This document shows, one piece after another, positions 1 through 64,000 of a stretch of DNA of 64,000 bases (the stretch's first letter is position 1; each line of letters begins with the position of its first letter). Origin of the DNA: Candidatus Delongbacteria bacterium (GTDB taxonomy: Bacteria > UBA4055). Both the position numbers and the translations under genes were made by a program. The notes beneath the pieces are model-generated. The model ran no database searches, had not been told where the DNA came from, and was given only the letters and a program-made list of their open reading frames with translations. The DNA lies in NCBI GenBank assembly GCA_016937995.1, contig JAFGVM010000016.1, forward strand, positions 18,570 to 82,569, read 5' to 3'.

Positions 1-159
1 GGTTCAGAAACATACTTGTACATTTCCTGTGGAGATCATGAGATCATTTCCAGGATCGAATCAGGTGTTGATCATTATGCGATCGGAGATAAAGTCTCAT
101 TCCCGGTGAATATAAACAAAGCACATATCTTTGACGGTGAAACAGAAAAAAGGATATAA
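1..159 (+). CDS. 3-prime end of sugar ABC transporter ATP-binding protein (MalK/UgpC-like C-terminal regulatory domain), partial
   Basis: Frame 1 reads ...VSFPVNINKAHIFDGETEKRI* with stop at 157-159. The C-terminal beta-rich tail resembles MalK TOBE domains. It lies directly upstream of ABC permease genes. Confidence 0.5.
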   Translation, partial: GSETYLYISCGDHEIISRIESGVDHYAIGDKVSFPVNINKAHIFDGETEKRI

Positions 160-232
160 TCTCTCACGGAGCCACAGAGAACACAAAGAAAAATTGAGGG
201 TTTATTATCCTAACGGGATATAACCCCCATAA

Positions 233-252
233 CCACAGGTTTCAACCTGTGG
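233..252. promoter_or_regulatory. Perfect 20-bp palindrome CCACAGGTTTCAACCTGTGG between the ATPase and the SBP-permease gene
   Basis: The reverse-complement is identical when read directly. It shares the GGTTTCAACC core with hairpins at 14460, 14623 and 19589. Confidence 0.5.
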
Positions 253-274
253 AGAAACAGTAAGGAACACAGGA

Positions 275-2728
275 ATGCGTTCCACAGTGAAAATAAATAT
301 GAAAAAACACTTAAACATATTACTCCTCCTTATCTTAACAGCGAACATCTTCGCTGAAGACAATATCATCTTAAAAGTTTTCAAACTGCCAGACCCAAAG
401 AGTAATGAAGCTTTTAACAGAGCTGATATGGCAGTTATCGAAGCATTCAAGCAGAAATATCCTGAGATTGAACTCAGATCATACTCAGGTATCGAACTTG
501 AGAATATGGAACTCGATGCAGGTCCATTAATGGCAATTGCAGGTGGTGTATCCCCTGACATTATTTATGTAAATTTCAGACAATCAGCTACATATATCGA
601 AAATGATTTCCTTTATCCACTGGATGAGTTCATAGAAAACATTTCAGAGGAAGAATTGAACGGCAGGATAGCAAAACCTGTCTGGCCAGTAGTAAAGAGG
701 AAGAAAACAGGTGACAAAGATAAGCATGTCTGGTGCATGCCTTATGAAACTCTTGTCCGTGTAATGCTTTACAGGAAAGATCTTTTCTATAAAGTAGGCC
801 TTGACCCTGAACAGCCTCCTAAAGACTGGAACGAACTGCTTCAGTATTCCAAGAGAATGACGATCCCTGAAGAAGGTACTTACGGACTATATTTAGCTTC
901 AGGACCTCAGGCTGCTTACGACTGGATTACTTATCTCTGGAGTGCAGGAGGAGATGCCGTAGTTCAGGATCCTGATACAGATGAATGGTATGCTTCATTC
1001 AATGGCCGTCCTGCTATTGATGCGATGAAATTCTACCTTGAACTTATTACTACGAAGTGGAAAGACAGTGAGGGTAACCATCAGCAGGGATTTGTAATAA
1101 GAGAAGGTAACTGGGGAAATCTCAGGGATGATGGCAAGCTCGGTATCCTGATGGGATATATGGATGACAAAAGGCTCGGTGGTGAACTTGACCCTAATCT
1201 CTGGGGAATTGCTCCTCCACCAAAGGGTCCAACCGGTCTTAGAGGTTCAGAGATCAACTGTAGAATGATGGGAATTTTCTCTGGTGCAGGAATTTCCAAC
1301 AATGGCGGTCTCGGTGATAGAGATCCTGAAAAAGTCAGGGATGCAGCATGGAAATATATCCGTTTCTACGACAGTGATGAAGCGAGAAAGATCAGACTTG
1401 AAGTCATGATCAACGCAGGATACGGTAGAATGCAGAATCCTCTTTATCTGAGAAAATATGGCTATGAAGAATATTTAAAATATACTCCACCTGACTGGCT
1501 TGCAACATTTGAAGAAGCTATTGAAAACGGTAAACCTGAACCATACGGAAAAAATTGTCAGAAGATATATGAGTTCATGACCTACCCGATCGAAAAATGT
1601 ATTTCACTGGAAGAGAAAGGTCAGCTTGGAGATACAGTCGAAGAAAAGGAGAAGAATATTTCTCAGATATTCGATGCTGCTGTTGAAAGAACTAATCAGA
1701 AAATGATAGGAAGGATCACTCCTGATGAAAGAAATTTCAGGAACAGAGTTGCAGTTTTCGTAGCAATATTCATTTTCATATTCTTTTCTATTGTTCTCTA
1801 TAGGGTCTGGAAAATATTTACACCTGATATGATAATTAAGACCCGTAAAAAGAATAATAAGATCATTTTCATTGCAACTTTATTACTTCTTCCGGCTCTG
1901 GGATCAATAATTCTATGGAAATACGTACCTATGATCATGGGTACTTTTATTGCATTTCAGAATTATAGCATAGTTGGAAATTCTGAGTGGGTCGGTCTTG
2001 CTAACTTTGCAGATGTTCTCTTTGATCCTGTCTGGTGGTCAGCTCTTGGAAAAACATTTTACTACATGTTCTTATCTCTTGTCTTAGGGTTTGTTCCACC
2101 GATATTCCTCGCTATCTTCCTACAGGAAGTCTCTCACGGAAAAATGTTCTATAGGATAATTTATTATATGCCTGCAGTGATCAGCGGAGTTATCGTTATC
2201 TATCTCTGGAAACTTCTATATGATCCTTCTGATGCCGGTGGATTGAATCAGATACTGCTTTCACTGGGGTTTGAAAAAAGCAGATGGCTGAAAGAGGAAT
2301 CTCTTGCAATGATATTAACCATTCTTCCTTCTATCTGGGCCGGATTAGGACCGGGTTCTCTACTATATCTTGCTGCACTGAAAGGAATCCCCGATGATGT
2401 CTATGAAGCTGCTGATATTGACGGAGCTGGTTTCTTTCATAAACTCAGACATATAGTTTATCCTGCTCTTAAGTCATTGATACTGATCCAATTCATAGCT
2501 GCTTTCATTGCTGCGACACAGCAAAGTGAATTCATCCTCGTAATGACTTTCGGTGGACCGAATGAGGCAACGAAAGTTGCAGATCTGCTGATATTCGAAA
2601 AAGCTTATTTATACTTAAACTTTGGAATAGCAACAACAATGGCCTGGATGCTGGGATTACTGTTAATGTTCGTAACAGTGTTCCAGATAAGGAAACTATC
2701 AAACATGGAGTTCAAAGCGAACAGGTAG
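275..2728 (+). CDS. Fused extracellular solute-binding protein (family 1) and MalF/UgpA-like ABC permease
   Basis: 817-aa ORF. N-terminal signal peptide, then about 480 aa SBP-like domain. C-terminal about 330 aa has multiple TM helices and the EAA loop EAADIDGAGFFHKLRHIVYPAL. Confidence 0.8.
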   Translation: MRSTVKINMKKHLNILLLLILTANIFAEDNIILKVFKLPDPKSNEAFNRADMAVIEAFKQKYPEIELRSYSGIELENMELDAGPLMAIAGGVSPDIIYVNFRQSATYIENDFLYPLDEFIENISEEELNGRIAKPVWPVVKRKKTGDKDKHVWCMPYETLVRVMLYRKDLFYKVGLDPEQPPKDWNELLQYSKRMTIPEEGTYGLYLASGPQAAYDWITYLWSAGGDAVVQDPDTDEWYASFNGRPAIDAMKFYLELITTKWKDSEGNHQQGFVIREGNWGNLRDDGKLGILMGYMDDKRLGGELDPNLWGIAPPPKGPTGLRGSEINCRMMGIFSGAGISNNGGLGDRDPEKVRDAAWKYIRFYDSDEARKIRLEVMINAGYGRMQNPLYLRKYGYEEYLKYTPPDWLATFEEAIENGKPEPYGKNCQKIYEFMTYPIEKCISLEEKGQLGDTVEEKEKNISQIFDAAVERTNQKMIGRITPDERNFRNRVAVFVAIFIFIFFSIVLYRVWKIFTPDMIIKTRKKNNKIIFIATLLLLPALGSIILWKYVPMIMGTFIAFQNYSIVGNSEWVGLANFADVLFDPVWWSALGKTFYYMFLSLVLGFVPPIFLAIFLQEVSHGKMFYRIIYYMPAVISGVIVIYLWKLLYDPSDAGGLNQILLSLGFEKSRWLKEESLAMILTILPSIWAGLGPGSLLYLAALKGIPDDVYEAADIDGAGFFHKLRHIVYPALKSLILIQFIAAFIAATQQSEFILVMTFGGPNEATKVADLLIFEKAYLYLNFGIATTMAWMLGLLLMFVTVFQIRKLSNMEFKANR

Positions 2729-2742
2729 ACGTGTTAAATTAT

Positions 2743-2820
2743 GTCATTGCGAGGAAGGAACTGACGAAGCAATCTAAAAAAAGTGAGATTACCACAGCTT
2801 TTTCAAAGCTTCGTAATGAC
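2743..2820. repeat. GTCATTGCGAGG-family palindromic repeats upstream of the GIY-YIG gene
   Basis: GTCATTGCGAGGAAGG at 2743 and inverted GTCATTACGAAGC at 2806-2818. The same family recurs at 3134, 3206-3219, 3234-3270 and 11117. Confidence 0.6.
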
Positions 2821-2861
2821 AAGGTGTAAAAATGGAATAAAAAGTATTCAGTATATACATT

Positions 2862-3125
2862 ATGACGAACCAAAAGAATAAAACCTTATATACTGGTGTA
2901 ACAAGTGATTTAAAGAAAAGAATTTATGAACATAAAAATAAAATTCACAACAACAGTTTCACTGCGAAATACAACATAAATAAACTGGTTTATTACGAAA
3001 CAACTAACGATCCCACTTCAGCGATAACGAGGGAGAAACAAATAAAAGCTGGTAATAGACAAAAGAAATTAGATTTAATCAACGAATTTAATCCAGAATG
3101 GAAAGATTTATATGAGGATATCTAA
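2862..3125 (+). CDS. GIY-YIG nuclease superfamily small protein (UPF0213/YhbQ-like)
   Basis: 87 aa with LYTGVTSDLKKRIYEHK matching the GIY-YIG core. It is inserted between two permease genes. Confidence 0.75.
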   Translation: MTNQKNKTLYTGVTSDLKKRIYEHKNKIHNNSFTAKYNINKLVYYETTNDPTSAITREKQIKAGNRQKKLDLINEFNPEWKDLYEDI

Positions 3126-3133
3126 AATAATCT

Positions 3134-3270
3134 GTCATTGCGATGAATGAAATGAAGAAGAAATCTAGATTAGGAAATTAGAAATTAGGTTGCCACACAC
3201 CAATGGTGTTCGCAATGACTCAATAAAAAGAAGATTGCCACGGATTTTTGAAAAAAATCCTCGCAATGAC
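3134..3270. repeat. Cluster of GTCATTGCGA-type repeats downstream of the GIY-YIG gene
   Basis: GTCATTGCGATG at 3134. Inverted copies appear at 3206-3219 and 3234-3270. GATTGCCACGGATTTTTGAAAAAAATCCTCGCAATGAC is the reverse-complement homolog of the 11117-11151 element. Confidence 0.6.
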
Positions 3271-3287
3271 AAATAACGGAAAAACAA

Positions 3288-5573
3288 ATGCCAATTATAG
3301 GAAAAGTAGGTAACCGATCGTTCAAGGTTAAATTCCTGAACACCAGTATTCATACGATACTGCTCATCGGTAGTATCACTATGATATACCCTTTCCTTAT
3401 TATGCTATCCGCATCTTTTAAAAGTAACGTAGATTCAAAATATTTCGATATAATCCCGAAGTATTTCCATGACGATCAGATGCTTTATAAAAAGTACACT
3501 GAATCCCGTTTCAATGAAGAAGTACTCCAGTTTACAGCTCAATATAAGAACAAATATTTTTCATTCGATTATTTGCAGTTCCCTGAAAATGAGAATTCTA
3601 CACTAAACAATGACTGGAAAGAATTCCTAAAAGAGAACGAGCAGAATTATGATGAATTTGACTATGCGATCTCAGAACAGTTCTCAAGAGGGGTTTATAC
3701 CCGAAATGAACGTGCTTTCAGGGATAAAATGACAGATGAATTTGATGGTGATCTTGAAAAATTCAATACAAGATATGGAATTTCATCACCAACCTGGGAA
3801 GATGTCAGAGAAGAATCTAAAGATATCCTTTCAAGAAAATTTACCTCTGAGAAAGTCGGCATGATGGTAGCCTATGATAAATTCAGAACTGAACTTGAAG
3901 ATTGGCATAAGATATATCTTTCATTGGACGGACATTTTATAAGCAATGAACTTATTCCTGCGTATAGGAACAAACTTGATCTGCTGAATAAAGAACTTGG
4001 AACAGATTATACTTCCTGGGATAATATCGTACTTTCAAAGACTTTGCCTGATGGTAAGCTGAAAGATCACTGGATACATTATGTTAAGAAAAATCTGAAT
4101 GTTCACCATATCCTTTTAGACAGTCTCGGTCTTGAGAACTACAGAAGTTACCTTAAAGAAAAGTATGTCACTGTGAAAATGCTTAACGATACCTGGCAAA
4201 CAGATTTTTCTACTTACGATGAGATTTCTGCTGAGAATGCATACACACATGGATCTTCCCTGCTGGATTATATTTTCTTCATAGAAAACCAGGCTCAACC
4301 TGAGAATCTAAAGATCTCAAGTATTGAATTTGATTTCAGAGATTGGTTACAGAATAAGTACCCGGATATTTCCAATGTAAATACAAAATATTCAAATGGA
4401 TTTAAAGCATTCTCTGAAATAAAACTAAGTTCTGTTTATCCTGAAAGTAACTTGATGCTTCAGAATGACTGGAATTTATTCATCCGAAGTATTGATGATC
4501 TATCATCTCTGGAACTTTCAATGTCATGTCAGTATGAATACCTTGAATTTCTGAAGATAAAATTCCATAGAGCTGGAAAGTTAGACCTGCAGCAACTGAA
4601 TAATTCTCTCGGTACGAACTACGATAAAGAGATAAATATTTATCCTGCAAAGAAACTTCCTGCAAATGAAAAACAGGCTAAATACTGGAATGAATTCGTA
4701 AGAAACTATGTAAATCCGAAATTTATTACGGTCACTAAAGATCTAAACTCAAGCTGGCAGAAATATCTCACTGAAAAACATGGTGACATTGAGACTCTGA
4801 ATGAAACTTACAACTTGAAATTCAAAAACTTTGAAAACATCAGCATAGACTTTCAATACCTTGACTATCATATCTTCAAAGAGCATAAGAGTGACATCTT
4901 CTGGGAATTTGTAAAACGGAACTATGTGATGATCATTGATGCGATGCTTTTTAACGGTCGGGCGATAGTAAATACCCTCATCTATTGTCTTCTTGCAATT
5001 CTGACTGCTGTTATCGTAAATCCACTTGCAGCGTATGCTATGAGCCGTTTTAAACTGAAAGCAAATTATAAGATAATACTTGTTCTAATGCTTACAATGG
5101 CATTTCCTCCAATGGTAATGGGAATACCAAATTTCCTTATCCTGAAGAATATGAGTTTGCTCAACACTTTCTGGGCACTTATTCTACCCGGAGCAGCTGA
5201 TGGATATTTTATATTCCTGCTGAAAGGATTTTTCGATTCTCTTCCGAAAGAGCTTTTCGAGTCTGCTACCGTTGACGGTGCCGGAGAAGTCAAGATCTTC
5301 ACAAAGATAGCAATGTCCCTTTCAAAGCCTATCATGGCTGTTATTGCACTTGGAGCTTTCAATGCAGCTTACAGGAATTTTATGTTCGCATTCATTGTCT
5401 GTCAGGATCAGAGCATGTGGACTATGATGGTGCATATTTATCAGATAACTCAGAGAAGTTCATCAGGCGTAGGTTATGCTGCACTTGTTATAGCTGCAAT
5501 ACCAACATTTGCAGTATTTATCTTCTTCCAGAATATTATAATTAAAGGAATTGTTGTTCCAACGGAAAAATAA
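3288..5573 (+). CDS. MalG-like ABC permease with roughly 500-aa extracytoplasmic insertion after TM1
   Basis: 761 aa. TM1 near residues 20-40, a long soluble region, then C-terminal TM bundle with EAA loop ESATVDGAGEVKIFTKIAMSLSKP. Confidence 0.75.
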   Translation: MPIIGKVGNRSFKVKFLNTSIHTILLIGSITMIYPFLIMLSASFKSNVDSKYFDIIPKYFHDDQMLYKKYTESRFNEEVLQFTAQYKNKYFSFDYLQFPENENSTLNNDWKEFLKENEQNYDEFDYAISEQFSRGVYTRNERAFRDKMTDEFDGDLEKFNTRYGISSPTWEDVREESKDILSRKFTSEKVGMMVAYDKFRTELEDWHKIYLSLDGHFISNELIPAYRNKLDLLNKELGTDYTSWDNIVLSKTLPDGKLKDHWIHYVKKNLNVHHILLDSLGLENYRSYLKEKYVTVKMLNDTWQTDFSTYDEISAENAYTHGSSLLDYIFFIENQAQPENLKISSIEFDFRDWLQNKYPDISNVNTKYSNGFKAFSEIKLSSVYPESNLMLQNDWNLFIRSIDDLSSLELSMSCQYEYLEFLKIKFHRAGKLDLQQLNNSLGTNYDKEINIYPAKKLPANEKQAKYWNEFVRNYVNPKFITVTKDLNSSWQKYLTEKHGDIETLNETYNLKFKNFENISIDFQYLDYHIFKEHKSDIFWEFVKRNYVMIIDAMLFNGRAIVNTLIYCLLAILTAVIVNPLAAYAMSRFKLKANYKIILVLMLTMAFPPMVMGIPNFLILKNMSLLNTFWALILPGAADGYFIFLLKGFFDSLPKELFESATVDGAGEVKIFTKIAMSLSKPIMAVIALGAFNAAYRNFMFAFIVCQDQSMWTMMVHIYQITQRSSSGVGYAALVIAAIPTFAVFIFFQNIIIKGIVVPTEK

Positions 5574-5802
5574 ATTTTCATTACTCCCAATTTTTCGGAT
5601 TATCAATTATATATTGCCTGATATTGTTCAATTCTTTTTCGGTACGAATTACCCTTTCAAAATAATTACGTTGCCTTATTGTGATTTTGTTTTGTTGATT
5701 ATTTGTGTTTTTAACCCAATTCGCATTACCTCTCAATTCTAATTTCTAACTTCTAATTTAACAAAACAAAAGGTCAAATAATGAACCTTTGATGGAAATA
5801 CC

Positions 5803-5859
5803 TAATTTTTCTAAAAATTTTCTTAGGCAATCACTTTATTCATTATTAAATTAATTATC
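5803..5859 (+). promoter_or_regulatory. Conserved 57-bp upstream element, copy 1 (promoter/5-prime UTR of FISUMP lipoprotein gene)
   Basis: TAATTTTTCTAAAAATTTTCTTAGGCAATCACTTTATTCATTATTAAATTAATTATC is about 92 % identical to 6764-6820, at a similar distance from the start codon. Confidence 0.55.
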
Positions 5860-5897
5860 TGTACATTAAAATAAAAAATATCAAATCGGAGGATAGA

Positions 5898-6665
5898 ATG
5901 AACATCAGTTTAAAAACTGCAATAAGATCAATTGTGTCTCTATTGATTTTTTCGGTAGCTTCAACTTTGTTTTCTCAGGAAATTCTAACGATCAAGAAGA
6001 AAGATAATACTACCCTTAATATCCCTACTTCGGATATTGTCAGCCTCACTTTTTCCGGGTCTAAACAGATCATAGACGATAATTCCATAGTGGATGTAGA
6101 TGGAAATGTATATAATACCGTTAAGATCGGGATGCAGACATGGACCGGAAGGAATCTTGAGACAACAAAATTCAAGAACGGGGATCCGATCCCGATAGCT
6201 GGTTCCGAGGCTGAATGGGCAAATGCTGCGAAAACAGGAAAACCTGCCTGGTGCTATTATTTGGATGATTCTGAGAACGGTATTAAATACGGAAAATTAT
6301 ACAATTGGTATGCTGTGAATGATAAACGAGGATTAGCTCCTGAAGGATGGAGAGTTTCTTCAGCAAGTGACTGGGATGAAATAAAAAAGTTTTTGAAAAA
6401 TATTCCAGGTGCTAAATTAAAAGAGAAAGGCAATGCGAATTGGGTTAAAAACACAAATAATGTTACAAACGAAACTGGTTTTACCGCTCTTCCCGGTGGT
6501 GTAAGAACAGATAATGGTAAATTTAGCGGCTTAGGATCAGTTGGAGTGTGGTGGACTTCTGATATTATAGGTCTGCGTATTGCAATATGGGATTATAATT
6601 CGTCAGTTCAACAAATGAAACAGAACAAAGGTTACGGATATTCTGTAAGATTAGTTAAAGAATAA
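5898..6665 (+). CDS. FISUMP (Fibrobacter succinogenes major paralogous domain, TIGR02145-like) lipoprotein
   Basis: Signal peptide present. Motifs GKLYNWYAVND and GFTALPGG. It is a paralog of 11290..12030. Confidence 0.75.
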   Translation: MNISLKTAIRSIVSLLIFSVASTLFSQEILTIKKKDNTTLNIPTSDIVSLTFSGSKQIIDDNSIVDVDGNVYNTVKIGMQTWTGRNLETTKFKNGDPIPIAGSEAEWANAAKTGKPAWCYYLDDSENGIKYGKLYNWYAVNDKRGLAPEGWRVSSASDWDEIKKFLKNIPGAKLKEKGNANWVKNTNNVTNETGFTALPGGVRTDNGKFSGLGSVGVWWTSDIIGLRIAIWDYNSSVQQMKQNKGYGYSVRLVKE

Positions 6666-6701
6666 TTTTTTGATTATTCGTGGTAAATGTTTTAATTCGT
6701 T

Positions 6702-6729
6702 GAGGGAAGACTTTAGAGCCTTCCCTTTC
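6702..6729 (+). terminator. Hairpin GAGGGAAG-loop-CTTCCCTTTCT after the FISUMP gene
   Basis: 6-7 bp GC-rich stem followed by a T-rich stretch. Confidence 0.5.
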
Positions 6730-6763
6730 TGTTTCCTCCGTGACTCTGCGTCTCCGTGAGATA

Positions 6764-6820
6764 TAATTTTTCTAAAAATTTTCTTAGGTAATCCCTATAT
6801 TCATCATTAAATTAATTATC
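6764..6820 (+). promoter_or_regulatory. Conserved 57-bp upstream element, copy 2 (upstream of fba)
   Basis: Near-identical to 5803-5859. Followed by an AT-rich stretch and an AAGGAGA ribosome-binding site. Confidence 0.55.
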
Positions 6821-6857
6821 CCAAATATAAATATTTAAAATAAATAAGGAGATTCTC

Positions 6858-7868
6858 ATGACAGTAAGTTACAAAGAACTCGGACTTGTGAACACCAAAA
6901 AAATGTTCAAGAGAGCAATGGATGGTGGCTACGCAGTACCTGCCTACAACTTTAACAATATGGAGCAAATTCAGGCAATCATTACAGCTTGTTTAGAAAC
7001 TCAGTCACCTGTTATTTTACAGGTTTCAAGTGGTGCTCGTAAATATGCTGACCAAACAATGTTAACATACATGGGGCAAGGCGCAGTTGAAATGATGAAG
7101 CGTATGGCGGTTGAAAAAGGATTAAATGAAATTCCGATCGCTCTGCACTTAGATCATGGTGATACTTTAGAATTATGTAAGAGTTGTATCGAATCAGGTT
7201 TTTCATCTGTCATGATAGATGCATCACATCATTCATTTGAAGAAAATATCCGCATCACAAAAGAAGTTGTTGATTATGCACATCAGTATGATGTAACGGT
7301 TGAAGGAGAGTTAGGTGTATTAGCCGGTGTTGAAGATGATGTTGTCGCTGAAAAATCATCCTACACAAAGCCGGAAGAAGTTATTGAGTTCGTTGAAAGA
7401 ACAGGCGTTGATTCATTAGCGATTTCCATAGGAACATCACATGGTGCTAATAAATTTACACCCGAACAATGTACAAAAAATGACGATGGAACATTCACTC
7501 CACCACCACTGCGTTTTGATATTTTAGAAGCAATTCAAGAAAAACTTCCAAGCTTTAACATCGTTCTTCATGGATCATCTTCTGTTCCACAAGAAGCTGT
7601 TAAGATCATTAATGAAAACGGTGGAGCATTAAAAGACGCAATTGGTATTCCTGAAGAGCAGTTACGTACTGCGACAAAATATAATGTTTGTAAAGTTAAC
7701 ATCGACTCTGATGGTCGTTTATGGATGACAGCAGCTATCCGTAAGCATTTGACTGATAATCCTGGTCACTTTGACCCGCGTCAATATCTTAAACCAGCTC
7801 GTCAAGCATTGATTGATATGTACAAGCACAAGAACCGTAACGTACTGGGCTCTGCGGATCGTTATTAA
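6858..7868 (+). CDS. fba: Fructose-bisphosphate aldolase, class II
   Basis: LHLDHGD motif and class II FBA architecture. 336 aa. Confidence 0.9.
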   Translation: MTVSYKELGLVNTKKMFKRAMDGGYAVPAYNFNNMEQIQAIITACLETQSPVILQVSSGARKYADQTMLTYMGQGAVEMMKRMAVEKGLNEIPIALHLDHGDTLELCKSCIESGFSSVMIDASHHSFEENIRITKEVVDYAHQYDVTVEGELGVLAGVEDDVVAEKSSYTKPEEVIEFVERTGVDSLAISIGTSHGANKFTPEQCTKNDDGTFTPPPLRFDILEAIQEKLPSFNIVLHGSSSVPQEAVKIINENGGALKDAIGIPEEQLRTATKYNVCKVNIDSDGRLWMTAAIRKHLTDNPGHFDPRQYLKPARQALIDMYKHKNRNVLGSADRY

Positions 7869-7879
7869 TCATATTTGTA

Positions 7880-7940
7880 GGGGAAGGCTCCCACGCCTTC
7901 CCGGAATCGTAGGGGCGTAATTTATTACGCCCTTTTTTTA
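7880..7940 (+). terminator. Tandem hairpins (GGGAAGG..CCTTCCC and GGGGCGTAATTTATTACGCCC followed by a T-run)
   Basis: Perfect stem-loops followed by TTTTTTT, just downstream of the fba stop. Confidence 0.75.
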
Positions 7941-7949
7941 TTGTTTTTT

Positions 7950-7982
7950 CATTGTAAATTGTCCATTGTCCATTGTAAATTT
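7950..7982 (+). promoter_or_regulatory. Direct repeats CATTGTAAATT-GTC-CATTGTC-CATTGTAAATT upstream of the GH38 gene
   Basis: Four CATTGT hexamers within 33 bp, about 30 bp before the start codon. Confidence 0.35.
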
Positions 7983-8014
7983 CTTTAAATGCAATCAAAC
8001 CTGAGGGAATCATC

Positions 8015-11000
8015 ATGTACGACAAAATATATACTGAAAGAATTAAGCAGTTCATGAACAGACTGGCTAAATTAAAATACAATGATCCAGTTCCTTTGAA
8101 CGCTGAATATATACATCATAAAGATACTCCTATTCCCTATGAAAAAGCTCTGAAAGCTAAATATAAATCTATTAAAGTTGGAGCAAAATGGGGTGACCTG
8201 TGGGGTTGTGCATGGTTCAAGTTTACTGGAAAGGTCCCTGATGAATTTATCGGAAAAGAAGTCGCTGTCCTTATCAATCTTGACGGTGAAGGTTGTGTAT
8301 TCAAAAATGGTGAACCTGAGCAGGCATTGACCAATAGAAATGCCTGGTATATAAACTCAGGAAAATACTTCTACCCTATCACGGATAAAGCAAAAAAAGG
8401 TCAAAAAGTTGAGCTAATGGTCGAAGCAGGAGCTAACGGACTTTTCGGTTCTCAGGATGACAATATCTTTAAATTGAAGCAGGCGGAAATAGTAACTGTT
8501 GACAGGAAGGTCTATCAACTTGAAATAGATATGATAGTCCTATTCGAACTGATGAAAAAACTACCCGATAACACTCCAAGAAAGAAGAAGCTTCTAAAGG
8601 GTTTGAATGATATAATGAATATCTGGAACAATGGTGAAGGGATCGATGAAGCACTTAATATTACTAAGAAACTTCTGTCAAAGAAAGCAAATCAAAGTGC
8701 GATAACTGCTTATTCGATCGGACATGCTCATATCGACCTTGCGTGGTTATGGCCAGTCAGAGAATCCCGCAGAAAAGCCGGAAGAACTTTCTCGACTGCA
8801 TTGAAGCTCATGAATGAATATCCTGAGTATGTTTTCGGTTCATCTCAACCTCAGATGTATGAATGGGTGAAAGATGATTATCCTAAGCTGTATAGTAAGA
8901 TCAGGAAAGCTGTGAAAGATAACAGATGGGAAGTTCAGGGAGCAATGTGGGCTGAACCTGATATGAATATTCCATCGGGTGAATCTCTGGTAAGACAATG
9001 TTTATACGGAAAAAAATTCTTTAAGGAAGAATTCGGTATCGATGTAAGGAATCTCTGGCTACCTGATGTTTTCGGATATTCAGCAGCTTTACCTCAGATA
9101 CTACGAAAAAGTGGCGTAGATGTTTTCATGACCCAGAAGATATCCTGGAACGAAACAAATAAATTCCCTCATCATACTTTCTACTGGGAAGGTATCGACG
9201 GGACTGATATACTGACTCATTTTCTACCTACTAATAACTACAATTTATCGAATTATCCGAAAGAGATGATTGAAAGTGAAGAAAGATATGCACAGTCTGA
9301 TGTTTCTGATGAATTTTTGAACCTGTACGGTATCGGAGACGGTGGTGGCGGTCCTTCAAGAATCCATATCGAAATGGGAAAAAGACAGCAGAACCTTGAA
9401 GGAGTACCAAAGTTCAAATTCTCTTTTGCTGAAGATTTCTTTAAAAAAATATCTAAGATACCTAAGAAGGATCTTCCTGAATGGACTGGAGAATTATATC
9501 TTGAGCTTCATAGGGGAACTTACACAACTCAGGGTAAGATGAAGAAATACAATAGAGATATGGAAATAGCTCTGCATGACCTTGAATTCCTTGGTACAAT
9601 GATCAAGAAATATCCTAAAGAAACGATCGATCAGATATGGAAAGATACTCTTCTTAATCAATTCCATGATATTCTACCGGGTTCATCGATAGAATGGGTT
9701 TACAAGGATGCTCATGAATTATCTGAGAAGAACTTCGGTCTTATTGAGCAGGTTTTTGAAAGCTTCTTCAGTGAACTCTTCGATATCAGGTATGATGATA
9801 ATTTGATCGGAAACTACATTGCTTTTAATGCTCTCAGCTGGGATAAAGAAGAACTGATTAAGTACCCTCTTGACGGAGAAGGAAATTATACTATTACAGA
9901 TTGCTACGGTAAAAATATTTCATGGATAATAAATCATGGTCATATTGAGTTCTTTGTAAAGATACCTTCAATGGGTTATACGACTTTTACAATTTCCAAA
10001 GCTGATAAAGTTATAAAACAGAACCATACCGGAAAAGCAGGATTAACTATCACTGAAACTGGTGTGGAACTTGAAAATAAATTTATTAAAGTAACAATTG
10101 ATGAATCAGGGATCATAACTTCTATCTACGACAAAGAAAAAGACTTCGAGATGGTTAAATTTGCCAACAAACTTCTTCTCTGGGAAGATCTTCCAATTAA
10201 CTGGGAAGCTTGGGATGTTAACCATTATTACAAAGAAACAAAGCCGGAACAGGCCCAGAGAAGCAGTATAAGTATAATTGGTGACAGTGGTCATCAGGTA
10301 GGGATAGAACAAGTTCTTACGATAGGTAATTCTACAATAATTCAAAGCATTACAATTGAATCAGGATCTAAAGAAATTTGGATAGACAATCAGGTAGACT
10401 GGAATGAAGAGAAAAAATTCCTTAAGGTCCATGCTGACACGAATATTCATTCTGATTTTGCGAACTATGAGATACAGTTCGGTAAGCTTAAAAGACCTAC
10501 TCATTTTAATACTTCATGGGATGCTGCAAGATTCGAAGTTCCCGCTCAGAGGTATGCTGACCTTTCTCAACCTGATATGGGTATTGCAATACTGAACGAT
10601 TGTAAGTACGGGCATATCATCAATGGAACAAATATTGAACTTTCTCTGCTGAGAAGTACAAAGATGCCTGATGAAAAAGCAGATATTGGAGTTCACAGTT
10701 TCACTTACTCATATTATCCGCATAATAAAGACTTAGAGCACTCAGATGTACTTCAAAAAGCTCATGAGTTGAACGATCCAAATATCGTTATTCCTATTAA
10801 GAAACTTCCGAAAGTTAAAGAAAGGTCAATGTTCAAAATTGACTCTCAGAGTGTAAAGATCGATTCTGTGAAAAGAAGTGAGGACGGAAAAGGTATTATT
10901 TTAAGACTCTATGAGACTATGGGTATGAATGATAACATACTTTTAGTGTTTGATAAGAACTATGATGTCACTGAAACAAATTTGATCGAAGAAAAGATAA

Positions 11001-11077
11001 TAGATCTTAAGAAGAAAACTGGTTCTATTGAATTAAAGTTTACACCGTTTGAAATTAAAACGCTGTATTTGGGATAA
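8015..11077 (+). CDS. Alpha-mannosidase, glycoside hydrolase family 38 (cytoplasmic, no signal peptide)
   Basis: 1020 aa. GH38 N-terminal motif HIDLAWLWPVRESRRKAGRTFSTAL. Domain order matches bacterial GH38 (MngB-like). Confidence 0.85.
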   Translation: MYDKIYTERIKQFMNRLAKLKYNDPVPLNAEYIHHKDTPIPYEKALKAKYKSIKVGAKWGDLWGCAWFKFTGKVPDEFIGKEVAVLINLDGEGCVFKNGEPEQALTNRNAWYINSGKYFYPITDKAKKGQKVELMVEAGANGLFGSQDDNIFKLKQAEIVTVDRKVYQLEIDMIVLFELMKKLPDNTPRKKKLLKGLNDIMNIWNNGEGIDEALNITKKLLSKKANQSAITAYSIGHAHIDLAWLWPVRESRRKAGRTFSTALKLMNEYPEYVFGSSQPQMYEWVKDDYPKLYSKIRKAVKDNRWEVQGAMWAEPDMNIPSGESLVRQCLYGKKFFKEEFGIDVRNLWLPDVFGYSAALPQILRKSGVDVFMTQKISWNETNKFPHHTFYWEGIDGTDILTHFLPTNNYNLSNYPKEMIESEERYAQSDVSDEFLNLYGIGDGGGGPSRIHIEMGKRQQNLEGVPKFKFSFAEDFFKKISKIPKKDLPEWTGELYLELHRGTYTTQGKMKKYNRDMEIALHDLEFLGTMIKKYPKETIDQIWKDTLLNQFHDILPGSSIEWVYKDAHELSEKNFGLIEQVFESFFSELFDIRYDDNLIGNYIAFNALSWDKEELIKYPLDGEGNYTITDCYGKNISWIINHGHIEFFVKIPSMGYTTFTISKADKVIKQNHTGKAGLTITETGVELENKFIKVTIDESGIITSIYDKEKDFEMVKFANKLLLWEDLPINWEAWDVNHYYKETKPEQAQRSSISIIGDSGHQVGIEQVLTIGNSTIIQSITIESGSKEIWIDNQVDWNEEKKFLKVHADTNIHSDFANYEIQFGKLKRPTHFNTSWDAARFEVPAQRYADLSQPDMGIAILNDCKYGHIINGTNIELSLLRSTKMPDEKADIGVHSFTYSYYPHNKDLEHSDVLQKAHELNDPNIVIPIKKLPKVKERSMFKIDSQSVKIDSVKRSEDGKGIILRLYETMGMNDNILLVFDKNYDVTETNLIEEKIIDLKKKTGSIELKFTPFEIKTLYLG

Positions 11078-11116
11078 ATATGTCACACTGAGCGGAGTCG
11101 AAGTGCGACTTTCAAA

Positions 11117-11151
11117 GTCATTGCGAGGATTTAATTAAATCCGTGGCAATC
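11117..11151 (+). repeat. GTCATTGCGAGGATTT-AATTAA-ATCCGTGGCAATC palindromic element
   Basis: Homolog of the 3234-3270 element in inverted orientation. Confidence 0.6.
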
Positions 11152-11165
11152 TTGTTTTTAAAAGA

Positions 11166-11188
11166 GGGGACGATAAGAAATCGTCCCC
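11166..11188. terminator. Hairpin GGGGACGATAAGAAATCGTCCCC (REP-like)
   Basis: 8-bp perfect stem. The same stem with a different loop occurs at 16960-16982. Confidence 0.55.
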
Positions 11189-11199
11189 TACAGTTTATT

Positions 11200-11251
11200 C
11201 CGGATGAACACATAGGTTCATCCCTACTTGGATATTGGATATTCCGTGTTG
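11200..11251. repeat. About 52-bp intergenic repeat, copy 1 (contains GATGAAC..GTTCATC hairpin)
   Basis: About 80 % identical to 20748-20800. Confidence 0.55.
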
Positions 11252-11289
11252 TGCCTGTTCCGATTTATCGGAAGATATTCATTTATTAA

Positions 11290-12030
11290 TTAATCTTTAA
11301 CGCATCTTACAGACACTCCCATTTCTTTATAAGGGAGTGTATATGTGTCACAGTTTATACTGTCGCAGTGTAAACTGTAATTGACAGGCCAATATTGCCC
11401 TCCGATATTCCAATAGGAACTTGTCCTGAAAACACCCTGATTATATAAATTAATATAGTATATACCTAATTTCATTCCACCTGGAAGGCCGGTGAAACCG
11501 CTTTCATTATCTGCATCGCTATTTGATATCCAGTGAGCATTTCCTGATTCCTTTAATTTACTTCCTGCTATTTCTTCACCACCAAGCCAGTTTATCAAAA
11601 TATCCCATTCCTCTTCAGTCGGAACATGCCATCCTTCGGGAGCGATATTCCGATTATCTTTTACTGCATACCAATTATAAAGCAATCCGTAAACTTCAGC
11701 TAAATTTGGATCATTATTATAATAACAATACGCACCATCTGTTGTATTGCTCCATTCGGTATTATCTGTCAGATTAGGAACAGGATCACCGTTCCGGTAA
11801 TGTGTTACTTTCAGATTTTCAGCCATCCATATCTGAGATCCTATCCCGATCGTAGCATAAACATTACCGTCAATATCCGTTACTGAACCGACTTCACCTG
11901 TATGATCGACAAAAGGATCAGGTTCAACTGTGATATCCTCATTTGTGCAATTTACAAGAAGAAGGATTATTATTGAAACAATGGTTATGTTAATAATATT
12001 CTTCATATTTTGTTCCTGTTTTAATACCAT
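11290..12030 (-). CDS. FISUMP-domain lipoprotein (paralog of 5898..6665)
   Basis: Motifs GLLYNWYAVKDNRNIAPEGWHVPTEEEW and GFTGLPGG. Lipoprotein-like signal with LVNC. Confidence 0.75.
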   Translation of the reverse strand: MVLKQEQNMKNIINITIVSIIILLLVNCTNEDITVEPDPFVDHTGEVGSVTDIDGNVYATIGIGSQIWMAENLKVTHYRNGDPVPNLTDNTEWSNTTDGAYCYYNNDPNLAEVYGLLYNWYAVKDNRNIAPEGWHVPTEEEWDILINWLGGEEIAGSKLKESGNAHWISNSDADNESGFTGLPGGMKLGIYYINLYNQGVFRTSSYWNIGGQYWPVNYSLHCDSINCDTYTLPYKEMGVSVRCVKD

Positions 12031-13127
12031 ACCGCACCTATACCGATACTGATCAGTAAAGGGGTATCATCTGTTTCAGGAAGAAAAAATCCATTAATTG
12101 AGAAATGTGCTTCCTGAGCAAGATGATCCGACAGATCACCGAAATCACCCCAGTCTAAGGTCCATTGAATACCCATTGGATTAAAAGTACTAGTTAAATC
12201 ACCTTCATAATACTCTTCTTCGATCTCCATACGGCTTCTAGATAATGTAAAATTTGGCTTCCAGTATAATCCAAGCATAATACCTTTCCATTCAGATTCT
12301 GATAAGAATTTTCCAATACCAAAAGTATAGCCAATATTGGGTGATAATTCTATTGTTATTTGAGTAATATTTGCTTCAGTATTATAAGTTGTCATTGTGC
12401 CATAATCAAACCATGGCATTTCAATGCTACCATAAGTTTGGTTTCCTGTAAATGAAAATTTAATTGAGAAAGCATTCCAGGAATTCTTATTTCCTTCATA
12501 ACTTGGAGGAGATAGAAATTTTAAAGCACCAGACATAGATATACCAAAACCATTCATTTTGAATTGTGTATCTGAATCGCTGCTAATTCCCATATTGTCC
12601 ATTTGCATACTGGCATAAGTATAATTAACAGACAAACTTTTTTGCAATAGCATTCCCCCATCTTCAAGCCAGCATCTTCTCTTTGCATCTGATTCTAAGG
12701 TCTGATAATAGTCAACACTGACTTCTCCTGTTTTTTTATCAAGATCAATAGTTGGTTTATTTCCAGTGTTTTCCTGCTGGATCTCTTTAATGTATTCCTC
12801 TTCTTTAGGGCTTATTACTTCTTCCTTATATTTAAAACCATCCATCATTGATTTACTTTCTTTCTTCATTATTTCAGGTTTTTCTTCAAACTTCTGAGCT
12901 GGATCTTTGGAAAATACTATTTCTTTAATTGAATCCCAGGTAATAATTCTCTTGTTATTTTCTTCATCTATAACTTCAGCGAATTTACCGATCTCATACT
13001 TTTCAACGGAACATTTTAGTATCTCTCCGTTCTTATAGAATATTGTAGCTTTTTCAAGAGAAAAAGCCGTAAAAACGAATAAAAATATTGATGCCAACAA
13101 ACAACTTCTAAATTGCAGGATCTTCAT
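12021..13127 (-). CDS. Putative outer-membrane beta-barrel protein (hypothetical)
   Basis: Signal peptide present. The C-terminus ends in an aromatic residue (..AVWY), and alternating hydrophobic beta-strand patterns are visible. It overlaps the downstream FISUMP gene by 10 bp, which suggests one operon. Confidence 0.45.
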   Translation of the reverse strand: MKILQFRSCLLASIFLFVFTAFSLEKATIFYKNGEILKCSVEKYEIGKFAEVIDEENNKRIITWDSIKEIVFSKDPAQKFEEKPEIMKKESKSMMDGFKYKEEVISPKEEEYIKEIQQENTGNKPTIDLDKKTGEVSVDYYQTLESDAKRRCWLEDGGMLLQKSLSVNYTYASMQMDNMGISSDSDTQFKMNGFGISMSGALKFLSPPSYEGNKNSWNAFSIKFSFTGNQTYGSIEMPWFDYGTMTTYNTEANITQITIELSPNIGYTFGIGKFLSESEWKGIMLGLYWKPNFTLSRSRMEIEEEYYEGDLTSTFNPMGIQWTLDWGDFGDLSDHLAQEAHFSINGFFLPETDDTPLLISIGIGAVWY

Positions 13128-13318
13128 ACTTTTCCTCTCATTATATATTTTATATTCTGTAAAAGTAATCTATCCTAAATTAATGAATTGTCAAGCGGAA
13201 TTATCGAATTGTATAACTGATCTGCGATATTAAGTTTAATACAACGTATAAAATTAATTTGACATATTACTCGTCTACTATCATCTTCCTGTAAAATAAT
13301 ATTGAGAGAGCGCATCCT

Positions 13319-13852
13319 ATGAAAATAATCAAAAAAGAAAAAGTTTACTCAGGAAAATATTCAGATATGAATATTACTTACTTTGAAGATAAATTCGGGA
13401 ATAAGAAAGCCTGGGAGTTCCTTGAGAGGACCAATGATACCGAAGCAGTCGTTATCAATGCATACCACAAAGATAAAGTAATACTTGTAAAACAGTACAA
13501 GTTTCCTATAAAAAAATATTCTATTGAATTTCCTGCCGGATTGATAGACAAAGGTGAAACTCCAGAAAGTACCGCTGTCAGAGAATTACTGGAAGAAACC
13601 GGATATAAAGGTAAAGTAACACAGATATCCCCTCCTCTATGTACATCCGCTGGTATAACAAGTGAAATCATTTATATGGTCGATATGGAAATAACCTCTG
13701 AGCAAGGAAAACAGATACTGGATGAAACTGAGGAAATTGAAGTCCTTGAATTTGATAAAGTTAATTTAAAGCAACAATTGCTTGATTATATAGAAGAACA
13801 TCCTGATTGTTCAATAGATGCAAGGGTGTGGGCTGCTTATTTTGAAGGATAA
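13319..13852 (+). CDS. NUDIX hydrolase (ADP-ribose pyrophosphatase-like)
   Basis: Nudix box GLIDKGETPESTAVRELLEETG. Confidence 0.8.
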   Translation: MKIIKKEKVYSGKYSDMNITYFEDKFGNKKAWEFLERTNDTEAVVINAYHKDKVILVKQYKFPIKKYSIEFPAGLIDKGETPESTAVRELLEETGYKGKVTQISPPLCTSAGITSEIIYMVDMEITSEQGKQILDETEEIEVLEFDKVNLKQQLLDYIEEHPDCSIDARVWAAYFEG

Positions 13853-13931
13853 AATAAACATAATGCCGTAGGCATGAACCTATTCTAACACGGTACTTCA
13901 GTGCCGTGCATCCCACCCCCTAATTAACTCT

Positions 13932-13954
13932 AAAGTCCCTTAGGGACGACCTAC
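13932..13954 (+). repeat. REP-like hairpin AAAGTCCCTTAGGGACGACCTAC (left flank of Y1 transposase)
   Basis: Palindromic GTCCC-TTA-GGGAC core. Its reverse-complement closely matches 14416-14438. Confidence 0.65.
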
Positions 13955-13958
13955 AACA

Positions 13959-14462
13959 TTATATATTTTCTTCCTTATACTTTATTTCGTATTTCTCAGG
14001 AAATTCTATATATTCTTCCTTAAATGTTATTTTTTTGTTATGCGACTTCTGATTCTTAATATATTCTTTTACTCTAATAACTTGAGATTGAGAACAAGAA
14101 AATGCACCATATCCGTACTGCCAACTAAATTTTGTTTTATACCAACCTTTATCGTTAATAAATTTTGAAGATACTGCTTTTATTTCTTGCATGAACTTAG
14201 AGATCGAATAAGTAGAATGTAATGCCACCAATAAATGAACATGATCTGAAACATTATTAATTGATAAAGTATTACATTTCCTTTCTTTAGCTAAACCGGA
14301 TATATATTTATGTAATTCTTCATCATACTTTTCATTGAGGATTTTATCTCTGTTCTTTGTTGAAAATATACAATGGAGATAATTTTGTGTGTATGAGTTA
14401 GACATGATCTCTCTTTTAGGTCGTCCCGAGGGGACTTTGGTGTTTAATTTTTTTCTTCTCAC
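13959..14462 (-). CDS. IS200/IS605-family Y1 (HUH) transposase, REP-associated tyrosine transposase (RAYT)-like
   Basis: 167 aa. HuH motif HVHLLV and a catalytic tyrosine region WQYGYGAFS. Size and context (flanking palindromes) match RAYTs. Confidence 0.75.
   Translation of the reverse strand: MRRKKLNTKVPSGRPKREIMSNSYTQNYLHCIFSTKNRDKILNEKYDEELHKYISGLAKERKCNTLSINNVSDHVHLLVALHSTYSISKFMQEIKAVSSKFINDKGWYKTKFSWQYGYGAFSCSQSQVIRVKEYIKNQKSHNKKITFKEEYIEFPEKYEIKYKEENI
14416..14438 (-). repeat. REP-like hairpin TTAGGTCGTCCCGAGGGGACTTT (right flank, inverted copy)
   Basis: The reverse-complement AAAGTCCCCTCGGGACGACCTA nearly equals the 13932 element. Confidence 0.65.
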
Positions 14463-14504
14463 GGGGTTGAAACCACGTGTTATATTAGCTCGTCCTTACA
14501 GGAC
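14460..14504. repeat. Additional hairpins CACGGGGTTGAAACCACGTG and GTCCTTACAGGAC
   Basis: GGTTGAAACC palindromic core; GTCCT-TAC-AGGAC stem-loop related to the REP stem. Confidence 0.5.
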
Positions 14505-14622
14505 TTTTTTCTTATATTTCTCTTTTTCCTACTTTTGCTCGCTACGGAATGGAAAACGGAATGTAACTATGAGAGACGGACAACGAGGTTCGTTTATATT
14601 TGCCATACCCTTTTGTGAACAT

Positions 14623-14669
14623 GGGGTTTCAACCCCTTGCAAACTTCTTTTTTCTTTTGGCAAAAGAAA
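14623..14669. terminator. GGGGTTTCAACCCC hairpin plus perfect hairpin TTTTCTTTTGGCAAAAGAAAA downstream of the caspase-FGE gene
   Basis: Perfect inverted repeats directly 3-prime of the minus-strand stop at 14726. Confidence 0.6.
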
Positions 14670-14725
14670 AAGAAGCAAAAAAGAAAAGTGTAAAAGCGTA
14701 AAAGTGCAAAGTGTAAGCGCTTACG

Positions 14726-16936
14726 CTAATAAGTCCTTGCAATACGAAACCCGAAGCCGTCGTACGCGTGGTCTGGGGCGTGGTAGTTGCGGTCTGAAAC
14801 TTCGCAGTAGAGGTCGTAGGAGTACCACGACCCGCCCCGGAGAACACGGGTCGAGCCCTCAGTGTACCAGTCCCAGCACCATTCCCACACATTTCCGCTC
14901 ATATCATATATTCCAAGTTCGTTCGGCTGTTTTGTAGCAACAGAATGAGTTTCACTTCCTGAATTACTACTATACCATGCCACATCGCTAACATTGTCAC
15001 TGCCTGAATATGTGTATCCTCTGCTCTGATTTCCGCCTTTTGCCGCATACTCCCATTCTGATTCTTTAGGCAAACGGTAGCCATTTGCTTTGAAATTACA
15101 GGATATGTTATCTCCGCTTCCGCTGTAACACTTCTGCAGACCTTCCATTTCACTCAGTTTGTTGCAGAATTCGACTGCTTCGTACCAGTTCACTTGTTCT
15201 ACAGGTTTATTGTCGCCTTTGAAGTTGCTCGGATTGTTACCCATCACAGCTTCCCATTGCGCCTGTGTTACTTCGGTTTTTCCGATGTAAAAATCGCCGA
15301 CAGTCACGCTGTGAACAGGCTTCTCGTCGCTTTCCGTTCCGCCTTCTACAAATACGAGATCCCCCAGAACTGAAGATCGTACCTTAGGAATAAACAGCAT
15401 TTTATATTTAGAAGCTAGCTTCTCATCTTTCTGGATCTTTGCATAATCTTCCCACTTTTTCTTGAATCCGGCAAGGTATTTCTGTTTCAATTCTTCACTT
15501 AGCGGTGAAGCGTTCATTTCCTCTATATCTTTGATATCTTTTTCAAACTGCGGTTTGAGTTTATCAAGTTCCGCCTGCTTATTTGTCTTGGCTTCTTTAA
15601 TTTTCTGATATACAGGTTCAAGGAGCGGCAGCAGTTTCTGTTTGACTTCGGAGTATTTTACAGAATTGACCTCGTTTCTCAGTCTTTCCAATTTTTCATG
15701 CTTAACGAAAATGTCTTCCGTCCTGTCAAGCTCATCTATTGCCTTATTATACTTGGCTTTCAACTCATTATAGACTCTTTCCTTATCTTTTGCCTCTCTT
15801 GCTTTTCTTTCTTCCGCTTCTTTTGCAGCTTTTATCTCCTCTTCCTGAGCCATTGCAAGTTTCCAGCTTGAAAGGTCTGTGTCGTCAACTTTTATGGTTT
15901 TATCCTGTATGACTTTTGGCTGATATACCGGAAGATTTTCTTTCAGATACTCTTTATTCTCATTGAATTTCTTTATTTTTGCAAGTTCGGCCTCAGAATC
16001 GTACTGGAAGATAGGTTTTGCGCCTTCTTTCTTTTGTTCTGCGACTACCTTTTCGGCATTGTATCTGAAGAGCATGAAAGGTTCATACGAAATTCCGCCT
16101 TCGGTCTGATATACGGGATTCATTGAGGGTAATCCTTGAGTTTTTGTGTAGTCTCCGAGCCTGTTGTCTGCAAATTGAACAAGGTCTTCGATCGTTATTA
16201 TTCCATCTTTGGAGAAATCAATGTCCATGGCTGAATTGGGTGAATCGTTGAGGTAGGTCATGTAGTATGTAAAAGCTCCTCTGCCTTTGTCCTTTCTTTC
16301 GAATGACTGCTGGCCTTCAGAAGCTGCGTAAATTGTTTTCACTATGGTTTTGTCGGATTTCTTTGATTGAGCAACGAGTTCTGTGTCTATAGTTGAATTT
16401 ACTTTTATACCTTTGCCTGTGTTGAGCTTTGAAGCTATTTTTTTATTGGCACCCTTGCCTTCCTTTTTGATAAAGTTCCTGCAGGCATCAACGATCATAA
16501 CCACTTCAGAAGGGCTATTTTCCTTTAATATCTGCTTTATTTCCTCAACTGAAATACTTCCGTATTTTTCGGGATTATCAATATTCCCGTCCGCTCCAAG
16601 CAGATAGTTCTTACCGTCACTTCCGCCGATCCCATGACCTGAAAAGAAGAAAACAACTTCGTCGCCTTTCTGGATTCCTCTTGCGAAAGCGGTGACATTT
16701 GAGAATAGATCCGAGGCTGTGAGCAGTTCTCCGTAGCCTGCGTCTTTTAACGCCCAGATATGATCGTCCTGAAATCCGCCCTGCATTAAAAGGTCTTTCA
16801 TTGCGTCAACATCGCCGTGACAGGCTTCGAGTGAGGCAAATGCCTTGTAGTTCTGTACTCCGACAAGCATTGCTGTCCGTTTCGCGGATAGGCTAATAAT
16901 AAATGCTAATATTAGGATGGAAAATATTTTATTCAT
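14726..16936 (-). CDS. Secreted caspase-like (peptidase C14) protein with central coiled coil and C-terminal FGE-sulfatase (SUMF1) domain
   Basis: Signal peptide MNKIFSILILAFIISLSA. The ATG at 16936 is preferred over the upstream TTG at 16951, and a GAGGA RBS precedes it. Caspase His in FFFSGHGIGG and Cys in MIVDACRNF. About 190 aa E/K-rich coiled coil. FGE motifs RVLRGGSWYS and GFGFR. Confidence 0.8.
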   Translation of the reverse strand: MNKIFSILILAFIISLSAKRTAMLVGVQNYKAFASLEACHGDVDAMKDLLMQGGFQDDHIWALKDAGYGELLTASDLFSNVTAFARGIQKGDEVVFFFSGHGIGGSDGKNYLLGADGNIDNPEKYGSISVEEIKQILKENSPSEVVMIVDACRNFIKKEGKGANKKIASKLNTGKGIKVNSTIDTELVAQSKKSDKTIVKTIYAASEGQQSFERKDKGRGAFTYYMTYLNDSPNSAMDIDFSKDGIITIEDLVQFADNRLGDYTKTQGLPSMNPVYQTEGGISYEPFMLFRYNAEKVVAEQKKEGAKPIFQYDSEAELAKIKKFNENKEYLKENLPVYQPKVIQDKTIKVDDTDLSSWKLAMAQEEEIKAAKEAEERKAREAKDKERVYNELKAKYNKAIDELDRTEDIFVKHEKLERLRNEVNSVKYSEVKQKLLPLLEPVYQKIKEAKTNKQAELDKLKPQFEKDIKDIEEMNASPLSEELKQKYLAGFKKKWEDYAKIQKDEKLASKYKMLFIPKVRSSVLGDLVFVEGGTESDEKPVHSVTVGDFYIGKTEVTQAQWEAVMGNNPSNFKGDNKPVEQVNWYEAVEFCNKLSEMEGLQKCYSGSGDNISCNFKANGYRLPKESEWEYAAKGGNQSRGYTYSGSDNVSDVAWYSSNSGSETHSVATKQPNELGIYDMSGNVWEWCWDWYTEGSTRVLRGGSWYSYDLYCEVSDRNYHAPDHAYDGFGFRIARTY

Positions 16937-16959
16937 ATAAACATTCCTCAATTAGTTTT

Positions 16960-16982
16960 GGGGACGAAAAGAATTCGTCCCC
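16960..16982 (-). terminator. Hairpin GGGGACGAAAAGAATTCGTCCCC
   Basis: Same stem as 11166-11188. It lies in the 50-bp gap 3-prime of the AAA ATPase gene. Confidence 0.6.
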
Positions 16983-16986
16983 TACA

Positions 16987-18288
16987 TTATTCATAACTTA
17001 ACAGAAAACGCCAAGCAGGTATCACATTTATCTTACCATTTTCTACTAATATTTCTTCATCATCATTTTTTGTAACTATTGTACCAGACTTCAAATTCAA
17101 TTCATTCATAGCCTCTACAAGAGCATTGACCTCTCTTTTACGGGTATTTTCATCGGTCATTGTTTCACATACTTGTATCAATTCTTTGCTTCGATCTTGT
17201 CTAAGAATAATAAAATCTACTTCTTTTCCATTTTTAGTCTTATAATAAAAAATATCCGTCGTTAATCTGCGAAGTGCGTTAAAAACAATATTTTCAAGTA
17301 AATGACCCGAATTAACCAAAATATTCGAACTCACTGATCTGATCATAGAATGATCAATGCAGTATATCTTTTTAGGATTTGCATTCGATCTTGAAATTGA
17401 AGCATCAAACATTCTTATAGTAAAAAGAAAATAAGCATCTTCAAACCATAAAAGATAATCACTGACAGTTGATTTTTGCACCTTATGACCGAGTGATTTA
17501 AGATATCCTGTAAGGTTATTTAAAGAATACAGAGAACCGATATTATCCATTAGCCTGTGAGCAAGATCTAAAACCGATTTAGGATGAAATACATCATAAC
17601 GTTCAATTAGATCACGAAATAAGACAGCATTAAAATATTCCTGATGTATCTTGATCCTCAATGAATCTTCAAGACCGGTTGTCTCTGGAAAACTACCCTC
17701 TCTAAAATAGTTATCAAAAGCCTTCTGCACGGTCAGTCTTTTTTTTGTTGTAAAAGCACCTTCTTGATCTATTCTGTTATATTTCAGAAATTCACTGAAT
17801 GAAAACGGAAATATTTCCCACGAAACAGACCTGCCCCGCATCTGAGATGCAATTTCTTTGGAAAGCATCTTTGCAGACGAGCCGGTTATATATACTTCAC
17901 AGTTTTCAGTACGAAGTATACGTTCAACGAAAGATTCCCATCCGTTTAATAACTGTATCTCATCAAAAAAACAATATACTTTCTCTGAATTTTTCTTTTC
18001 AGGAAATAACGAATAATACGCTTCGGTAATTATATTGAGTTCAGTATGCTGTAAAGGATAGAGTCTATCATCGAAAAAGTTAAGATATAAAATATTCTCT
18101 TTCTTAACTCCTTTCTTAAGCAACTTATCAATGATCTGGAACATCAGTGTAGATTTACCACTTCTGCGAACGCCTATACAAATTGTTGCTTTACCGGAAA
18201 TCGTTGAAATATTCATATCTCTAGAAACACCACAATTAAGTTTTGAATCTTGGAAGTTCAATATGATTTCTTTCAATGCACCAAGCAC
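16987..18288 (-). CDS. AAA+ ATPase with C-terminal DUF4143 (PD-(D/E)xK-like) domain, COG1373 family
   Basis: Walker A GVRRSGKST. Walker B CFFDEIQ. C-terminal EVDFIILRQDRSKELIQVCET nuclease-like motif. Confidence 0.8.
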   Translation of the reverse strand: MLGALKEIILNFQDSKLNCGVSRDMNISTISGKATICIGVRRSGKSTLMFQIIDKLLKKGVKKENILYLNFFDDRLYPLQHTELNIITEAYYSLFPEKKNSEKVYCFFDEIQLLNGWESFVERILRTENCEVYITGSSAKMLSKEIASQMRGRSVSWEIFPFSFSEFLKYNRIDQEGAFTTKKRLTVQKAFDNYFREGSFPETTGLEDSLRIKIHQEYFNAVLFRDLIERYDVFHPKSVLDLAHRLMDNIGSLYSLNNLTGYLKSLGHKVQKSTVSDYLLWFEDAYFLFTIRMFDASISRSNANPKKIYCIDHSMIRSVSSNILVNSGHLLENIVFNALRRLTTDIFYYKTKNGKEVDFIILRQDRSKELIQVCETMTDENTRKREVNALVEAMNELNLKSGTIVTKNDDEEILVENGKINVIPAWRFLLSYE

Positions 18289-18484
18289 TGCAAGCTCCTA
18301 GTCGGAATTATTTCAGACCGCTTTTTGCCGTTATCGGTCAATAAACTTACCAGTTTAAAATTCTAAAGTCAAGAAATTAATCCACTTTTTAATTTTTGGG
18401 GTATTGTAATCTGCCTTCATTACTACAAGGCACTTAAATACCTTGTTCATGATAACTGAACAAGGTGTCTTTAACCCCTTGTAT

Positions 18485-19339
18485 TTACTTACTCGTAATG
18501 ATCTCTATCTCTTCTTCACAGAACTCAGCGGCGTTACTCATAGATTTTTTCTTCTTATTGATCTTAATACCACGGGTCTTAACACCTGTATCTTTGTAAC
18601 TATCTTCTATCACATAAACACTTTCTGCATCCTGTGTTGTACTTGTACCGAGTTCATCTGTACTGGCATAAACAACAATCTTCTCAGTACCGAATGGAGG
18701 TGCTACAGTAAGTTCATATCTATCCTTTCCGGACGGAAGTCCATAAACTGTTCCACCGTTGAAATAGTTATCTTTTCTAAATGGGTTCGGAAGTAATTGA
18801 ATCTGAGTACCATCAACCTGTAAATATACAACTTTAGCATAGAAAGGTTTATTCCCCTTGATATAAAGTTTTATATTTTCATTTTCTTTGTACTTTTGAT
18901 CTTTCTTATCACACCATGCTTTTATCATCAAAGGTGCATTGGGGTCATCCATAATTCCTGTACTGGAATACATCTTTTCAAGTTTCTCTGTCTTTGGTGT
19001 GACTTCAACTTTTAGAGTAATTTTGAAAGATTCACCCATAATTGGATCCTGAAACCATTCTGATTTAAGCTCTTCAAGAATTCTGACCACCGCCTGAGAA
19101 TATGCTTCCATCAGATCTGCTTCAGTAACGTAATTCTTAACAACAGTCTCTGATTTCACATAAGTACCTGCAACTTCTGAAGCCATTTTCTTTGCGTTTG
19201 TCTTAGCTTCTTCAATAGTCTCTTTTCTGGATTTATCATCCCCCATTGTTGCTTTACCCTCAACCTCAATAATGATCGACTGAGCTGAGAACAAAGTGAT
19301 CAGAAAAGTTAGCATACAAAATAAAAATATCTTTTTCAT
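18485..19339 (-). CDS. Lipoprotein with N-terminal LPP20/FlgP-like region and C-terminal DUF4384-like domain
   Basis: Signal peptide present. DUF4384-like pattern LYIKGNKPFYAKVVYLQVDGTQIQLLPNP...LTVAPPFGTEKIVVYAS. DUF4384 is typically found with caspase domains. Confidence 0.5.
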   Translation of the reverse strand: MKKIFLFCMLTFLITLFSAQSIIIEVEGKATMGDDKSRKETIEEAKTNAKKMASEVAGTYVKSETVVKNYVTEADLMEAYSQAVVRILEELKSEWFQDPIMGESFKITLKVEVTPKTEKLEKMYSSTGIMDDPNAPLMIKAWCDKKDQKYKENENIKLYIKGNKPFYAKVVYLQVDGTQIQLLPNPFRKDNYFNGGTVYGLPSGKDRYELTVAPPFGTEKIVVYASTDELGTSTTQDAESVYVIEDSYKDTGVKTRGIKINKKKKSMSNAAEFCEEEIEIITSK

Positions 19340-19488
19340 ATTATTTCCTTCAATATTTTATTTTTTTACTTTTGGGTAAAAAATAGGTTTTGTTTGATGT
19401 TTTATCAATAAAAAAATTGTTTCTGGATCAATCTTTTGATTTTCTGCACTTAACAAAATTTTGGTTATCTGTCAAAACCTTCCTAGTT

Positions 19489-19508
19489 GCAACAAGGGGA
19501 TATATCCC
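19489..19508. repeat. Perfect palindrome CAAGGGGATATATCCCCTTG
   Basis: 20-bp inverted repeat in the lipoprotein/ltaE intergenic region. A GGTTTGAAACC motif follows at 19589. Confidence 0.5.
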
Positions 19509-19611
19509 CTTGTTCGGTATACCGATGCTACTACTACACCTGGATTCCTCCCGATTTATCGGGAAGAATGACGGATTATAAAGGGAACGGTTTGAAACCC
19601 TCCCCTACGTA

Positions 19612-20625
19612 TTATTGGTAATACTCTTTAAAAGCTTCGATTACTTTCTCAATATCATCTTCCGTTATATCTAAATGTGTAACCAAGCGAATACTTCCAT
19701 ATCCACCAATGAGAATACCTTTTTCCTTCATGAAATTTTGCAGTTCGATAAATTCATTCTCATCAACATCAACGAACATCATATTAGTCTGAACTTCTGA
19801 GATCTTACTTTGTAACTCAGGGATATTATTCAATCCATCAGAGAGGATCTTTGCATTTTCATGATCTATTGCTAATCTCTGAACATTATTTTGAAGTGCA
19901 TAGATCCCCGCTTCTGCAAGAAGACCTGCCTGCCTCATACCTCCACCAAGCATTTTTCTCCATCTACGGGCTTTTTGAATAAGTTCTTTTGAACCACACA
20001 GCAGTGAACCTACCGGTGCTCCAAGACCCTTTGAAAGACAGATGGATATCGAATCAAAATATTTTGTAATTTCTTTAATATCAACATTTAACTTTACTGC
20101 AGCATTAAATACTCTAGCTCCGTCAAGATGAAGTTTTAGGTTATATTTATCGACCAACTCTCTGGATGCTTTAAAGTATTCTAAAGGTAGAACTTTACCA
20201 TTATTAGTATTCTCAAGGCAGAATAATTTAGACTTAGCAAAGTGATAATCATCGGGTTTGATCTTATCTTCTGCTTTTTTCAGATCAATAGTACCATCTT
20301 CTTCAAATTCGATCGGTTGAGGTACAATAGAACCCAGAACAGCAGCTCCACCACCTTCATGGATATAAGTATGAGCTCCCTGCCCGACAATATACTCTTC
20401 TCCCCTTTCACAGTGAGATAACAAAGCCATCAGGTTAGTCTGAGTTCCACTTGGTGCAAAGATAGCATTCTCTGTTACAAGCATTTCTGCTGCAAGTTTT
20501 TCTAATTTATTTACAGTTGGATCCTCACCATAAACATCATCCCCGACTTCCGCTTCGAACATTACTTTTTTCATCTCTAAGGATGGTTTTGTAACTGTAT
20601 CACTTCTAAGATCTATTATTTTCAT
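19612..20625 (-). CDS. ltaE: Low-specificity L-threonine aldolase
   Basis: 337 aa PLP-dependent beta-eliminating lyase family. N-terminus MKIIDLRSDTVTKPS. Confidence 0.8.
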   Translation of the reverse strand: MKIIDLRSDTVTKPSLEMKKVMFEAEVGDDVYGEDPTVNKLEKLAAEMLVTENAIFAPSGTQTNLMALLSHCERGEEYIVGQGAHTYIHEGGGAAVLGSIVPQPIEFEEDGTIDLKKAEDKIKPDDYHFAKSKLFCLENTNNGKVLPLEYFKASRELVDKYNLKLHLDGARVFNAAVKLNVDIKEITKYFDSISICLSKGLGAPVGSLLCGSKELIQKARRWRKMLGGGMRQAGLLAEAGIYALQNNVQRLAIDHENAKILSDGLNNIPELQSKISEVQTNMMFVDVDENEFIELQNFMKEKGILIGGYGSIRLVTHLDITEDDIEKVIEAFKEYYQ

Positions 20626-20747
20626 ATAAACTTCCTTTTTATGTGTTCAATATGTTGAACCTTTATGTCTTTGTCATCCTCGGACTTGATCCGGGGATCC
20701 ATTTGTAATCAGAGACGCCCTGTAGGTCGTCTTTACGGAAATCCATT

Positions 20748-20800
20748 CCAGATGAACGTATGGGTTCATCCTTACTTCATCATTGGATTTTCCGTGTTGG
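20748..20800. repeat. About 52-bp intergenic repeat, copy 2
   Basis: About 80 % identical to 11200-11251. It is preceded by a degenerate CTGTAGGTCGTC REP fragment at 20720. Confidence 0.55.
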
Positions 20801-20811
20801 TTATTGGAAAT

Positions 20812-21495
20812 TCATTTTTTTACAAATATTGAACGAAATACCAGTCGTATAAACCTTACTGTATCCCTAAAAACACTGATCGAACTATGAGCACCTTCGT
20901 AAAGAGCAGAGATTGGAATACTTTCAATTCTATAACCCTTTCTTCCAGCTTTTATCAATATCTCAGACTCCATTTCAAATTTATCCGATTCAAGTTCTAT
21001 ATTCTTTACAACTTCTGTCTTTATCAATCTGTAACCGGACTGACTATCTGGGATCTTACACTTTGCAAGTTGAGAAACGATGAATGAAGTTGTCCTGTTT
21101 GAAAACACTCTTTCAATAGGCATTGTAGTAGTATTTCCAAGTCTGTCACCCACAATGATATCAGCATTAGTATCATGATATTTTATTATAAACTCAGGTA
21201 TAAATTTTACATCATGCTGCAAGTCAGAATCTATGGTCAGGAAAAACTCAATGTTATTCTCGATCATGTATTTAAAGCCCTGCTTTAAAGCATAACCTTT
21301 TCCACCATTCTTCTTGTACGAAATCAATGTAACTTCATTATCGTTGCAGATCTTCACAGTGTTATCTTTTGAACCATCATCAACAACAACGACCTTGCAA
21401 AGAAGGTCCATTTCAGCAAACTTATGAAAAAGGTCACCTATATATCTCTCAGAATTATAAGCTGGGATGAGTATTTTGAAGTTCATATCTTTCAT
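20812..21495 (-). CDS. Family 2 glycosyltransferase (polyprenol-phosphate sugar transferase-like)
   Basis: VVVDDGSKDNT and DSDLQHD motifs. 227 aa. Confidence 0.75.
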   Translation of the reverse strand: MKDMNFKILIPAYNSERYIGDLFHKFAEMDLLCKVVVVDDGSKDNTVKICNDNEVTLISYKKNGGKGYALKQGFKYMIENNIEFFLTIDSDLQHDVKFIPEFIIKYHDTNADIIVGDRLGNTTTMPIERVFSNRTTSFIVSQLAKCKIPDSQSGYRLIKTEVVKNIELESDKFEMESEILIKAGRKGYRIESIPISALYEGAHSSISVFRDTVRFIRLVFRSIFVKK

Positions 21496-21683
21496 AGGTT
21501 CTAAATTTATCCATAAAGGTTATAAATATCAAAGAAAATTAATAGTAATAAATCTTACACTTAAAACAAAACTTCCTCAAATAACGATCTTTCCATAATA
21601 ATATCTTGGATTTTATCGGTTTAAGTAAGTATCTTTATACAGTGTAGAAAGAACAAAACAAATTAAATGATAGTTTACCAACC

Positions 21684-22601
21684 ATGAATTTACTGAGAAA
21701 CAAGATATTTATCCGTATAACAAAACTGACCCTTTTGGTTATCGTGCTTTTCTTTGTAGTTAAAAATATTATTGACAATTTCTCAAACATTAAAGAGATC
21801 AATATCTCGGATTTAAATTATGGTTTCATATTACCGGCATTGATAGTTTCCGTAATTTCAATGTTCATCCCGGTATTCGCATGGAAATATTTACTGGGAA
21901 CCCTTGGTAGCGATCTCAAACTTTCAAAAGCTGTTCGTATTTGGTTCATTTCAAACCTCGGAAGATATATCCCCGGGAAAGTCTGGCAAATATCTGGATT
22001 GATCGTTCTAAGCAACAAAGAAGGTGTTGCAAAAAAAGTATCTTCTACAAGCGTGATTTACTCTCAGATCGTAGCAAATTTAACAGGATTGTTTCTGGGA
22101 AGTCTGCTAATGTCTCAAGATCACAACAATCCTGAATATTATGCATACCCCTGGTTCGCATATAATATTATAGGAATTGCGGTCATCCTGATGGTTCTTC
22201 CTTATTTCATAAATAATTTTATTGATTATGCATTAAAATTACTTAAGAAACCTAAAAACGAATTCAAGATCGGTTATCTTAATTTCTCTATATACACATC
22301 AATGCAATTTATGAACTGGTTGATAATGGGCTTATCATTTGTTATTTTTGTAAATATATTTACAGAATTATCAGTCATTCAGCACCCAGTCTCATTGTTC
22401 ATATTACCGATCAGTTGGACAGCTGGTTTGTTGGCGATATTTGCACCAGGAGGGATAGGTGTAAGAGAAGGAATAATGACATTTTATCTGCTAATGTTTA
22501 TTGATCCTGCCTATGCTGCTGTGATCCCTTGGATATACAGAATTTGGTTAACCTTCTTTGAAATGCTTTTGGCGGGAGTATTTTACTTTGCAGAGAAATA
22601 A
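21684..22601 (+). CDS. Flippase-like membrane protein (UPF0104 / LPG_synthase_TM family)
   Basis: Polytopic membrane protein with SNLGRYIPGKVWQ signature. Confidence 0.6.
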   Translation: MNLLRNKIFIRITKLTLLVIVLFFVVKNIIDNFSNIKEINISDLNYGFILPALIVSVISMFIPVFAWKYLLGTLGSDLKLSKAVRIWFISNLGRYIPGKVWQISGLIVLSNKEGVAKKVSSTSVIYSQIVANLTGLFLGSLLMSQDHNNPEYYAYPWFAYNIIGIAVILMVLPYFINNFIDYALKLLKKPKNEFKIGYLNFSIYTSMQFMNWLIMGLSFVIFVNIFTELSVIQHPVSLFILPISWTAGLLAIFAPGGIGVREGIMTFYLLMFIDPAYAAVIPWIYRIWLTFFEMLLAGVFYFAEK

Positions 22602-22650
22602 GTTCCAAATGCAACAAAATAATTGAACTTATTATAGCTAATTAAGTTAA

Positions 22651-23253
22651 ATGTATAAAATTAAAGGACAGGTTGATATGGCAGTTCTATCATTACTAAC
22701 AGACGAAGAATTAATATTCAAGTTCCAGAAGGGAAATGAAGCGGCATATAATGAGATCGTTGACAGATACAAAAACAAGCTGTTGAACCATATATTTTAT
22801 TATACCAAGAACAAGGAATCTGCAGAGGATATAGTTCAAGATGCCTTTATCAGAGTTTATCTTAACAAAGATAAATACAAAGAGATAGCAAAAGTATCTA
22901 CCTGGATCTACACAATAGCAATCAACCTTGCAAAAACGTTTCTTGCTAAAGAAAAGAAGAAAAATCAGTTTTCAATTACAGGTAAAGACGGAGAGGGTGA
23001 TTTTGAGATCCCTGATATTAAAGCATCTACAGACAAAGATATTTTAAGAGGTGAGTTAAGTGAGATCATTACCGAGTCCATTGATGATCTAGACGATAAA
23101 TTTAAAGAAATAATTATATTAAGAGATGTTGATGAGATGAGCTATGATGAGATCGCTCAGGTACTTAATATTCCTGAGGGAACTGTTAAATCAAGATTGA
23201 ATAGAGCAAGGCTGAATCTCAGGGAAGTTTTAGAAGAATATGTAAAATCTTAA
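22651..23253 (+). CDS. ECF-family RNA polymerase sigma-70 factor
   Basis: Region 2 and region 4 motifs (..SYDEIAQVLNIPEGTVKSRLNRAR). Confidence 0.85.
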   Translation: MYKIKGQVDMAVLSLLTDEELIFKFQKGNEAAYNEIVDRYKNKLLNHIFYYTKNKESAEDIVQDAFIRVYLNKDKYKEIAKVSTWIYTIAINLAKTFLAKEKKKNQFSITGKDGEGDFEIPDIKASTDKDILRGELSEIITESIDDLDDKFKEIIILRDVDEMSYDEIAQVLNIPEGTVKSRLNRARLNLREVLEEYVKS

Positions 23254-23336
23254 AAACCTTGAAAATAATTTGAACTTTATATGGATCAACAAAGTTTAAG
23301 AATTGAAAATCAAAGTTATTCGGAGAAAAACAGAAA

Positions 23337-23840
23337 ATGGAAAACTGCAACAAAATAGAAAAAATGGTTATCGACGGAACTATTACTACAGATATCGCTT
23401 ACGAACTAAGTACTGAACTGCAGGATCACATTAAAAATTGTGATAACTGTAAGAGATTTGTTGATGATGTGACCAAAGCAATGCACGCCTTATCAGGTGT
23501 AAAGAAATTAACCGTTTCCGATGACTTTGATCAACAGCTGCAAATAAAATTAGCTCACCACAGGAAACACACCTCCATAACAAAACAAAATAATGTATCG
23601 ATCTTCACGAGAATGACTTATTACGTAGCAGGTATTGCAGCTGTTCTACTAGGATTCATTTACATCAGCAATATGGGTATTATCGACAACAAAGGCATTA
23701 GTTTAGATCAAAAAATTAATGTGGCTGATAAAATGGAAGATAGTTCTATCATTAACGAAGATTCATTGAAAAACCTGCAGGAAAGTGTTATTAACGACGA
23801 GGAACTGCGTAACAGAGTTAGTACTGACGAAGATCAATAA
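23337..23840 (+). CDS. Putative zinc-finger anti-sigma factor (single-pass membrane)
   Basis: Cys/His cluster HIKNCDNCKRF. Central TM helix. Immediately downstream of the ECF sigma factor. Confidence 0.6.
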   Translation: MENCNKIEKMVIDGTITTDIAYELSTELQDHIKNCDNCKRFVDDVTKAMHALSGVKKLTVSDDFDQQLQIKLAHHRKHTSITKQNNVSIFTRMTYYVAGIAAVLLGFIYISNMGIIDNKGISLDQKINVADKMEDSSIINEDSLKNLQESVINDEELRNRVSTDEDQ

Positions 23841-23861
23841 TGGTACATTCTTCACCAGATC

Positions 23862-23891
23862 AAAGAGCGATAATTTATCGCTCTTTTTTTT
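23862..23891 (+). terminator. Rho-independent terminator AAAGAGCGATAATTTATCGCTCTTTTTTTTT
   Basis: Perfect 9-bp stem plus a T-run after the anti-sigma stop. Confidence 0.8.
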
Positions 23892-24149
23892 ATTTGTACT
23901 GCATTAATCAATTTGCATAATACGTTTATATAATATATATTTCAGCACAGTAAAATAACGAAACAAAAGGCAACAAATGATAATAAACAAGCTTTTACCG
24001 ATCGTGGACAACTCAAGATCTTTACCATCTTTCTATATAGCTAAGAACTTAAAAAAAGACGAACTTGATGACATTATAACTTTATATGAGTATTTGCTCA
24101 ACCCGAAAAACAATCATTCAAAAGAAGATAAGAGAGTAAAAAGGATCAA

Positions 24150-24599
24150 TTGAAGATTTTATTTTTAGGTATAGGTAAAACAAAGCATAAATACCTTATG
24201 CAAGGTATTGAAAGGTATATGAAATTATTATCACCTTTCGTAAAAATAGAAGAAATGTATCTGAAAGAGGAAAATAAAGATCCGATCAATTCTGAAAGTG
24301 AGAAATTGATCAAAGCTGTTCCTTCAGACTATTATAAAATTCTCCTCGATATTGATGGAAAAACTATTGGATCTGAAGATCTTGCACAACTGATCAATGA
24401 CAAAAGGAATTCTTCAGTTCAGGGTATTGCATTTATTATTGGTGGTTCAGACGGATTTAATGACAATCTTAGAAATTTTGTTGATCAGAGGATATCATTC
24501 TCAGGATTTACTATGACCCATCAGATGATCAGATTATTTCTTATTGAACAGATCTATAGATCATTCATGATAATTACAAATAGAAAATATCATAAATAA
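24150..24599 (+). CDS. rlmH: 23S rRNA (pseudouridine1915-N3)-methyltransferase RlmH
   Basis: 149 aa SPOUT-class protein. Apparent TTG start with AAAGGA RBS. Confidence 0.7.
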   Translation: MKILFLGIGKTKHKYLMQGIERYMKLLSPFVKIEEMYLKEENKDPINSESEKLIKAVPSDYYKILLDIDGKTIGSEDLAQLINDKRNSSVQGIAFIIGGSDGFNDNLRNFVDQRISFSGFTMTHQMIRLFLIEQIYRSFMIITNRKYHK

Positions 24600-24614
24600 A
24601 CCGGACAGGATATA

Positions 24615-25352
24615 ATGAGGAACATATTAATTTCAATTATAGTGACTGTGCTCATAACAGCAGGTGTGAATTATTTACTGGAAAATCTTGGATTTTCTAT
24701 TCTAATAGCTATAATTGTTAGTTTGATCACATTTTTCATATTGACAAAAAAAACTATGAAAGAGCTTGAATTATTGAACGAAAAAGCTCAAAAAGCAATA
24801 TATAGCCAAAAGATCGATCGGGCGATAAGAATATATGAGAGCGGTCTTGAGCTGAGAAAGAAAAGTCCCTTCATAGTTGGTCAGATCTACGGTATGATAG
24901 GAATGTTATATTTTATGAGCCGTGATAATAAAAATGCAAAACCTAACTTGATTAAAGCTTCTTCATTGAACTGGGTTTCAAAAGGTATGCTTGGGGTTAT
25001 TTACATGAATGAAAAGAATCAGGAAGATATGGAAAAAGTATTCAGGAACATGGTCTCAGCCGGTAAGAAAGAGGGATTAGCCTGGGCACTATATGCATAC
25101 TGCTTGGACAGGATCAATAGAAGAGAAGATGCTATAAAGATCCTTGAGGAAGGTAATAAAAAACTTAAAGAAATTGACGATAGAATTAAATCTAATATTT
25201 TAGAATTAAGAAATGGACGCAGAATGAGAATGAAGGGATTTGGAGATCAGTGGTATCAGTTCCTGCTGGAAAATCCACCAAAAAAACGTATGATGCAACA
25301 GTCCAGCCCTTCTCAGGGTAAATTCAAAAAGAACGCTCTTTATAAAGGATAA
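24615..25352 (+). CDS. Membrane-anchored TPR-like protein (hypothetical)
   Basis: Two N-terminal TM helices, then a helical repeat region. Confidence 0.4.
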   Translation: MRNILISIIVTVLITAGVNYLLENLGFSILIAIIVSLITFFILTKKTMKELELLNEKAQKAIYSQKIDRAIRIYESGLELRKKSPFIVGQIYGMIGMLYFMSRDNKNAKPNLIKASSLNWVSKGMLGVIYMNEKNQEDMEKVFRNMVSAGKKEGLAWALYAYCLDRINRREDAIKILEEGNKKLKEIDDRIKSNILELRNGRRMRMKGFGDQWYQFLLENPPKKRMMQQSSPSQGKFKKNALYKG

Positions 25353-25397
25353 TAACACCTGTAACTGTAGGTTTCTGCCTACCGCAAAAGATGGAGG

Positions 25398-26117
25398 TTG
25401 ATAATGAGACTCGGAGTAAATGTTGATCATATAGCAACTATCAGAGAAGCCAGAAAAACTTTTGAACCTGATCCAGTTGCTGCTGCTATCCTTGCTGACC
25501 TTGCCGGTGCCCACGGTATTGTATCTCATCTTAGAGAAGATCGAAGACATATTCATGATACTGACCTCAGAAGATTGAGAGAAACTATCAATAGTTTCCT
25601 GAACATGGAAATGGGTGCAACTGATGAGATGGTAAAGATCGCAATTAAAACAAAACCAGATATGGTAACTCTTGTTCCTGAAAAAAGAGAGGAATTAACC
25701 ACTGAAGGCGGGCTTGATGTCATTAATCAAAAGGATCATCTTAAAGATGTTGTATTCCGATTGAAAGAAGCGGATATAAAAGTTTCCATTTTCATTGATC
25801 CTGATATACAGCAGATAAAAGAATGTTCCAGGATTGATGCTGATTATATTGAAATACATACCGGACATTATGCAAATGCACAAACTGACAGTGATCTTGT
25901 TGAGGAACTGGAAAGGATCAAAGAAGCTGCTATATATGGTGAAAAATTAGGCTTAGGTATAAGTGCCGGTCATGGATTAAATTATCATAATGTAAAAGAA
26001 ATTGTAGCTATTGAAGAGATCGAAGAATTGAATATCGGACATTCAATTATAGCCAGAGCGAGTCTGGTAGGTATGGAAAAAGCTGTCAAAGATATGTTAA
26101 AATTAATGGAAAGATAA
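25398..26117 (+). CDS. pdxJ: Pyridoxine 5-prime-phosphate synthase
   Basis: N-terminus MRLGVNVDHIATIREAR. 239 aa. Confidence 0.9.
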   Translation: MIMRLGVNVDHIATIREARKTFEPDPVAAAILADLAGAHGIVSHLREDRRHIHDTDLRRLRETINSFLNMEMGATDEMVKIAIKTKPDMVTLVPEKREELTTEGGLDVINQKDHLKDVVFRLKEADIKVSIFIDPDIQQIKECSRIDADYIEIHTGHYANAQTDSDLVEELERIKEAAIYGEKLGLGISAGHGLNYHNVKEIVAIEEIEELNIGHSIIARASLVGMEKAVKDMLKLMER

Positions 26118-26125
26118 GATTTAAT

Positions 26126-26156
26126 ACCGGGTATGTTTATCTACATACCCGGTTTT
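26126..26156. terminator. Bidirectional terminator ACCGGGTATG-loop-CATACCCGGTTTT
   Basis: Perfect 10-bp stem between convergent pdxJ and the nuclease gene. Confidence 0.75.
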
Positions 26157-26161
26157 ATATT

Positions 26162-26980
26162 TCATCGCCAGCCAACAAGAACCCTGTTCACACGTGATTC
26201 GAAATTATCTTCAAGACCATCTTCCAGTTCAGAGAAAAAATCTATCCCTGTGGCCTTTTCCACACTGTCAATACTGACAATGTATTCTTCCAGATTATAA
26301 CTGCTGTTATCCTGATAGATCACAAAAGAATTTGATATGAAACTATTCCCGTCATTTATAATAATGATCTTATAAAATGCATCAGGTATCTCAATCTTTT
26401 CTTTTATAAATGTGCTCTGATCATCATATATCGTTCCTGCCAGAACCCACGATTCCCCATACTTTTCAGTCCATTTTCTCACTGCATTCTCAAGATTCAA
26501 CCATGTTTTTCTGTTAAAATCAGGTTTCTGTGGAGCAATATTCGTTAAATAACAGGATTCTGATTCACATTGCAGATCTCTTCCCCTCATATCTGCCTGA
26601 GCTGCCAAATGACCTCTGTCATAGCCCGAATTTGTATAATCTGAAGTTCTAACCCTGCTCCTGTCTTCAATAGTTGGATCTGATTTAAATTTCCTCTTAT
26701 CTAAAAATTTTTTACCTGAAATATATTCTTTTGTGATATGGTAACTTACCCAGTCAGGATTTTTACGCTTTTCGTTATACCCGAGAACAAGACCTTTATA
26801 TCTGTATATCTTATCATTTGAACTAACTGGATAACCCCAGATTATATGTTCATTCTCTACTCCCGGAATAGGAAATTCACCACTGAGAGCTTTACTCATC
26901 TCTTTCTTGTAAACAATAAAATACCACAATGCGAAAGCAAGTATGAAAGCAAAGAATAAAGTTGTTTTGTTAATTTTCAT
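26162..26980 (-). CDS. Secreted/membrane-anchored DNA/RNA non-specific endonuclease (NUC family)
   Basis: DRGHLAAQADM active-site motif. N-terminal TM anchor. Confidence 0.75.
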   Translation of the reverse strand: MKINKTTLFFAFILAFALWYFIVYKKEMSKALSGEFPIPGVENEHIIWGYPVSSNDKIYRYKGLVLGYNEKRKNPDWVSYHITKEYISGKKFLDKRKFKSDPTIEDRSRVRTSDYTNSGYDRGHLAAQADMRGRDLQCESESCYLTNIAPQKPDFNRKTWLNLENAVRKWTEKYGESWVLAGTIYDDQSTFIKEKIEIPDAFYKIIIINDGNSFISNSFVIYQDNSSYNLEEYIVSIDSVEKATGIDFFSELEDGLEDNFESRVNRVLVGWR

Positions 26981-26995
26981 AAAATTATTTTATTA

Positions 26996-28318
26996 CTAAT
27001 ACAGTGTTATATAATTGTCTATTTCCCACTTATGTACCTGGGAAGAATATTTTTGCCATTCTTTCTCTTTTGCATCAATGAACTGCTTTGCAATATGCTT
27101 ACCAAGACCATCAAGTATTACAGGATCTCTTTTTAAGTAATGTAATGCCTGGCTAAGGGTTGCTGGAAGTTTGCCGATCTTAAATTTTTCTTTCTCCTTT
27201 TCTGAAAAATCAAAAATATTTCCAACTACAGCATCAGGTGGATTGATCTTATTTTTGATACCGTCTAAACCTGCTTTCAAACAAGCTGCGATCGCGAGAT
27301 AAGGATTTGCTGATGGATCAGGAACTCTGAACTCAATTCTTGTAGAACTGCCTCTTTTATCAGGTATCCTGATCAAAGGACTTCTATTCTTTAACGACCA
27401 TGCAATATTTACCGGGGCTTCATATCCGGGCAGTAATCTTTTATACGAATTTACAAGAGGATTTGTAATTGCAACAATAGCTTTAGCATGTTCAAGAATA
27501 CCACCGATATAGTATAACGCTGTCTGGCTTAACTGATATTTACGTTTTGGATCATAAAAAGCATTCTTACCATTCTTGAATAATGATTGGTTCAAGTGCA
27601 TCCCCGAACCATTGATTCCATAAACAGGCTTAGGCAGAAAAGTAGCTAATAAACCGAACTGTTTAGCTACTTTTCGTACAATAAAGGTAAATGCTGTAAT
27701 ATTATCAGCTGTTTTGAGAGCACAGTCATATTTAAAATCAATTTCATGCTGACCGGCAGCTACTTCGTGATGTGAAGCTTCAATTTCGAATCCAAGGTTT
27801 TGTAATAATATAACTATTTCTTTTCTTACATCATCACCTTTATCTAATGGAGCAAGATCAAAATATCCTGCGTTATCGTGTATATCTAAAGATGTCTCCC
27901 CTTTCTCATCTAAGTTGAAGAGAAAAAATTCAGGTTCAGGTCCAACATACATTTCAAATCCCATATCTTTTGCCTCACGAACAACTTTTTTCAAAGCATA
28001 TCTTGGACAACCCTCAAATGGTCTCTCATCAGTAGTGTATACGTCACAAAGCAACCTTGCAGTTTTATTCCGGTCACCACCCCATGGAAAAATAAAGAAA
28101 GTGCTCGGATCAGGTTTTAATAACATATCGGATTCTTCGATCCTTGTAAAACCGTCAATTGAAGAACCATCAAACATTATTTCACCGTTCAAAGCTTTTT
28201 GGAACTGACTTTTTGGTACTTCTACATTTTTTTGAATACCAAGTATATCAATGAATTGCAGTCTTAAAAATTCTACATTTTCTTTTGACAATTTTTCTAA
28301 TACCTGTTTTTTGTTCAT
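26996..28318 (-). CDS. glnA: Glutamine synthetase (type I-like, 440 aa)
   Basis: GS beta-grasp and catalytic motifs (GPEPEFFLF, NGSGMHLNQSLF). Confidence 0.85.
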   Translation of the reverse strand: MNKKQVLEKLSKENVEFLRLQFIDILGIQKNVEVPKSQFQKALNGEIMFDGSSIDGFTRIEESDMLLKPDPSTFFIFPWGGDRNKTARLLCDVYTTDERPFEGCPRYALKKVVREAKDMGFEMYVGPEPEFFLFNLDEKGETSLDIHDNAGYFDLAPLDKGDDVRKEIVILLQNLGFEIEASHHEVAAGQHEIDFKYDCALKTADNITAFTFIVRKVAKQFGLLATFLPKPVYGINGSGMHLNQSLFKNGKNAFYDPKRKYQLSQTALYYIGGILEHAKAIVAITNPLVNSYKRLLPGYEAPVNIAWSLKNRSPLIRIPDKRGSSTRIEFRVPDPSANPYLAIAACLKAGLDGIKNKINPPDAVVGNIFDFSEKEKEKFKIGKLPATLSQALHYLKRDPVILDGLGKHIAKQFIDAKEKEWQKYSSQVHKWEIDNYITLY

Positions 28319-28330
28319 GATCAGCTCCTT

Positions 28331-29461
28331 TTATATAATTTTCATTAATTCATATACAAATATTTTCATCCATTTTCTTCCTGACTGATAAGATTGGATC
28401 CTGTCTGAATTTACTTTAATTATCTTAAAATTATGGTCAGCGATATTTTTTTCAAAATTTTCGATAGCTTTTTCCCCGCTGTTATCTGAGAATCCAAGTA
28501 ATATTCTCCCGTTATCCTTTAGATGATCACCTGACTGTAACAGGAATTCAACCAACAAAGTTTGATCTTTATCATTTAAAGCTAGTTCACTTCTATTATT
28601 TGCACGTGCATCGATCCATGGTGGATTAAATACTATCAAATCGAAATTCTTATCAATGTTGTTGAAAAGATAACCCGGATTAAGATTAATTAATTTATTT
28701 TTCCCTTCTTTATCATCTTGTAATTTTCTAAGATTTAGTTCTGAAGATGCAATAGATTCCGGCAAAATGTCAGTAAAATATATTTCCGATCTAACCAGTT
28801 GATCATATAAAATATATGATAATACACCTGAACCACAACCCATATCAAGAACCGATAGATTACATTTTTTTGAAACTCCGGATATAGATTTTTTAAAAAG
28901 ATTATAGGTTTCCTGAGATTTTGGAAGAAGAACATTTATTCCGGTTCTAAATTCATTTCCAACCGCTTCTACAAATATACTTTCTGAGAGTTTATTTTGT
29001 AGGTCACGATAGAACTTAAATGGGATAATAAAATTTTTATCATTATGCTTAATTGTAGAACCGCAAAAATAAATCAGGTCATTGATCTCTGTTCCATCAT
29101 CGTAAGTGATGATCTTTTCATTTTTACCGACTATCAGAATATGATTCAAGACATTCTTCTTTTTTGTTTCGAAGAGATATTTCTTATTCCTGTTGTTGTC
29201 TTTTGATTTTATTTCTGATCTTTGATCGTGAGAAATAAACTCATCTATCTTTCTTTCTACAAAATCATATAATTTTATTATGTCTTTTTGAGAGGCTTGT
29301 TCAATTAATATAAAATGTCCGTTCTTAATTTCTTTCGAAATTTTGTTCAAATTTTGAATACTTTTATCATTATATATCTTGAGTGAAGTAGAGTCACTGA
29401 TGAATTCTTTAAATAGATCAGGTACAATTATCTCTTTGCCGTTTTTTAGAGAAACAATCAC
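28331..29461 (-). CDS. Class I SAM-dependent N-methyltransferase (small MTase domain, NPPW motif) with unknown N-terminal domain
   Basis: Motif I VLDMGCGSGVLS. Motif IV LIVFNPPW. Confidence 0.6.
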   Translation of the reverse strand: MIVSLKNGKEIIVPDLFKEFISDSTSLKIYNDKSIQNLNKISKEIKNGHFILIEQASQKDIIKLYDFVERKIDEFISHDQRSEIKSKDNNRNKKYLFETKKKNVLNHILIVGKNEKIITYDDGTEINDLIYFCGSTIKHNDKNFIIPFKFYRDLQNKLSESIFVEAVGNEFRTGINVLLPKSQETYNLFKKSISGVSKKCNLSVLDMGCGSGVLSYILYDQLVRSEIYFTDILPESIASSELNLRKLQDDKEGKNKLINLNPGYLFNNIDKNFDLIVFNPPWIDARANNRSELALNDKDQTLLVEFLLQSGDHLKDNGRILLGFSDNSGEKAIENFEKNIADHNFKIIKVNSDRIQSYQSGRKWMKIFVYELMKII

Positions 29462-29544
29462 CTTAATTTTCTTGTTGAATATTAATCCTTAATCATCAAA
29501 ATATAAACATTTTCAAAAATGAAAACAATACAAATAAACTTCTT

Positions 29545-30084
29545 TTATTTCTTGTACTTGATCACTCCTTCAATCAAAAGTATTTCACCGAAATAAATTC
29601 GGTGATAATCATTTGCATTATAATTTTCATCTATTTTATTGTCTAAAAAATTCTTTGGTCTAATATCATCCCAATAGATCTTTTTACATTCTATGATCAA
29701 TTCTGCTTCATCAAATCCTGGAGAAGATATTTTTTTCGAAGAAATGACTGTAAGTTCAGATTTGTTGATTTTATTTTCGTCTTTTCCACTCACAGTTCCA
29801 AGATATTTAAGTTTGTCATTATACTTATCAGGAAAAGCTGTTAATGTAAATGAATCATATTTTTCCATGTATTTAAAAGTATGTCTTGTAGGTCTTACTA
29901 CGACCTGAACGAATGGTTTGTTCCACATAACCCCGATGCTTCCCCATCCCACTGTCATAGTATTATAATCTGCGGATTCATAACTCCCTGATGTTAGCAG
30001 CATCCATTTCTTTGACCATAATTTTATAAGATCTGAATTGAAATCATTCGGCTCAATTATAATTCTTTCCATTTTCATCTCCAC
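29545..30084 (-). CDS. Flavin reductase-like domain protein (putative)
   Basis: Weak resemblance to the PF01613 pattern (..LLTSGSYESADYNTMTVGWGS..). Confidence 0.4.
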   Translation of the reverse strand: MEMKMERIIIEPNDFNSDLIKLWSKKWMLLTSGSYESADYNTMTVGWGSIGVMWNKPFVQVVVRPTRHTFKYMEKYDSFTLTAFPDKYNDKLKYLGTVSGKDENKINKSELTVISSKKISSPGFDEAELIIECKKIYWDDIRPKNFLDNKIDENYNANDYHRIYFGEILLIEGVIKYKK

Positions 30085-30144
30085 TTTTTATATTATACAA
30101 AATATAGTAAGAAGTTGAGGTAAAGTAAACGATATATAACATAA

Positions 30145-30594
30145 ATGGGATCACAGATGAAAATTATAGCTCAGAGAGTATCAACTTCAAAAGTAATAGT
30201 TAATGGTGTAATAATTTCAGATTTAGGATACGGTCTTCTTTTATATGTTGGATTTTCAAAAACTGATACCATGAAAGATGTTGAATTCCTGGCCGATAGA
30301 ATATTAAATCTCAGAATTTTTGAAGATGAGACAGGTAAAATGAACTTATCAGTAAATGAAGTAAATGGTCAAATAAATATTATTTCTCAATTCACATTAT
30401 ATGCAGATACAAAAAAAGGAAGAAGACCTGGATTTTCTGATGCAATGGAACCTGAAAAAGCAAAAGAACTTTATGAATATTTTATCAAATTATTAAAATT
30501 TTCCAAGCTGATTGTGGGTGAGGGTTCTTTCGGTGATTTTATGAAAATAGAATCTACAAACGAAGGTCCCGCTACTTTTATACTTGAAAAATAA
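30145..30594 (+). CDS. dtd: D-aminoacyl-tRNA deacylase
   Basis: 149 aa. Conserved ISQFTLYAD..KGRRPGF C-terminal motif. Confidence 0.85.
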   Translation: MGSQMKIIAQRVSTSKVIVNGVIISDLGYGLLLYVGFSKTDTMKDVEFLADRILNLRIFEDETGKMNLSVNEVNGQINIISQFTLYADTKKGRRPGFSDAMEPEKAKELYEYFIKLLKFSKLIVGEGSFGDFMKIESTNEGPATFILEK

Positions 30595-30714
30595 AATTGA
30601 TTTTAATTTTCGGAATATCTTAATAATTTTTTAGTCTATTGACTTTAAGATATCCATCGATTATCTTTTTAATAAATTTGATGCAGTATAAAAATGAATA
30701 GATAGGAATCAATC

Positions 30715-31350
30715 ATGATATTTGATGCAATATTAATTATCCTTTTATATATGTCCTTAAAAAAAGCCGGTGAAAAAGGATGTACTGATGATTTAAACTT
30801 TTCTTTAGCATTTTTAATTTCTGTACGCTTTGCTGGTTCTTTTTATACTACACTGAGTGGTATTTTACAAAATTTTATCACAGCTTCTGAAAATATAACA
30901 ATTTATGCTTCATATGTGATCTTATTAGCTGTTGTTTTGTATTTTTATAATATCATTTTAGGCAAAAATATTATTGAATTCGGGAAAAAAATTCCAAAAA
31001 AAACCGGAACTTTATTAACTTATATTTTTTCTGTATTCAAAACAGTTATCATTTATTCAGTGATATTCTCGTTCCTGTATACTATTCCTCTTATACAATC
31101 TATAAAAGAGAAAAATCCCATCCTTATTAAACCTTTTTCATACCAACTGACTTATGGTGTGATCGGACATAATAGTGAACAGGTTCTGAGTAGATTAAGA
31201 ACAAATCTTCTTGAGTTAAATCTTGGTTTTTTTGAAAAACAAAAGGAAATTCATAAAAAAGGAGCCAATAAATCTTTAGATGCAGTTAAACACCATCAGG
31301 ATTTAAAAGATTTTGTTAAAGATGATGATAAAAAGGAAAAAGAAGAATAA
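30715..31350 (+). CDS. Hypothetical membrane protein with K/E-rich tail
   Basis: Four to five predicted TM helices. No recognisable motif. Confidence 0.35.
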   Translation: MIFDAILIILLYMSLKKAGEKGCTDDLNFSLAFLISVRFAGSFYTTLSGILQNFITASENITIYASYVILLAVVLYFYNIILGKNIIEFGKKIPKKTGTLLTYIFSVFKTVIIYSVIFSFLYTIPLIQSIKEKNPILIKPFSYQLTYGVIGHNSEQVLSRLRTNLLELNLGFFEKQKEIHKKGANKSLDAVKHHQDLKDFVKDDDKKEKEE

Positions 31351-31351
31351 T

Positions 31352-33640
31352 TTAGAATTTTAAAGGTATTGAAATTGTAAACTTACTACCCTTACCATAT
31401 TTACTTTCAATCCATATCTTCCCATTATGTTTTTTTACAAATTCTTCACAAAGTAACAAACCTATTCCCGTACCTTTTTCATTCGATGTGCCCATAGTTA
31501 CAAAATGCTTATCCATTGAAAACAATTTCTTTTGATCTTTTTTCTTTATTCCAACTCCATCATCATGTACAGAGATAGTTGTACCCTGTTTATTCTTTGA
31601 AGATGAAATTGTTATATTACCGTCTTTATTAGTGAATTTTATAGAATTTGTTATCAAATTTCGCAATACAGTTCTAATCATATTTTTATCAGCATATATT
31701 CCGAGATTTTTTTTCATTTTGATCTTCATTGAAATATTTTTCATTTTCGCGCTTTGATTCAACAATAAAAATGTGGACTCAACAATTTCATATAAATTGA
31801 AATTTACGGGTTGAAACTGTTTTTTCCCACTTTGACTTCTTGACCATTCAAGTAAATTCTCTATTAGCTTTAAAATATGTTTTGACGATAATCTTATAGT
31901 ACTGATATATTCTACTCTTTTGGTCTCGGATAATTCTTTATAATAACTGGCTAGAATTTCCGATGTAGTATATAGTATTGAAAAAGGATTTTTTAGATCA
32001 TGTGCTAAAATATTAAAAAACCTGTCTTTTGAAGCATTTATTCTTTGCAATTCCTTTCTGGAATCCCTCAATTTCTCATTTGATTCTATCAGTTGAATAT
32101 TTTTCAATTTATATATTTCATTTTCTTTTTCTTTTTTCTCATTTTCATGTTTTAAGTACATATTAAATATCTCATTTTGCTTTTGAATATTTAATATTTC
32201 GTCATGAATATTTATAAATTTTTTATAACATTCTAACGATTTTTTGTATTTTCTCTGATCAGAATATATTTGGGACATTAGTTCATAATCATCCTGCAAT
32301 ACGTCTTTATGATCATATTTTTTAGCAATATTAAAACTCTTTTTTGAATACTCTTCTGCGTGTTTATAATCGTTTATTGTAAAATATAGTTTCGCTATGT
32401 TTATATAGGTTGTTGACAAACTTTTCTTTTCACCAAGTTCTTCAATTATTTTCATTGATTTATGCAGATGTTCTAAAGCTTTATCATGATCATTTAGTTT
32501 AAGATAAAGCATTCCAATACTTTTAAGAGTTTCAGCAACTCCAGTTCTATCAGCATCTTTAGTCCTAATATTTAAAGATTTTTTGTAATAATCCAAAGCC
32601 TTTTTAAAATCTTTCTTATTTTGATAAATATTCCCAAGGTTGTTATAAGAATCAGATATCCCTCTTCTGCTATTCATTTTTATTCTAAGATCGATTGCAT
32701 TGCTTTCATACTCAAGAGCTTTATCGTAATCTACAAGTTTATTAAACACGCTCCCAATATTACTTAGCGAATTGGCAATAGTAAGCAAATTATTAGATCT
32801 CTCTTTAATTTTGAGAGATTTAAACTGATATTTAAGAGCTTCAGAGTATAGTGCCATATCATAGTAAACTAATCCCAGATTATTTAAAACAAATGAAGAT
32901 TCTTTGATTAATTTTAAATCTTCAAATATCTTTAAAGCTTGATGACCAGTCTCCAATGCTTTCTTGAATTCACCTTTCTTATGATAAACAACCATCAAAT
33001 TATTTAAAGATGAACAAATCGATTTTTTAGATTCTTTATTCTTTTTTTTCAATTCGAAAGAATCATTCAGATATTTCAAAGCTTTTTTGTATTCACTTTG
33101 ATAATAATAATTTAGACCGATCCTATTTAAAGTTTGGGTTATTCCTTTGGATAATTTAAGCTCTTCTCGAATTTTAAGAGCTTTTTTTAAGTATTTCATA
33201 CTATCATTGTAATTTTCAATGGAAGCATAAGAATAGCCTATCGAATGATATAATATCGACAATACTCTCTTGTTACTTTTAGGTGTGATCTTTAAAGCTT
33301 GTAGAAAATAATCCAATGCCGATAAGAAATCATATTGCTCAATCTTAAGTAAACCAAGATTCTTAAGCAACCCAGGTTCTTTTAGTTTAAGGTCTTCTTT
33401 TTTAATAATATTTAAAGCTTTAATATAATGTTTTTCTGCTTCAGCATAATTTTTCTGCTCAAAATAAATGCCACCATAATTTATCAATGACACAGCTTCA
33501 TCGTGCTTATTTTTATTTTGAATACTTAATTTTAAAGTATTTTGAATTTCTTGAATTGATTTATCATACTTATGTTCAAAATAATTTTCTTGAGTATCAA
33601 ATTTATTTTTGTTTTTCAAATTCATAATCTGATCTATCAA
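31352..33640 (-). CDS. Cytoplasmic TPR-repeat sensor histidine kinase (no receiver, no TM)
   Basis: About 12 TPR units, a coiled coil, H-box FFNILAHDLKNPF and G2 box GTGIGLLLCEEF. Confidence 0.8.
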   Translation of the reverse strand: MIDQIMNLKNKNKFDTQENYFEHKYDKSIQEIQNTLKLSIQNKNKHDEAVSLINYGGIYFEQKNYAEAEKHYIKALNIIKKEDLKLKEPGLLKNLGLLKIEQYDFLSALDYFLQALKITPKSNKRVLSILYHSIGYSYASIENYNDSMKYLKKALKIREELKLSKGITQTLNRIGLNYYYQSEYKKALKYLNDSFELKKKNKESKKSICSSLNNLMVVYHKKGEFKKALETGHQALKIFEDLKLIKESSFVLNNLGLVYYDMALYSEALKYQFKSLKIKERSNNLLTIANSLSNIGSVFNKLVDYDKALEYESNAIDLRIKMNSRRGISDSYNNLGNIYQNKKDFKKALDYYKKSLNIRTKDADRTGVAETLKSIGMLYLKLNDHDKALEHLHKSMKIIEELGEKKSLSTTYINIAKLYFTINDYKHAEEYSKKSFNIAKKYDHKDVLQDDYELMSQIYSDQRKYKKSLECYKKFINIHDEILNIQKQNEIFNMYLKHENEKKEKENEIYKLKNIQLIESNEKLRDSRKELQRINASKDRFFNILAHDLKNPFSILYTTSEILASYYKELSETKRVEYISTIRLSSKHILKLIENLLEWSRSQSGKKQFQPVNFNLYEIVESTFLLLNQSAKMKNISMKIKMKKNLGIYADKNMIRTVLRNLITNSIKFTNKDGNITISSSKNKQGTTISVHDDGVGIKKKDQKKLFSMDKHFVTMGTSNEKGTGIGLLLCEEFVKKHNGKIWIESKYGKGSKFTISIPLKF

Positions 33641-35331
33641 ATATCTTCACTGGATTTTACACAATTCTTACCTGTGTTCTTTCCATAATACAATGCTTCG
33701 TCTGCCTTATTAATACTATAATCGATGTCCATGATCCTGTCGTAGACATGTACTCCGAATGTCATTGTTATCTTCAACTTAATATCACGATAATAAAATA
33801 TCTCATTCTCAATTTTTTTTCTTATTTTTTCTGCTACCAGCATTCCACCTTCAAGACTTGTTTTTGGCATGAGGAAAATAAATTCTTCTCCACCCCAGCG
33901 ACCTATATTATCCTGCTTTCTTAAAACTGATCTCATCAAATTGGCTAAATTAACCAGTACAAAATCTCCGCAGTCATGTCCGTAGTTATCGTTGAACCCT
34001 TTAAAATTATCTATATCAGATATCATTACTACAAATGACTCATTACTTCTTTCATATTTAAGGGCTTCATATTTTATTTTATCCAAAATATCTCTACGGT
34101 TCGATAATCTTGTCAAAGGATCTGTTCTGGCCAAAATATCCAGTTTTAAATAAGCTTCAGTAAGCTCTTTATTCTTTTTGTTTATTGTATCGTTAGCTCT
34201 TGTTAGATCCTTAATATATTTTGCAAGCTCAACATTTTTTAATCTATAAATTTCAGCTTCTTTTTCCTTTTGTTCAGAAATATATTTTGACTGTATTTCC
34301 GCTATATTACCTGATAATTCACCATAAACTGATTCATTGATTTTTGAATATTCTTTTAAACTCTCATAAGCTTTTTTATATTCTTTCATTTGTGAGTACA
34401 ACTCAGCAAATATTTCATAACTTTCCTGTATAACATCTTTGGAACCTATTTCTTTAGATTGCTCTAAAGCTATCTTTAGATATTTTTCGGCTTTTTTATA
34501 ATCTTTAAGTTTCATATATGTTCTGGCTGTTTCATTAGAAGTATTAGCATGGTTATACTTCATATTCAGATCTTCAGAAATTTTTAAAGCTTTCAAAAAA
34601 TTTTCCAAAGCAGTTTTATTGTCACCTTTATCTCTATAGATTATACCAAGATTATTATAAATTGAAGTATGTTCCTTTATATTATCGGTCTTGTCATACA
34701 ATTCCTTTGCTTTGAAATAATAATCTAATGCTTTATCATAATCTAGCAAAGCGGAGAATAGATTGCCTATATTATTGTATGATTTAGCTATAGCAACATC
34801 ATCTTTCAATTGTTTTCTGATCTTAAGTGATCTTTGATAGTGCTCAAGTGCTTTATTATAGTTTTTTAGTCTGTAGTAAATATTACCGATAGTGTTGAGA
34901 GAATCAGATATTCCCTTTTTATCACTGATCTCTTCTCTGATTTTCAACGACTTTAGATAGTACTCCAAAGCTTGATCATAATTACTCAATCTGAAATTAA
35001 CTTCACCGATATGGTTAAGAAAATTAGCCTGTTTTTTATCGTTTTTATTATTTTTAGATAATTCCAAACCCGTTTGATAATATATCAGAGCTTTATCATA
35101 CTCACTTTTTTCTCGGTATATATCACCTATCTTAACATAGATATCTGACTTTTTTACTTTGGTCAATATTTTATGACTAAGTTCAAGTGCCTGAAGATTA
35201 TAATCAAGACATTTATCAAGTGAAATATTCTGATAAATATCTGCAAGCTTATTTAGTATATCATATTTTTCTTTGCCTGAAGTTTTGCTTAAAAATTCCT
35301 CCAGCTCAGTAACTTCTTTCATACTGTTCAC
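33637..35331 (-). CDS. TPR-repeat diguanylate cyclase (GGDEF domain, GGEEF active site)
   Basis: TPR units plus RWGGEEF and DIDNFKGFND motifs. Overlaps the HK gene by 4 bp. Confidence 0.8.
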   Translation of the reverse strand: MNSMKEVTELEEFLSKTSGKEKYDILNKLADIYQNISLDKCLDYNLQALELSHKILTKVKKSDIYVKIGDIYREKSEYDKALIYYQTGLELSKNNKNDKKQANFLNHIGEVNFRLSNYDQALEYYLKSLKIREEISDKKGISDSLNTIGNIYYRLKNYNKALEHYQRSLKIRKQLKDDVAIAKSYNNIGNLFSALLDYDKALDYYFKAKELYDKTDNIKEHTSIYNNLGIIYRDKGDNKTALENFLKALKISEDLNMKYNHANTSNETARTYMKLKDYKKAEKYLKIALEQSKEIGSKDVIQESYEIFAELYSQMKEYKKAYESLKEYSKINESVYGELSGNIAEIQSKYISEQKEKEAEIYRLKNVELAKYIKDLTRANDTINKKNKELTEAYLKLDILARTDPLTRLSNRRDILDKIKYEALKYERSNESFVVMISDIDNFKGFNDNYGHDCGDFVLVNLANLMRSVLRKQDNIGRWGGEEFIFLMPKTSLEGGMLVAEKIRKKIENEIFYYRDIKLKITMTFGVHVYDRIMDIDYSINKADEALYYGKNTGKNCVKSSEDI

Positions 35332-35367
35332 CTCTGCAATATTCTTTTAATATTTTTGAATACAATA

Positions 35368-36498
35368 TTAATTTTTTACCAGCCAGTCCTCTGATTTTTT
35401 AAGTATGTCCTTGGTAAGAGAGTACTTTCCATCTATTTCGTGATAATCTACACTTATACCACTTTTTTGTAAGCCCTCTTTTAATTTTATGCATTGTTCC
35501 TGATCAATAAATTGATCGTCTGAACTGTTTGCAATAAATAATTTAAGATTTTTAACTTTATTCAATTCATCCTGAGTAATATTGTCAATATCATACTTGG
35601 TTCCAAATGCTATTAACCCATCAACTAACTTAGGATATTTTAAAGCAACATTGAATCCTACTGTAGTTCCCTGATGTAGTCCAAGTAGATAAACATTGTT
35701 AACTTTGTTATTACTTTTAATCTCCTGAATGATCGAAACAAGATAATCCTCGCTTATCTTATTTGATCTATCGAGTATGCTTTCTGTTTGATCTTCAATC
35801 TCCCATCTAAATTCCTTTGCAAGACCGATCTGAACTGGAAAAGGAGCTTGTGGAACTGCGAAGACGAACTCAGGTAAATAAAAATATTTCCATATTTTCA
35901 CGAACTGGTCATGACTTCCTGCATAACCATGCAATCCAATAACAAGATCATACTTTTTATCAGGATGGAAATCTAAAGGCTTTACGAGTCGATAACTCAT
36001 AATATTCTTCGATTCAATGTGATATATTTCTCCCAGATTTTTTATCATTTGACCGATACTATCAATTGCAGTATCGAAAATTTCAGTACCTCTAACTTTA
36101 TCAAAATCTGCATCGTTTTTAATATATTTAAAATCTACGAAACCAAGTTCCACGGCTTTATATAAAAATTTGGCCGATAATTTTGGTTTACCCATCAGAC
36201 CATAAGTACATGAAAGGTTGTAAGTGGATATAATATCGAAAACATTGTGACTCAACATATACAAATAGTACTGTGCAGCTTTTTCATAATTTTTTTCCCA
36301 ATATGCTTCATCAGCAGTGATCATGTAGTCTCTCAAATTTTCATTTAGAAAATCCCCAACATCTTCAGATAGTGGGTCAATTTTATCGGGACTTGACCAA
36401 TCTTTTATTGAAACAACTTTCTGCTCACTGACTTTTGTTCTCTCGCATGATATTAACAATAATATTGTAGTTACGATAAGCAATATTCTCATCTTCAT
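35368..36498 (-). CDS. Lipoprotein with TPR-like N-terminus and alpha/beta-hydrolase (phospholipase/carboxylesterase-like) C-terminus, possibly inactive
   Basis: Lipobox LLISC. LHGYAGS and GLHQGTT appear where a GxSxG nucleophile elbow is expected. Confidence 0.45.
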   Translation of the reverse strand: MKMRILLIVTTILLLISCERTKVSEQKVVSIKDWSSPDKIDPLSEDVGDFLNENLRDYMITADEAYWEKNYEKAAQYYLYMLSHNVFDIISTYNLSCTYGLMGKPKLSAKFLYKAVELGFVDFKYIKNDADFDKVRGTEIFDTAIDSIGQMIKNLGEIYHIESKNIMSYRLVKPLDFHPDKKYDLVIGLHGYAGSHDQFVKIWKYFYLPEFVFAVPQAPFPVQIGLAKEFRWEIEDQTESILDRSNKISEDYLVSIIQEIKSNNKVNNVYLLGLHQGTTVGFNVALKYPKLVDGLIAFGTKYDIDNITQDELNKVKNLKLFIANSSDDQFIDQEQCIKLKEGLQKSGISVDYHEIDGKYSLTKDILKKSEDWLVKN

Positions 36499-36637
36499 TT
36501 TTCACCACCATTATTAGTTTTAATATTTTAATTTTATTTTATACCTGTCAACCTAACTTCTATTACAAAATACTCAACTTGTACACCATTGTCAAACTAA
36601 TAAATATTTCAATTCACTATTTTGCATTGCAATTTTT

Positions 36638-37924
36638 CTAAAGAATTAATGTCAATTCTTCTTCTATATTTCTAACATTTTTATCATGATCTTCATAAAC
36701 CATTTTTATAGTTAAATCACTTCTTTCGTAGTAGTAGTTTTTCCTGTCGTTAAAAATAGTCTCGAGATCTTCTTTCAAGTTGTTTGAATAAAGTAACGGT
36801 CTTTTATCCTTCTGATTCAATTCAGAGTTATACATTCTTGTTAGGTCTTCTGTAGGCATATGAAGGTTAATAACGATAAAATTATCATTTAATATTTTTT
36901 TTACATCTTCCGTTAAAACACTTCCAGCTCCAAATGCAACTAAACTATCTTTCAAGTTTACAAATTTTTTTATTACTTCCTTCTCCATTTCTCTGAATTT
37001 ATTTTCCCCGCTTTTTTTAAAGATCTCTTTAATTTTTGTTTGAGTATCAAGTTCTATTAAATTATCGGTATCATAAAATTTTTTATTCAACTTCTTCGCA
37101 AGAATTTCTCCATAAAATGATTTACCCACTCCCGGCATTCCGATAAAAGCAATATTTGAATGTTTTATTGTATTTTGCTCTGTACTACTTTTCATCAATG
37201 AATAATTTGGTGATTTATCAAAAAATTTTTCAAATGTTTTTGATGCTTGTTTAACCAGCCAATCATGACCATCTATATATCTGGATGAAATTATTGATAA
37301 TTTATTCAGATCATAATTTGCATCAATTATTATCGAATTTTTTAACGAATCTTTGAAGTCGATATCAAAACTTTTCACCGCAATAACTACAAGATAAGCA
37401 TCGTGCTGATCACTTATAAAATCTTTGAACATAATATGATTGCAATTGAACTTCTTTGATAAATCAAGTGATTTCGAATCGGTTCTATTAGTTGAATAAA
37501 TTATTGCACCGAGCATTTTTAATGCATATATGGCTGCTTTGGCAGCACCTCCTGAACCAACAACTATGCATTTTCTATTTTTAACATCTAAACCACTTTT
37601 AATTATCGTATGCTCAACTCCATAAACATCCGTATTGAATCCATATAAATGCTCTCCCTTTCTGACAATAGTGTTCACCGCATTTATTTCATTTGCAACA
37701 TTATCGATCTTATCGAGAAATGGCAATACTGTTTCTTTAAATGGAGAAGTAATATTTGCACCGGAAAGTTCATATTGATCGAATATTTGAATTATTTCTG
37801 AAGCAGAATTTACCCTAACAGGTTTGTATGTATTATCCTGCTTATATTCTTGAAATATATAATTGAATATCTGTGGACTTTTGCTGTGAGATACTGGATT
37901 TCCAAAAATTGCATATTTCTTCAT
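36638..37924 (-). CDS. aroE/aroK: Bifunctional shikimate dehydrogenase / shikimate kinase fusion
   Basis: N-terminal YAIFGNPVSHSKSPQIF (AroE). C-terminal IAFIGMPGVGKSFYGEILAKKL P-loop (AroK). Confidence 0.8.
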   Translation of the reverse strand: MKKYAIFGNPVSHSKSPQIFNYIFQEYKQDNTYKPVRVNSASEIIQIFDQYELSGANITSPFKETVLPFLDKIDNVANEINAVNTIVRKGEHLYGFNTDVYGVEHTIIKSGLDVKNRKCIVVGSGGAAKAAIYALKMLGAIIYSTNRTDSKSLDLSKKFNCNHIMFKDFISDQHDAYLVVIAVKSFDIDFKDSLKNSIIIDANYDLNKLSIISSRYIDGHDWLVKQASKTFEKFFDKSPNYSLMKSSTEQNTIKHSNIAFIGMPGVGKSFYGEILAKKLNKKFYDTDNLIELDTQTKIKEIFKKSGENKFREMEKEVIKKFVNLKDSLVAFGAGSVLTEDVKKILNDNFIVINLHMPTEDLTRMYNSELNQKDKRPLLYSNNLKEDLETIFNDRKNYYYERSDLTIKMVYEDHDKNVRNIEEELTLIL

Positions 37925-38030
37925 TTACCAGCTCCATTGAACTAACTTATCATCTCACTGTTTATGATTCAAAATATTATTCTAAATACTTTATATCTGA
38001 ACTAATAATCGAGCAAATTTTTGTCTATTT

Positions 38031-39347
38031 TCACCTTCTATAAATTTTTGAGTTATTAATAACACAATGAACAAGACCATTTAATTTTTCATCGTGATAA
38101 CAGGTATTTATCGATTTTGACTGTAATTTTCTTCTGTCAACTTTCCATTCAGACTTATTGTCAAATATAGTTAATTCTGCTGTTTTGCCCTCACTTAGAA
38201 TATCTTGATCCAAATTTAATATTTTTCTTGGATTAATAGTTATTTTTTTGAGAAAATCCATTAAAGATAAAACATTGGTTTTTACCAGGTATTTAATGCC
38301 AACAGAAAACAATGTTTCTATTCCAAGAACACCAAAAGGAGCAAAATCAAATTCAACATTTTTCTTTTCTGGGGTGTGCGGGGCATGATCAGAAGCTATA
38401 ACATCAATTGTACCATCTTTTAACCCTAACAATATTTCATCAATATCTTCTTTTGTTCTGAGAGGGGGGTTCATTTTAAAATCAGTTGAGAAAGTTTTTA
38501 CCTTTTCATCAGTTAATGAAAAATGATGAGGGGTAACCTCTGAAGTTACTTTAAGTCCTTCCAGTTTGGCAGCTCTTATCAATTTAACACTTTCCTTTGC
38601 ACTTATATGCTGAAAATGTGTGATCCCGTCAACGTATCTGGCTATTTCAATATCTCTTGCGATCATTGAGCTTTCGGCAATATTAGGAATTCCGGCCATA
38701 CCCAACTCTGTTGAAGATAAAGATTCATTCATTACACCATCTAAGAAGCTTTTATCCTCTTCATGAACAAGTATCGGTACTTTAAACATACTCGCATACT
38801 GGAGGGCACCTTTCATTGCCTCACCACTTTGTATTCCATCACCATCATCACTAAATGCCAATACACCATTATTGATAAGTTCAGTCATCTCAACAAGTGT
38901 TTTCCCTTTCCTTTCAGAAGTAACAGCAGGTATTTGATGTACCTTAACTAAAAGATCTTCAGTTCTCCTGCAAATATCGTTGTAAACAAAGATATTATCA
39001 ACACATGGAGAAGTATTCGGCATTGTTGCAATTCTCGTAAAACCCCCACTCATTGCTGCATTTGTTCCAGTAATAAAATTTTCAGCCTGCTCATAACCAG
39101 GTTCTCTAAGATGAACATGCATATCCATAAAACCCGGGCTTATAAATTTATCTTTCGCGTCTATAATCAAGTCAGTTTCAGTAGTGGGAATAGACTCTTT
39201 TATTTCAGAAATTATTCCGTTCACTATTTTGATATCGCTAGAATATTCTTTTCCTTTATATGGATCTATAATAGTTCCGTTAATTATCACGCAATTTTCT
39301 GGTAATTCCTCGAAATTACTTTTGTTGAGTAAAATATTATTTATCAT
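38031..39347 (-). CDS. pyrC: Dihydroorotase
   Basis: DMHVHLREPG metal-binding motif. 438 aa. Confidence 0.85.
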   Translation of the reverse strand: MINNILLNKSNFEELPENCVIINGTIIDPYKGKEYSSDIKIVNGIISEIKESIPTTETDLIIDAKDKFISPGFMDMHVHLREPGYEQAENFITGTNAAMSGGFTRIATMPNTSPCVDNIFVYNDICRRTEDLLVKVHQIPAVTSERKGKTLVEMTELINNGVLAFSDDGDGIQSGEAMKGALQYASMFKVPILVHEEDKSFLDGVMNESLSSTELGMAGIPNIAESSMIARDIEIARYVDGITHFQHISAKESVKLIRAAKLEGLKVTSEVTPHHFSLTDEKVKTFSTDFKMNPPLRTKEDIDEILLGLKDGTIDVIASDHAPHTPEKKNVEFDFAPFGVLGIETLFSVGIKYLVKTNVLSLMDFLKKITINPRKILNLDQDILSEGKTAELTIFDNKSEWKVDRRKLQSKSINTCYHDEKLNGLVHCVINNSKIYRR

Positions 39348-40297
39348 TTTATCCCTCCGATGTTAGCGCTTAAAAGATATAGTATGGCCATTCGTGATGC
39401 CACTCCATTAAGAACCTGCTCTAAAATAACCTGATGATCACCATCTGCTACATCATCATCAATTTCAACACCTCTGTTCATTGGTCCCGGATGAAGAATT
39501 AAAATATCATTATTAGCCTTAGCTAATTTTTCGTTAGTTATTCCCCAGAAATTATGATATTCTCTGAGAGAAGGGAAAGAAGGACCAACATGTCTTTCAA
39601 GTTGTATCCTCAATATGTTCATAACATCAGAATTCTGTATAGCTTCTTCTAAATCATAAGTTACCTCAACTCCCAGCTTTTCAATATCTTTAGGGATCAA
39701 AGTTGCCGGACCGCATAATTGAACTTTTGCACCATATAATTTAAGAGCATGAATGTTTGACATGGCAACTCTTGAGTGAACTATATCTCCAACCAATGTT
39801 ACTCTTTTCCCCTTAAGGTCAGGGATTTTTTCAGTAATTGTCATTAGGTCTAAAATTGCCTGGGTCGGATGTTCATGAGCTCCATCCCCAGCGTTAATAA
39901 TAATTGAGTCCAGATTATCCAAAAGCATTTTATGAGCACCAGGTGTACTATGCCTCATAACAACCATGTCTATCTTCATTGCCTCAATATTTCTGGCAGT
40001 GTCAATCAATGTTTCACCTTTTTTCAATGAGGATGAGGAAGCGGCAAAATTAACAACATCAGCTGACAATCTTTTTTCAGCCATTTCAAATGACAGTTTT
40101 GTTCTTGTTGAATTTTCAAAAAACATATTTACTACTGTTATGCCTTTTAGTGCTGCAACTTTTTTGTTCGGTGTATCAAGGATTTGTTTAAAGCTTGCAG
40201 AAGTTTTAAGAATCAGCTCAAGATCTTCTCTACACATTCCATTTATTCCGAGTAAATGCTTGATCTTAAGCAAATCTTTTGTTTTAATATTGTCCAT
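39344..40297 (-). CDS. pyrB: Aspartate carbamoyltransferase catalytic subunit
   Basis: STRTKLSFE and HPTQ motifs. Overlaps pyrC by 4 bp. Confidence 0.9.
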   Translation of the reverse strand: MDNIKTKDLLKIKHLLGINGMCREDLELILKTSASFKQILDTPNKKVAALKGITVVNMFFENSTRTKLSFEMAEKRLSADVVNFAASSSSLKKGETLIDTARNIEAMKIDMVVMRHSTPGAHKMLLDNLDSIIINAGDGAHEHPTQAILDLMTITEKIPDLKGKRVTLVGDIVHSRVAMSNIHALKLYGAKVQLCGPATLIPKDIEKLGVEVTYDLEEAIQNSDVMNILRIQLERHVGPSFPSLREYHNFWGITNEKLAKANNDILILHPGPMNRGVEIDDDVADGDHQVILEQVLNGVASRMAILYLLSANIGGIK

Positions 40298-40355
40298 TAC
40301 TCCCTCATTTAGGTATTTTAAATTATATTTAGCAAGTTACTATCAGTTTTCATGC

Positions 40356-40380
40356 AAAAAAAAAGTGATACGATATCACT
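40356..40380 (-). terminator. Intercistronic terminator/attenuator AGTGATATCGTATCACT + T9 between pyrR and pyrB
   Basis: Perfect 7-bp stem and a nine-T run on the minus strand, right after the pyrR stop. Confidence 0.65.
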
Positions 40381-40927
40381 AATTTTTTTCAATTAAATAA
40401 ACAGAATCTTCTTTGTCAATTTCTGACAATTTAACTCTGATCTCTTGAGTAGGGAGTGTTTTTACTACTTCACCTACATAATCAGGTTTTACAGGAAGCT
40501 CTCTTAACCCTCTGTCTATCAGAGCTGCAAATTGAATTATTTTTGGTCTTCCTCTATCCATCAGTGCATTTATCGCGGCTAAAATGCTTCTCCCGGTAAA
40601 TACAACATCATCAACGAGGATTATTTTTTTATCATCAATAGAAAAAGGCATATCGTCTATAGAAATGTTCGGGACCTTCAAATTTATTCTAAAATCATCT
40701 CTATATAAGGTTGCATCTAGCACACCAGTCTCTATTTCGATATTTTCGCTACTGTTGATTTCTTCAATTATCCTGTTAGCCAGAAATTCTCCTCTTGTTT
40801 TTAAACCAACAATTACAAGTTTATATATTCCTTTGTAGTCTGCAATAATTTCAGAAGAAATCCTTTTAATAACCTTATGAAGTTTGTCATCATCCATTAT
40901 AGTATGGATTATATTTTCTTTTGTCAT
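40379..40927 (-). CDS. pyrR: Bifunctional pyrimidine operon regulator / uracil phosphoribosyltransferase PyrR
   Basis: PRTase motif ILVDDVVFTGRS. 182 aa. Confidence 0.85.
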   Translation of the reverse strand: MTKENIIHTIMDDDKLHKVIKRISSEIIADYKGIYKLVIVGLKTRGEFLANRIIEEINSSENIEIETGVLDATLYRDDFRINLKVPNISIDDMPFSIDDKKIILVDDVVFTGRSILAAINALMDRGRPKIIQFAALIDRGLRELPVKPDYVGEVVKTLPTQEIRVKLSEIDKEDSVYLIEKN

Positions 40928-40960
40928 TCAATTATCCCTTAATTTACTATTCTCAAAAAA

Positions 40961-43723
40961 TTAATCGATCCAATCCAACAAAGAATCATCAGCTGAATCT
41001 TCTACTGTTTCTTCTTTGCTTTTTGTTTCTTTACTTTTCTCAGGTTCTATATCGCTCCACTGATCATTTTCATCAACTAAGATTTTTTTACTGTCAGTGT
41101 TTGAAAATAATTCATTTACATCATCTTCAGTGAAAGAATCCTCTTCATCAGCTGACTGGTTTATTTGAACACTACTATTCTCTTTATCTGATTCCTTTAT
41201 ACGTATTATATCCTCATCTGTTAAATATTCACTTCTGTCAATAATAAATTCAGACTTACCTATTTCATCAAGATCGTCATCAAATGACTGACTTTCCTGA
41301 ATAGATGAATCCTCCATTGAAATATTTTCAAAATCGTCATCATCTATTTTATTTTCAAAGGCATTCTCTATTTCCTCTTCGGTTTTTGAATCAACTTCTT
41401 CATCTTCTTCGATCTTTGATTCAGTCGGAGATAAATTTTCAAATATATCCTCTTCAGTATCATCAGAATTAACTTCTGTTAATTCCTCTTTTATTTCTAC
41501 AGGTTCATCTGCAATAATTTCTTTTTCTTCTTCAACAGCTGATTCGGTCGGAGATAAATTTTCAAAGATATCCTCATCTGTGCTGTCAGTATCTTCAACT
41601 ACTTTTTCTTCAGGTTCTTCTTCTTTTATTTCTTTTTCTTCTTCAACGATTTGCTCTTTCTCTTCTTCTATACCTTGGATATTTTCATTTTCATCTTCTA
41701 TATCCGACTCTGTGGAAGAAATTTCTGATAAAACCGTTTTTGTTTCTTCATCAAACTCTTCAATATATGAATTAACCTTCTCTTCATCTGTCAGTTGCTC
41801 TTCTTCTATTTCGGATTTATCAGGCAAATTGTTTAGATCATTGTCTTCACTGGCTCTTTTTTCTGCAGATTCAAGAACTTCCATTTCTCTTTCAAGAAAT
41901 TCTTTATTATCATCATCTTCATCAAATGATTCATCATTTGACTCTGTTCCAAGCTCTTTTGCAAGATCTTTGCTGCTAACTGACTCCATTTCAGATCTTT
42001 CAAGGATGTCTTCCGCATCCTCCTGCACCCTGTCTACCCTAAATACTTCACTCTTATCTATTGTTTCGCTTACCTGAGATTTCTTAGAATCAAATACATC
42101 GTTAACCATATTTGTTCCATCATCTTCACTTAAATTGTTTTCACTGGATAAAACATCGTCATAGTTACCATCAGCGAAAGAATTTGTTGCAAGATATTCT
42201 CTTCTTCTCGGGAACATATTATTAATTTGACCTGCTTTCTGTCTTACCTGATCTCCGGAAAGTTCTCCTTCCCTGCTGATCTTTATTGCACTCTTTTTAC
42301 CGGTATCAGGATCTTTTGCAGTAGCATGAATAATGCCATTCACATCATATTCATAATTGAAAATGATCGGTTGTCCTGCGTCTTTAGGCGGAAAATTCAG
42401 CACAGTTGTCCCGATTACTGTACAAAATTCAGGATCCGGATCTTCACCCTGGATCACTATCATTTTAACTTGACTCTGCTTAGGTATTGAAGTATAAAAT
42501 ATCTGGCTTTTTCTCACCGGTATTTTACTATTCTTTGGTATGATTACGGCATTTCTTTTGTTATCGAACTCATCCAAAGTAATCGCACCAAAACTATGCG
42601 CAGTAACATCTGAAATATTAATTGCTCCATACTTCATACGGACCATCGCATTGACTTCCTGGTCACTTTCATCTTTTGCTGACAGAATACCAGCTTGAAT
42701 AGCAGCTCCAAGGGCAACTGCTTCGTCTGGATTTATCTGTTGTGAAGGCTTTTTACCTGTAACTCTGGTGATCATATCATGGACTGCCGGCATCCTGGTT
42801 GAACCACCGACCAGAAGAATCTGATCAATATTTTCCCATTCAAGATCAGCATCGGTCATTACTGCATTTATCAATAACTCTGTTCTTGTTACATAGTCGG
42901 CAACTAAGTCGGAGAATAATTTTCTTGTTATGGTTAATTTTGTTGATTTTCCTGTAGCAGACAAATAAACCGTTGTACTAATTTTTGAAGAAAGTACTTT
43001 TTTTGCATTTTCTGCTTTCAATCTCAGATCCTGTTTTAACACTGGATCAGCAAATAGGTCAATATCGTACTGCTGTTTAAATTTTTCGTTTAAGTATATC
43101 ATCAGTTTTTCATCGAAGTTGTCTCCACCCAACTGACGGTCACCGTCACTCGCGATCACATCAAACACACCTTCGTTCAACTGCATGATAGTTACATCAA
43201 AAGTTCCACCACCAAGATCATATACTAATATTTTTTGCTCTAATTTTTTGTCCAGACCGTATGTTAGAGCCGCTGCAGTTGGCTCATTAATGATCTGTAA
43301 AACATTTACTCCTGAAACTTTTCCGGCATCTATTGTAGCTTTTCTCTGCTTATCATTGAAATAAGCAGGAACAGTAATAACAACATCGGTAATAGTTTCA
43401 TTAAGAAAGCTCTCAGCATCATCAACCAGCTTTCTCAGGATCATTGCAGAAATATCTTCCGGAGTATAGTCTGTTCCTTTGTTGGAAAAATGAAAATCAG
43501 AAGAGCCAATATGAGCTTTTATAGACGAAATCGTTTTATCCGGTTCTGCAACTGACGACTGCTTTGCAATACTGCCTACAATAATTTGATCATCATCAAA
43601 TAAGACGACCGAAGGTGTTATTCTCTCTCCTTCTTTGTTAGGAATAATTTCAGCTTTTCCAAATTCGTTGACCATTGCTATTGCAGAATTTGTTGTTCCC
43701 AGATCTATTCCGATCAATTTCAT
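40961..43723 (-). CDS. Hsp70-family paralog (NBD + beta-SBD, no helical lid) with roughly 400-aa acidic repetitive C-terminal tail
   Basis: MKLIGIDLGTTNSAIAMV, DLGGGTFDVTIM and IINEPTAAALTYG motifs. The tail is E/D/S-rich with duplicated EEDIFENLSPTES blocks. Confidence 0.8.
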   Translation of the reverse strand: MKLIGIDLGTTNSAIAMVNEFGKAEIIPNKEGERITPSVVLFDDDQIIVGSIAKQSSVAEPDKTISSIKAHIGSSDFHFSNKGTDYTPEDISAMILRKLVDDAESFLNETITDVVITVPAYFNDKQRKATIDAGKVSGVNVLQIINEPTAAALTYGLDKKLEQKILVYDLGGGTFDVTIMQLNEGVFDVIASDGDRQLGGDNFDEKLMIYLNEKFKQQYDIDLFADPVLKQDLRLKAENAKKVLSSKISTTVYLSATGKSTKLTITRKLFSDLVADYVTRTELLINAVMTDADLEWENIDQILLVGGSTRMPAVHDMITRVTGKKPSQQINPDEAVALGAAIQAGILSAKDESDQEVNAMVRMKYGAINISDVTAHSFGAITLDEFDNKRNAVIIPKNSKIPVRKSQIFYTSIPKQSQVKMIVIQGEDPDPEFCTVIGTTVLNFPPKDAGQPIIFNYEYDVNGIIHATAKDPDTGKKSAIKISREGELSGDQVRQKAGQINNMFPRRREYLATNSFADGNYDDVLSSENNLSEDDGTNMVNDVFDSKKSQVSETIDKSEVFRVDRVQEDAEDILERSEMESVSSKDLAKELGTESNDESFDEDDDNKEFLEREMEVLESAEKRASEDNDLNNLPDKSEIEEEQLTDEEKVNSYIEEFDEETKTVLSEISSTESDIEDENENIQGIEEEKEQIVEEEKEIKEEEPEEKVVEDTDSTDEDIFENLSPTESAVEEEKEIIADEPVEIKEELTEVNSDDTEEDIFENLSPTESKIEEDEEVDSKTEEEIENAFENKIDDDDFENISMEDSSIQESQSFDDDLDEIGKSEFIIDRSEYLTDEDIIRIKESDKENSSVQINQSADEEDSFTEDDVNELFSNTDSKKILVDENDQWSDIEPEKSKETKSKEETVEDSADDSLLDWID

Positions 43724-43812
43724 TTAATTCCTCCAAAATAAGTGCTGATGAATATAATTTTACTCAATGAGTGCTTTTGTAATACTGAACTGTGATTAAT
43801 TATATGCCTGAT

Positions 43813-44349
43813 TTATTTTTTTATCAATTTTCTTCTAGCTTGAGAAATAATAGCCAGCATCTCTTCAGCTTCATATCTCATTTTAATATTTGGAGAATTA
43901 ATCCTGGTTCTCCATTTTCTAAATTCAGCATTTATACGTTCTTTGATCTCTTCTTCACTTGAATCAGAATCCATCCTTAAAGCTTTAAAATAAAACCTGT
44001 CATCCCGCTCTTCGGTGGATCTTATATTCAATAAATTAGTGCTTTCTTTTTCAAGAGTTTTGTTTACTGCCTGGTCTTTTTTCTTCTGTTTTTCGGCAGC
44101 TTCCTGCTTAATATGTTCAATCCTTTTATTTACGACTTTTAAATTGTGTTGGGCATCAGTATTTTCAGGATCATAATATAACGCTTTTTCAAAGAATTTT
44201 TTACTATTTTCATAATCTTCTCTTTTATAGTAAGCAACAGCTTGGTCATAGTGAACCTTACTTTTCTTTTTTTTAATATCATCTAGATGTGATGTTTTAT
44301 TTTTCTTCGATGATATTTTATCAGTTATTTTTGAAAACAAAGATGTCAT
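43813..44349 (-). CDS. TPR-like protein with C-terminal degenerate J-like helix pair (no HPD)
   Basis: YYKREDYENSKKFFEKALYYDP TPR. C-terminal ..FYFKALRMDSDSSEEEIKERINAEFRKW..KMRYEAEEMLAIISQARRKL resembles J-domain helices II/III without HPD. Confidence 0.35.
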   Translation of the reverse strand: MTSLFSKITDKISSKKNKTSHLDDIKKKKSKVHYDQAVAYYKREDYENSKKFFEKALYYDPENTDAQHNLKVVNKRIEHIKQEAAEKQKKKDQAVNKTLEKESTNLLNIRSTEERDDRFYFKALRMDSDSSEEEIKERINAEFRKWRTRINSPNIKMRYEAEEMLAIISQARRKLIKK

Positions 44350-44356
44350 TTGATAC

Positions 44357-45178
44357 CTAATTTGCAGAATGTTTATAGATCTGAACTATCTCAGGCCTGA
44401 TCACTGATTCTCCCTTCACGAATCCTTCTTTAAGAACTTTCTTAATAGTATTATCCCTCTCGATTTCGTCTGTCCCAATTTTTTCGACAGCATTACTTTT
44501 TTCAGCATTAAATTTATCACCTTCCTTACTCTTCTCCACCGGAACTACATCATTTCTGTATAGGATTTCAAGTAGTTCATCTCTAAAAGTCATCATACTT
44601 TCAGAATGGGTATGATCTTCACTTGATCCAAAATGATCGATATCAGTACTTATACGGTCATATAGCAATAAAAGGTCGTGAAGAAAAGGTTTCATTGCCG
44701 AATCAACAAAATTTCTTTTGTATGAATCCAACTGTGAATATAATTCTTCAAAAGCTTTCTCTTTAACTTCGTCAGCATTGATCTTTTCTTTAAAAAGATC
44801 TGACACCCTGTTTATTCCCTCTTCTGTTTCAAATTTGAACAACAAGATATTATTCTGCATTTTCTGAAGTGACTGTAAAATCTCATTCTTATTACTGAAT
44901 AACATTTCATTGATATTGAGCATTTTATCTTCGATCTTTTTTATTCTTACATCAAGATCTTCCTTGATCTCATCCATCTGCGAATTTAATCTATCACTTT
45001 GCTCAATTATATCTTCCTTTACTCCTTCTTCGTCACTGTCTATCAAATTATCATCTGAGTAAAGTCCAGAGTCATTCAACTCTTCAATGATATCATCGAA
45101 ATAATAATCTGAATTAAAAATTTCAGATTTCATATCTCTAAGCTCATTTTTACTAAATTCTTTTTCACTTTGTATCAT
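44357..45178 (-). CDS. GrpE-like nucleotide-exchange factor with extended acidic N-terminus
   Basis: C-terminal ..FNAEKSNAVEKIGTDE..KKVLKEGFVKGESVIRPEIVQIYK matches the GrpE C-terminal beta-domain pattern. Confidence 0.5.
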   Translation of the reverse strand: MIQSEKEFSKNELRDMKSEIFNSDYYFDDIIEELNDSGLYSDDNLIDSDEEGVKEDIIEQSDRLNSQMDEIKEDLDVRIKKIEDKMLNINEMLFSNKNEILQSLQKMQNNILLFKFETEEGINRVSDLFKEKINADEVKEKAFEELYSQLDSYKRNFVDSAMKPFLHDLLLLYDRISTDIDHFGSSEDHTHSESMMTFRDELLEILYRNDVVPVEKSKEGDKFNAEKSNAVEKIGTDEIERDNTIKKVLKEGFVKGESVIRPEIVQIYKHSAN

Positions 45179-45203
45179 TTTAGATCCTTGGTAGACTTAA
45201 TGT

Positions 45204-46958
45204 TTATTGTGAATTGGATATCACTCTAAATTCGATCCTTCTATTTTTTGCTCTTCCTTCTTTACTTTTGTTTGAAGCGACCGGTATTTCTTCTCCAAAA
45301 CCTACTGCTTTGATCTGAGAACTGGAAATGTTCAGTTCTGTTATTAGATAATTGTATACCGATTCAGCTCTTTTTTGAGAAAGGTTCAAGTTATATGCGG
45401 CACTTCCCTGACTGTCAGTATGACCTTCTATTTGAATTACGATATTAGGATTGTCTATGAATATCCGTTTTACTTTGTTCAAAGTAGGGAAAGAATTTGT
45501 AGTAAGTTCAGCTTTACCTGTTTTGAAGTAAATATTATCCAGAACAATTCTCTCATCTTTCTTTAGAATTATCGCATCAGGACATCCATCATCATCTTCA
45601 AATCCATTTAATGTTTCTGCCATGTTCGGACACTTGTCCAAAGTATCTTTTATACCGTCTTGATCATTATCAAATTCTGGACATCCATCCTGATCTTCGA
45701 AACCGTCAAGATCTTCAGGTTCGTTTGGACACTTATCAGTTGCATCAGGAATTCCATCATCGTCATTATCCAACTCTGGGCATCCATCAAGGTCCTCATA
45801 ACCATCCATATCTTCAGGTTCGTTTGGACATTTATCATCCACATCCTTAATACCGTCTTTATCATTATCATCCTCTGGACATCCATCTTCATCCTCATAA
45901 CCGTCTAAATCTTCAGCTATATTTGGACATTTATCTGCCAGATCTTTAACACCGTCTTTATCATTATCATCCTCTGGACATCCATCTTTATCTTCAAATC
46001 CATCAAAATCTTCTGGATCCTTAGGACACTTATCCAGCTTATCAATTATTCCATCCTTATCCGCATCCAATGATACAACAAGTCTGGTCATTGAAAATCC
46101 TACGAAGGCCTGCCATTTTGGAGATTCCTCGTTTAGTCCCCCGTAGCCACCGTATGTTAAATAGTAGTATTCTCCAAAATTATGACGCAAACCACCTCCG
46201 AGCCTTTGCGGGAAGATATTCCGGTGAGTTAAATTCAGTTCATATTCTGCATCATATTCCATGAACAGCTTTGTGTTCTTTGATGTTCTTGCATCAAAAC
46301 CGGCACCTAATGTAAATATATCAGGCAACTCGGTAGAATATCTTAGTACGTAGCCTGTGTTAAGCATAAAATTAAATTTGTCGTTTCCAATGGATGTGAG
46401 TAGTTTTGCCCCTCCACTGATCTTGTTATTATACAGAAGTTCATCACTGAAATTTCTATGATCATAATAGTAATTGCCGTTATTTTGGTAATCAGAAAAA
46501 TCAGGATCAAGTTCATCGTATACAGGGAATGTTATGAAAAAATAAGATCCAAAATTGACTAAGCCTTTGTTTTTAAAAGAGTATTTAAATCCAAGTTCAG
46601 TGTTGTTAATATCTGATAAAGAAACTTTCGAACTGTCTGGAATCTGCCTTTTATCGTATGCAAAAGATATCTTTGCATTTAAATCTATTCTTTCAGTCAA
46701 TCCGTAAGAGACGCTAAAATGAGTAGTTGATTGAAAATAATCTGACAAAGATATGGATTCAACAATATTATCTGATATAGTTGAACTGGCACCTAAAACA
46801 GAATTCAGACTTAATGACAAGAAACCATAACCATTTGTTGATGCATCAAGAAGTTTTATATAGCCTTTTTGACCATTGATCGAAACTTTTGAGAAAGAAA
46901 GCGCTGAGATCAATAGTAGTAGGATTATGGTCATTCTTTTTGCCTTATATATTTTCAT
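45204..46958 (-). CDS. OmpA-family outer-membrane protein with five thrombospondin type-3 repeats
   Basis: N-terminal barrel. DKDG(V/I)KDxxDKCPN repeated five times. C-terminal OmpA domain (GHTDSQGSAAYNLNLSQKRAESV). Confidence 0.85.
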   Translation of the reverse strand: MKIYKAKRMTIILLLLISALSFSKVSINGQKGYIKLLDASTNGYGFLSLSLNSVLGASSTISDNIVESISLSDYFQSTTHFSVSYGLTERIDLNAKISFAYDKRQIPDSSKVSLSDINNTELGFKYSFKNKGLVNFGSYFFITFPVYDELDPDFSDYQNNGNYYYDHRNFSDELLYNNKISGGAKLLTSIGNDKFNFMLNTGYVLRYSTELPDIFTLGAGFDARTSKNTKLFMEYDAEYELNLTHRNIFPQRLGGGLRHNFGEYYYLTYGGYGGLNEESPKWQAFVGFSMTRLVVSLDADKDGIIDKLDKCPKDPEDFDGFEDKDGCPEDDNDKDGVKDLADKCPNIAEDLDGYEDEDGCPEDDNDKDGIKDVDDKCPNEPEDMDGYEDLDGCPELDNDDDGIPDATDKCPNEPEDLDGFEDQDGCPEFDNDQDGIKDTLDKCPNMAETLNGFEDDDGCPDAIILKKDERIVLDNIYFKTGKAELTTNSFPTLNKVKRIFIDNPNIVIQIEGHTDSQGSAAYNLNLSQKRAESVYNYLITELNISSSQIKAVGFGEEIPVASNKSKEGRAKNRRIEFRVISNSQ

Positions 46959-47204
46959 GTTCTTTTCCGTTTTGTTATTGATTTATATCTTTCTTGTTCC
47001 TATAAACTGTGTAATACATTATGTCATTATATAGTAGTTTAAAATTAACCCTAGCTTAAGCTAAAGTCAAGATTAAAATTTTAAGAGTTATGAAATTTTA
47101 AAGAAAATCTGGAAATCCGATTTAATTGAATGATGCACATCGTTTTATTGGAATTATCTTGTGTCGATTAAGTGACTTTAACTTTTTTTGCATTGGTTAA
47201 ACAA

Positions 47205-49253
<2,049 letters not shown>

Positions 49254-50045
49254 TTATTTGTTAAGATTTGATCTTAACTTTTTAAGGTCTTCCCAGGCTT
49301 CATACTTCCATTTAGGATTTCTTAATAAAGCTGAAGGATGATAAGTGACCATTACTGGAATGTTATGATAAAAATGAACTTCTTTTCTAAAATCCTTCAT
49401 TGGAATATCTTTTTCAAGAATTCTTTTTGCTGCAATTCTTCCTAGAGCCAGGATATATCTTGGTTTTAATATTTCAAGCTGCTTATCGAGGTACATTGAA
49501 CATTGCTTGATCTCTTCAGATTTTGGATCTCTGTTATTTGGAGGACGGCATTTTAAGACATTACAGATAAATACATCCTCTCTACTTAGATCTATTGCCT
49601 CCAGCATTTTAGTCAGTAATTTTCCCGATCTTCCTACAAATGGTAATCCTATCTTATCTTCCTCAGCACCGGGTGCTTCACCAATAATTAATAATTTTGA
49701 TCTATCACTACCAGCACCGAACACTGTATTCAATCTAGACTTGTGAAGTTCACATAGCTGACATTCTTCTACTACTTTTTTAAGTACCTGAAGTGAATCA
49801 ACATCAGCAACATGGTTAATATTTTTTTCTTTTTTAACTTCAACATCTGAGAATTCCGGAATACTGGGAGTTTCTATTTTTTTAGAATTAGCTGATGCTA
49901 TAGAATAATTGAGCTTAAAATTATCTGAATCTAAACGAATTGTATCTGAGTATACATTTTGGTAATATTTAAAATATCTTGACAAATGAGTTCTTAAATA
50001 TTCCAACAGAAAACCCTTGTATTTTTCCATTGAATCACTTCCCAT
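49254..50045 (-). CDS. Uracil-DNA glycosylase family 4 with roughly 100-aa N-terminal extension
   Basis: CQLCELHKSR Fe-S cysteines and GEAPGAEED motif. Confidence 0.75.
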   Translation of the reverse strand: MGSDSMEKYKGFLLEYLRTHLSRYFKYYQNVYSDTIRLDSDNFKLNYSIASANSKKIETPSIPEFSDVEVKKEKNINHVADVDSLQVLKKVVEECQLCELHKSRLNTVFGAGSDRSKLLIIGEAPGAEEDKIGLPFVGRSGKLLTKMLEAIDLSREDVFICNVLKCRPPNNRDPKSEEIKQCSMYLDKQLEILKPRYILALGRIAAKRILEKDIPMKDFRKEVHFYHNIPVMVTYHPSALLRNPKWKYEAWEDLKKLRSNLNK

Positions 50046-50093
50046 CTGAATATTGTCCTGATAAATAATATTTTTTATGAAAACACAAAAACT

Positions 50094-51278
50094 TTAGTAA
50101 TCCATTACACATCTGAAACCAACGTTATTACCTTTCCATTTCTTGCCTTTTACCTCTCTCTTGGAAACAGTCAGTTCTGATTTCAGATCTTTCCAGCTTC
50201 CACCTCTGATTATTCTATAATCTTCACCATATTCTTTATCAAGTTTTCCTCCAGGATATGGTTCAGGAATAGACGATGTCCATTCAGCAACGTTACCTGA
50301 AAGATCATATAATTTAAAGTCATTAGGACCATAACTCTTGACATCGAATGGTCCGTCAGTAGTTGGGTTCAGATCATAACAGGCATCTTTTGGTGAGATA
50401 GAATTACTGTAAGGATATTTTAAACCGACAAGACCTCCACGTGCAGCTTTTTCCCATTCCTGCTCAGTTGGAAGACGTTTCCCTGCCCATTTAGCATAAG
50501 CCTCAGCATCCTCATAGGAAACACCAACAATTGGTTGCTTTGCACTGTTAAATCTATCTGATTTCACTCTATCAGGCAGTGTATATCCAGTTTCTTCTAC
50601 AAATATCCTAAACTGCTGTAAAGTTACCTCATGTTCATCAATATAAAATTCCTTAATATACACTTTGTGAACAGGTCTTTCATTAACCGTTTCGTCATTA
50701 CTGCCGATCAGCACTTCATCTGACGGTATTAATACCATGTTCATATTATCTTTTAATGCAGTATAATACTGCATTTCACGTTTGATCCGCTTTATAACAG
50801 GAACTGTATCTTTTTTGTTAGCTGAAGATTTTTTTGCTTCAGCAGCAGCTAATTCCTTCTTTAATCTTTCCTCTTCCTCTAAACGCTTTTTTTCAGCTTC
50901 TTCCTTAGCCTTTGGATCAATATTTTTCATAAATTCCTGAAATAAACTGTCCGCAGTAATAACGTATTGACCGAATTTTTCATTTTTTTTAAGTCCTTCA
51001 ACATATTCCTTACCCGGTGCTGTAAATTCCAACAGATAAATTGCACCAACAAAAATGATTACAAGTAACAATAATAATTTCCCAAGATTCCCTGATTTTT
51101 TTTCACCAACTGGTTTTTGTTTTTTTGACGAAGAAGTATTTGAAGAATATTTACTTGGTGCTTGTTGAACAGCTACTTTTTTCTCTGGTTTTGATGCTCC
51201 GGACGCTAATTTAGTACCACAATTCACACAATTTTTAGCATCATTTGAATTAAGTGTATTACATTTTTTACAAATCAT
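50094..51278 (-). CDS. Zinc-ribbon / single-TM / FGE-sulfatase (SUMF1) domain protein
   Basis: N-terminal CKKCNTLNSNDAKNCVNCG. TM helix. C-terminal FGE motifs RIIRGGSWKD and GFRCV. Confidence 0.75.
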   Translation of the reverse strand: MICKKCNTLNSNDAKNCVNCGTKLASGASKPEKKVAVQQAPSKYSSNTSSSKKQKPVGEKKSGNLGKLLLLLVIIFVGAIYLLEFTAPGKEYVEGLKKNEKFGQYVITADSLFQEFMKNIDPKAKEEAEKKRLEEEERLKKELAAAEAKKSSANKKDTVPVIKRIKREMQYYTALKDNMNMVLIPSDEVLIGSNDETVNERPVHKVYIKEFYIDEHEVTLQQFRIFVEETGYTLPDRVKSDRFNSAKQPIVGVSYEDAEAYAKWAGKRLPTEQEWEKAARGGLVGLKYPYSNSISPKDACYDLNPTTDGPFDVKSYGPNDFKLYDLSGNVAEWTSSIPEPYPGGKLDKEYGEDYRIIRGGSWKDLKSELTVSKREVKGKKWKGNNVGFRCVMDY

Positions 51279-51374
51279 GAATATATCCTCTTATAACTCT
51301 TTTTCTAATTTGATTAAATAAAGCGATATTTTTTATTAATTTCAAGTATAATTATATTTATTTTTGTAATAAAA

Positions 51375-51400
51375 AAGGGTTAAGCTGTGCTTAACCCTTT
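51375..51400. terminator. Hairpin AAGGGTTAAGC-TGTG-CTTAACCCTT adjacent to tRNA-Pro
   Basis: Perfect 11-bp stem. Confidence 0.6.
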
Positions 51401-51405
51401 ATCTG

Positions 51406-51480
51406 TCGGGGCGAGAAGATTCGAACTTCCGACCCCCTGCTCCCAAGGCAGGTGCGCTAACCGGACTGCGCTACGCCCCG
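51406..51480 (-). tRNA. tRNA-Pro (anticodon TGG), CCA not encoded
   Basis: The reverse complement folds as CGGGGCG acceptor stem, D-arm GCGCAGTCCGGTTAGCGC, anticodon stem-loop CCTGC-CTTGGGA-GCAGG, and T-arm GGTTCGAATCT. Confidence 0.85.
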
Positions 51481-51527
51481 AACAAAAGACTGCGAAATAT
51501 AATCTATAGAATTCGATTATTCAAGCT

Positions 51528-52094
51528 TTATTTATCTTTTTTTTCAATTTCTTCCGTAATCTCAGGTTTTTCTTCTTTAGGCTCTTCTGATTCTTCAACC
51601 ACAGCTTCTTCAACCACAGCTTCTTCAACCACAGCCTCTTCAACCACAGCCTCTTCAACCACAGCCTCTTCAACTTTAGGTTTATCAGCCTTTACTTTTT
51701 CGGTTTTAGCTTTTTTAGGTTTGATTTCAGTTTCGTTATCAAATTCTACAAGTTGAATAACCGCAACTTCGGCAGCATCACCTTTTCTTGTCCCAAGTTT
51801 TAAAACCCTAGTATATCCTCCATTTCTTTCCTTGTAATTTGGAGCGATATCATTAAAAAGCTTGTAAACTACTTCTTTATGCCTAAGAAATTTTAATGCT
51901 TGCCTTAAAGAATTCAAATCACCCTTTTTTCCGAGAGTTATCATTTTTTCAGCATATTTTCTTAATTCTTTAGCTTTTGGCAAAGTAGTTTTTATCTGCT
52001 TATGTTCATATAATTGTGCAGACATATTCGCAAACATAGCTTTTCTATGACTTGCTGTTTTATTCAGTTTTCTGCCTTTAACATTGTGACGCAT
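51528..52094 (-). CDS. rplQ: 50S ribosomal protein L17 with roughly 70-aa repetitive acidic C-terminal extension
   Basis: N-terminus [24 protein letters not shown]. Tail contains (EEAVV)x5. Confidence 0.9.
51592..51674. repeat. 15-bp tandem repeat (about 5.5 copies, CTTCAACCACAGCYT) inside rplQ encoding EEAVV repeats
   Basis: Direct tandem copies readable in sequence. The third position varies between T and C. Confidence 0.85.
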
Positions 52095-52106
52095 TTTATT
52101 ATTCCT

Positions 52107-53105
52107 CTATGATTTCTTTTTTTTGCTTTGAGAATCATTAAGATACTTATCTACATCCATACCGAACTCGAGTGATTTTTCTTTAAGCACCTTATTAAGC
52201 TCAGCAAGTGATTTTTTACCAAAATTTCTAAATTTCAGCATTTCACTTTCTTTTTTTCGGGCCAATTCACCAATAGTTTTCACTTTTGCATCAGTCAAAC
52301 AATTATATGATCTTACTGAAAGTTCAAGTTCATCAATAGACATTTTTAGAAGATTTCTCTTCTTAATAATATCTGGATCTTCGTCTTCAAAAGCATCAGT
52401 ATCTTCTTCAACTTCAAATTTTATAAAGAGATTTATATGATCTCTTAGGATCTGACTTGCATAAGTTATTGCTTCTTCCGGACTGATCGAAGCATCTGTA
52501 TGAACTTCTAATGTAAGTTTCTCGTAATCTGTCCTATCACCAACTCTTGTACTGTCAATATTGTAACTTACTTTCAGTATGGGTGAAAAAATCGAATCTA
52601 TTGCAATAGTTCCGATTGGATCACTTTCATCTCTATTCCCGTCTGAAGATACGTAACCACGTCCAAGTTTAATATTTAATTCGATGCTGAACTCTGAATC
52701 TTCATTCAAAGTAGCTATCACAAATTCTGGATTAAATACACCTACTTCACCACCGGATGCATCTTCAATATCTTTTGCAGTGAACACTTTAGGGCCCTTC
52801 AAATTAACCGTAACTTTGGAAGTTCTTCCCTCATTAAGTTTCAGTTTAACCTGCTTAAGATTCAGTATCATGATCGCTACATCTTCCTTTACACCAGCTA
52901 TGCTAGAGAACTCATGTAATACATTGTCGATCTTGATACTATATATAGCCGCACCTTGTATCGAAGAAAGAAGAACTCTCTTCATAGCATGACCAATTGT
53001 TATTCCGTAACCTCTTTCCAGAGGGGAGACAATAAATTTTCCATAATTGTCTTTTAAAGTCTTAATTTCAAGAGACTCGGGTATTTTAAAAGGTAATACA
53101 GCCAT
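52107..53105 (-). CDS. rpoA: DNA-directed RNA polymerase subunit alpha
   Basis: 332 aa. Conserved N-terminal domain and C-terminal domain. Confidence 0.9.
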   Translation of the reverse strand: MAVLPFKIPESLEIKTLKDNYGKFIVSPLERGYGITIGHAMKRVLLSSIQGAAIYSIKIDNVLHEFSSIAGVKEDVAIMILNLKQVKLKLNEGRTSKVTVNLKGPKVFTAKDIEDASGGEVGVFNPEFVIATLNEDSEFSIELNIKLGRGYVSSDGNRDESDPIGTIAIDSIFSPILKVSYNIDSTRVGDRTDYEKLTLEVHTDASISPEEAITYASQILRDHINLFIKFEVEEDTDAFEDEDPDIIKKRNLLKMSIDELELSVRSYNCLTDAKVKTIGELARKKESEMLKFRNFGKKSLAELNKVLKEKSLEFGMDVDKYLNDSQSKKKKS

Positions 53106-53117
53106 TTTTTTCTCGCA

Positions 53118-53735
53118 TTATTTAGAATAAAGTTCCACGATTAACTGTTCGTTAACTTTGACCATTATATCTTCTCTTTTAGGTGTTTCAATAAGAGTTC
53201 CTTCTAAAGTAGCTTTATCCACTTTTAAGTATGGCCTTGGATTTTCACTTACTCTTTTTAGAGATTCGTGAATAATTTCCATTTTATGAGATTTTTCTCT
53301 AACAGAAATCACATCTCCAACCTTTACTAAATAGGATGGTATATTTGTAGAAATTCCGTTAACCAATAAATGCTTATGAGACACTAGCTGTCTTGCTGCT
53401 CTTTGACTTGGTGCAAAACCTAAACGGTAAACAAGAGTATCTAATCTGCATTCTAATCTGACAATCAGATTTTCACCTGTGATACCCTTATCTGTTTTCG
53501 CTTTCTCATAAGTATTTCTGAATTGTTTCTCTAATAATCCGTAAATATATTTTGCTTTCTGTTTCTCTCTCAACTGCAAAGCATATTCAGACAATCTTTT
53601 TCTTCTTCCTTCAGCACCGTGTTGACCAGGAGCATAAGGTTTTTTCTGAAGAATTTTATCATATTTCGGATTACCAAAGATGTTTTCACCATACTTTCTA
53701 GTAATCTTTCCTCTAGGAGTTAAATTTCTCGCCAT
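53118..53735 (-). CDS. rpsD: 30S ribosomal protein S4
   Basis: MARNLTPRGKITRKYGE N-terminus. 205 aa. Confidence 0.9.
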   Translation of the reverse strand: MARNLTPRGKITRKYGENIFGNPKYDKILQKKPYAPGQHGAEGRRKRLSEYALQLREKQKAKYIYGLLEKQFRNTYEKAKTDKGITGENLIVRLECRLDTLVYRLGFAPSQRAARQLVSHKHLLVNGISTNIPSYLVKVGDVISVREKSHKMEIIHESLKRVSENPRPYLKVDKATLEGTLIETPKREDIMVKVNEQLIVELYSK

Positions 53736-53756
53736 TGTACAATTCTCCGATACTTA

Positions 53757-54149
53757 TTAAATTCTTCTTTTTTTCTTAGGCCTACAACCATTGTGTGGTA
53801 CTGGAGTAATATCCTTTATAGAAAGGATCTCTAATCCTGCAGCATTGAGTGATCTTATTGAAGATTCTCTTCCTGCACCCGGACCCTTTACTATAACATG
53901 GACCTTTTTCAAACCCAGGTTAATTGCCTCTTTTGCAATTTGTTCACTGGCTATTGTCGCAGCAAAACTGGTATTTTTCTTTGATCCTTTATACCCGACT
54001 TTACCGCCACTAGACCAATTTATAATATTTCCGTAGTTATCTGACAGGCATACAACAGTATTGTTGAAGGTTGCTTTGATATGTGCAACACCTATCGGTT
54101 CTACTTTTTCTTTCTTTTTTAGCTTTTTTCTTTTTTTTGCTACAGCCAA
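53757..54149 (-). CDS. rpsK: 30S ribosomal protein S11
   Basis: 130 aa, conserved. Confidence 0.9.
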
Positions 54150-54180
54150 GATGCCCTCCCTTGAGCAAAATAATTAAAGT

Positions 54181-54552
54181 CTATGCTTTCTTTTTCTTGA
54201 TAGCCATTTTCTTTTTACCCTTTCTGGTACGAGCATTAGTTTTAGTTCTCTGACCATTCACAGGTAAACCTTTTCTATGACGTACACCTCTGTAATTACC
54301 AATATCCATCAATCTCTTGATAGCTAATTTTGTCTGAGTTCTTAATGTTCCTTCGATCACATACTCATCGGTAATTGTCTTTCTGATAATATCAACTTCT
54401 TCCTCTGTTAAATCCTTGATCTTTTTGTCGTAATCGATCTTTAAACTATCAAGAATTTCCTTTGAAGTTGAACGTCCGATACCATAGATATAAGTTAATC
54501 CTATCTCTACTCTTTTATTTGTTGGTAGATCTACACCAGCTATACGAGCCAA
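54181..54552 (-). CDS. rpsM: 30S ribosomal protein S13
   Basis: [11 protein letters not shown]-terminus. Confidence 0.9.
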
Positions 54553-54563
54553 ATTTTCCCCCC

Positions 54564-54677
54564 TTAGCCTTGTCTTTGCTTATGTCTTTTAGTTTTGCAG
54601 ATAACACGTACAACACCATTTCTTTTTATGATCTTGCAGTGTTCGCATATTTTCTTTACAGATGCTCTAACTTTCAT
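54564..54677 (-). CDS. rpmJ: 50S ribosomal protein L36 (not in the supplied ORF track)
   Basis: Manual translation gives [37 protein letters not shown], 37 aa. The position between infA and rpsM is canonical. Confidence 0.8.
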
Positions 54678-54692
54678 TTTGATACTCCCGAA

Positions 54693-54911
54693 TCATTTGT
54701 TTCTGTAAGTAATTCTTCCTTTAGTGAGATCGTATGGTGACATTTCAACTTTAACTTTGTCGCCAGGAACCATTTTTATGTAGTACATTCTCATCTTGCC
54801 GGAAACATGCGCAGTGATAACATGTCCATTTTCTAGTTCTACTTTAAATGTTGCATTCGGTAATGCTTCCTTGATCACACCATCTACTTTTATTGAGGAT
54901 TCTTTTGCCAT
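54693..54911 (-). CDS. infA: Translation initiation factor IF-1
   Basis: 72 aa S1-like fold, conserved. Confidence 0.9.
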
Positions 54912-54917
54912 AATTTT

Positions 54918-55571
54918 TTATTGAACCTTCTTTTCTTTAATGTGTCTATTCAGTTCTTCGAAAATGTCTGAGATCTTACCTACACCGTCAATATTGACCA
55001 ATAGACTCTTTTCGGAATAGTAAGATATCAGAGGTTTAGTATTCTTATCATAAACATCAAGTCTGTTTCTGACGACATCTTCTTTATCATCATCACGAAT
55101 AATTATTTCTCCATTGCATAGATCACAATTAACACCCTTAGGTGGATTTGAAATCATGTTGTACCCTTTTCCACAGTTCTTACACATTCTTCTAGAATTC
55201 AATCTGGAGATTATTATTTCAAATGGAACTTCTATGTTCACTACTAAATCTAATTTTCTTCCTCTTTCAACAAGTAGATCATCTAACAATTTTGTTTGTT
55301 CTATATTTCTAGGAAAGCCATCAAAGATCACCCCATTATCACAATCAGATTTTTTAATCCTTTCTGATAAAAGTTTAAGCACACATTCATTCTCTACAAG
55401 CTCTCCTTTATCCATCTTTACTTTTGCCTTTATACCGACTTCAGTTTTATTACTAACAGCTTCTCTTAGAAGATCACCAGTTGATACTTGAACAATACCA
55501 TATACTTTTTCAAGTAATTCAGCCTGACTTCCCTTTCCACTTCCTGGAGCTCCTAATAATAAAATATCCAT
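54918..55571 (-). CDS. adk: Adenylate kinase (zinc-lid type)
   Basis: P-loop GAPGSGKGSQ. Lid cysteines CKNCG...CDLC. Confidence 0.9.
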   Translation of the reverse strand: MDILLLGAPGSGKGSQAELLEKVYGIVQVSTGDLLREAVSNKTEVGIKAKVKMDKGELVENECVLKLLSERIKKSDCDNGVIFDGFPRNIEQTKLLDDLLVERGRKLDLVVNIEVPFEIIISRLNSRRMCKNCGKGYNMISNPPKGVNCDLCNGEIIIRDDDKEDVVRNRLDVYDKNTKPLISYYSEKSLLVNIDGVGKISDIFEELNRHIKEKKVQ

Positions 55572-56893
55572 TATCTTCTTCCTTTCAACTTACCAGTTTT
55601 CAAGAAACCATCGTAATGATGCATTAACAGGAATGATTCAATTTGCTGAAGAGTATCAAGACCAACTCCAACTAAAATGATCAGACTTGTTCCACCGAAG
55701 AATGCAGCCAGATTATATGACACTGCAGGATATATCTTCATAACTATATTAGGCATGATCGCAATTATTCCTAAAAACAGAGCACCCGGAAAAGATATTT
55801 TTGAAACCACGGCATCAATATAATCAGCAGTATTTTTCCCTGGTTTTACTCCCGGGATAAATCCACCACTCTGCTTTAAATTGTTAGCCACGTCATCAGG
55901 ATTAAATGTAATTGCTGTATAGAAATAAGTGAAGAAGATTATGACGAGCATGTATATTCCCATGTAAGAATATGATCTGTAGTCAAACAGTGCTATGATC
56001 CATCTTCTTGCAACTGATTCTTCCGGTAAGAATTGTGCGAAAGTATTAGGAAAGAACATTATTGATTGAGCAAATATAATAGGCATAACACCGGCCATAT
56101 TTAGCCTTAGTGGAATATGTGATACCTGATTTGCTGATGATCTTCCGGCAACCTGTCTTTTAGCGTAATGAACACTTACTTTTCTTATCGCCTGAGTTAG
56201 CAGAACTACAGCTGATATCGCTCCTAACATACCTACCCATAAGATCAATTCAACTACAATTTCTCTGTTTCCATTCTGTAATTGAACGAATTCTTCTATT
56301 ACTGCCAATGGAAATCTTGCTAAAATACCTAATGTAATTATTAGAGAAATTCCACTACCGATACCTTTATTAGTGATCTGCTCACCTAACCACATTAACA
56401 ATATTGTTCCTGTAGCTAATGTCAGCATTGTCATCAAATAAAATCCTAATGAAGGATTTGGTACCACAGCCATTCTATCTGAATTCATACTTACGAGAAA
56501 CTTAGCAACTCCCCATCCCTGGGCTGCAGCTAGGAAAACAGTTCCGTATCTTGTATATTGAGTTATCTTTCTTCTACCGTCCTCATCTCTCTGCATCTTA
56601 GATATCGTTGGAAAAACAGATCCTAATAGCTGAATTATGATTGACGATGAAATATATGGCATGATCCCTAAAGCAAAGATTGCAGCTTTTTTAAATGCTC
56701 CACCTGTGAACATATCAAACATACCAAATAAAGAGTTTTGAGCTTGTTCGAAAAAATAACTCAATGCACCGAGATTAATACCAGGCAAAGGTATATGAGC
56801 TCCAACTCTACAGATGAATAAGATCCCTAAAGTAAAAAGTATCTTTTTTCTTAATTCAGGAATTTTCATTATTTTTTGAAGTTTATCAATCAT
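55571..56893 (-). CDS. secY: Preprotein translocase subunit SecY
   Basis: 440 aa, 10-TM conserved. Confidence 0.9.
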   Translation of the reverse strand: MIDKLQKIMKIPELRKKILFTLGILFICRVGAHIPLPGINLGALSYFFEQAQNSLFGMFDMFTGGAFKKAAIFALGIMPYISSSIIIQLLGSVFPTISKMQRDEDGRRKITQYTRYGTVFLAAAQGWGVAKFLVSMNSDRMAVVPNPSLGFYLMTMLTLATGTILLMWLGEQITNKGIGSGISLIITLGILARFPLAVIEEFVQLQNGNREIVVELILWVGMLGAISAVVLLTQAIRKVSVHYAKRQVAGRSSANQVSHIPLRLNMAGVMPIIFAQSIMFFPNTFAQFLPEESVARRWIIALFDYRSYSYMGIYMLVIIFFTYFYTAITFNPDDVANNLKQSGGFIPGVKPGKNTADYIDAVVSKISFPGALFLGIIAIMPNIVMKIYPAVSYNLAAFFGGTSLIILVGVGLDTLQQIESFLLMHHYDGFLKTGKLKGRR

Positions 56894-57324
56894 AATTTAA
56901 CCACTTTACCTTTGGCTTCAGTTATTTTTTCTTCTGCTGATTTGCTAAATGCATTTGCTTGAACTTCAATACTTTTTGTTAGTGTACCATTACCCAAGAT
57001 CTTAACAGGCATGTTAGCTTTTACGATACCTTTTTCTAACAATATTCCCGGAGTTATAAGTTCTTCTTTCAGATTCTCCAACGCACTAATATTAACTGTT
57101 GTGTACTCAATTCTTGTACGGTTATTAAATCCTCTTTTTGGTAATCTCCTTGTTAAAGGAGTCTGTCCACCCTCGCTGTATAAAGCTCTACTGTATCCGG
57201 ACCTTGATTTTTGTCCGTTTTCACCTCTACCTGCTGTCTTACCGTTCCCGGACGCCTGTCCTCTTCCAACTCTATTTCTTTTCTTAACTGATCCTTTTGC
57301 AGGTCTTAGTTCGTTTATTTTCAT
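56890..57324 (-). CDS. rplO: 50S ribosomal protein L15
   Basis: 144 aa, G/R-rich N-terminus. Confidence 0.9.
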   Translation of the reverse strand: MKINELRPAKGSVKKRNRVGRGQASGNGKTAGRGENGQKSRSGYSRALYSEGGQTPLTRRLPKRGFNNRTRIEYTTVNISALENLKEELITPGILLEKGIVKANMPVKILGNGTLTKSIEVQANAFSKSAEEKITEAKGKVVKL

Positions 57325-57339
57325 CTTAATACTTCCACG

Positions 57340-57525
57340 TTAAATTTCTTCTACTCGAACCATATGTTTAACTTTAAAAAGCATGCCTCTAACTTCAGGT
57401 GTGTCCTTAAATTCCTTTGAATAATTAAGTTTTCTCAAACCTAAAGCATCAATAGTTCTTTTTGTACCTTGTTTTTGACCAATCAAGCTTTTTACTAAAG
57501 TTGCTTTAATCATTTTTTCAGACAT
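57340..57525 (-). CDS. rpmD: 50S ribosomal protein L30
   Basis: 61 aa. Confidence 0.85.
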   Translation of the reverse strand: MSEKMIKATLVKSLIGQKQGTKRTIDALGLRKLNYSKEFKDTPEVRGMLFKVKHMVRVEEI

Positions 57526-57547
57526 TTCTTCCTCTTTAATGCAAATT

Positions 57548-58072
57548 TTAATTATAAAGCTTTTCTTTATTTATCTTTCTTTCTTTCAGCACCATGAACT
57601 CACTTTTCATTAACGAAAGACCTTTAATAGTCGCTTTTACAATATTATGCGCATTTGAACTTCCCATAGATTTAGAAAGAATATTATGATAGCCTGCACA
57701 TTCTAATACTGATCTTACAACTCCACCTGCAATAACTCCAGTTCCCTGTGCAGCAGGTTTTAGTAAAACCTTTCCAGCTCCAAATTTTGCAATTATTTCA
57801 TGTGGTACTGTTCCGTTAACTATCGGCACATCGATCAAGTTTCTTTTTGCCTCTTCAATTCCCTTTGCAATAGCATCTGTCACCTCAAGAGCTTTTCCAA
57901 GTCCCCAGCCGACTTTTCCTTTTCCATCACCAACGACCATAATTGCATTAAAACTGAAGTTTTTACCGCCCTTAACAACTTTTGTTACTCTGTTAATCTT
58001 AACCATTTTTTCGATTAGTTGCGGAGCATCATCTTTAGTTTTAAAATTTTTCTTATTATTCTCGCGAGCCAA
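57548..58072 (-). CDS. rpsE: 30S ribosomal protein S5
   Basis: 174 aa. Confidence 0.9.
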
Positions 58073-58087
58073 ATTTCACCTCTTTTC

Positions 58088-58468
58088 TTAAAATTTTATA
58101 CCGGACTTTCTTACGCCTTCGGCAAATGATTTAACTCTACCATGATAAAGATATCCATTTCTGTCAAATACGATATTCTCGATCTTGGCTTCATTAATCT
58201 TTTTACCTAGTATAGTCCCGATAATAAAAGCAATCCCTGTCTTGCCTTTAACATTCTCTGAAGATTTTATCTGCTCTTCAACTTCGGTCGAATTACTGGA
58301 AATACTTAGCAAAGTTTTACCATTAACATCATCAATCAGTTGACCATAAAAGTGTAAATTGCTTCTAAATACACTTAGCCTTGGTTTTTCTGGAGTACCA
58401 AAGACACTGTTCCTTATGCTCATTTTTCTTCTTGACCTTGCTGTATTCTTATTATTTTTCATGTTCAA
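58088..58468 (-). CDS. rplR: 50S ribosomal protein L18
   Basis: 126 aa. Confidence 0.9.
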   Translation of the reverse strand: MNMKNNKNTARSRRKMSIRNSVFGTPEKPRLSVFRSNLHFYGQLIDDVNGKTLLSISSNSTEVEEQIKSSENVKGKTGIAFIIGTILGKKINEAKIENIVFDRNGYLYHGRVKSFAEGVRKSGIKF

Positions 58469-58486
58469 TCACCTTATGAATAAATA

Positions 58487-59038
58487 CTACGCTTTAGCAG
58501 TCTTACCAGCTTTTCTAATGATCAATTCATCCTTGTATCTGAATCCCTTACCTTTGTAAGGCTCCGGTTTTCTGAATGATCTTACTTTCGCTGCCATTAA
58601 ACCTACAACTTCTTTGTTAATACCAGAAATTTTTAATTCTGATTTATTACTGATTGGATTTGTTGCTTCCATAGTTATTCCTTCTGGAATGCCTAAATAA
58701 ATAGGGTGAGAATAACCAAGATACATTACAAGGTAGTTTTGTTTAACTTCCATTTTCCAACCAACTCCTTCCAGGATCAGTTCTTTGGTAAAACCTTCAG
58801 ATACCCCTACGATCATATTATTTACAAGTGATCTAAAAAGACCATGAAAAGCTCTTGTTCGCTTAACTTCGTCAGTTCTCTTTAATTCTACAACTCCTTC
58901 GTTGTTCTCAATTGTAATAACATCAGGTAGTTCAAGGCTTAATTCTCCTTTAGGACCTTTAGCAGTAACGTTTTTTTGGTTTACTTCTAAACTTACACCT
59001 TCAGGAAGTTTTATTATTTTTTTTCCAATTCTTGACAC
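58487..59038 (-). CDS. rplF: 50S ribosomal protein L6 (start revised to GTG at 59038; the 59086 ATG would overlap rpsH)
   Basis: The L6 N-terminus starts at VSRIGKKIIKLPEGV. An AGAGGTGA RBS precedes the GTG. The longer ORF would overlap the rpsH 3-prime end. Confidence 0.8.
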   Translation of the reverse strand: MSRIGKKIIKLPEGVSLEVNQKNVTAKGPKGELSLELPDVITIENNEGVVELKRTDEVKRTRAFHGLFRSLVNNMIVGVSEGFTKELILEGVGWKMEVKQNYLVMYLGYSHPIYLGIPEGITMEATNPISNKSELKISGINKEVVGLMAAKVRSFRKPEPYKGKGFRYKDELIIRKAGKTAKA

Positions 59039-59051
59039 TAAATCACCTCTT

Positions 59052-59450
59052 TTACCAAATATAACAAAGTACTTCTCCGCCAACATTCAATGTTTTGGCT
59101 TTTTTGTTTGTAACAACACCTTTTGAGGTTGACAAGATCGCCATACCAAAATTGTTTTTAATCCTTGGTATGTCTTTCATACTTGTATATTTCCTCAAAC
59201 CTGGTCTACTTACTCTTTCTAAACCACTAATTATGCTCTTACCATACTCATCATATCTTAAATACACTCTTATGATTCCCTGTTTTGTATCTCTGATGTT
59301 GATGTACTTCTCTATGTAGGCCTGGTCAAGTAATATTCTTACTATTTGGCGCTTAAGATTAGAAGCGGGTATATCCACATATTTATGTTTAGCTTTAGTT
59401 GCATTTCTTATCCTAGTAAGCAAATCAGCAATAGGATCTGTCATTGTCAT
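59052..59450 (-). CDS. rpsH: 30S ribosomal protein S8
   Basis: 132 aa. Confidence 0.9.
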   Translation of the reverse strand: MTMTDPIADLLTRIRNATKAKHKYVDIPASNLKRQIVRILLDQAYIEKYINIRDTKQGIIRVYLRYDEYGKSIISGLERVSRPGLRKYTSMKDIPRIKNNFGMAILSTSKGVVTNKKAKTLNVGGEVLCYIW

Positions 59451-59482
59451 TTTTTTATCTCCTTGTGAGTATAAACTCTATC

Positions 59483-59668
59483 TTACCAGCTAGCTTTTCT
59501 AACACCAGTTATTTCACCGTAACTTGCCAGCTCTCTAAAACAAATTCTACAAACACCAAACTCACGCATATACCCTCTAGGTCTTCCACATCTTTGACAC
59601 CTATTGTATTGGCGAACTTTGAATTTTTGTTTTTTATTAGCTTTTGCAATCATTGATTTCTTAGCCAT
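59483..59668 (-). CDS. rpsN: 30S ribosomal protein S14 type Z (zinc-binding)
   Basis: 61 aa with [14 protein letters not shown]. Confidence 0.9.
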
Positions 59669-60234
59669 TACTCTTCCTCAGTTTTTGTTTTCTTGAATGG
59701 GAAACCCATAACTTTTAATAGCTCAAAAGCTTCTTCATCTGTTTTTGCTGTAGTTACAATAGTAATGTTAAGTCCATTTACTCTGATAACATTATCAAAC
59801 TTAATTTCAGGGAAAACAGTTTGCTCTTTCACACCAAAATTATAGTTCCCTCTCCCATCAAAAGACTCTCTAGGAAAACCTTGAAAATCTCTTACTCGTG
59901 GAATTGAAACAGTTATCAATCTATCTAAGAATTCATACATTATCTTGCTTCTTAGAGTTGTGTGAGCTCCAATGTTCATTCCTTTTCTAAGTTTGAAATT
60001 AGAAACAGATTTCTTAGCTTTACTGATAGCAGGTTTTTGACCGGATATCAGTGTAAGTTCCTCTATAGCAGCATCCAATAATTTACTATCTTTTATTGAT
60101 TCACCCATACCCATATTAAGTTTAACTTTGGATATTTTAGGTAGCTGCATAACACTTTTATACTGAAATTTTTCCATCAAGTGAGGACAAGCTGTTTCTT
60201 TATATCTTGTTTTCAGTCTAGGTTGATTATTCAT
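59668..60234 (-). CDS. rplE: 50S ribosomal protein L5
   Basis: 188 aa. Confidence 0.9.
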
Positions 60235-60248
60235 TATTTCCCTCTACT

Positions 60249-60557
60249 TTAAACAGGTTTGTTACAGATTTTGCAAACTCTTGTAACACTTCCGTCTTCG
60301 TTTCTGTTTGATGAACTCCTTACGGCTTTACCACAATTATCGCATACTAGCATAACATTTGAAGCATTTATTGATGCTTCTTTTTCAATTATACCACCTT
60401 GCTGATTCGCCTGATTCGGCTTTTGGTGTTTCTTTACGATATTAACACCTTCAACAATTACGCGATTCTTAGAAAGAAGTACTTTGATTACTTTTCCTTC
60501 TTTGCCTTTATGGTTACCGGCTATTACTTTTACTTTGTCGTTTCTTTTAATCTTCAT
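60249..60557 (-). CDS. rplX: 50S ribosomal protein L24
   Basis: 102 aa KOW domain. Confidence 0.9.
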   Translation of the reverse strand: MKIKRNDKVKVIAGNHKGKEGKVIKVLLSKNRVIVEGVNIVKKHQKPNQANQQGGIIEKEASINASNVMLVCDNCGKAVRSSSNRNEDGSVTRVCKICNKPV

Positions 60558-60577
60558 TATAATTATAACCTTTTTAG

Positions 60578-60946
60578 TTACAATACTTCCGGAGCCAGTG
60601 AAATAATCTTCATATAGCCTTTTTCTCTTAACTCTCTAGCTACAGGGCCAAAAATCCTTGTTCCTTTCGGTTCATTCTTTTCGTCCAGTATAACTGCTGA
60701 ATTTTCATCGAATCTAATGTAAGATCCATCGGCTCTTTTAATTTCTTTCTTCGTTCTCACTACTACAGCTCGAACCACTTCTCCTTTTTTTACAGTACCA
60801 CCCGGTATCGCACTTTTTATCGATCCAACAATAATATCTCCGATACTTGCATACCTTTTTTTAGTACCACCCAATATTCTGAAAGCTAATATTGATTTAG
60901 CTCCCGTATTGTCTGCAACATTTAATCTAGTTTCTTCTTGTATCAT
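60578..60946 (-). CDS. rplN: 50S ribosomal protein L14
   Basis: [17 protein letters not shown]. Confidence 0.9.
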
Positions 60947-60962
60947 TTCTGAACCCTAAGTG

Positions 60963-61223
60963 TTATTTTTTGCGCTCTACAACTTCAACAAGATACCAAG
61001 TTTTTCTTTTACTGAACTTTCTTGATTCTCTTATCTTAACTTTATCACCTTCGTTACACTGATTCTCAGGATCGTGAGCCAGATACTTCTTGCTTCTGTT
61101 ATAGAATTTCTTATATGTCGGGTGCTTAACCTTTCTTGTTACAAGAACACCTATCGTTTTATCCATTTTGTCGCTTACAACGATTCCGGTTCTTTCTTTC
61201 TTTAGATTTTCTCTTTCTACCAT
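60963..61223 (-). CDS. rpsQ: 30S ribosomal protein S17
   Basis: 86 aa. Confidence 0.9.
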
Positions 61224-61255
61224 TTATTTGCTCCAACAAATTTTAAATTCAAGTT

Positions 61256-61468
61256 CTACTGTTCAGCTTTATCCTGATCTGAAACTTTTTTCTCAGTAAA
61301 AATAGTATTCATTCTAGCTATTTCTTTTCTAAGATTTCTGATCATCAATGGATTTTCAAGTTGATTCAAAGAATGCTTGAATTTTAATTCATCTAGATCT
61401 TGTTGTGCAGTATGAATTTTTTTTAGGAGTTCGTCCTTTGTCAATTCTTTGATCTCAGCTACTTTCAT
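61256..61468 (-). CDS. rpmC: 50S ribosomal protein L29
   Basis: 70 aa. Confidence 0.85.
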
Positions 61469-61471
61469 TTA

Positions 61472-61891
61472 TTACTCCCCAAATTCTTTTCTTGAACAAA
61501 ATTTAGTTTTAATTGGCAACTTATTTGAAGCTAAAGTCAAAGCCTTCTTTGCCAATCCCTCTTCTACTCCCTGCACTTCAAAAAGGATCTTACCTGGCTT
61601 AACAACTGCTACCCAATGTTCCGGTGCACCCTTTCCCTTACCCATTCTAGTCTCTGCTGGTTTACTGGTAATCGGTTTATCCGGAAATACTCTGATCCAC
61701 ATCTTACCACCTCTTTTCATGGTTCTGTTGATGGCGACACGGGCAGCTTCTATCTGTCTGGAAGTCATCCAAAATTGCTCTAGCGCTTTGAGTCCATAGT
61801 CCCCAAATGCAATTGTGCTTCCTTTATATGCCAAACCCTTTGATAGATTTTTTTGTACTTTTCTGTGCTTAACTTTTCTTGGCATTAACAT
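61472..61891 (-). CDS. rplP: 50S ribosomal protein L16
   Basis: [11 protein letters not shown]. Confidence 0.9.
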
Positions 61892-61906
61892 ACTACTTTT
61901 TCTCCG

Positions 61907-62551
61907 CTAAGAATTATTTTTCAAGTATCCAAATTTTTCACCGTTATAAACCCATACTTTCACTCCTAATCTTCCGTAGGATGTGTGAGCTTCAACTAAA
62001 GCATAGTCAATATCTGATCTTAACGTATGAAGTGGTACTCTTCCCTTATGGTAACTTTCAGTTCTTGCCATGTCAGCTCCACCAAGTCTACCACTGCATT
62101 GTACCTTAATACCTTGAACATTCGCTTTCATTGCCATGTCCATTGACTTTTTCATCGCCCTTCTGAAATTAACTCTTCTTTCAAGCTGTTTAGCGATAGA
62201 TTCTCCTATGAGATATGCGTCTGTTTCAGGTCTTTTAATTTCGAAAATGTTTAAATTGATCTTCTTCTTGAAAACAGTTTTCAACTCTTCCTTAAGTAGT
62301 TCAATCTCACTACCTTTTCGACCTATAACTATTCCAGGCTTTGCAGTATGGATACTGAGCTTAATCTCTTTAGGCTTTCTTTCGATTATCACCTTGGATA
62401 CTGACGCATCATTCAATCTTGTTCTCAAATACTTTTTTATTTTGAGATCTTCTAAAAGATTCTCTGAAAAGTTCTTCTGATCGAACCAAATTGAGTTCCA
62501 CGTTCTGTTGATTCCCAGGCGAAGCGATATCGGATTACATTTTTGACCCAA
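61907..62551 (-). CDS. rpsC: 30S ribosomal protein S3
   Basis: 214 aa with KH domain. Confidence 0.9.
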   Translation of the reverse strand: MGQKCNPISLRLGINRTWNSIWFDQKNFSENLLEDLKIKKYLRTRLNDASVSKVIIERKPKEIKLSIHTAKPGIVIGRKGSEIELLKEELKTVFKKKINLNIFEIKRPETDAYLIGESIAKQLERRVNFRRAMKKSMDMAMKANVQGIKVQCSGRLGGADMARTESYHKGRVPLHTLRSDIDYALVEAHTSYGRLGVKVWVYNGEKFGYLKNNS

Positions 62552-62560
62552 AAAGTCCCC

Positions 62561-62905
62561 CTATTCTTTTGTCGACACTTTAATAAAAATGTGACTTGTT
62601 CTTTTTCTGATTCTGGTAGCCCTGCCTTGAGCACGCGGCTTGAATCTTTTCATTGTAGGCCCTTCATCAGCATACATTTCAGCAATGAATACATTGCTTG
62701 TATCTATAGCTACATCTCTATTTGTGTCAATAAGATTTGCTACAGCTGATTTCAATGTTTTTTCTATTGGTTTAGCTGCAAAGTTAGGTGTGAATTTTAA
62801 TATATTGATCGCTGATTCAACATCTTTCTCTTTGATCAATTCTAAAACCAATCTAACCTTATTAACAGGATATCCTACCCATTTTGCTTTTGCATATGCT
62901 TCCAT
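62561..62905 (-). CDS. rplV: 50S ribosomal protein L22
   Basis: 114 aa. Confidence 0.9.
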   Translation of the reverse strand: MEAYAKAKWVGYPVNKVRLVLELIKEKDVESAINILKFTPNFAAKPIEKTLKSAVANLIDTNRDVAIDTSNVFIAEMYADEGPTMKRFKPRAQGRATRIRKRTSHIFIKVSTKE

Positions 62906-62914
62906 TACTTCCTC

Positions 62915-63202
62915 TTATTTTTTCTTTGAGGCTTTTTCTGATTTCTTCTCAGGATGACCTCTGAATGTTCTAGTTAAAGAAAATTCACCTAATTTATGAC
63001 CAACATGATTTTCCGTAATATATACAGGAATAAATTGTTTTCCGTTATGTACAGCGACTGTATGGCCTATAAACTCTGGAACTATTGTTGATCTCCTTGA
63101 CCAAGTTTTTAAAACACTTTTCTGCTTGGTTTGGTTCATCTTCATGATCTTATTCATTAAATGATCATCAACGAATGGTCCTTTTTTTACGGATCTTGGC
63201 AT
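62915..63202 (-). CDS. rpsS: 30S ribosomal protein S19
   Basis: 95 aa. Confidence 0.9.
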
Positions 63203-63219
63203 TTAATAAACTCCGGTGT

Positions 63220-64000
63220 TTATTTTTTTCTTTTCTTTATTATGTACTTATCAGATGATTTTCTGATCTTTCTGGTCTTATAACCTTTTGCGTAAACTCC
63301 CCAAGGTGATACTGGTTGTCTTCCACCAGTTGTTCTACCTTCACCACCACCATGTGGGTGATCTACCGGGTTCATTGCTGCACCCCTGACTGTAGGTCTT
63401 TTACCTTTCCATCTGCTTCTTCCAGCTTTTCCGCTAACTTGCTTGAAGTGGTCAATATTACCTACCTGTCCTAATGTTGCATAACAGTTCTGATGTACCA
63501 ATCTAACCTCACCAGATGGCATTTTGACGTGACAGTAATTACCATCTTTCGCCATCAAAACTGCATAAGATCCAGCGGATCTTATTATTTGAGCTCCTTT
63601 ACCGATCTTAAGTTCAATATTGTGTATCATTTGACCAACTGGTATTGATTTTAAAGGTAATGCATTTCCGGTTCTGATCTCAACATTTTCACCTGTTTCA
63701 ACTTTATCACCAACTTGTAACCCTGCAGGTGCAAGAATATACCTTTTTTCACCATCAACATAATTTAACAAAGCAATTCTAGCTGTTCTGTTAGGATCAT
63801 ACTCAATTGCTGCAACTGTTGCTAAAATATTGATCTTGTTTCTTTTAAAATCAATAATCCTGAAAGCTTGCTTATGTCCACCACCAATATGCCTGGTAGT
63901 GATCCTTCCCAAGTTGTTTCGACCGCCGGTCTTGGTCTTCTTTTGAATCAATGATCTTTCGGGCTTAGTCTTTGTTACTTCGCTAAAATCCGAAATAGTC
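63220..64000 (-). CDS. rplB: 50S ribosomal protein L2, 5-prime truncated by window end
   Basis: The in-frame upstream translation continues to the window edge (..[26 protein letters not shown]). The TTG at 63951 in the ORF track is internal. Confidence 0.9.

Follow-up and report, generated by a model that had tools for sequence, protein, structure and literature searches.

The closest described system to the locus analysed here is that of SsnA (NMV_0044) from Neisseria meningitidis, a 94-aa single-domain GIY-YIG protein assigned to CDD cd10448 GIY-YIG_unchar_3 (Chenal et al., Nat Commun 2025, PMC11893778). SsnA binds the NTS repeat CGTCATTCCCGCGMAVGCGGGAATCYRG solely as single-stranded DNA, on one of the two strands, and cuts a few nucleotides upstream of it; cutting depends on the three nucleotides that precede the palindrome on its 5′ side, and binding on the C that directly follows it on the 3′ side (PMC11893778). 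The substitutions Y6A, Y17A and E64A abolish cutting with retention of binding, SsnA does not bind RNA, and the characterised members of the family neither bind nor cut dsDNA (PMC11893778). "Ssn-related motifs" (SRMs) lie near 71% of the homologues and on both sides of 42% of them, the enzymes of four species have been found to cut their own repeats, and SRM classes with differing specificities are reported (PMC11893778). The experimentally shown role of SsnA and the NTS in Neisseria is the control of transformation; the authors liken the system to insertion sequences, to IS200/IS605 and to REP/RAYT pairs, and mobility was not demonstrated (PMC11893778).

We analysed a window of 64,000 nucleotides from a Candidatus Delongbacteria bacterium, the window being the whole stretch of DNA under study. 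A cassette of ~540 bp (2729–3271) sits there between two ABC sugar-transporter permease genes (Table 1), and on sequence grounds we put the probability at roughly 0.85 that it is an SRM-ssn-SRM unit of the Ssn family, that is, a site-specific ssDNA nuclease together with its cognate hairpins. A preliminary description had placed a 560-bp insert at this position and had offered two interpretations, namely a small selfish cassette inside an operon and a repeat-associated nuclease analogous to REP/RAYT pairs. The evidence supports both as essentially right and as descriptions of one thing, the nuclease-repeat pair falling to the Ssn/SRM system (PMC11893778). That the system had already been described, that its hairpins are two-tiered and that the gene carries an early nonsense codon were points missed in that first account. 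Of the two permease genes that it named as neighbours, the downstream one stands, but the upstream one encodes a solute-binding protein fused to a permease, and it has orthologues in 58 metagenome loci. The stop codon of this fusion gene (275–2728) is followed by 14 nt and then by TGTCATTGCGAGG at 2742. The exact left edge of the cassette falls somewhere in 2729–2742. In other lineages the same permease junction takes other single-gene cassettes, encoding either 23S_rRNA_IVP or a YhcG/DUF1016 nuclease.

Table 1. Features of the cassette and its surroundings (positions counted from the first nucleotide of the window; fold values are for DNA).
Feature	Position	Strand	Remarks
Upstream operon gene, solute-binding protein + ABC permease fusion	275..2728	+	Pfam SBP_bac_1 E 3.6e-20, BPD_transp_1; outside insert
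Whole inserted cassette	2729..3271	+	SRM doublet, ssn, SRM doublet, one further SRM; basis: insert-free orthologues
SRM unit A1	2743..2774	+	GTCATTGCGAGG...GACGAAGCAATC; basal stem ATTGC/GCAAT intact, without distal stem; weak fold, z -0.05
SRM unit A2	2787..2820	-	GTCATTACGAAG-[hairpin]-GTGGTAATC; two-tier hairpin, -5.3 kcal/mol, z -2.7
Start region	2821..2840	+	Shine-Dalgarno-like AAGGTG 2821-2826; ancestral ATG 2832-2834; GAA; in-frame TAA 2838-2840
ssn gene, GIY-YIG, Ssn family (assigned by homology)	2832..3125	+	ancestral frame 97 codons, interrupted at codon 3
SRM unit B1, decayed	3134..3165	+	3′ arm GAAATC, basal stem gone; no specific fold, z -0.9
SRM unit B2, partly decayed	3188..3219	-	3′ arm GCAACC, 4-bp basal stem, distal hairpin present; -5.8 kcal/mol, z -1.5
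SRM unit C, intact	3233..3270	-	GTCATTGCGAGG-ATTTTTTTCAAAAATC-CGTGGCAATC; fold -8.5 kcal/mol, z -3.7, 0/200 shuffles equal it
Downstream operon gene, ABC permease	3288..5573	+	Pfam BPD_transp_1 E 9.6e-10; outside insert
Solo SRM, ATTGC class, intact	11117..11151	+	convergent intergenic gap; two-tier fold, z -3.4

When the C-terminal 199 residues encoded by the upstream gene were used to scan contigs from metagenomes, 60 loci were returned. Both permease genes could be placed in 56 of them, and in none of these 56 did the GIY-YIG gene or the ATTGC core lie between the two, which mostly overlap by 4 nt or stand 13–21 nt apart. The nearest insert-free relatives, two loci with 89–90% identity in the permease, have a gap of 19–20 nt that reads TAA-AGGAAACGGAAACTATTAA-ATG and holds no SRM-like sequence; the likeness to this gap is still visible in the right flank of the window, AATAACGGAAAAACAA-ATG. 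Among the loci scanned, the insert is carried only by the window, by an identical Logan contig and by the Candidatus Delongbacteria MAG JAQIDB01, which is 96% identical in the permease and shares the site of insertion. In the JAQIDB01 copy a 153-bp 5′ deletion takes the rest of unit A1, the whole of A2 and about the first 18 codons of ssn. No target-site duplication was seen at the window locus. Judged by these loci the insert is lineage-specific, and it splits a formerly coupled permease pair.

The product of the cassette gene has its affinities with SsnA. A tblastn search of PLSDB (a 7.3-Gb database that includes N. gonorrhoeae chromosomes labelled as plasmids) matched it to the SsnA orthologue of N. 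gonorrhoeae with 50.5% identity and E 2e-21; the comparison was thus made with that orthologue, the published criterion for homology being a tblastn E < 1e-10 to SsnA of N. meningitidis. Aligned pairwise, the two proteins share 51% identity (93 bits, E 1e-31). At the N. gonorrhoeae locus itself the canonical NTS repeats CGTCATTCCCGC..GCGGGAATC stand as flanks, and the 94-aa frame reproduces the Y6/Y17/E64 numbering. Six further homologues, 55–62% identical to the window protein, likewise have canonical NTS-type units beside them. The ancestral frame of 97 codons encodes a single domain in the range of ~90–100 aa, with no extra DNA-binding domain, and SRMs flank it on both sides (A1 and A2 upstream; B1, B2 and C downstream), with GTC 5′ and C 3′ of the palindrome. 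Other searches were less productive: no NCBIfam family scored above its cut-off, phmmer against PDB sequences returned nothing at E up to 1, and phage records gave distant matches only (37–39%, Rhizobium phages), so that carriage of the cassette by phages finds no support in the records searched. Literature searches with the repeat string hit unrelated primers only, and those on COG2827/UPF0213/YhbQ, or on GIY-YIG proteins with transposons or MITEs, yielded nothing useful.

A UPF0213/YhbQ-type housekeeping nuclease residing in the operon, with repeats beside it by chance, is refuted by these two comparisons, and we leave it practically no probability. E. coli YhbQ (b3155) is also a stand-alone GIY-YIG protein of ~100 aa, and there is weak similarity between it and the window protein (27% identity, 37 bits), but SsnA is far closer, YhbQ showed no association with repeats within the scope of this analysis, the gene is missing from all 56 orthologous operons, where the insert is not conserved, and the repeat counts given below lie far above chance.

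The preliminary description had reported an 87-aa GIY-YIG ORF. This ORF (2862–3125, + strand) does match the Pfam GIY-YIG profile (PF01541, E 4.1e-12, over ORF residues 1–69), with no other Pfam domain found in it, but it is not the full gene. That the match starts only at profile position 7 hinted that the N-terminus was clipped, and the frame ahead of ATG 2862 runs ATG(2832) GAA TAA(2838) AAA GTA TTC AGT ATA TAC ATT. The start was placed by aligning the reconstructed product with 79 homologues from other genomes (83–100 aa in length), which begin M-x3-5-[VI]-Y-I-[ILM]-T-N; the reconstructed N-terminus of the window protein, M-E-stop-K-V-F-S-I-Y-I-M-T-N, matches this start column by column. 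The same TAA is present in an independent Logan assembly of run SRR13394436. On these alignments the gene is interrupted, and what the 87-aa ORF represents is a truncated version of it; no second ssn gene was found within the 64-kb window.

The position of the stop codon bears on function. The residues that align to Y6, Y17 and E64 of SsnA are the Tyr at codon 2856–2858, the Tyr in TLYTG and the Glu in TREKQ, respectively. The TAA falls between the start codon and the first of these, and the 87-aa ORF begins after it, although the ORF otherwise retains all of the conserved positions. Because the ORF lacks the Tyr that corresponds to Y6, and the Y6A form of SsnA no longer cleaves, the gene product is probably non-functional in its present state and the enzyme inactive now; a product re-initiated at 2862 might at best bind without cutting, as does the Y6A mutant. 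Over the 71 codons shared with JAQIDB01, ssn has a dN/dS of 0.065 (dS 0.63), and the flanking permease segments have values of 0.018 and 0.058. This low ratio indicates that purifying selection acted on ssn during most of the period after the two lineages diverged; the lesions in the window and in JAQIDB01 look recent and independent, though the JAQIDB01 deletion may be an assembly error.

The repeats around the gene were analysed by repeat finding and by folding. The 12-mer GTCATTGCGAGG, with up to two mismatches, has nine matches in the window against 2.3 expected, a number reached in none of 100 shuffles. Five of these lie in the insert between 2743 and 3270, on the + strand at 2743 and 3134 and on the - strand at 2809–2820, 3208–3219 and 3259–3270, which bears out the earlier count of at least five copies in both orientations; one further match, outside the insert, is at 11117. 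A match at 2536–2547 was rejected as a repeat, being a coding coincidence inside the permease gene, where it spells ILVMTF codons that recur in 30 of 58 orthologues lacking the insert. The 12-mer proved to be merely the 5′ end of a unit of 32–38 nt, GTC-ATTGC-GA..[variable hairpin]..YGNR-GCAAT-C. The repeats had been called palindromic; hairpin units in both orientations they are, but two-tiered ones and not plain palindromes. Six units were tabulated, five of them in the cassette, where A1/A2 and B1/B2 form convergent doublets, and the sixth a solo copy that is the only SRM of the same class beyond the cassette in 64 kb. In unit A2 the basal stem is ATTAC/GTAAT instead of ATTGC/GCAAT, the pairing being preserved by a change on both sides. 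Units B1 and A1 are 86% identical over 35 nt, and the reverse-complement match first noticed between 3234–3270 and 11117–11151 extends to 3224–3270 (unit C) and 11117–11160, with 87% identity over 47 nt. Three of the six units are degenerate.

The association of hairpin and gene extends well beyond this locus. With one genome scanned per species, relatives of the window protein proved to be encoded at 265 places, and the analysis was made on the best 80 of these, which are 55–69% identical to it except for JAQIDB01 at 92%. These best 80 come from Helicobacter, Legionella, Alphaproteobacteria, Bacteroidota, Patescibacteria, Treponema, Fibrobacter, Elusimicrobia, Dehalococcoidia, Clostridia and others, and span Bacteroidota, Patescibacteria, Spirochaetota, Fibrobacterota, Pseudomonadota, Dehalococcoidia and other groups. 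The exact 10-mer GTCATTGCGA adjoins the gene in about 50 of the 80, usually 60–110 nt upstream on the + strand and ~40 nt downstream on the - strand. A general pattern of the form GTC-stem5...stem5′-C was too noisy on the AT-rich window (13 matches against 10.9 expected) and was therefore applied solely with the GTCAT restriction and to gene flanks. Units were accordingly defined without regard to stem class as GTC, a stem of at least 5 nt starting with AT, its complement within 95 nt, and then C. Such a hairpin lies within 250 nt of the gene in 72 of the 80 homologue loci, and 40 of the 80 have a + unit upstream together with a - unit downstream. The density of units is 5.65/kb near the gene, compared with 0.28/kb elsewhere in the loci and 0.08/kb in shuffled loci.

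By stem, the units near the gene fall into an ATTGC class (132 units), an ATTCC class (29), an ATTCT class (21) and rarer ones. In 134 distinct ATTGC units the GTC just 5′ and the C just 3′ of the palindrome are invariant, GA always opens the 5′ side after the stem, and YGNR precedes GCAAT on the 3′ side. The distal segment has no conserved sequence and varies from ~6 to 66 nt, giving units of 24–85 nt, and it folds better than its shuffles (median z -1.8, with 49% below -2, for the 134 distinct units). The shortest form is GTCATTGCGA-GCGAAGC-GAAGCAATC, in which GCGAAGC is a stable DNA mini-hairpin. Units also occur solo and in gene-less arrays. The published SRM string, HGTCWYN(0-2)YYVSBRHN(0-5)WNVSBRGN(0-2)RNCYNB, matches no ATTGC-class unit, because its YY positions read TG in these and because the distal stem exceeds N(0-5); it matches anything at all in only 9 of the 80 homologue loci. 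That string is a search tool and not the definition of an SRM. The window repeats retain GTC, a palindrome opening with ATT and closing with AAT, and the C that comes next. The ATTGC class, with its ATTGC/GCAAT stem and variable distal stem, looks undescribed as far as the available portion of the literature goes.

The folding of the units invites an explanation at the level of RNA, in which they would act as transcript stabilisers, processing sites or terminators and the link to the GIY-YIG gene would be incidental. The units do lie within a polycistronic transcript and fold well, and REP elements elsewhere are reported to serve as 3′-UTR regulators. Nonetheless, we regard this as very improbable. 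Both orientations are present at the locus, which means that only some of the units fold on the mRNA strand within the GTC/C frame; the conserved determinants, GTC and C, are unpaired, which fits recognition by a protein; and SsnA does not bind RNA (PMC11893778). The shortest ATTGC unit, moreover, carries a mini-hairpin known from DNA. There is no terminator-like T-tract in 2700–3300, and a promoter and terminator scan of 2400–3600 gave nothing informative. Over the whole window at gathering thresholds Rfam matched nothing but a tRNA, and in 2650–3350 at E up to 10 it returned only a chance match to RybB.

An equally slim chance attaches to a free-standing homing endonuclease that cuts dsDNA at empty sites and is copied by double-strand-break repair, the repeats being its half-sites. 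The Pfam match is to the classic fold of homing endonucleases, NCBIfam returned a weak match to a group I intron endonuclease (E 5e-5, 23 bits against a cut-off of 56), and the presence/absence polymorphism at a precise junction also speaks for it. The protein, however, is a bare nuclease domain of ~95 aa without a DNA-binding domain, and characterised Ssn members neither bind nor cut dsDNA (PMC11893778). Moreover, the flanking repeats are complete hairpin units, found also solo and in gene-less arrays, and not split halves, and the insert-free junctions of the two nearest relatives contain nothing resembling an SRM.

If the Ssn assignment holds, the cassette gene would encode a small single-domain GIY-YIG nuclease, ancestrally of 97 aa. 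By homology with the Neisseria and Wolbachia enzymes, this would bind its cognate hairpin only as ssDNA, on the strand that reads GTC-ATTGC...GCAAT-C, and would then cut the bound strand a few nucleotides 5′ of GTC. Both the specificity for ssDNA in binding and cleavage and the recognition of ATTGC units as cognate are thus projected from the published relatives. The putative cognate sites are the repeats around the gene, with a fixed 5-bp basal stem ATTGC/GCAAT, an unpaired GTC 5′ and an unpaired C 3′; their internal loop (GA / YGNR) is conserved and their distal stem free in both sequence and length. Cuts are predicted on the top strand just left of 2743, 3134 and 11117, and on the bottom strand just right of 2820, 3219 and 3270. 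With A1 at the left and C at the right, the outermost predicted nicks would fall immediately outside both ends of the cassette. This predicted geometry is IS-like; the chemistry, by analogy, is hydrolytic. Since a GIY-YIG enzyme hydrolyses DNA and performs no joining, spread probably needs host repair or recombination, and candidate routes include recombination between SRM copies and capture of cleaved ssDNA in replication or transformation. As to its history, the cassette probably entered the junction of the two permease genes, until then coupled, in an ancestor shared with JAQIDB01 and was kept afterwards mostly under purifying selection; it now looks freshly disabled, through the nonsense codon in the window and the 5′ deletion in JAQIDB01.

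The evidence on movement is mixed. Counted in favour are the filled and empty alleles at this junction, paralogues within one MAG that have only the ~450–550-nt cassette in common, and cassettes of different taxa that are 82–90% identical in DNA between unrelated flanks. Counted against are the missing duplication and the limits of homology, which in a trio of paralogues are ragged, with no sharp common end; together these argue against clean cut-and-paste transposition. In four orthologous pairs of loci (chosen for having the gene) the cassette is at the same site, which indicates that movement is not frequent. We therefore offer only tentatively, as a possibility that falls somewhat short of even odds, that SRM-ssn-SRM cassettes are truly mobile and represent a mechanism new among such elements, a hydrolytic GIY-YIG ssDNA nuclease standing in for the HUH transposase of IS200/IS605 and REP/RAYT, that ATTGC, attC-like in its fixed base and free distal stem, marks a separate and very widespread specificity group missed by SRM searches, and that the locus is a dated insertion into a translationally coupled junction.

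A domesticated host function, in which the nuclease is not selfish and instead restricts incoming SRM-bearing ssDNA or shapes recombination, is rather unlikely but carries appreciable weight. The strong purifying selection since the split from JAQIDB01 would suit it, as would retention at the same site in the orthologous pairs of other lineages and the control of transformation by SsnA and the NTS in N. meningitidis (PMC11893778). It is harder to reconcile with a gene that is interrupted in the window and 5′-deleted in JAQIDB01, with the absence of the cassette from every one of the 56 orthologous operons, and with a lone same-class SRM beyond the cassette in 64 kb, as opposed to hundreds per genome where a host role has been proposed. 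The patchy spread over phyla at 55–69% identity fits horizontal transfer.

The Ssn family, described in 2025, has been promoted as a toolbox of site-specific ssDNA cutters, each with its own hairpin, and to these the locus contributes one such pair from a phylum without cultured members. As the ATTGC class dominates among the 80 closest homologues, a census by the published string undercounts the family. The clean comparison of filled with empty sites bears on the question of mobile element versus domesticated gene, and in annotation, short spurious ORFs arising from such repeats should not count as genes.

Set against the systems already known, the locus stands closest to the Ssn/SRM pairs, with which it shares a single-domain GIY-YIG protein of ~95 aa, hairpins on both sides framed as GTC-[AT...stem]...[stem′...AT]-C, repeats that occur also solo and in arrays, and a family spread over phyla. 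It differs in the stem, which in Neisseria is an 8-bp ATTCCCGC stem with a 4-nt loop and here pairs ATTGC with GCAAT and is followed by an internal loop and a free distal stem, in the host phylum, Candidatus Delongbacteria, in the placement of the cassette inside an operon and in the interruption of the gene at codon 3. The REP/REPIN elements with their RAYT (TnpA-REP, HUH Y1) and the IS200/IS605 elements offer the nearest parallel in organisation: a small nuclease gene amid its own inverted hairpins, REPIN-like convergent doublets, intergenic copies, and recognition of folded ssDNA with conserved unpaired flanking bases. Fold and chemistry are nevertheless unrelated, the GIY-YIG enzyme being without a covalent 5′-phosphotyrosine intermediate and unable itself to rejoin strands. 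With the GIY-YIG homing endonucleases (I-TevI, I-BmoI, T4 Seg) the protein shares the catalytic domain and a selfish-looking, sporadic occurrence between conserved genes, but those enzymes have a C-terminal DNA-binding domain and a long asymmetric dsDNA site, whereas the window protein consists of the catalytic domain alone and is related to enzymes that cut only ssDNA, beside a hairpin. Integron attC sites, which are recombined by the tyrosine recombinase IntI and bound gene cassettes, resemble the window units in having a conserved paired base, unpaired bases and a free central part on one folded strand. To the Ssn system as so far described, in the portion of its literature available, the locus makes modest additions, namely a stem class that looks undescribed, a cleanly polymorphic insertion and a gene broken only recently.

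The degenerate search string published for SRMs (Chenal et al. 2025, PMC11893778), the hairpin repeats paired with the nuclease gene ssn, was matched twice in the window against an expectation of 0.065. Each match forms a perfect hairpin when folded as DNA, with a stem class other than the ATTGC type of the window's own ssn cassette, and no ssn cognate to these hairpins was found within the window. The pair flanks a threonine-aldolase-like gene, with the GTC ends pointing toward the gene.

Coordinates of repeats and genes (in the window unless another locus is named)
Feature	Locus	Position	Strand	Remark
Hairpin CGTCATTCTTCCCGATAAATCGGGAGGAATCCAG		19540-19573	-	fits published SRM string
Hairpin TGTCATCCTCGGACTTGATCCGGGGATCCAT		20672-20702	+	fits published SRM string
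Threonine-aldolase-like gene		19612-20625	-	Beta_elim_lyase
Palindromic repeat GTCACACTGAGCGGAGTCGAAGTGCGAC		11083-11110		directly 5' of solo SRM
Tandem array, 99-nt unit		45580-46036		4.6 copies, 74-76% matches, coding-like
Tandem array, 15-nt unit TCTTCAACCACAGCC		51592-51674		5.5 copies, 98% matches
23S_rRNA_IVP four-helix-bundle gene	L083, L085, L086	about 3598-4071		PF05635, E 3.5e-28
YhcG/DUF1016 PDDEXK nuclease gene	L104	1397-2863		insert at permease junction
Lipoprotein-like ORF	L084	2118-2645		insert at permease junction

The GTCACACTGAGCGGAGTCGAAGTGCGAC palindrome and the solo SRM, an ATTGC-class unit outside the cassette, share a convergent intergenic gap (11078-11289). The palindrome has the GAGCG...CGAAG inner motif in common with the SRM units but ends in GAC, whereas they end in ATC. 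A 55-nt direct repeat (11197-11251 and 20745-20799, 82% identity) has an SRM hairpin just 5' of each copy, which suggests that the two belong to one larger, composite repeat of intergenic regions with the SRM at its start.

Elsewhere in the window, a 57-nt direct repeat (5803-5859 and 6764-6820, 93%) flanks the ORF at 5898-6665, and a 48-nt inverted pair (5698-5745 and 6414-6461) places an inverted copy of the ORF's interior (peptide GNANWVKNTNN) just upstream of it; these repeats are probably the remnant of a duplicated gene fragment. The 15-nt tandem array lies near a tRNA gene (51406-51480, minus strand).

In other lineages the permease-permease junction, which in the window holds the ssn cassette, carries different single-gene inserts, among them the 23S_rRNA_IVP gene, which has inverted repeats AAATTGTAAAT/ATTTACAATTT on its flanks. 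This site has the appearance of a hot spot at which small wandering cassettes insert.

The SsnA frame of 94 codons in one Neisseria gonorrhoeae record (L142, NZ_CP119142.1 1881116-1882585) opens with ATT in place of a standard start codon; the mechanical ORF list for this locus gives nothing but a 71-aa ORF from TTG. Chromosomes of this species, of 2.17 Mb, are entered as plasmids in PLSDB.

Among the ssn homologue loci, the cassette of L064 (a Dehalococcoidales MAG) is placed after a rubrerythrin-like gene and flanked by an imperfect direct repeat of ~38 nt (about 2840-2890 and 3310-3360), which corresponds to the 3' end of that gene, TGCGGGGCGCC.GC.A.GGCGTTTAAGAA...GGAGTAG. The related L066 has its cassette at the identical site, without the duplicated 3' end. 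Long SRM arrays adjoin ssn in some of these loci (L037, L038, L046, L050 and L068), where units within one array are nearly identical and regularly spaced, at about 100-120 nt (24 nt in L050), and these regular arrays resemble BIME-like clusters.

Follow-up and report, generated by a model that had tools for sequence, protein, structure and literature searches.

REP/RAYT is the textbook case of a host that keeps a transposase together with short mobile hairpins. The complete arrangement, the REPtron (a RAYT, or TnpA-REP, with its REPs or REPINs), was reportedly described by Nunvar in 2010, by Bertels and Rainey in 2011, and by Ton-Hoang and by Messing in 2012, the last with PDB structure 4er8. 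To our knowledge, the REP/RAYT cases described all involve class 2 enzymes and REPs tagged with GT[AG]G.

The end hairpins of IS200/IS605 elements share one orientation on one strand and are not inverted repeats (PMC6006769). For TnpA-Y1 subclass 1.2, a branch within the IS200 clade, Quentin et al. 2018 (PMC6006769) give the motifs DH[IV]H, WQ, and Y---Q--HH, a length of about 148 amino acids, and a C-terminal domain of its own, and they describe the subclass as REP-less. Its copy number is low, and copies from the same genome are about 36% identical to one another (PMC6006769). Bertels, Gallie, and Rainey 2017 (PMC5581495) distinguished a 'RAYT-like' IS200 Group 3 that is without duplicates, is absent from plasmids, and has abundant flanking 16-mers (21 occurrences). 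Weinberg et al. 2010 (PMC2864571) described Acido-Lenti-1 as a small RNA of Acidobacteria and Lentisphaerae and did not connect it with a Y1 gene.

The locus considered here lies within a 64-kb stretch of Delongbacteria DNA, the whole of which is called the window. Positions 13860-14507 probably (we would say at roughly 60%) constitute a compact REPtron-like cassette, made up of a gene for a 148-aa Y1 enzyme of the IS200 clade and two inverted, cognate modules of about 95 nt. The idea that it works like REP/RAYT stands because the Y1 gene is flanked by hairpins and the same hairpin is dispersed, intergenic, and multi-copy in other genomes. The features of the cassette and of related sequences in the window are given below, where R1 is a covariance model.

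13860-13956 (+): left module, H1-H2-H3 (R1 77.8 bits, E 6e-13, as a member of R1's training set; ssDNA fold z = -3.9)
13863-13888 (+): left H1, ATGCC-GTA-GGCAT with the 3' tail GAACCTATTCTAA (sequence; helix 1 covariation)
13889-13908 (+): left H2, CACGGTAC-TTCA-GTGCCGTG (sequence; helix 2 covariation)
13932-13953 (+): left H3, AAA-GTCCC-TTA-GGGAC-GACCTA (AAAGTCCCTTAGGGACGACCTA), the left palindrome of the first-pass annotation (repeat search)
13959-14405 (-): coding sequence of a Y1 HUH endonuclease, 148 aa, fitting TnpA-Y1 subclass 1.2, with HuH = H55-V56-H57, W95-Q96, Y115, Q119, H122, and C-terminal FKEEYIEF (Pfam, NCBIfam, alignment, AF2 and Foldseek)
14414-14507 (-): right module, H1-H2-H3 (R1 83.3 bits, E 5.5e-14, also as a training member; DNA fold z = -2.8)
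14417-14438 (-): right H3, AAAGTCCCCTCGGGACGACCTA, the inverted copy of left H3
14460-14479 (-): right H2, CACGTGG-TTTCAA-CCCCGTG, with one stem mismatch (repeat search, DNA fold)
14486-14507 (-): right H1, AAAGTCCTGTAAGGACGAGCTA, its tail going on into ATATAA (third copy of the palindrome)
14460-14505 (+): sub-threshold match to Rfam Acido-Lenti-1 (RF01687), the reverse complement of right-module H1 and H2 (30.7 bits versus a gathering score of 37)
204-316 (+): borderline, diverged module fragment, ATCC-TAACG-GGAT ... CCACAGG-TTTCAA-CCTGTGG, intergenic (R1 21.7 bits, E 0.037)
14620-14639 (+): additional, degenerate copy of H2, CATGGGGTTTCAACCCCTTG, in inverted orientation to right-module H2 (inverted repeat I2, 86% over 22 nt; not significant with R1)

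The gene and the class of its enzyme

The first-pass annotation had read a HUH tyrosine transposase of 167 aa at this position. The kind of enzyme was right: the Pfam family it had named, Y1_Tnp (PF01797), matches at 98.6 bits against a cutoff of 23 (E 3.4e-28), over positions 3-121 of the 121 in the profile. The length was not. The 167-aa reading, which starts at an upstream GTG and reads across the right hairpin, is ruled out; the true coding sequence gives 148 aa, is 100% identical to the NCBI-annotated protein P0001 (148 aa), and begins at an ATG at 14405, the start shared with all homologues. A scan for sigma-70 promoters found four sites where 4.3 were expected, hence no enrichment.

The HuH and tyrosine motifs are present on alignment: H55-V56-H57 falls on DHIH of IS608 TnpA (whose HuH histidines are H64 and H66), and Y115 and Q119 fall on its Y127 and Q131. 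Among the 14 homologues compared, H55, H57, W95, Q96, Y115, Q119, and H122 are invariant. The tyrosine motif reads YIKNQKSHN, i.e., Y---Q, the second H of the conserved HH being replaced by N. In the AF2 model of the 148-aa protein (pLDDT 85, pTM 0.76), Y115 sits in a helix spanning residues 106-117, while the subclass-specific C-terminal extension, residues 121-148, is modelled at low confidence (pLDDT 58-67). All of the top 30 Foldseek hits to the model are Y1 transposases, the best being 2vjv (E 2.2e-9). The family of the gene, its catalytic residues, and its fold are in this way established.

To which of the Y1 classes does the enzyme belong? The NCBIfam equivalog transpos_IS200 is passed (76.8 bits against a cutoff of 55) and REP_Tyr_transpos is failed (30.1 against 80), so the comparison with RAYT groups goes against what the first-pass annotation had supposed. 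The RAYT signature Y---NP was looked for in the tyrosine motif, and Y---Q was present instead. The nearest solved structures are the TnpA proteins of IS608 and ISDra2, and the TnpA-REP structure 4er8 appears only at rank 30. The low equivalog score, the Y---Q motif, and the rank of 4er8 rule out a canonical RAYT. The locus had been called a classic REP/RAYT arrangement; the inverted hairpins around a Y1 HUH gene are indeed there, but membership in the RAYT (TnpA-REP) family is not supported. The motifs DHVH, W95-Q96, and YIKNQKSHN, the length of 148 aa, and a conserved FKEEYIEF are those of subclass 1.2, and, judged from its sequence, the enzyme fits TnpA-Y1 subclass 1.2 of the IS200 clade rather than class 2 RAYT/TnpA-REP. 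What the flanking modules contradict is the published description of subclass 1.2 as REP-less, not the protein's membership in it.

The gene is present in one copy within the window, with no tnpB accompanying the cassette. The exact protein is recorded on one contig per assembly, and most clusters of the 148-aa protein are seen on one to three contigs. An independent assembly (locus L001) carries the same protein and locus.

Three-hairpin modules and their structure

The near-identical, inverted palindromes reported around the gene hold up, at 13932-13953 (+) and 14417-14438 (-): a search with AAAGTCCCTTAGGGACGACCTA, allowing up to three mismatches, gave two matches against 0.00 expected from 100 shuffles. 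Each is part of something larger, a module of about 95 nt consisting of hairpins H1, H2, and H3. The gene lies between two such modules in inverted orientation, H3 being its nearest hairpin in each; the right H3 ends 11 nt upstream of the ATG. At the level of H3 the inverted repeats agree at 84% over 31 nt, and the full modules lie on opposite strands. The tag GT[AG]G is absent from the 5' foot of H1 and H3; the bases just before H2 are CTAA or ATAA in the window and GTAG or GTAA in relatives.

The left module was aligned with 18 other modules (alignment A1). Within the common structure, 97.6% of the cells are paired and 14 of the 18 pairs exhibit compensatory changes, a result reached by none of 500 shuffles. 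Covariation extends to all five pairs of helix 1 (H1) and to six of the seven pairs of helix 2 (H2).

Covariation so strong might lead one to regard the modules as structured RNAs of the Acido-Lenti-1 class, serving as a 5' leader, as a 3' terminator or stabiliser, or as a trans-acting sRNA, in which case the tie to the Y1 gene would be regulatory and not that of enzyme to substrate. DNA hairpins read by a HUH enzyme, however, predict equal covariation. Half of the right module falls within the Rfam match (E 1.8e-4 on 2.5 kb and 0.0047 on 64 kb), and related modules pass the gathering score at loci L018 (42.0), L003 (37.2), and L136 (44.1); yet among 20 gene-first loci just one passes it, H2 being carried by only some modules. 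Scored as terminators, the outward-facing H1 hairpins followed by T-rich runs number four where 0.6 were expected, as the RNA reading would have it. Against this, the modules stand in both orientations relative to the gene, and therefore no single transcript direction fits; upstream of the gene the Rfam strand is antisense to it; and the G-T wobbles in the alignment are on the opposite strand from the Rfam model. Moreover, across phyla the module is linked tightly and specifically to an enzyme that cuts DNA. We consider the RNA reading decidedly improbable, and return to the modules as the DNA partners of the enzyme.

Elsewhere in the window there is little of the kind. Related hairpins had been reported as scattered through 11-21 kb, but hairpins of the types named number only five in the whole 64 kb, three of them within the cassette. 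The other two, both GGGGACGAWAAGAAWTCGTCCCCTACA (11166-11192 and 16960-16986), share only GGGACGA. As members of the module family the GGGGACG...CGTCCCC hairpins were rejected, there being just two copies, a shared 7-mer, no match to R1, and no occurrence at any of 178 related loci; they are a separate two-copy family, unrelated to the modules. Since CGTC occurs in TAGGTCGTCCC, the CGTC-tagged REPs of Di Nocera 2013 were weighed too, and were ruled out because those have stems of 8-9 bp that start with A-T pairs, and CCA tails. A filter-free scan of the window with R1 found only the two modules flanking the gene (83 and 78 bits, both training sequences) and the one borderline fragment at 204-316; the H2 copy at 14620-14639 is probably a remnant of another module. 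Within the window, then, the modules have not proliferated: beyond the flanking pair it holds one or two degenerate fragments and no more. The suggestion that the gene is the likely source of an intergenic repeat family here thus finds no support locally, with no dispersed copies in the window and the GGGGACG family a separate one.

Such scarcity might instead point to a decayed relic, the inactive remnant of an old insertion whose hairpins are kept only as terminators. The HN in place of the conserved HH and the mismatch in the stem of right H2 would be in keeping with decay, but the ORF is intact with all catalytic residues present, both modules are complete (78-83 bits by a model trained on them), and the same protein and locus recur in the independent assembly. 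We find it very hard to credit a relic, and far easier a cassette with an intact gene and cognate modules.

Distribution, mobility, and a possible mechanism

The architecture recurs around homologues. R1 gave 111 matches in 47 of 81 metagenomic loci carrying a homologue and no match in the remaining 34; the 47 are a lower bound on the association, because R1 was trained on one hairpin type. In the typical layout of these matches, a (+) module ends 3-15 nt upstream of the start codon and a (-) module begins directly after the stop codon, and at several loci modules are arrayed on one side of the gene. A motif-free test found significant inverted repeats flanking the gene at 37 of 66 homologue loci in the gene-first sample. 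A strict motif (the hairpin plus GA.CTA) lies near homologues at only 9 of 80 loci, hinting at a narrow association of gene and hairpin, which was overturned by the motif-free test and by the covariance model, given variant stems and tails. In a second Delongbacteria genome the homologue (L172, 68% identical) is flanked likewise, by modules whose stems covary (ATCCC/GGGAT), among different neighbouring genes, and Flavobacterium rivuli also shows this arrangement. Hosts include Delongbacteria, Patescibacteria, Planctomycetota, Acidobacteriota, and Ignavibacteriota. The inverted-module architecture is thus conserved, and its stems covary, across homologues.

A scan that began from the hairpin covered 185,579 genomes, with the host genome of the cassette not among them and no locus showing the cassette's triple of hairpins (+, -, -). 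The core hairpin AAAGTCCC-N3-GGGACGACCTA turns up in different phyla: 83 of the 95 matches form a hairpin (25% expected by chance), and only seven of the 83 lie in long ORFs, which take up 70% of bases. One Bacteroidales MAG has 19 exact copies, another has seven, and Flavilitoribacter nigricans has five; a homologue adjoins the hairpin at about 13 loci. Genomes that abound in modules yet lack the gene may exist, Chryseobacterium and Lentisphaera araneosa being possible examples. Two matches on viral contigs proved to be chance, non-hairpin matches in coding DNA, and carriage by phage was rejected. A literature search with the literal hairpin sequence returned only unrelated primers. In one genome, MAG SMBSF39, the dispersed copies sit between copies of another 34-nt palindrome, and there a different route of mobilisation may operate.

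Closer to the cassette, the sister genome GLR157, also of Delongbacteria, has inverted module pairs without the gene at two different loci. An H2 identical to that of the left module is present at GLR157 loci L028 and L085. The cassette is absent beside orthologues of its NUDIX neighbour (90% and 86% identical) and of its caspase-FGE neighbour (73-76%). A clean empty site was sought at these orthologues and none was found; the exact ends and the target site are unreadable there because the other flank differs or the contig ends. Dispersal of the hairpin with its intergenic bias in other genomes, gene-less pairs in the sister genome, and a non-syntenic position of the cassette are accordingly matters of record.

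The same observations may be read otherwise. Perhaps the locus is an autonomous, minimal and selfish insertion sequence of the IS200/IS605 family, in which about 650 bp of module, gene, and module move as one piece, the modules being its ends and the gene-less pairs its MITEs. Absence at orthologous flanks in close relatives and different gene neighbourhoods in two Delongbacteria genomes would then follow, as would the gene-less derivatives with the same ends in GLR157, and the protein itself passes the transpos_IS200 cutoff and has true IS transposases as its nearest structures. But the modules are inverted, whereas IS200/IS605 ends are not inverted repeats, and the one-sided arrays at several loci are as in REPtrons. 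The window holds a single copy of the gene and no tnpB, and low numbers are the rule, both in the subclass (low copy, about 36% identity between same-genome copies; PMC6006769) and among the clusters, most of them on one to three contigs. A minimal insertion sequence is therefore unlikely, though it is the least unlikely of the alternatives, and we continue with the REPtron-like cassette.

How might such a cassette work? Taking IS608 TnpA and E. coli TnpA-REP as models, we infer binding, cleavage, a single-stranded substrate, and the identity of the moving unit. A dimer of the enzyme would recognise hairpins with a 5-bp stem and a 3-nt loop (H1 and H3) in single-stranded DNA, reading also the conserved adjoining bases, AAA 5' of the hairpin and G-A-N-C-T-A 3' of it. 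It would cleave nearby by means of Y115 and a metal bound by the HuH motif, and the ends would then be rejoined. Excision or copying would affect single modules or inverted pairs of them and, now and then, the cassette as a whole, leading to gene-less inverted pairs (REPIN- or MITE-like) and local arrays, with the gene kept at low copy.

A broader proposition, on which we would place even odds, is that subclass 1.2 enzymes are the partners of a widespread system of hairpin-module repeats in the FCB group, the PVC group, Acidobacteriota, and Patescibacteria, with the recognition hairpin GTCCC-N3-GGGAC-GACCTA and covarying variants. Acido-Lenti-1 would then be half of an ssDNA recognition module and not an RNA gene, and the system would be a second, independent partnership of the REPIN/RAYT kind, inside the IS200 clade. 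If so, domestication of Y1 enzymes, or their long-term partnership with miniature hairpin elements, took place more than once or earlier than thought, a possibility of the sort raised for 'RAYT-like IS200 Group 3' (Bertels 2017; PMC5581495). Also, an orphan Rfam family that genome papers still annotate as a noncoding RNA of unknown function would gain an explanation at the level of DNA. The near-identical hairpin found across phyla would offer a simple biochemical substrate, with Flavobacterium rivuli DSM 21788 as a host that can be cultured. In annotation, the labels classical IS200 and classical RAYT are both wrong for the gene, and the 650 bp around it are best handled as a single unit.

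Comparison with known systems

The cassette behaves as IS200 Group 3 is described to behave (PMC5581495); the paper gives neither a sequence nor a structure for the repeats. Acido-Lenti-1, with two hairpins and a 12-nt linker, corresponds to H2 plus H1 of the module on the opposite strand, and like the modules it is multi-copy and intergenic; the Rfam model differs in lacking H3.

The TnpA proteins of IS200/IS605 elements (IS608, ISDra2, and IS200; 2vjv, 2xm3, and 2f4f) are closest in sequence and fold, with H-u-H, Y, and Q aligned. The hairpins that they recognise, small and imperfect and with short guide bases beside them, also have a counterpart here, and H1 and H3 of one module share an orientation, as do left-end and right-end hairpins. 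The ends of the cassette, however, are inverted and not direct, there is no tnpB and just one copy in the window, and the protein has a subclass-specific C-terminal extension.

Like a REPtron, the cassette has a low-copy Y1 HUH gene between inverted palindromic repeats, some genomes hold multiple intergenic copies of the repeat, and inverted pairs without the gene exist. Unlike those of a REPtron, its protein is of the IS200 clade and not class 2, and its repeat unit is a three-hairpin module that includes two small hairpins in the same orientation, H1 and H3, which lack GT[AG]G at the foot. Furthermore, the hairpin is nearly constant across phyla, whereas classical REPs are lineage-specific.

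The enzyme itself resembles TnpA-Y1 subclass 1.2 (PMC6006769), with which it shares DHVH, WQ, Y---Q--H(H), a length of 148 aa, FKEEYIEF, and low copy number. It departs from the published subclass in having N for the second H and in that the gene here, together with most of the homologues sampled, is accompanied by inverted hairpin modules.

The modules beside the gene

The transposase gene (13959-14405, minus strand) does lie between inverted palindromes, as the first-pass annotation had proposed: AAAGTCCCTTAGGGACGACCTA at 13932-13953 on the plus strand and AAAGTCCCCTCGGGACGACCTA at 14417-14438 on the minus strand. Allowing at most 3 mismatches, there were 2 matches to the flanking palindrome, against none in 100 shuffles. 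When all copies of the motif, from the window and from other genomes, were lined up, either side of the gene proved to carry a unit of about 95 nt with three hairpins (H1, H2 and H3), here called the module.

Modules flanking the gene and their parts
13860-13956, plus strand: left module
14414-14507, minus strand: right module
14486-14507, minus strand: third copy of the palindrome, AAAGTCCTGTAAGGACGAGCTA
H1: 5-bp stem with a 3-nt loop, followed by a tail of type GAnCTAtttGTAA
H2: 8-bp hairpin, G+C-rich and variable in sequence
H3: after a spacer, AAA-GTCCC-NNN-GGGAC-GACCTA

The modules are mutually inverted, with H3 the gene-proximal hairpin in both; it ends 5 nt past the stop codon in the left module and 11 nt ahead of the ATG in the right one. 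A degenerate copy of H2 lies at 14620-14639. An alignment of 19 modules backs each of the helices, with 97.6% of cells paired (34-49% in slid controls) and both-sided changes in 14 of 18 pairs; none of 500 shuffles equaled this. H1 and H3 were partly selected by the way the sequences were collected, but H2 was not, and in H2 6 of 7 pairs covary. Folded as single-stranded DNA, both modules of the window adopt the expected hairpins (z = -2.8 to -3.9).

A filter-free scan of the window with a covariance model of the module found the two flanking modules, one borderline fragment (204-316, E 0.037) and nothing else. The hairpins of the type GGGGACGAWAAGAAWTCGTCCCCTACA, taken earlier for relatives of the module, form a separate, intergenic family of two copies (11166-11192 and 16960-16986, identical at 25 of 27 nt), with no T-run after either; the model does not match them, and they are absent from all 178 loci fetched for comparison. 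The 64 kb therefore do not support the suggestion that the enzyme is the source of an intergenic repeat family here. Several unrelated hairpins, e.g., GGATGAAC-ACATAG-GTTCATCC, none of the module family, occupy the intergenic region between convergent genes at 11090-11290, and a perfect 24-nt palindrome, AACAAGGGGATATATCCCCTTGTT, lies between two minus-strand genes at 19491-19514. The window also holds a tRNA gene (51406-51480, minus strand; Rfam, 67 bits) and an AT-rich stretch at 28000-38000 (GC 0.27-0.30, vs 0.33-0.40 elsewhere), possibly an island or a cluster of polysaccharide type.

The enzyme and its family

The minus-strand ORF ending at 13959 matches Pfam Y1_Tnp (98.6 bits, E 3.4e-28), bearing out its reading as a tyrosine HUH enzyme. 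The length of 167 aa given earlier came from an upstream GTG, from which the reading frame crosses the hairpin on the right. Translation from the ATG at 14405, a start in agreement with those of all homologues compared, gives 148 aa, and this protein is identical over its whole length to one annotated by NCBI in a Candidatus Delongbacteria MAG.

It passes the NCBIfam IS200/IS605 equivalog (76.8, cutoff 55) but falls far under the cutoff for REP-associated tyrosine transposases (30.1, cutoff 80). The closest solved structures by sequence are those of IS608 TnpA (E 4e-9), whose DHIH and KQYIENQ (Y127, Q131) align with DHVH and KEYIKNQ of the window protein. The predicted AlphaFold structure (pLDDT 85) likewise finds IS608, ISDra2 and IS200 TnpA as its first matches, and E. 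coli TnpA-REP (4er8) only at rank 30. Its length of 148 aa and its motifs (DHVH, WQ, YIKNQKSHN and, conserved at the C terminus, FKEEYIEF) agree with TnpA-Y1 subclass 1.2 as described by Quentin et al. 2018 (PMC6006769), who list this subclass as lacking REPs. Scores, structural ranks and motifs together mean that the label RAYT holds as a functional analogy and not as family membership.

Recurrence of the modules with and without the gene

Among 80 metagenomic homologues of the protein, a strict search for the hairpin with GA.CTA recovered only 9 loci. A motif-free test, which compared the 200 nt before each gene with the 200 nt after it for inverted repeats (significant at z > 4.9), was positive in 37 of the 66 loci whose flanks were long enough. 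What it picked up was in every case a small hairpin bearing a conserved 3' tail (...CTGTTTGTAG, ...CATGTTTATAG, ...ATTATTATAG), and the stems covary from lineage to lineage (GCTCC/GGAGC, ATCCC/GGGAT, ACCGC/GCGGT, GCCGC/GCGGC). The covariance model gave 111 matches at E <= 0.01 in 47 of 81 homologue loci. By our own count of these 81, a plus-strand module ends directly before the start codon at about 30, a minus-strand module starts directly after the stop codon at about 26, and 15 have both; at several, tandem arrays of modules adjoin the gene.

The full inverted three-hairpin arrangement recurs in another Delongbacteria genome around a 68%-identical homologue with different neighbors (UvrD, UPF0158, Sua5 and DnaE). 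In cultured Flavobacterium rivuli DSM 21788 (L182:9780-10600), inverted two-hairpin modules flank a Y1 homologue within a heme-biosynthesis cluster, between the genes for coproporphyrinogen oxidase and ALAD; this culturable organism would allow experiments on gene and modules. At another locus, a subclass 1.2 gene has a strong match to Flavo-1 RNA (L133:4975-5054, 76.5 bits) at a distance of about 1.5 kb, which is probably unrelated.

Starting instead from the hairpin, a scan of species-representative genomes (the window's own not among them) with AAAGTCCNNNNNGGACGASCTA gave 95 matches, spread over 90 stretches. In 83 of the matches the fifth stem pair is complementary (25% expected by chance), and the other 12 are probably chance background. 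Stop-free ORFs of at least 600 nt hold only 7 of the 83, though they cover 70% of the bases. The hosts are mostly Bacteroidota, with Ignavibacteriota, Patescibacteria, Planctomycetota, Acidobacteriota, Verrucomicrobiota and Delongbacteria also represented. The Bacteroidales MAG SMBSF39 has 19 exact copies, frequently at the ends of contigs; the MAG GMC9 has 7, Flavilitoribacter nigricans 5 and about a dozen species of Chryseobacterium 1-2 each. At about 13 loci a Y1 homologue directly adjoins the hairpin, oriented as in the window. In SMBSF39 (L005, L013, L030, L074 and other JAIOSH01 contigs), module copies, many of them at contig ends, have the 34-nt palindrome TTATGGACAGACACTAATTAGTGTCTGTCCATAA on both sides, in what looks like a composite high-copy element. 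Chryseobacterium taichungense (L018:5428-5600) has a 60-nt tandem array built from two hairpins in turn, GTCC...GGACGACCTA and GGATAGGAT...ATCCTATC, with no Y1 gene in the 8 kb fetched.

In the Delongbacteria genome GLR157, the same element of about 190 nt occurs on two contigs in different surroundings. It consists of two inverted modules that face each other and enclose no gene, and it shares its H2 sequences with the window. Such a structure would be expected of a REPIN-like or MITE-like derivative of the cassette.

The cassette sits at a variable junction, since orthologues of its neighbors lack it. Those of the NUDIX gene on the left (90% and 86% identical, one syntenic on its other side) show neither module nor gene in the first 100-150 nt past the stop codon, and next to those of the caspase-FGE fusion on the right (73-76% identical) come Fic or HRDC genes, without modules. 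Among Delongbacteria, then, what lies downstream of this fusion varies: Fic, HRDC or the window's cassette. The fusion itself (14726-16951, minus strand) is a protein of 741 aa, with an N-terminal caspase (Peptidase_C14), a long charged linker and a C-terminal FGE-sulfatase domain; the NCBI annotation has only a 511-aa version. None of these comparisons yielded a clean empty site.

DNA element or RNA, and comparison with known systems

Rfam Acido-Lenti-1 (RF01687) matches at 14460-14505 on the plus strand, i.e., H2 and H1 of the right module on the opposite strand, with 30.7 bits, under the gathering score of 37. Related modules exceed the threshold at L018 (42.0) and, beside Y1 genes, at L003 (37.2) and L136 (44.1). 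Only 1 of 20 gene-first loci reaches it, because many modules lack H2. Weinberg et al. 2010 (PMC2864571) presented Acido-Lenti-1 as a candidate sRNA in Acidobacteria and Lentisphaerae, multi-copy and without a known function; a 2026 preprint still calls its function unknown, and no paper tying it to a Y1 enzyme was found in the literature searched. The modules might have an RNA function, but the G-T wobbles in the alignment lie on the strand opposite to the Rfam model, and modules are found facing either way with respect to the gene. These two observations fit a DNA-level element better than an RNA.

Most likely, going by what is known of IS608 TnpA and of TnpA-REP from E. coli, the enzyme would bind the small hairpins on single-stranded DNA, read a few conserved bases next to them, and cut and rejoin DNA through Y115, while its gene would stay at low copy. 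Within one module H1 and H3 have the same orientation, as do the left-end and right-end hairpins of IS200/IS605 elements, so the likeliest substrate would be one module alone or two in inverted arrangement. Less likely readings, besides an RNA function of the modules, are a selfish minimal IS whose whole unit moves together and an inactive relic.

Systems in which inverted hairpin repeats flank the gene of a Y1 enzyme are already known. What appears to be unreported in the literature searched is that subclass 1.2 has such repeats at all, the three-hairpin structure of the module, the constancy of the recognition hairpin across phyla and the overlap of the module with Acido-Lenti-1. Bertels et al. 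2017 (PMC5581495) noted that 16-mers are abundant in the flanks of their "RAYT-like IS200 Group 3", a group that may be the same as subclass 1.2.

Follow-up and report, generated by a model that had tools for sequence, protein, structure and literature searches.

A lid-less Hsp70 co-encoded with GrpE-like and TPR/J-like proteins: a probable specialised chaperone machine of Delongbacteria

In the 64-kb window (the whole stretch of DNA that was analysed, 64,000 nucleotides), a lid-less Hsp70 is co-encoded with a GrpE-family exchange factor of its own and with a small adaptor that combines one TPR with a J-domain homologue. On balance, we favour the view that this triad constitutes a self-contained, vertically inherited and specialised Hsp70 machine of Delongbacteria, which has a rewired J–Hsp70 interface and probably derives from lid-less short Hsp70 paralogues.

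Gene organization and genomic setting of the triad

The three genes are closely packed on the minus strand in the order GrpE-like, TPR + J-like and Hsp70, in agreement with the original prediction of three co-directional genes. The ORFs encode 273 aa (45178..44357), 178 aa (44349..43813) and 920 aa (43723..40961), and are separated by gaps of 7 nt and then 89 nt. The Hsp70 ATG is preceded, at a distance of 7 nt, by a GGAGG Shine-Dalgarno sequence. The region's best sigma-70-like promoter match, TTGATA-17-TATAAT (11/12), is located just upstream of the Hsp70 gene (43799..43827, minus strand); it serves as a lead only, because the total of promoter-like sites is not above shuffled expectation. 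The fetched Delongbacteria-type loci comprise 14 with a complete triad and four, on short or cut contigs, with part of it. None of the 14 fully covered loci departs from this order, including those with different upstream genes, and the triad genes are intact and conserved across the fetched loci, arguing that the features of the triad are not due to chance.

The Delongbacteria triads neighbour ligA, a gene for an OmpA/TSP3 protein and pyrR-pyrB-pyrC, a core-chromosome and syntenic setting. This bears on the reading that the triad supplies the chaperone part of a biological-conflict or defence system, comparable to the GAP1-N2 GTPase-linked HSP70-GrpE-DnaJ/TPR modules or to the STAND/EAD cluster of Microcystis. 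Conflict systems centred on GTPases do include HSP70 and GrpE alongside partners fused to DnaJ or TPR (Kaur et al. 2020, PMC7159879), and a related short Hsp70 of Microcystis sits in a cluster of the order GrpE-Hsp70-Hsp70-J/TPR-170 aa-TraG/VirD4-like-EAD4/WD40, beside an nSTAND/NACHT-TPR pair. However, none of the examined Delongbacteria triad loci contains a gene for a GTPase, STAND protein, effector or mobile element, PADLOC gives no relevant match, and throughout the lineage the locus shows synteny and vertical inheritance, not a patchy distribution. We consider a role in conflict highly improbable.

The Hsp70: folded domains, ancestry and tail

The Hsp70 (920 aa, 40961..43723, minus strand; 691–966 aa among orthologues) matches Pfam HSP70 with 455 bits and, as anticipated, keeps the nucleotide-binding domain (NBD) and the beta-sandwich, both of which are confidently modelled by AlphaFold2. 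In the NBD (aa 1–352, 42668..43723), delimited by alignment to E. coli DnaK, the residues D8, K70, E171, D194, T199 and D201 are conserved in 39/39 orthologues, and the segments equivalent to Ec 77–89, 95–104, 209–212 and 286–291 are deleted. The Hsp70 lacks the lower salt bridge R56-E264 and keeps K55-E267. DnaK alignment and AlphaFold2 place the altered linker and the SBD-beta sandwich (aa 373–489) at 42257..42667; the linker is longer, with about 15 residues inserted after the DnaK D388 position and VLLL replaced by INIS (aa 367–373), and the pocket residues are kept, with F426 as F, V436 as V, I438 as M/L and M404 as L. As judged from alignment and model, the ATPase active site of the Hsp70 is complete, the residues that relay signals from substrate to ATPase are retained, as is a hydrophobic pocket for peptides, and there is no lid. 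The proposal that an acidic tail replaces the lid holds as to the tail, which is disordered and acidic, but the lid is not wholly gone. A helix-A stub of 14 residues stays (aa 490–503, 42215..42256; AlphaFold2 secondary structure), the relatives of ~507 aa stop at the same point, and a conserved FPRRREY motif (504–510) lies between helix A and the tail.

Sequence and model evidence indicate that this protein is not a canonical DnaK, supporting the predicted specialised Hsp70 rather than a housekeeping one. Its scores are below both NCBIfam DnaK equivalog cut-offs (491 versus 648 and 476 versus 822 bits) and below the HscA cut-off too, and its identity to E. coli DnaK is 37–43%, versus 58% and 62% for the two canonical DnaKs of M. 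xanthus (PMC11019930). In a rough neighbour-joining tree, which carries no support values and has outgroups from E. coli only, it is nested inside a clade of ~507-aa naturally lid-less Hsp70 paralogues. These nearest relatives, Hsp70-family proteins of Firmicutes and cyanobacteria, also adjoin GrpE genes.

The same evidence bears on whether the triad is the organism's sole DnaK-GrpE-DnaJ system, devoted to housekeeping proteostasis with lineage-specific decoration. The GrpE-J-Hsp70 order resembles grpE-dnaK-dnaJ operons, the setting is that of a vertically inherited core-chromosome locus, and neither the 64-kb window nor about 350 kb of sequence from related loci contains a canonical dnaK, dnaJ or grpE. 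Against this stand the DnaK scores far under the cut-offs, the low identity, the missing lid, and a J partner lacking HPD, G/F region, zinc finger and client-binding domain. Furthermore, the nearest relatives come from Firmicutes and cyanobacteria, in which canonical DnaK is standard. Across bacteria, dnaK is found in 98.9% of genomes (PMC11019930), and a described class of DnaK derivates, in which the lid is truncated and an unstructured C-terminal addition is present, is always accompanied by a bona fide DnaK in the surveyed genomes (PMC13580251). We infer a dedicated paralogue over an only DnaK, and regard a sole housekeeping system as improbable.

Beyond the stub, the Hsp70 continues as a polyanionic disordered tail (aa 513–920, 40964..42187; about 408 residues) with 38% D+E, a net charge of −119 and pLDDT <50, a weak helix at aa 607–624 being the sole exception. 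Column conservation over 33 orthologues reveals the motifs VNDVF (540–544), DDDFENISMEDSS (795–807), GKSEFIIDRSEYLTDEDI (822–839) and SFTEDDVNELF (863–873). The tail ends in LLDWID (40964..40981), of the general form [IL]-x-D-W-[IL] followed by 1–8 mostly acidic residues, and D-W is present in 33/33 aligned orthologues although tail lengths vary from about 190 to 460 aa. This motif is not always at the extreme C-terminus, which speaks against an EEVD-TPR-like pairing. The description as a repeat tail was borne out by one internal duplication (41393..41592), two 77-nt copies (41393-41469 and 41516-41592) with 78% identity and 123 nt apart, and was otherwise overstated, with TRF finding only short arrays of 23–50 nt. 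The duplication encodes the exact 12-aa EDIFENLSPTES twice, at aa 717–728 (41540-41575) and aa 758–769 (41417-41452), and the residue preceding this peptide differs between the copies (DEDIF versus EEDIF). The DNA repeats predicted at 41421-41458 and 41541-41578 overlap these peptide-coding segments, but their ends are off by 1–6 nt. In P0081, a close relative, the same tail region has undergone a longer tandem duplication (~65 aa).

The GrpE-like protein, the adaptor and the J–Hsp70 interface

The GrpE-like nucleotide exchange factor (273 aa, 44357..45178, minus strand) matches Pfam GrpE with 51.4 bits, over the threshold of 25.8 bits, across aa 137–268 (44375..44770; profile positions 35–164 of 165), and its alignment to E. 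coli GrpE extends over about residues 60–197. Both the GrpE-like C-terminus and an acidic N-terminal extension had been predicted. The extension (aa 1–75, 44954..45178) has 33% D+E and a net charge of −18, and holds a conserved aromatic motif, SEIFNSDYYFDDIIEELxxSGLYS (aa 18–41, 45056-45127), which is kept in Delongbacteria-type GrpE-like proteins but which neither E. coli GrpE nor the GrpEs adjoining short Hsp70s possess. All organism-named proteins among its 45 homologues, as among the 34 homologues of the 178-aa protein, are from MAGs of the candidate phylum Delongbacteria.

The 178-aa adaptor (43813..44349, minus strand; pI 9.6, net +12; AlphaFold2 mean pLDDT 83) begins with hydrophobic and then polybasic residues and contains, as foreseen, a TPR plus a J-like region without HPD. 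The single TPR and its capping helix span aa 31–78 (44116..44259; TPR_2 28.1 bits, Fis1_TPR_C 28.7 bits), with the Pfam match covering one repeat (aa 31–63). The capping helix runs on to about aa 107 as a long helix rich in K and E (modelled helices 21–42, 46–59 and 64–107, pLDDT >90), and Y34, Y40, Y41, K42, N48, S49, F53, K55, P61, N63, N69 and L70 are invariant in the TPR region. The J-like domain (aa 112–175, 43825..44016) is modelled as helices 112–123, 132–149 and 155–175, a helix-loop-helix arrangement in which S152-P153-N154 (43888..43896), aligned to HPD, occupies the helix II–III loop. The 178-aa protein has no direct match to Pfam DnaJ, and hhalign assigns the domain a probability of 19% against canonical class A/B J domains. 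A PDB-sequence profile search aligns helices I–III with the J domain of Thermus DnaJ2 at E = 0.38; this alignment pairs the DnaJ2 HPD with RTR (148–150), not SPN. The J/TPR protein of Microcystis has a Pfam-positive J domain that aligns ungapped to the J-like domain with 32% identity (BLASTP E = 3e-10), and through this one intermediate the J-like domain is, by sequence comparison, homologous to J domains. At the HPD position, the 34 homologues have SPN (25), SQN (3), SSN (3), SAN (1) or SPD (1), with one unmatched by the pattern, and none has H. Helices II and III are almost invariant (26/62 columns invariant), including FRKWRT in helix II and EAEEMLAIISQA in helix III.

In the canonical pair, D35 of DnaJ hydrogen-bonds R167 and Q378 of DnaK, H33 bonds L391, and D481 clamps R167/I168 (Mayer 2021, PMC8215388). 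Alignment to E. coli DnaK places Q143 (43295-43297) at the R167 position and N462 (42338-42340) at the D481 position. The R167 position is Q in 39/39 orthologues versus R in 76/80 short-clade proteins, and the D481 position is N in 38/39 orthologues. Sequence comparison thus shows the canonical trigger contact lost on both sides, with HPD becoming S-x-N/D, R167 becoming Q and D481 becoming N. The J tripeptide and Hsp70 residue 167 form a graded series of HPD with R in Microcystis, NPD with K in Limnochordia, TSD or SPD with Q in basal Delongbacteria-type lineages, and S[PQSA]N with Q in crown Delongbacteria. The two do not strictly co-vary: Q167 pairs with S-P-D as well as with S-P-N, which does not establish D35N/R167Q as a specific compensation.

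These changes could also reflect a decayed, catalytically dead J domain, leaving the 178-aa protein as a TPR adaptor or inhibitor only, with the Hsp70 ATPase stimulated by housekeeping DnaJ or by substrate alone, or with the Hsp70 itself serving canonical DnaK as co-chaperone or NEF-like partner. HPD is missing in 34/34 homologues, its middle residue varies among P, Q, S and A as for a relaxed site, Pfam DnaJ finds no match, and HPD-less J-like proteins such as Pam16/Tim16 are regulators, not activators. In addition, NBD-containing DnaK derivates have been proposed as DnaK co-chaperones (Goloubinoff et al. 2026, PMC13580251). However, the near-invariance of helices II and III points to a maintained binding surface, not decay; housekeeping DnaJ is an unlikely activator, because the Hsp70 has lost both R167, which canonical HPD requires, and the D211 loop; and the full SBD-beta pocket and allosteric path are kept, unlike in Hsp110-like derivates. 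We regard this account as rather unlikely.

A proposed machine and its known counterparts

In the specialised machine that we favour, the J-like domain would still dock on its cognate Hsp70 at the interface between NBD and SBD-beta through a rewired contact, and the J-like protein would be mainly a targeting or regulating subunit, not a classical HPD-dependent ATPase trigger. Neutralisation of the R167-D481 clamp, together with the absence of a lid, may yield a looser clamp with fast substrate on and off rates. The dedicated GrpE-like protein would reset the nucleotide state and is presumably needed because the GrpE-contact loop of the Hsp70 (Ec 286–291) is remodelled. Charges within the triad are complementary (tail −119, GrpE N-extension −18, adaptor +12), and the hydrophobic-polybasic N-terminus of the basic adaptor may serve as a membrane tether for the machine or may feed into the SBD.

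Several parts of this machine have counterparts in known systems. The aromatic-acidic N-terminal motif of the GrpE-like protein probably acts on the SBD, like the GrpE N-tail. The polyanionic tail may correspond, in greatly enlarged form, to the short C-terminus of DnaK, which is likewise acidic and disordered, and may display short docking motifs; its bulk and charge would increase entropic pulling and solubility. Human P58IPK, a TPR + J co-chaperone, is the top Foldseek match, at only E = 0.03. By analogy with EEVD-TPR pairing, the best candidate for a ligand of the co-encoded TPR is the invariant DW motif of the Hsp70 C-terminus, although the adaptor has one and a half TPRs, whereas the EEVD-binding carboxylate clamp has three repeats.

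Gene organization, genomic setting and distribution

The three co-directional genes of the original prediction are found exactly at the predicted coordinates, all on the minus strand: a GrpE-like gene (45178..44357, 273 aa), a TPR/J-like gene (44349..43813, 178 aa), whose product we refer to as the adaptor, and an Hsp70 gene (43723..40961, 920 aa). The spacers within this triad are 7 nt and 89 nt, and no intrinsic terminator-like site lies between its ORFs on the coding strand. Promoter-like sites overall are not enriched in the region; the strongest sigma-70-like match in 11.5 kb (TTGATA-17-TATAAT, 11/12) is located at 43799-43827 (-), overlapping the 3' end of the J-like gene and preceding the Hsp70 gene. 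This match suggests a possible internal promoter, which would uncouple expression of the Hsp70 from that of both partners. Identical proteins in databases, from a 'Candidatus Delongbacteria bacterium' MAG, carry only the generic annotations 'nucleotide exchange factor GrpE', 'tetratricopeptide repeat protein' and 'Hsp70 family protein'.

The DNA around the triad is core chromosome, with SecY, Adk, S4, RpoA, L17, uracil-DNA glycosylase, LigA and an OmpA/thrombospondin-repeat protein encoded upstream, and pyrR-pyrB-pyrC and an aroE/aroK fusion downstream. Such a setting bears on whether the triad is a defence or conflict module, a reading that comes to mind as HSP70 and GrpE with DnaJ- or TPR-fused partners are described by Kaur et al. 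2020 (PMC7159879) as modules of GTPase-centred conflict systems. We consider it extremely unlikely here: the synteny is that of housekeeping genes, a PADLOC defence-system scan gave no relevant match, and no GAP1-N2/DO-type GTPase, FNIII/DnaJ partner, tubulin or effector gene was found among the Pfam-scanned window ORFs or among the genes and syntenic neighbours of the Delongbacteria-type loci, i.e., the fetched loci that carry the triad.

The order GrpE-like - TPR/J-like - Hsp70 is intact in 14/14 fully covered loci, comprising 10 GTDB species-representative loci, one 'Cloacimonadota'-labelled MAG and three more divergent metagenomic lineages. Altogether 13 GTDB-representative loci (Delongbacteria/UBP11-type MAGs or unclassified bins) were considered, of which 10 are complete and three are short or cut contigs with a partial triad. 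The upstream neighbours of the triad vary among lineages.

Two flanking genes deserve mention. A 584-aa OmpA-family protein with five thrombospondin type-3 (calcium-binding) repeats (45204-46958, minus strand) ends 25 nt upstream of the GrpE-like gene, an adjacency kept in most Delongbacteria loci and missing in loci L003, L025 and L027. On the other side, pyrR starts 33 nt past the Hsp70 stop codon (window 40927-40961), which leaves no space for an attenuator leader of the PyrR type. Scanning 37.5-47.5 kb with Rfam gave no match to a PyrR or other leader RNA. Either pyrR/pyrB/pyrC or pyrC alone lies 3' of the triad in every lineage, despite differing upstream genes (loci L003, L008-L017, L019 and L025-L027), which may reflect co-transcription of the pyr genes with the chaperone genes or simple synteny.

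Elsewhere in the window, two unusually long ABC-transporter proteins with other domains fused to the permease domain are encoded at 275-5573 (+), one of 817 aa (SBP_bac_1 + BPD_transp_1) and one of 761 aa (a weak Glyco_hydro_42-like stretch + BPD_transp_1), with a GH38 alpha-mannosidase gene downstream (8015-11077). The stretch 14726-18288 (-) encodes a 741-aa protein that joins a caspase-like Peptidase_C14 domain to an FGE-sulfatase (formylglycine-generating-enzyme-like) domain and, next to it, an AAA_14/DUF4143 ATPase, and a second FGE-sulfatase-domain protein is encoded at 50094-51278. The segment 30000-38000 is low in GC (27-29% versus ~34-39% elsewhere) and includes genes for a TPR-histidine kinase (31352-33640) and a TPR-GGDEF diguanylate cyclase (33637-35331).

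The lid-less Hsp70 and its acidic tail

The window Hsp70 scores 455 bits on Pfam HSP70 (PF00012) and misses the NCBIfam equivalog models for DnaK (NF001413 / TIGR02350; 491 against a cut-off of 648 and 476 against 822) and for HscA (374 against 620 and 372 against 709). Its identity to the proteins of E. coli MG1655 is 37% (tblastn) or 43% (481 trimmed columns) for DnaK, 36-37% for HscA and 32-34% for HscC. The best non-orthologous matches are ~507-aa proteins of Thermoactinomycetaceae, Limnochordia and Microcystis (48-52% identity), which databases name only 'Hsp70 family protein'. In a neighbor-joining tree, which carries no support values and includes few outgroups, the window protein branches apart from E. 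coli DnaK, HscA and HscC, and the Delongbacteria clade is nested inside that of these short lid-less relatives.

For a comparison residue by residue, 39 orthologues and 80 short relatives were aligned to E. coli DnaK, whose numbering (Ec) is used here. The catalytic residues D8, K70, E171, D194, T199 and D201 are kept in 39/39 orthologues. The substrate-to-ATPase signalling residues (P143, D148, R151, K414-D326, V440, and L484 as I) are also kept, together with P419 and Q378 and the hydrophobic peptide pocket (F426, V436, I438 as M/L, M404 as L). R167 is replaced by Q in all 39 orthologues and is R in 76 of the 80 short relatives, while D481 is replaced by N in 38/39 orthologues. In place of the VLLL linker there is (I/M)N(V/I)(S/A), with an insertion of ~15 residues just before it, after the DnaK D388 position. 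The lower nucleotide-cleft salt bridge R56-E264 is gone and K55-E267 is retained. Four segments are deleted, Ec 77-89, 95-104, 209-212 and 286-291; the third is the loop bearing the J-contact D211, and the fourth overlaps the GrpE-signature loop, placed in DnaK at Ec 290-295 (Mayer 2021, PMC8215388).

An AlphaFold2 model built with a 40-sequence alignment contains a confident NBD and beta-sandwich (beta strands at aa 369-480) followed by a single helix at 490-503, and pLDDT falls below 50 over aa 513-920, bar one weak helix at 607-624. As helix 490-503 is the only part of the lid that is predicted, the lid is cut down to a helix-A stub. Alignment and model together thus describe a member of the Hsp70 superfamily with an intact actin-fold NBD and SBD-beta and, beyond this stub, no helical lid (helices A-E).

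The short relatives have in common with the window Hsp70 the NBD deletions (Ec 77-104, 209-212, 286-291), the altered linker and a GrpE gene immediately upstream, and in Limnochordia and Microcystis a partner of the same J-domain subtype is encoded near the short Hsp70. They end right after helix A, at ~aa 507, whereas the Delongbacteria proteins continue into a polyanionic tail of 190-460 aa with conserved motifs and bear Q for R167. Two loci of this clade hold further genes. In a Limnochordia-type locus (L006, 5246-6299), downstream of GrpE and a 510-aa Hsp70, there is a gene for a protein of 131 aa that has low-complexity GGNYGGNYGGGNYGG repeats and a hydrophobic tail rich in Cys, and then, two genes downstream of the Hsp70, one for a 218-aa protein of the same J-like subtype (NPD) whose N-terminal domain has no Pfam match. 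The Microcystis locus (L004, 1-15527) encodes GrpE, two Hsp70s (525 and 508 aa), a J/TPR protein, a 170-aa protein, a TraG/VirD4-like ATPase and an EAD4/WD40 giant protein, and adjoins a divergent nSTAND/NACHT + TPR pair; this cluster looks like an undescribed chaperone-containing conflict system and recalls, by analogy, those of Kaur et al. 2020.

Judged by its sequence, the window Hsp70 is not a canonical DnaK, as it lacks an equivalog-level score, the VLLL linker and the R167/D481 clamp. No canonical dnaK/dnaJ/grpE is encoded within the 64-kb window or the fetched loci, and the triad could in principle be the only DnaK system of the organism. That reading is very unlikely in view of the DnaK model scores and the clade membership, and literature priors also speak against it: dnaK is present in 98.9% of bacterial genomes (PMC11019930), and DnaK 'derivates' never occur in the surveyed genomes without a bona fide DnaK (PMC13580251). 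The original proposal of a specialised system rather than a housekeeping DnaK is therefore probably right in essence, given the missed DnaK equivalog cut-offs and the membership of the short lid-less clade.

The tail (aa 513-920) consists of 38% D+E and 9% K+R, with a net charge of -119 and a pI of 4.05, and its length ranges from ~190 to 460 residues across 33 orthologues. Conserved in these orthologues are VNDVF (aa 540-544), DDDFENISMEDSS...GKSEFIIDRSEYLTDEDI (aa 795-839) and SFTEDDVNELF (aa 863-873), and a C-terminal [IL]xDW[IL], followed by 1-8 mostly acidic residues, is invariant. FPRRREY (aa 504-510), directly after helix A and just before the tail, is conserved as well. This pattern of short motifs within a rapidly evolving acidic spacer argues that the tail is a functional disordered region. 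Canonical DnaK has an acidic disordered C-terminal tail of ~30 residues, which plays a part in client handling and includes an EEV element (Mayer 2021), and we infer that the Delongbacteria tail is a much enlarged version of this element.

An acidic repeat tail had been anticipated from the sequence. Its low complexity and one internal duplication stand, the latter consisting of two 77-nt copies with 78% identity, 123 nt apart, that encode EDIFENLSPTES twice, and a larger duplication of the same region is present in a close relative. A tandem-repeat array is rejected, as TRF gives only short arrays of 23-50 nt. Opposite the tail, a 165-aa serine-rich ORF at 41580-42077 (+) simply mirrors the GAA/GAT-rich tail codons, and nothing marks it as a gene.

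The adaptor, the GrpE-like protein and the loss of the HPD trigger

The adaptor is basic (pI 9.6, net +12). Pfam detects TPR alone, with one repeat above threshold (TPR_2, PF07719, 28.1 against 27; Fis1_TPR_C, PF14853, 28.7 against 25.3). In the AlphaFold2 model (mean pLDDT 83, disordered N-terminus), helices 21-42, 46-59 and 64-107 form one TPR and a capping helix extended as a long K/E-rich helix, and helices 112-123, 132-149 and 155-175 form a C-terminal bundle. Peptide-binding TPR domains normally contain at least three repeats; as only A1-B1-A2 is modelled, a classical three-repeat clamp would be absent unless the adaptor oligomerises. In a full-library profile search over 1.84 billion representatives, most matches were generic multi-TPR proteins, and the complete TPR + J-like architecture was seen in only ~12 of the 50%-identity clusters.

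Conservation in the adaptor is highest in its C-terminal 60 residues, with 26/62 columns invariant. Their J-domain homology is established through a single intermediate, the J domain of the Microcystis J/TPR protein, whose gene neighbours one for a related short Hsp70. This J domain scores 44.7 bits on PF00226 and matches the adaptor without gaps (BLASTP E = 3e-10, 32% identity); direct detection by Pfam and hhalign is negative or weak. Specifically, PF00226 gives no match on the adaptor up to E = 10, hhalign against six canonical J domains gives 19% probability, a Limnochordia relative matches PF00226 at E = 0.17, and the precomputed DnaJ match of one family member is 'faint'. A profile search of PDB sequences matched the J domain of Thermus DnaJ2 over helices I-III (E = 0.38), with HPD against RTR (148-150), four residues ahead of SPN; this shift arises from four extra pre-HPD residues between helices I and III in adaptor-type J domains. 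The best Foldseek match in the PDB is human P58IPK, a TPR + J protein (E = 0.03), among mostly TPR proteins with none at E <= 0.001, so structure comparison lends no confirmation to the J fold.

In the Microcystis-based alignment the HPD position falls on S152-P153-N154, which AlphaFold2 puts in the helix II-III loop. Across 34 close homologues the tripeptide is SPN in 25, SQN in three, SSN in three, and SAN and SPD in one each, with one unmatched by the pattern and H in none, and more distant family members have SPD or TSD. The 'J-like without HPD' assignment thus stands up, and the C-terminal domain is best described as a genuine but degenerate J-domain homologue with a predicted helix II-loop-helix III fold. 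Delongbacteria J partners lack the H and mostly the D of HPD and are fused to a single TPR, whereas J partners in the short clade carry multi-TPR/TM or beta-rich domains instead.

The adaptor has a conserved N-terminus in which a run of lysines comes after two or three hydrophobic residues, and in several members its amphipathic moment exceeds the 95th percentile of background. This segment could serve as a membrane-targeting helix or as a DnaK-type binding motif. The Microcystis J partner has predicted C-terminal TM segments, as read from its sequence, and E. coli DjlA, DjlB and DjlC are membrane-anchored.

The GrpE-like protein combines, as foreseen, a GrpE-like C-terminus with an acidic N-extension: Pfam GrpE (PF01025) matches aa 137-268 at 51.4 bits against 25.8, covering profile positions 35-164 of 165, and the first 75 residues are 33% D+E. 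NCBIfam species-level GrpE equivalogs are missed (28 against 164), and the C-terminal half aligns to E. coli GrpE residues ~60-197. The N-extension contains SEIFNSDYYFDDIIEELxxSGLYS (aa 18-41), which is kept in the Delongbacteria family and, in the alignment, is found neither in E. coli GrpE nor in the GrpEs accompanying short Hsp70s. As the N-terminal tail of GrpE is reported to act on the DnaK SBD (PMC12633562), a similar action of this extension is plausible by analogy. GrpE is characteristically a dimer that binds the NBD of Hsp70 and speeds up the release of ADP. Because Ec 286-291 is deleted, any Hsp70-GrpE contact must be remodelled, and a private GrpE fits with such a remodelled loop.

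In the DnaK-DnaJ complex, HPD D35 forms hydrogen bonds with R167 and Q378, H33 bonds with the carbonyl of L391 and P34 packs on P419, and DnaK D481 clamps R167/I168 in the ATP state (Mayer 2021, PMC8215388). In the triad the charged partners of this trigger are neutralised together (HPD to S-x-N/D, R167 to Q and D481 to N), with P419 and Q378 unchanged. Across systems, the pairings of tripeptide and residue 167 form a graded series, from HPD with R in Microcystis, through NPD with K in Limnochordia and TSD or SPD with Q in basal Delongbacteria-type lineages, to S[PQSA]N with Q in crown Delongbacteria. A strict D35N/R167Q compensatory pair is ruled out, since Q167 accompanies both D and N, occurring also with S-P-D and T-S-D partners.

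The series does show that the canonical trigger decayed on both proteins, while two helices of the J-like domain, II (FRKWRT) and III (EAEEMLAIISQA), remained almost invariant. Loss of the trigger could also mean that the J-like domain is dead and that the Hsp70 depends on housekeeping DnaJ or serves as a DnaK co-chaperone. We regard this as unlikely, as the strong conservation of the J-like helices argues against a dead domain and the loss of R167 argues against housekeeping DnaJ as the activator. Rather, the J-like domain probably still binds its cognate Hsp70 via a rewired interface, as a targeting or regulatory subunit.

A putative specialised chaperone machine and its relation to known systems

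Taken together, the alignments show the triad to be a complete, conserved Hsp70/NEF/J-like set with an intact ATPase site and peptide pocket. The triad is probably a specialised chaperone machine whose clamp is looser and whose clients exchange fast; DnaK truncations of similar length, engineered to lack the lid, retain interdomain allostery but let go of peptide faster. In this machine the Hsp70 would be reset by its own GrpE-like protein and targeted or regulated by the adaptor. By analogy with EEVD-TPR recognition, the adaptor TPR would be a natural candidate receptor of the invariant DW motif, and the bulk and charge of the tail could favour entropic pulling and solubility. Combined into one picture, an HPD-R167-free Hsp70 machine would have its J-like domain regulating or tethering through a rewired interface, and its tail would serve both as a docking hub (DW-TPR, an independent bacterial counterpart of EEVD-TPR) and as an entropic bristle amplifying pulling force, possibly at a membrane; in this full form we hold the picture to be distinctly unlikely.

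The Hsp70 mechanism rests on three near-universal elements, the client-trapping helical lid, the HPD that fires ATP hydrolysis and the R167/D481 contacts. In the triad, as it occurs in nature, each of these elements is either missing or neutralised, and its active site, peptide pocket, the rest of the J domain and private GrpE are strongly constrained across the fetched Delongbacteria-type lineages. If the J-like protein does control the Hsp70, J-Hsp70 communication can be HPD-independent; if the tail does dock on the TPR, bacteria have a parallel to EEVD-TPR co-chaperone networks. The triad also offers a tractable three-protein handle on what the many bacterial 'DnaK derivates' (PMC13580251) do.

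Our literature search found no description of the triad, and several known systems share parts of it. E. coli HscC resembles the window Hsp70 in a lobe-I deletion (Ec 76-101), in lacking both the D211 loop and the GrpE signature loop, and in N at 481, and it has a dedicated co-evolved J protein (DjlC/DjlB, class C). However, HscC retains a shortened lid and R167 and is predicted not to interact with GrpE, and DjlC, unlike the HPD-less domain of the adaptor, has HPD and is likely membrane-associated (PMC8215388). The two Hsp70s share 32-34% identity and lie on separate branches.

The mitochondrial import motor contains mtHsp70, the GrpE homologue Mge1 and Pam16/Tim16, a conserved J-like protein without HPD, and is thus, like the triad, a set of Hsp70, GrpE-family NEF and HPD-less J-like protein. 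The common theme is possibly a J-like domain that acts as a regulator or tether. Yet Pam16 forms a heterodimer with the HPD-bearing Pam18, whereas the triad operon encodes no HPD-bearing partner; mtHsp70 is a canonical DnaK-type protein with a lid, and the evolutionary tie to the triad goes no further than the J-domain superfamily.

Among eukaryotic co-chaperones, P58IPK/DNAJC3 and DNAJC7 have N-terminal TPRs followed by a C-terminal J domain, as in the adaptor, and the window Hsp70, with an acidic disordered tail that bears a conserved terminal motif, follows a logic comparable to that of EEVD. The adaptor differs in having ~1.5 TPRs instead of 3-9 and no HPD, and its fold match to P58IPK is not significant; the Delongbacteria motif is [IL]xDW[IL] rather than EEVD and in some proteins stops short of the extreme C-terminal end.

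In bacteria, the DnaK 'derivates' of Myxococcota are additional Hsp70 paralogues in which the lid is shortened or deleted and the C-terminus carries unstructured additions (PMC13580251). The triad, unlike these derivates and the conflict modules, is a single conserved copy in a housekeeping neighbourhood and lacks a GTPase, tubulin or effector context; the available parts of PMC13580251 and PMC7159879 say nothing of an HPD-less J domain matched by R167Q/D481N. Extra bacterial Hsp70 paralogues with dedicated partners are already established, as in HscA/HscB, HscC/DjlC, the myxobacterial derivates and the conflict modules. What sets the triad apart is a motif-bearing polyanionic tail in place of the lid, a TPR joined to an HPD-less J domain, the matched loss of R167 and D481, and a GrpE with an acidic, motif-bearing extension.
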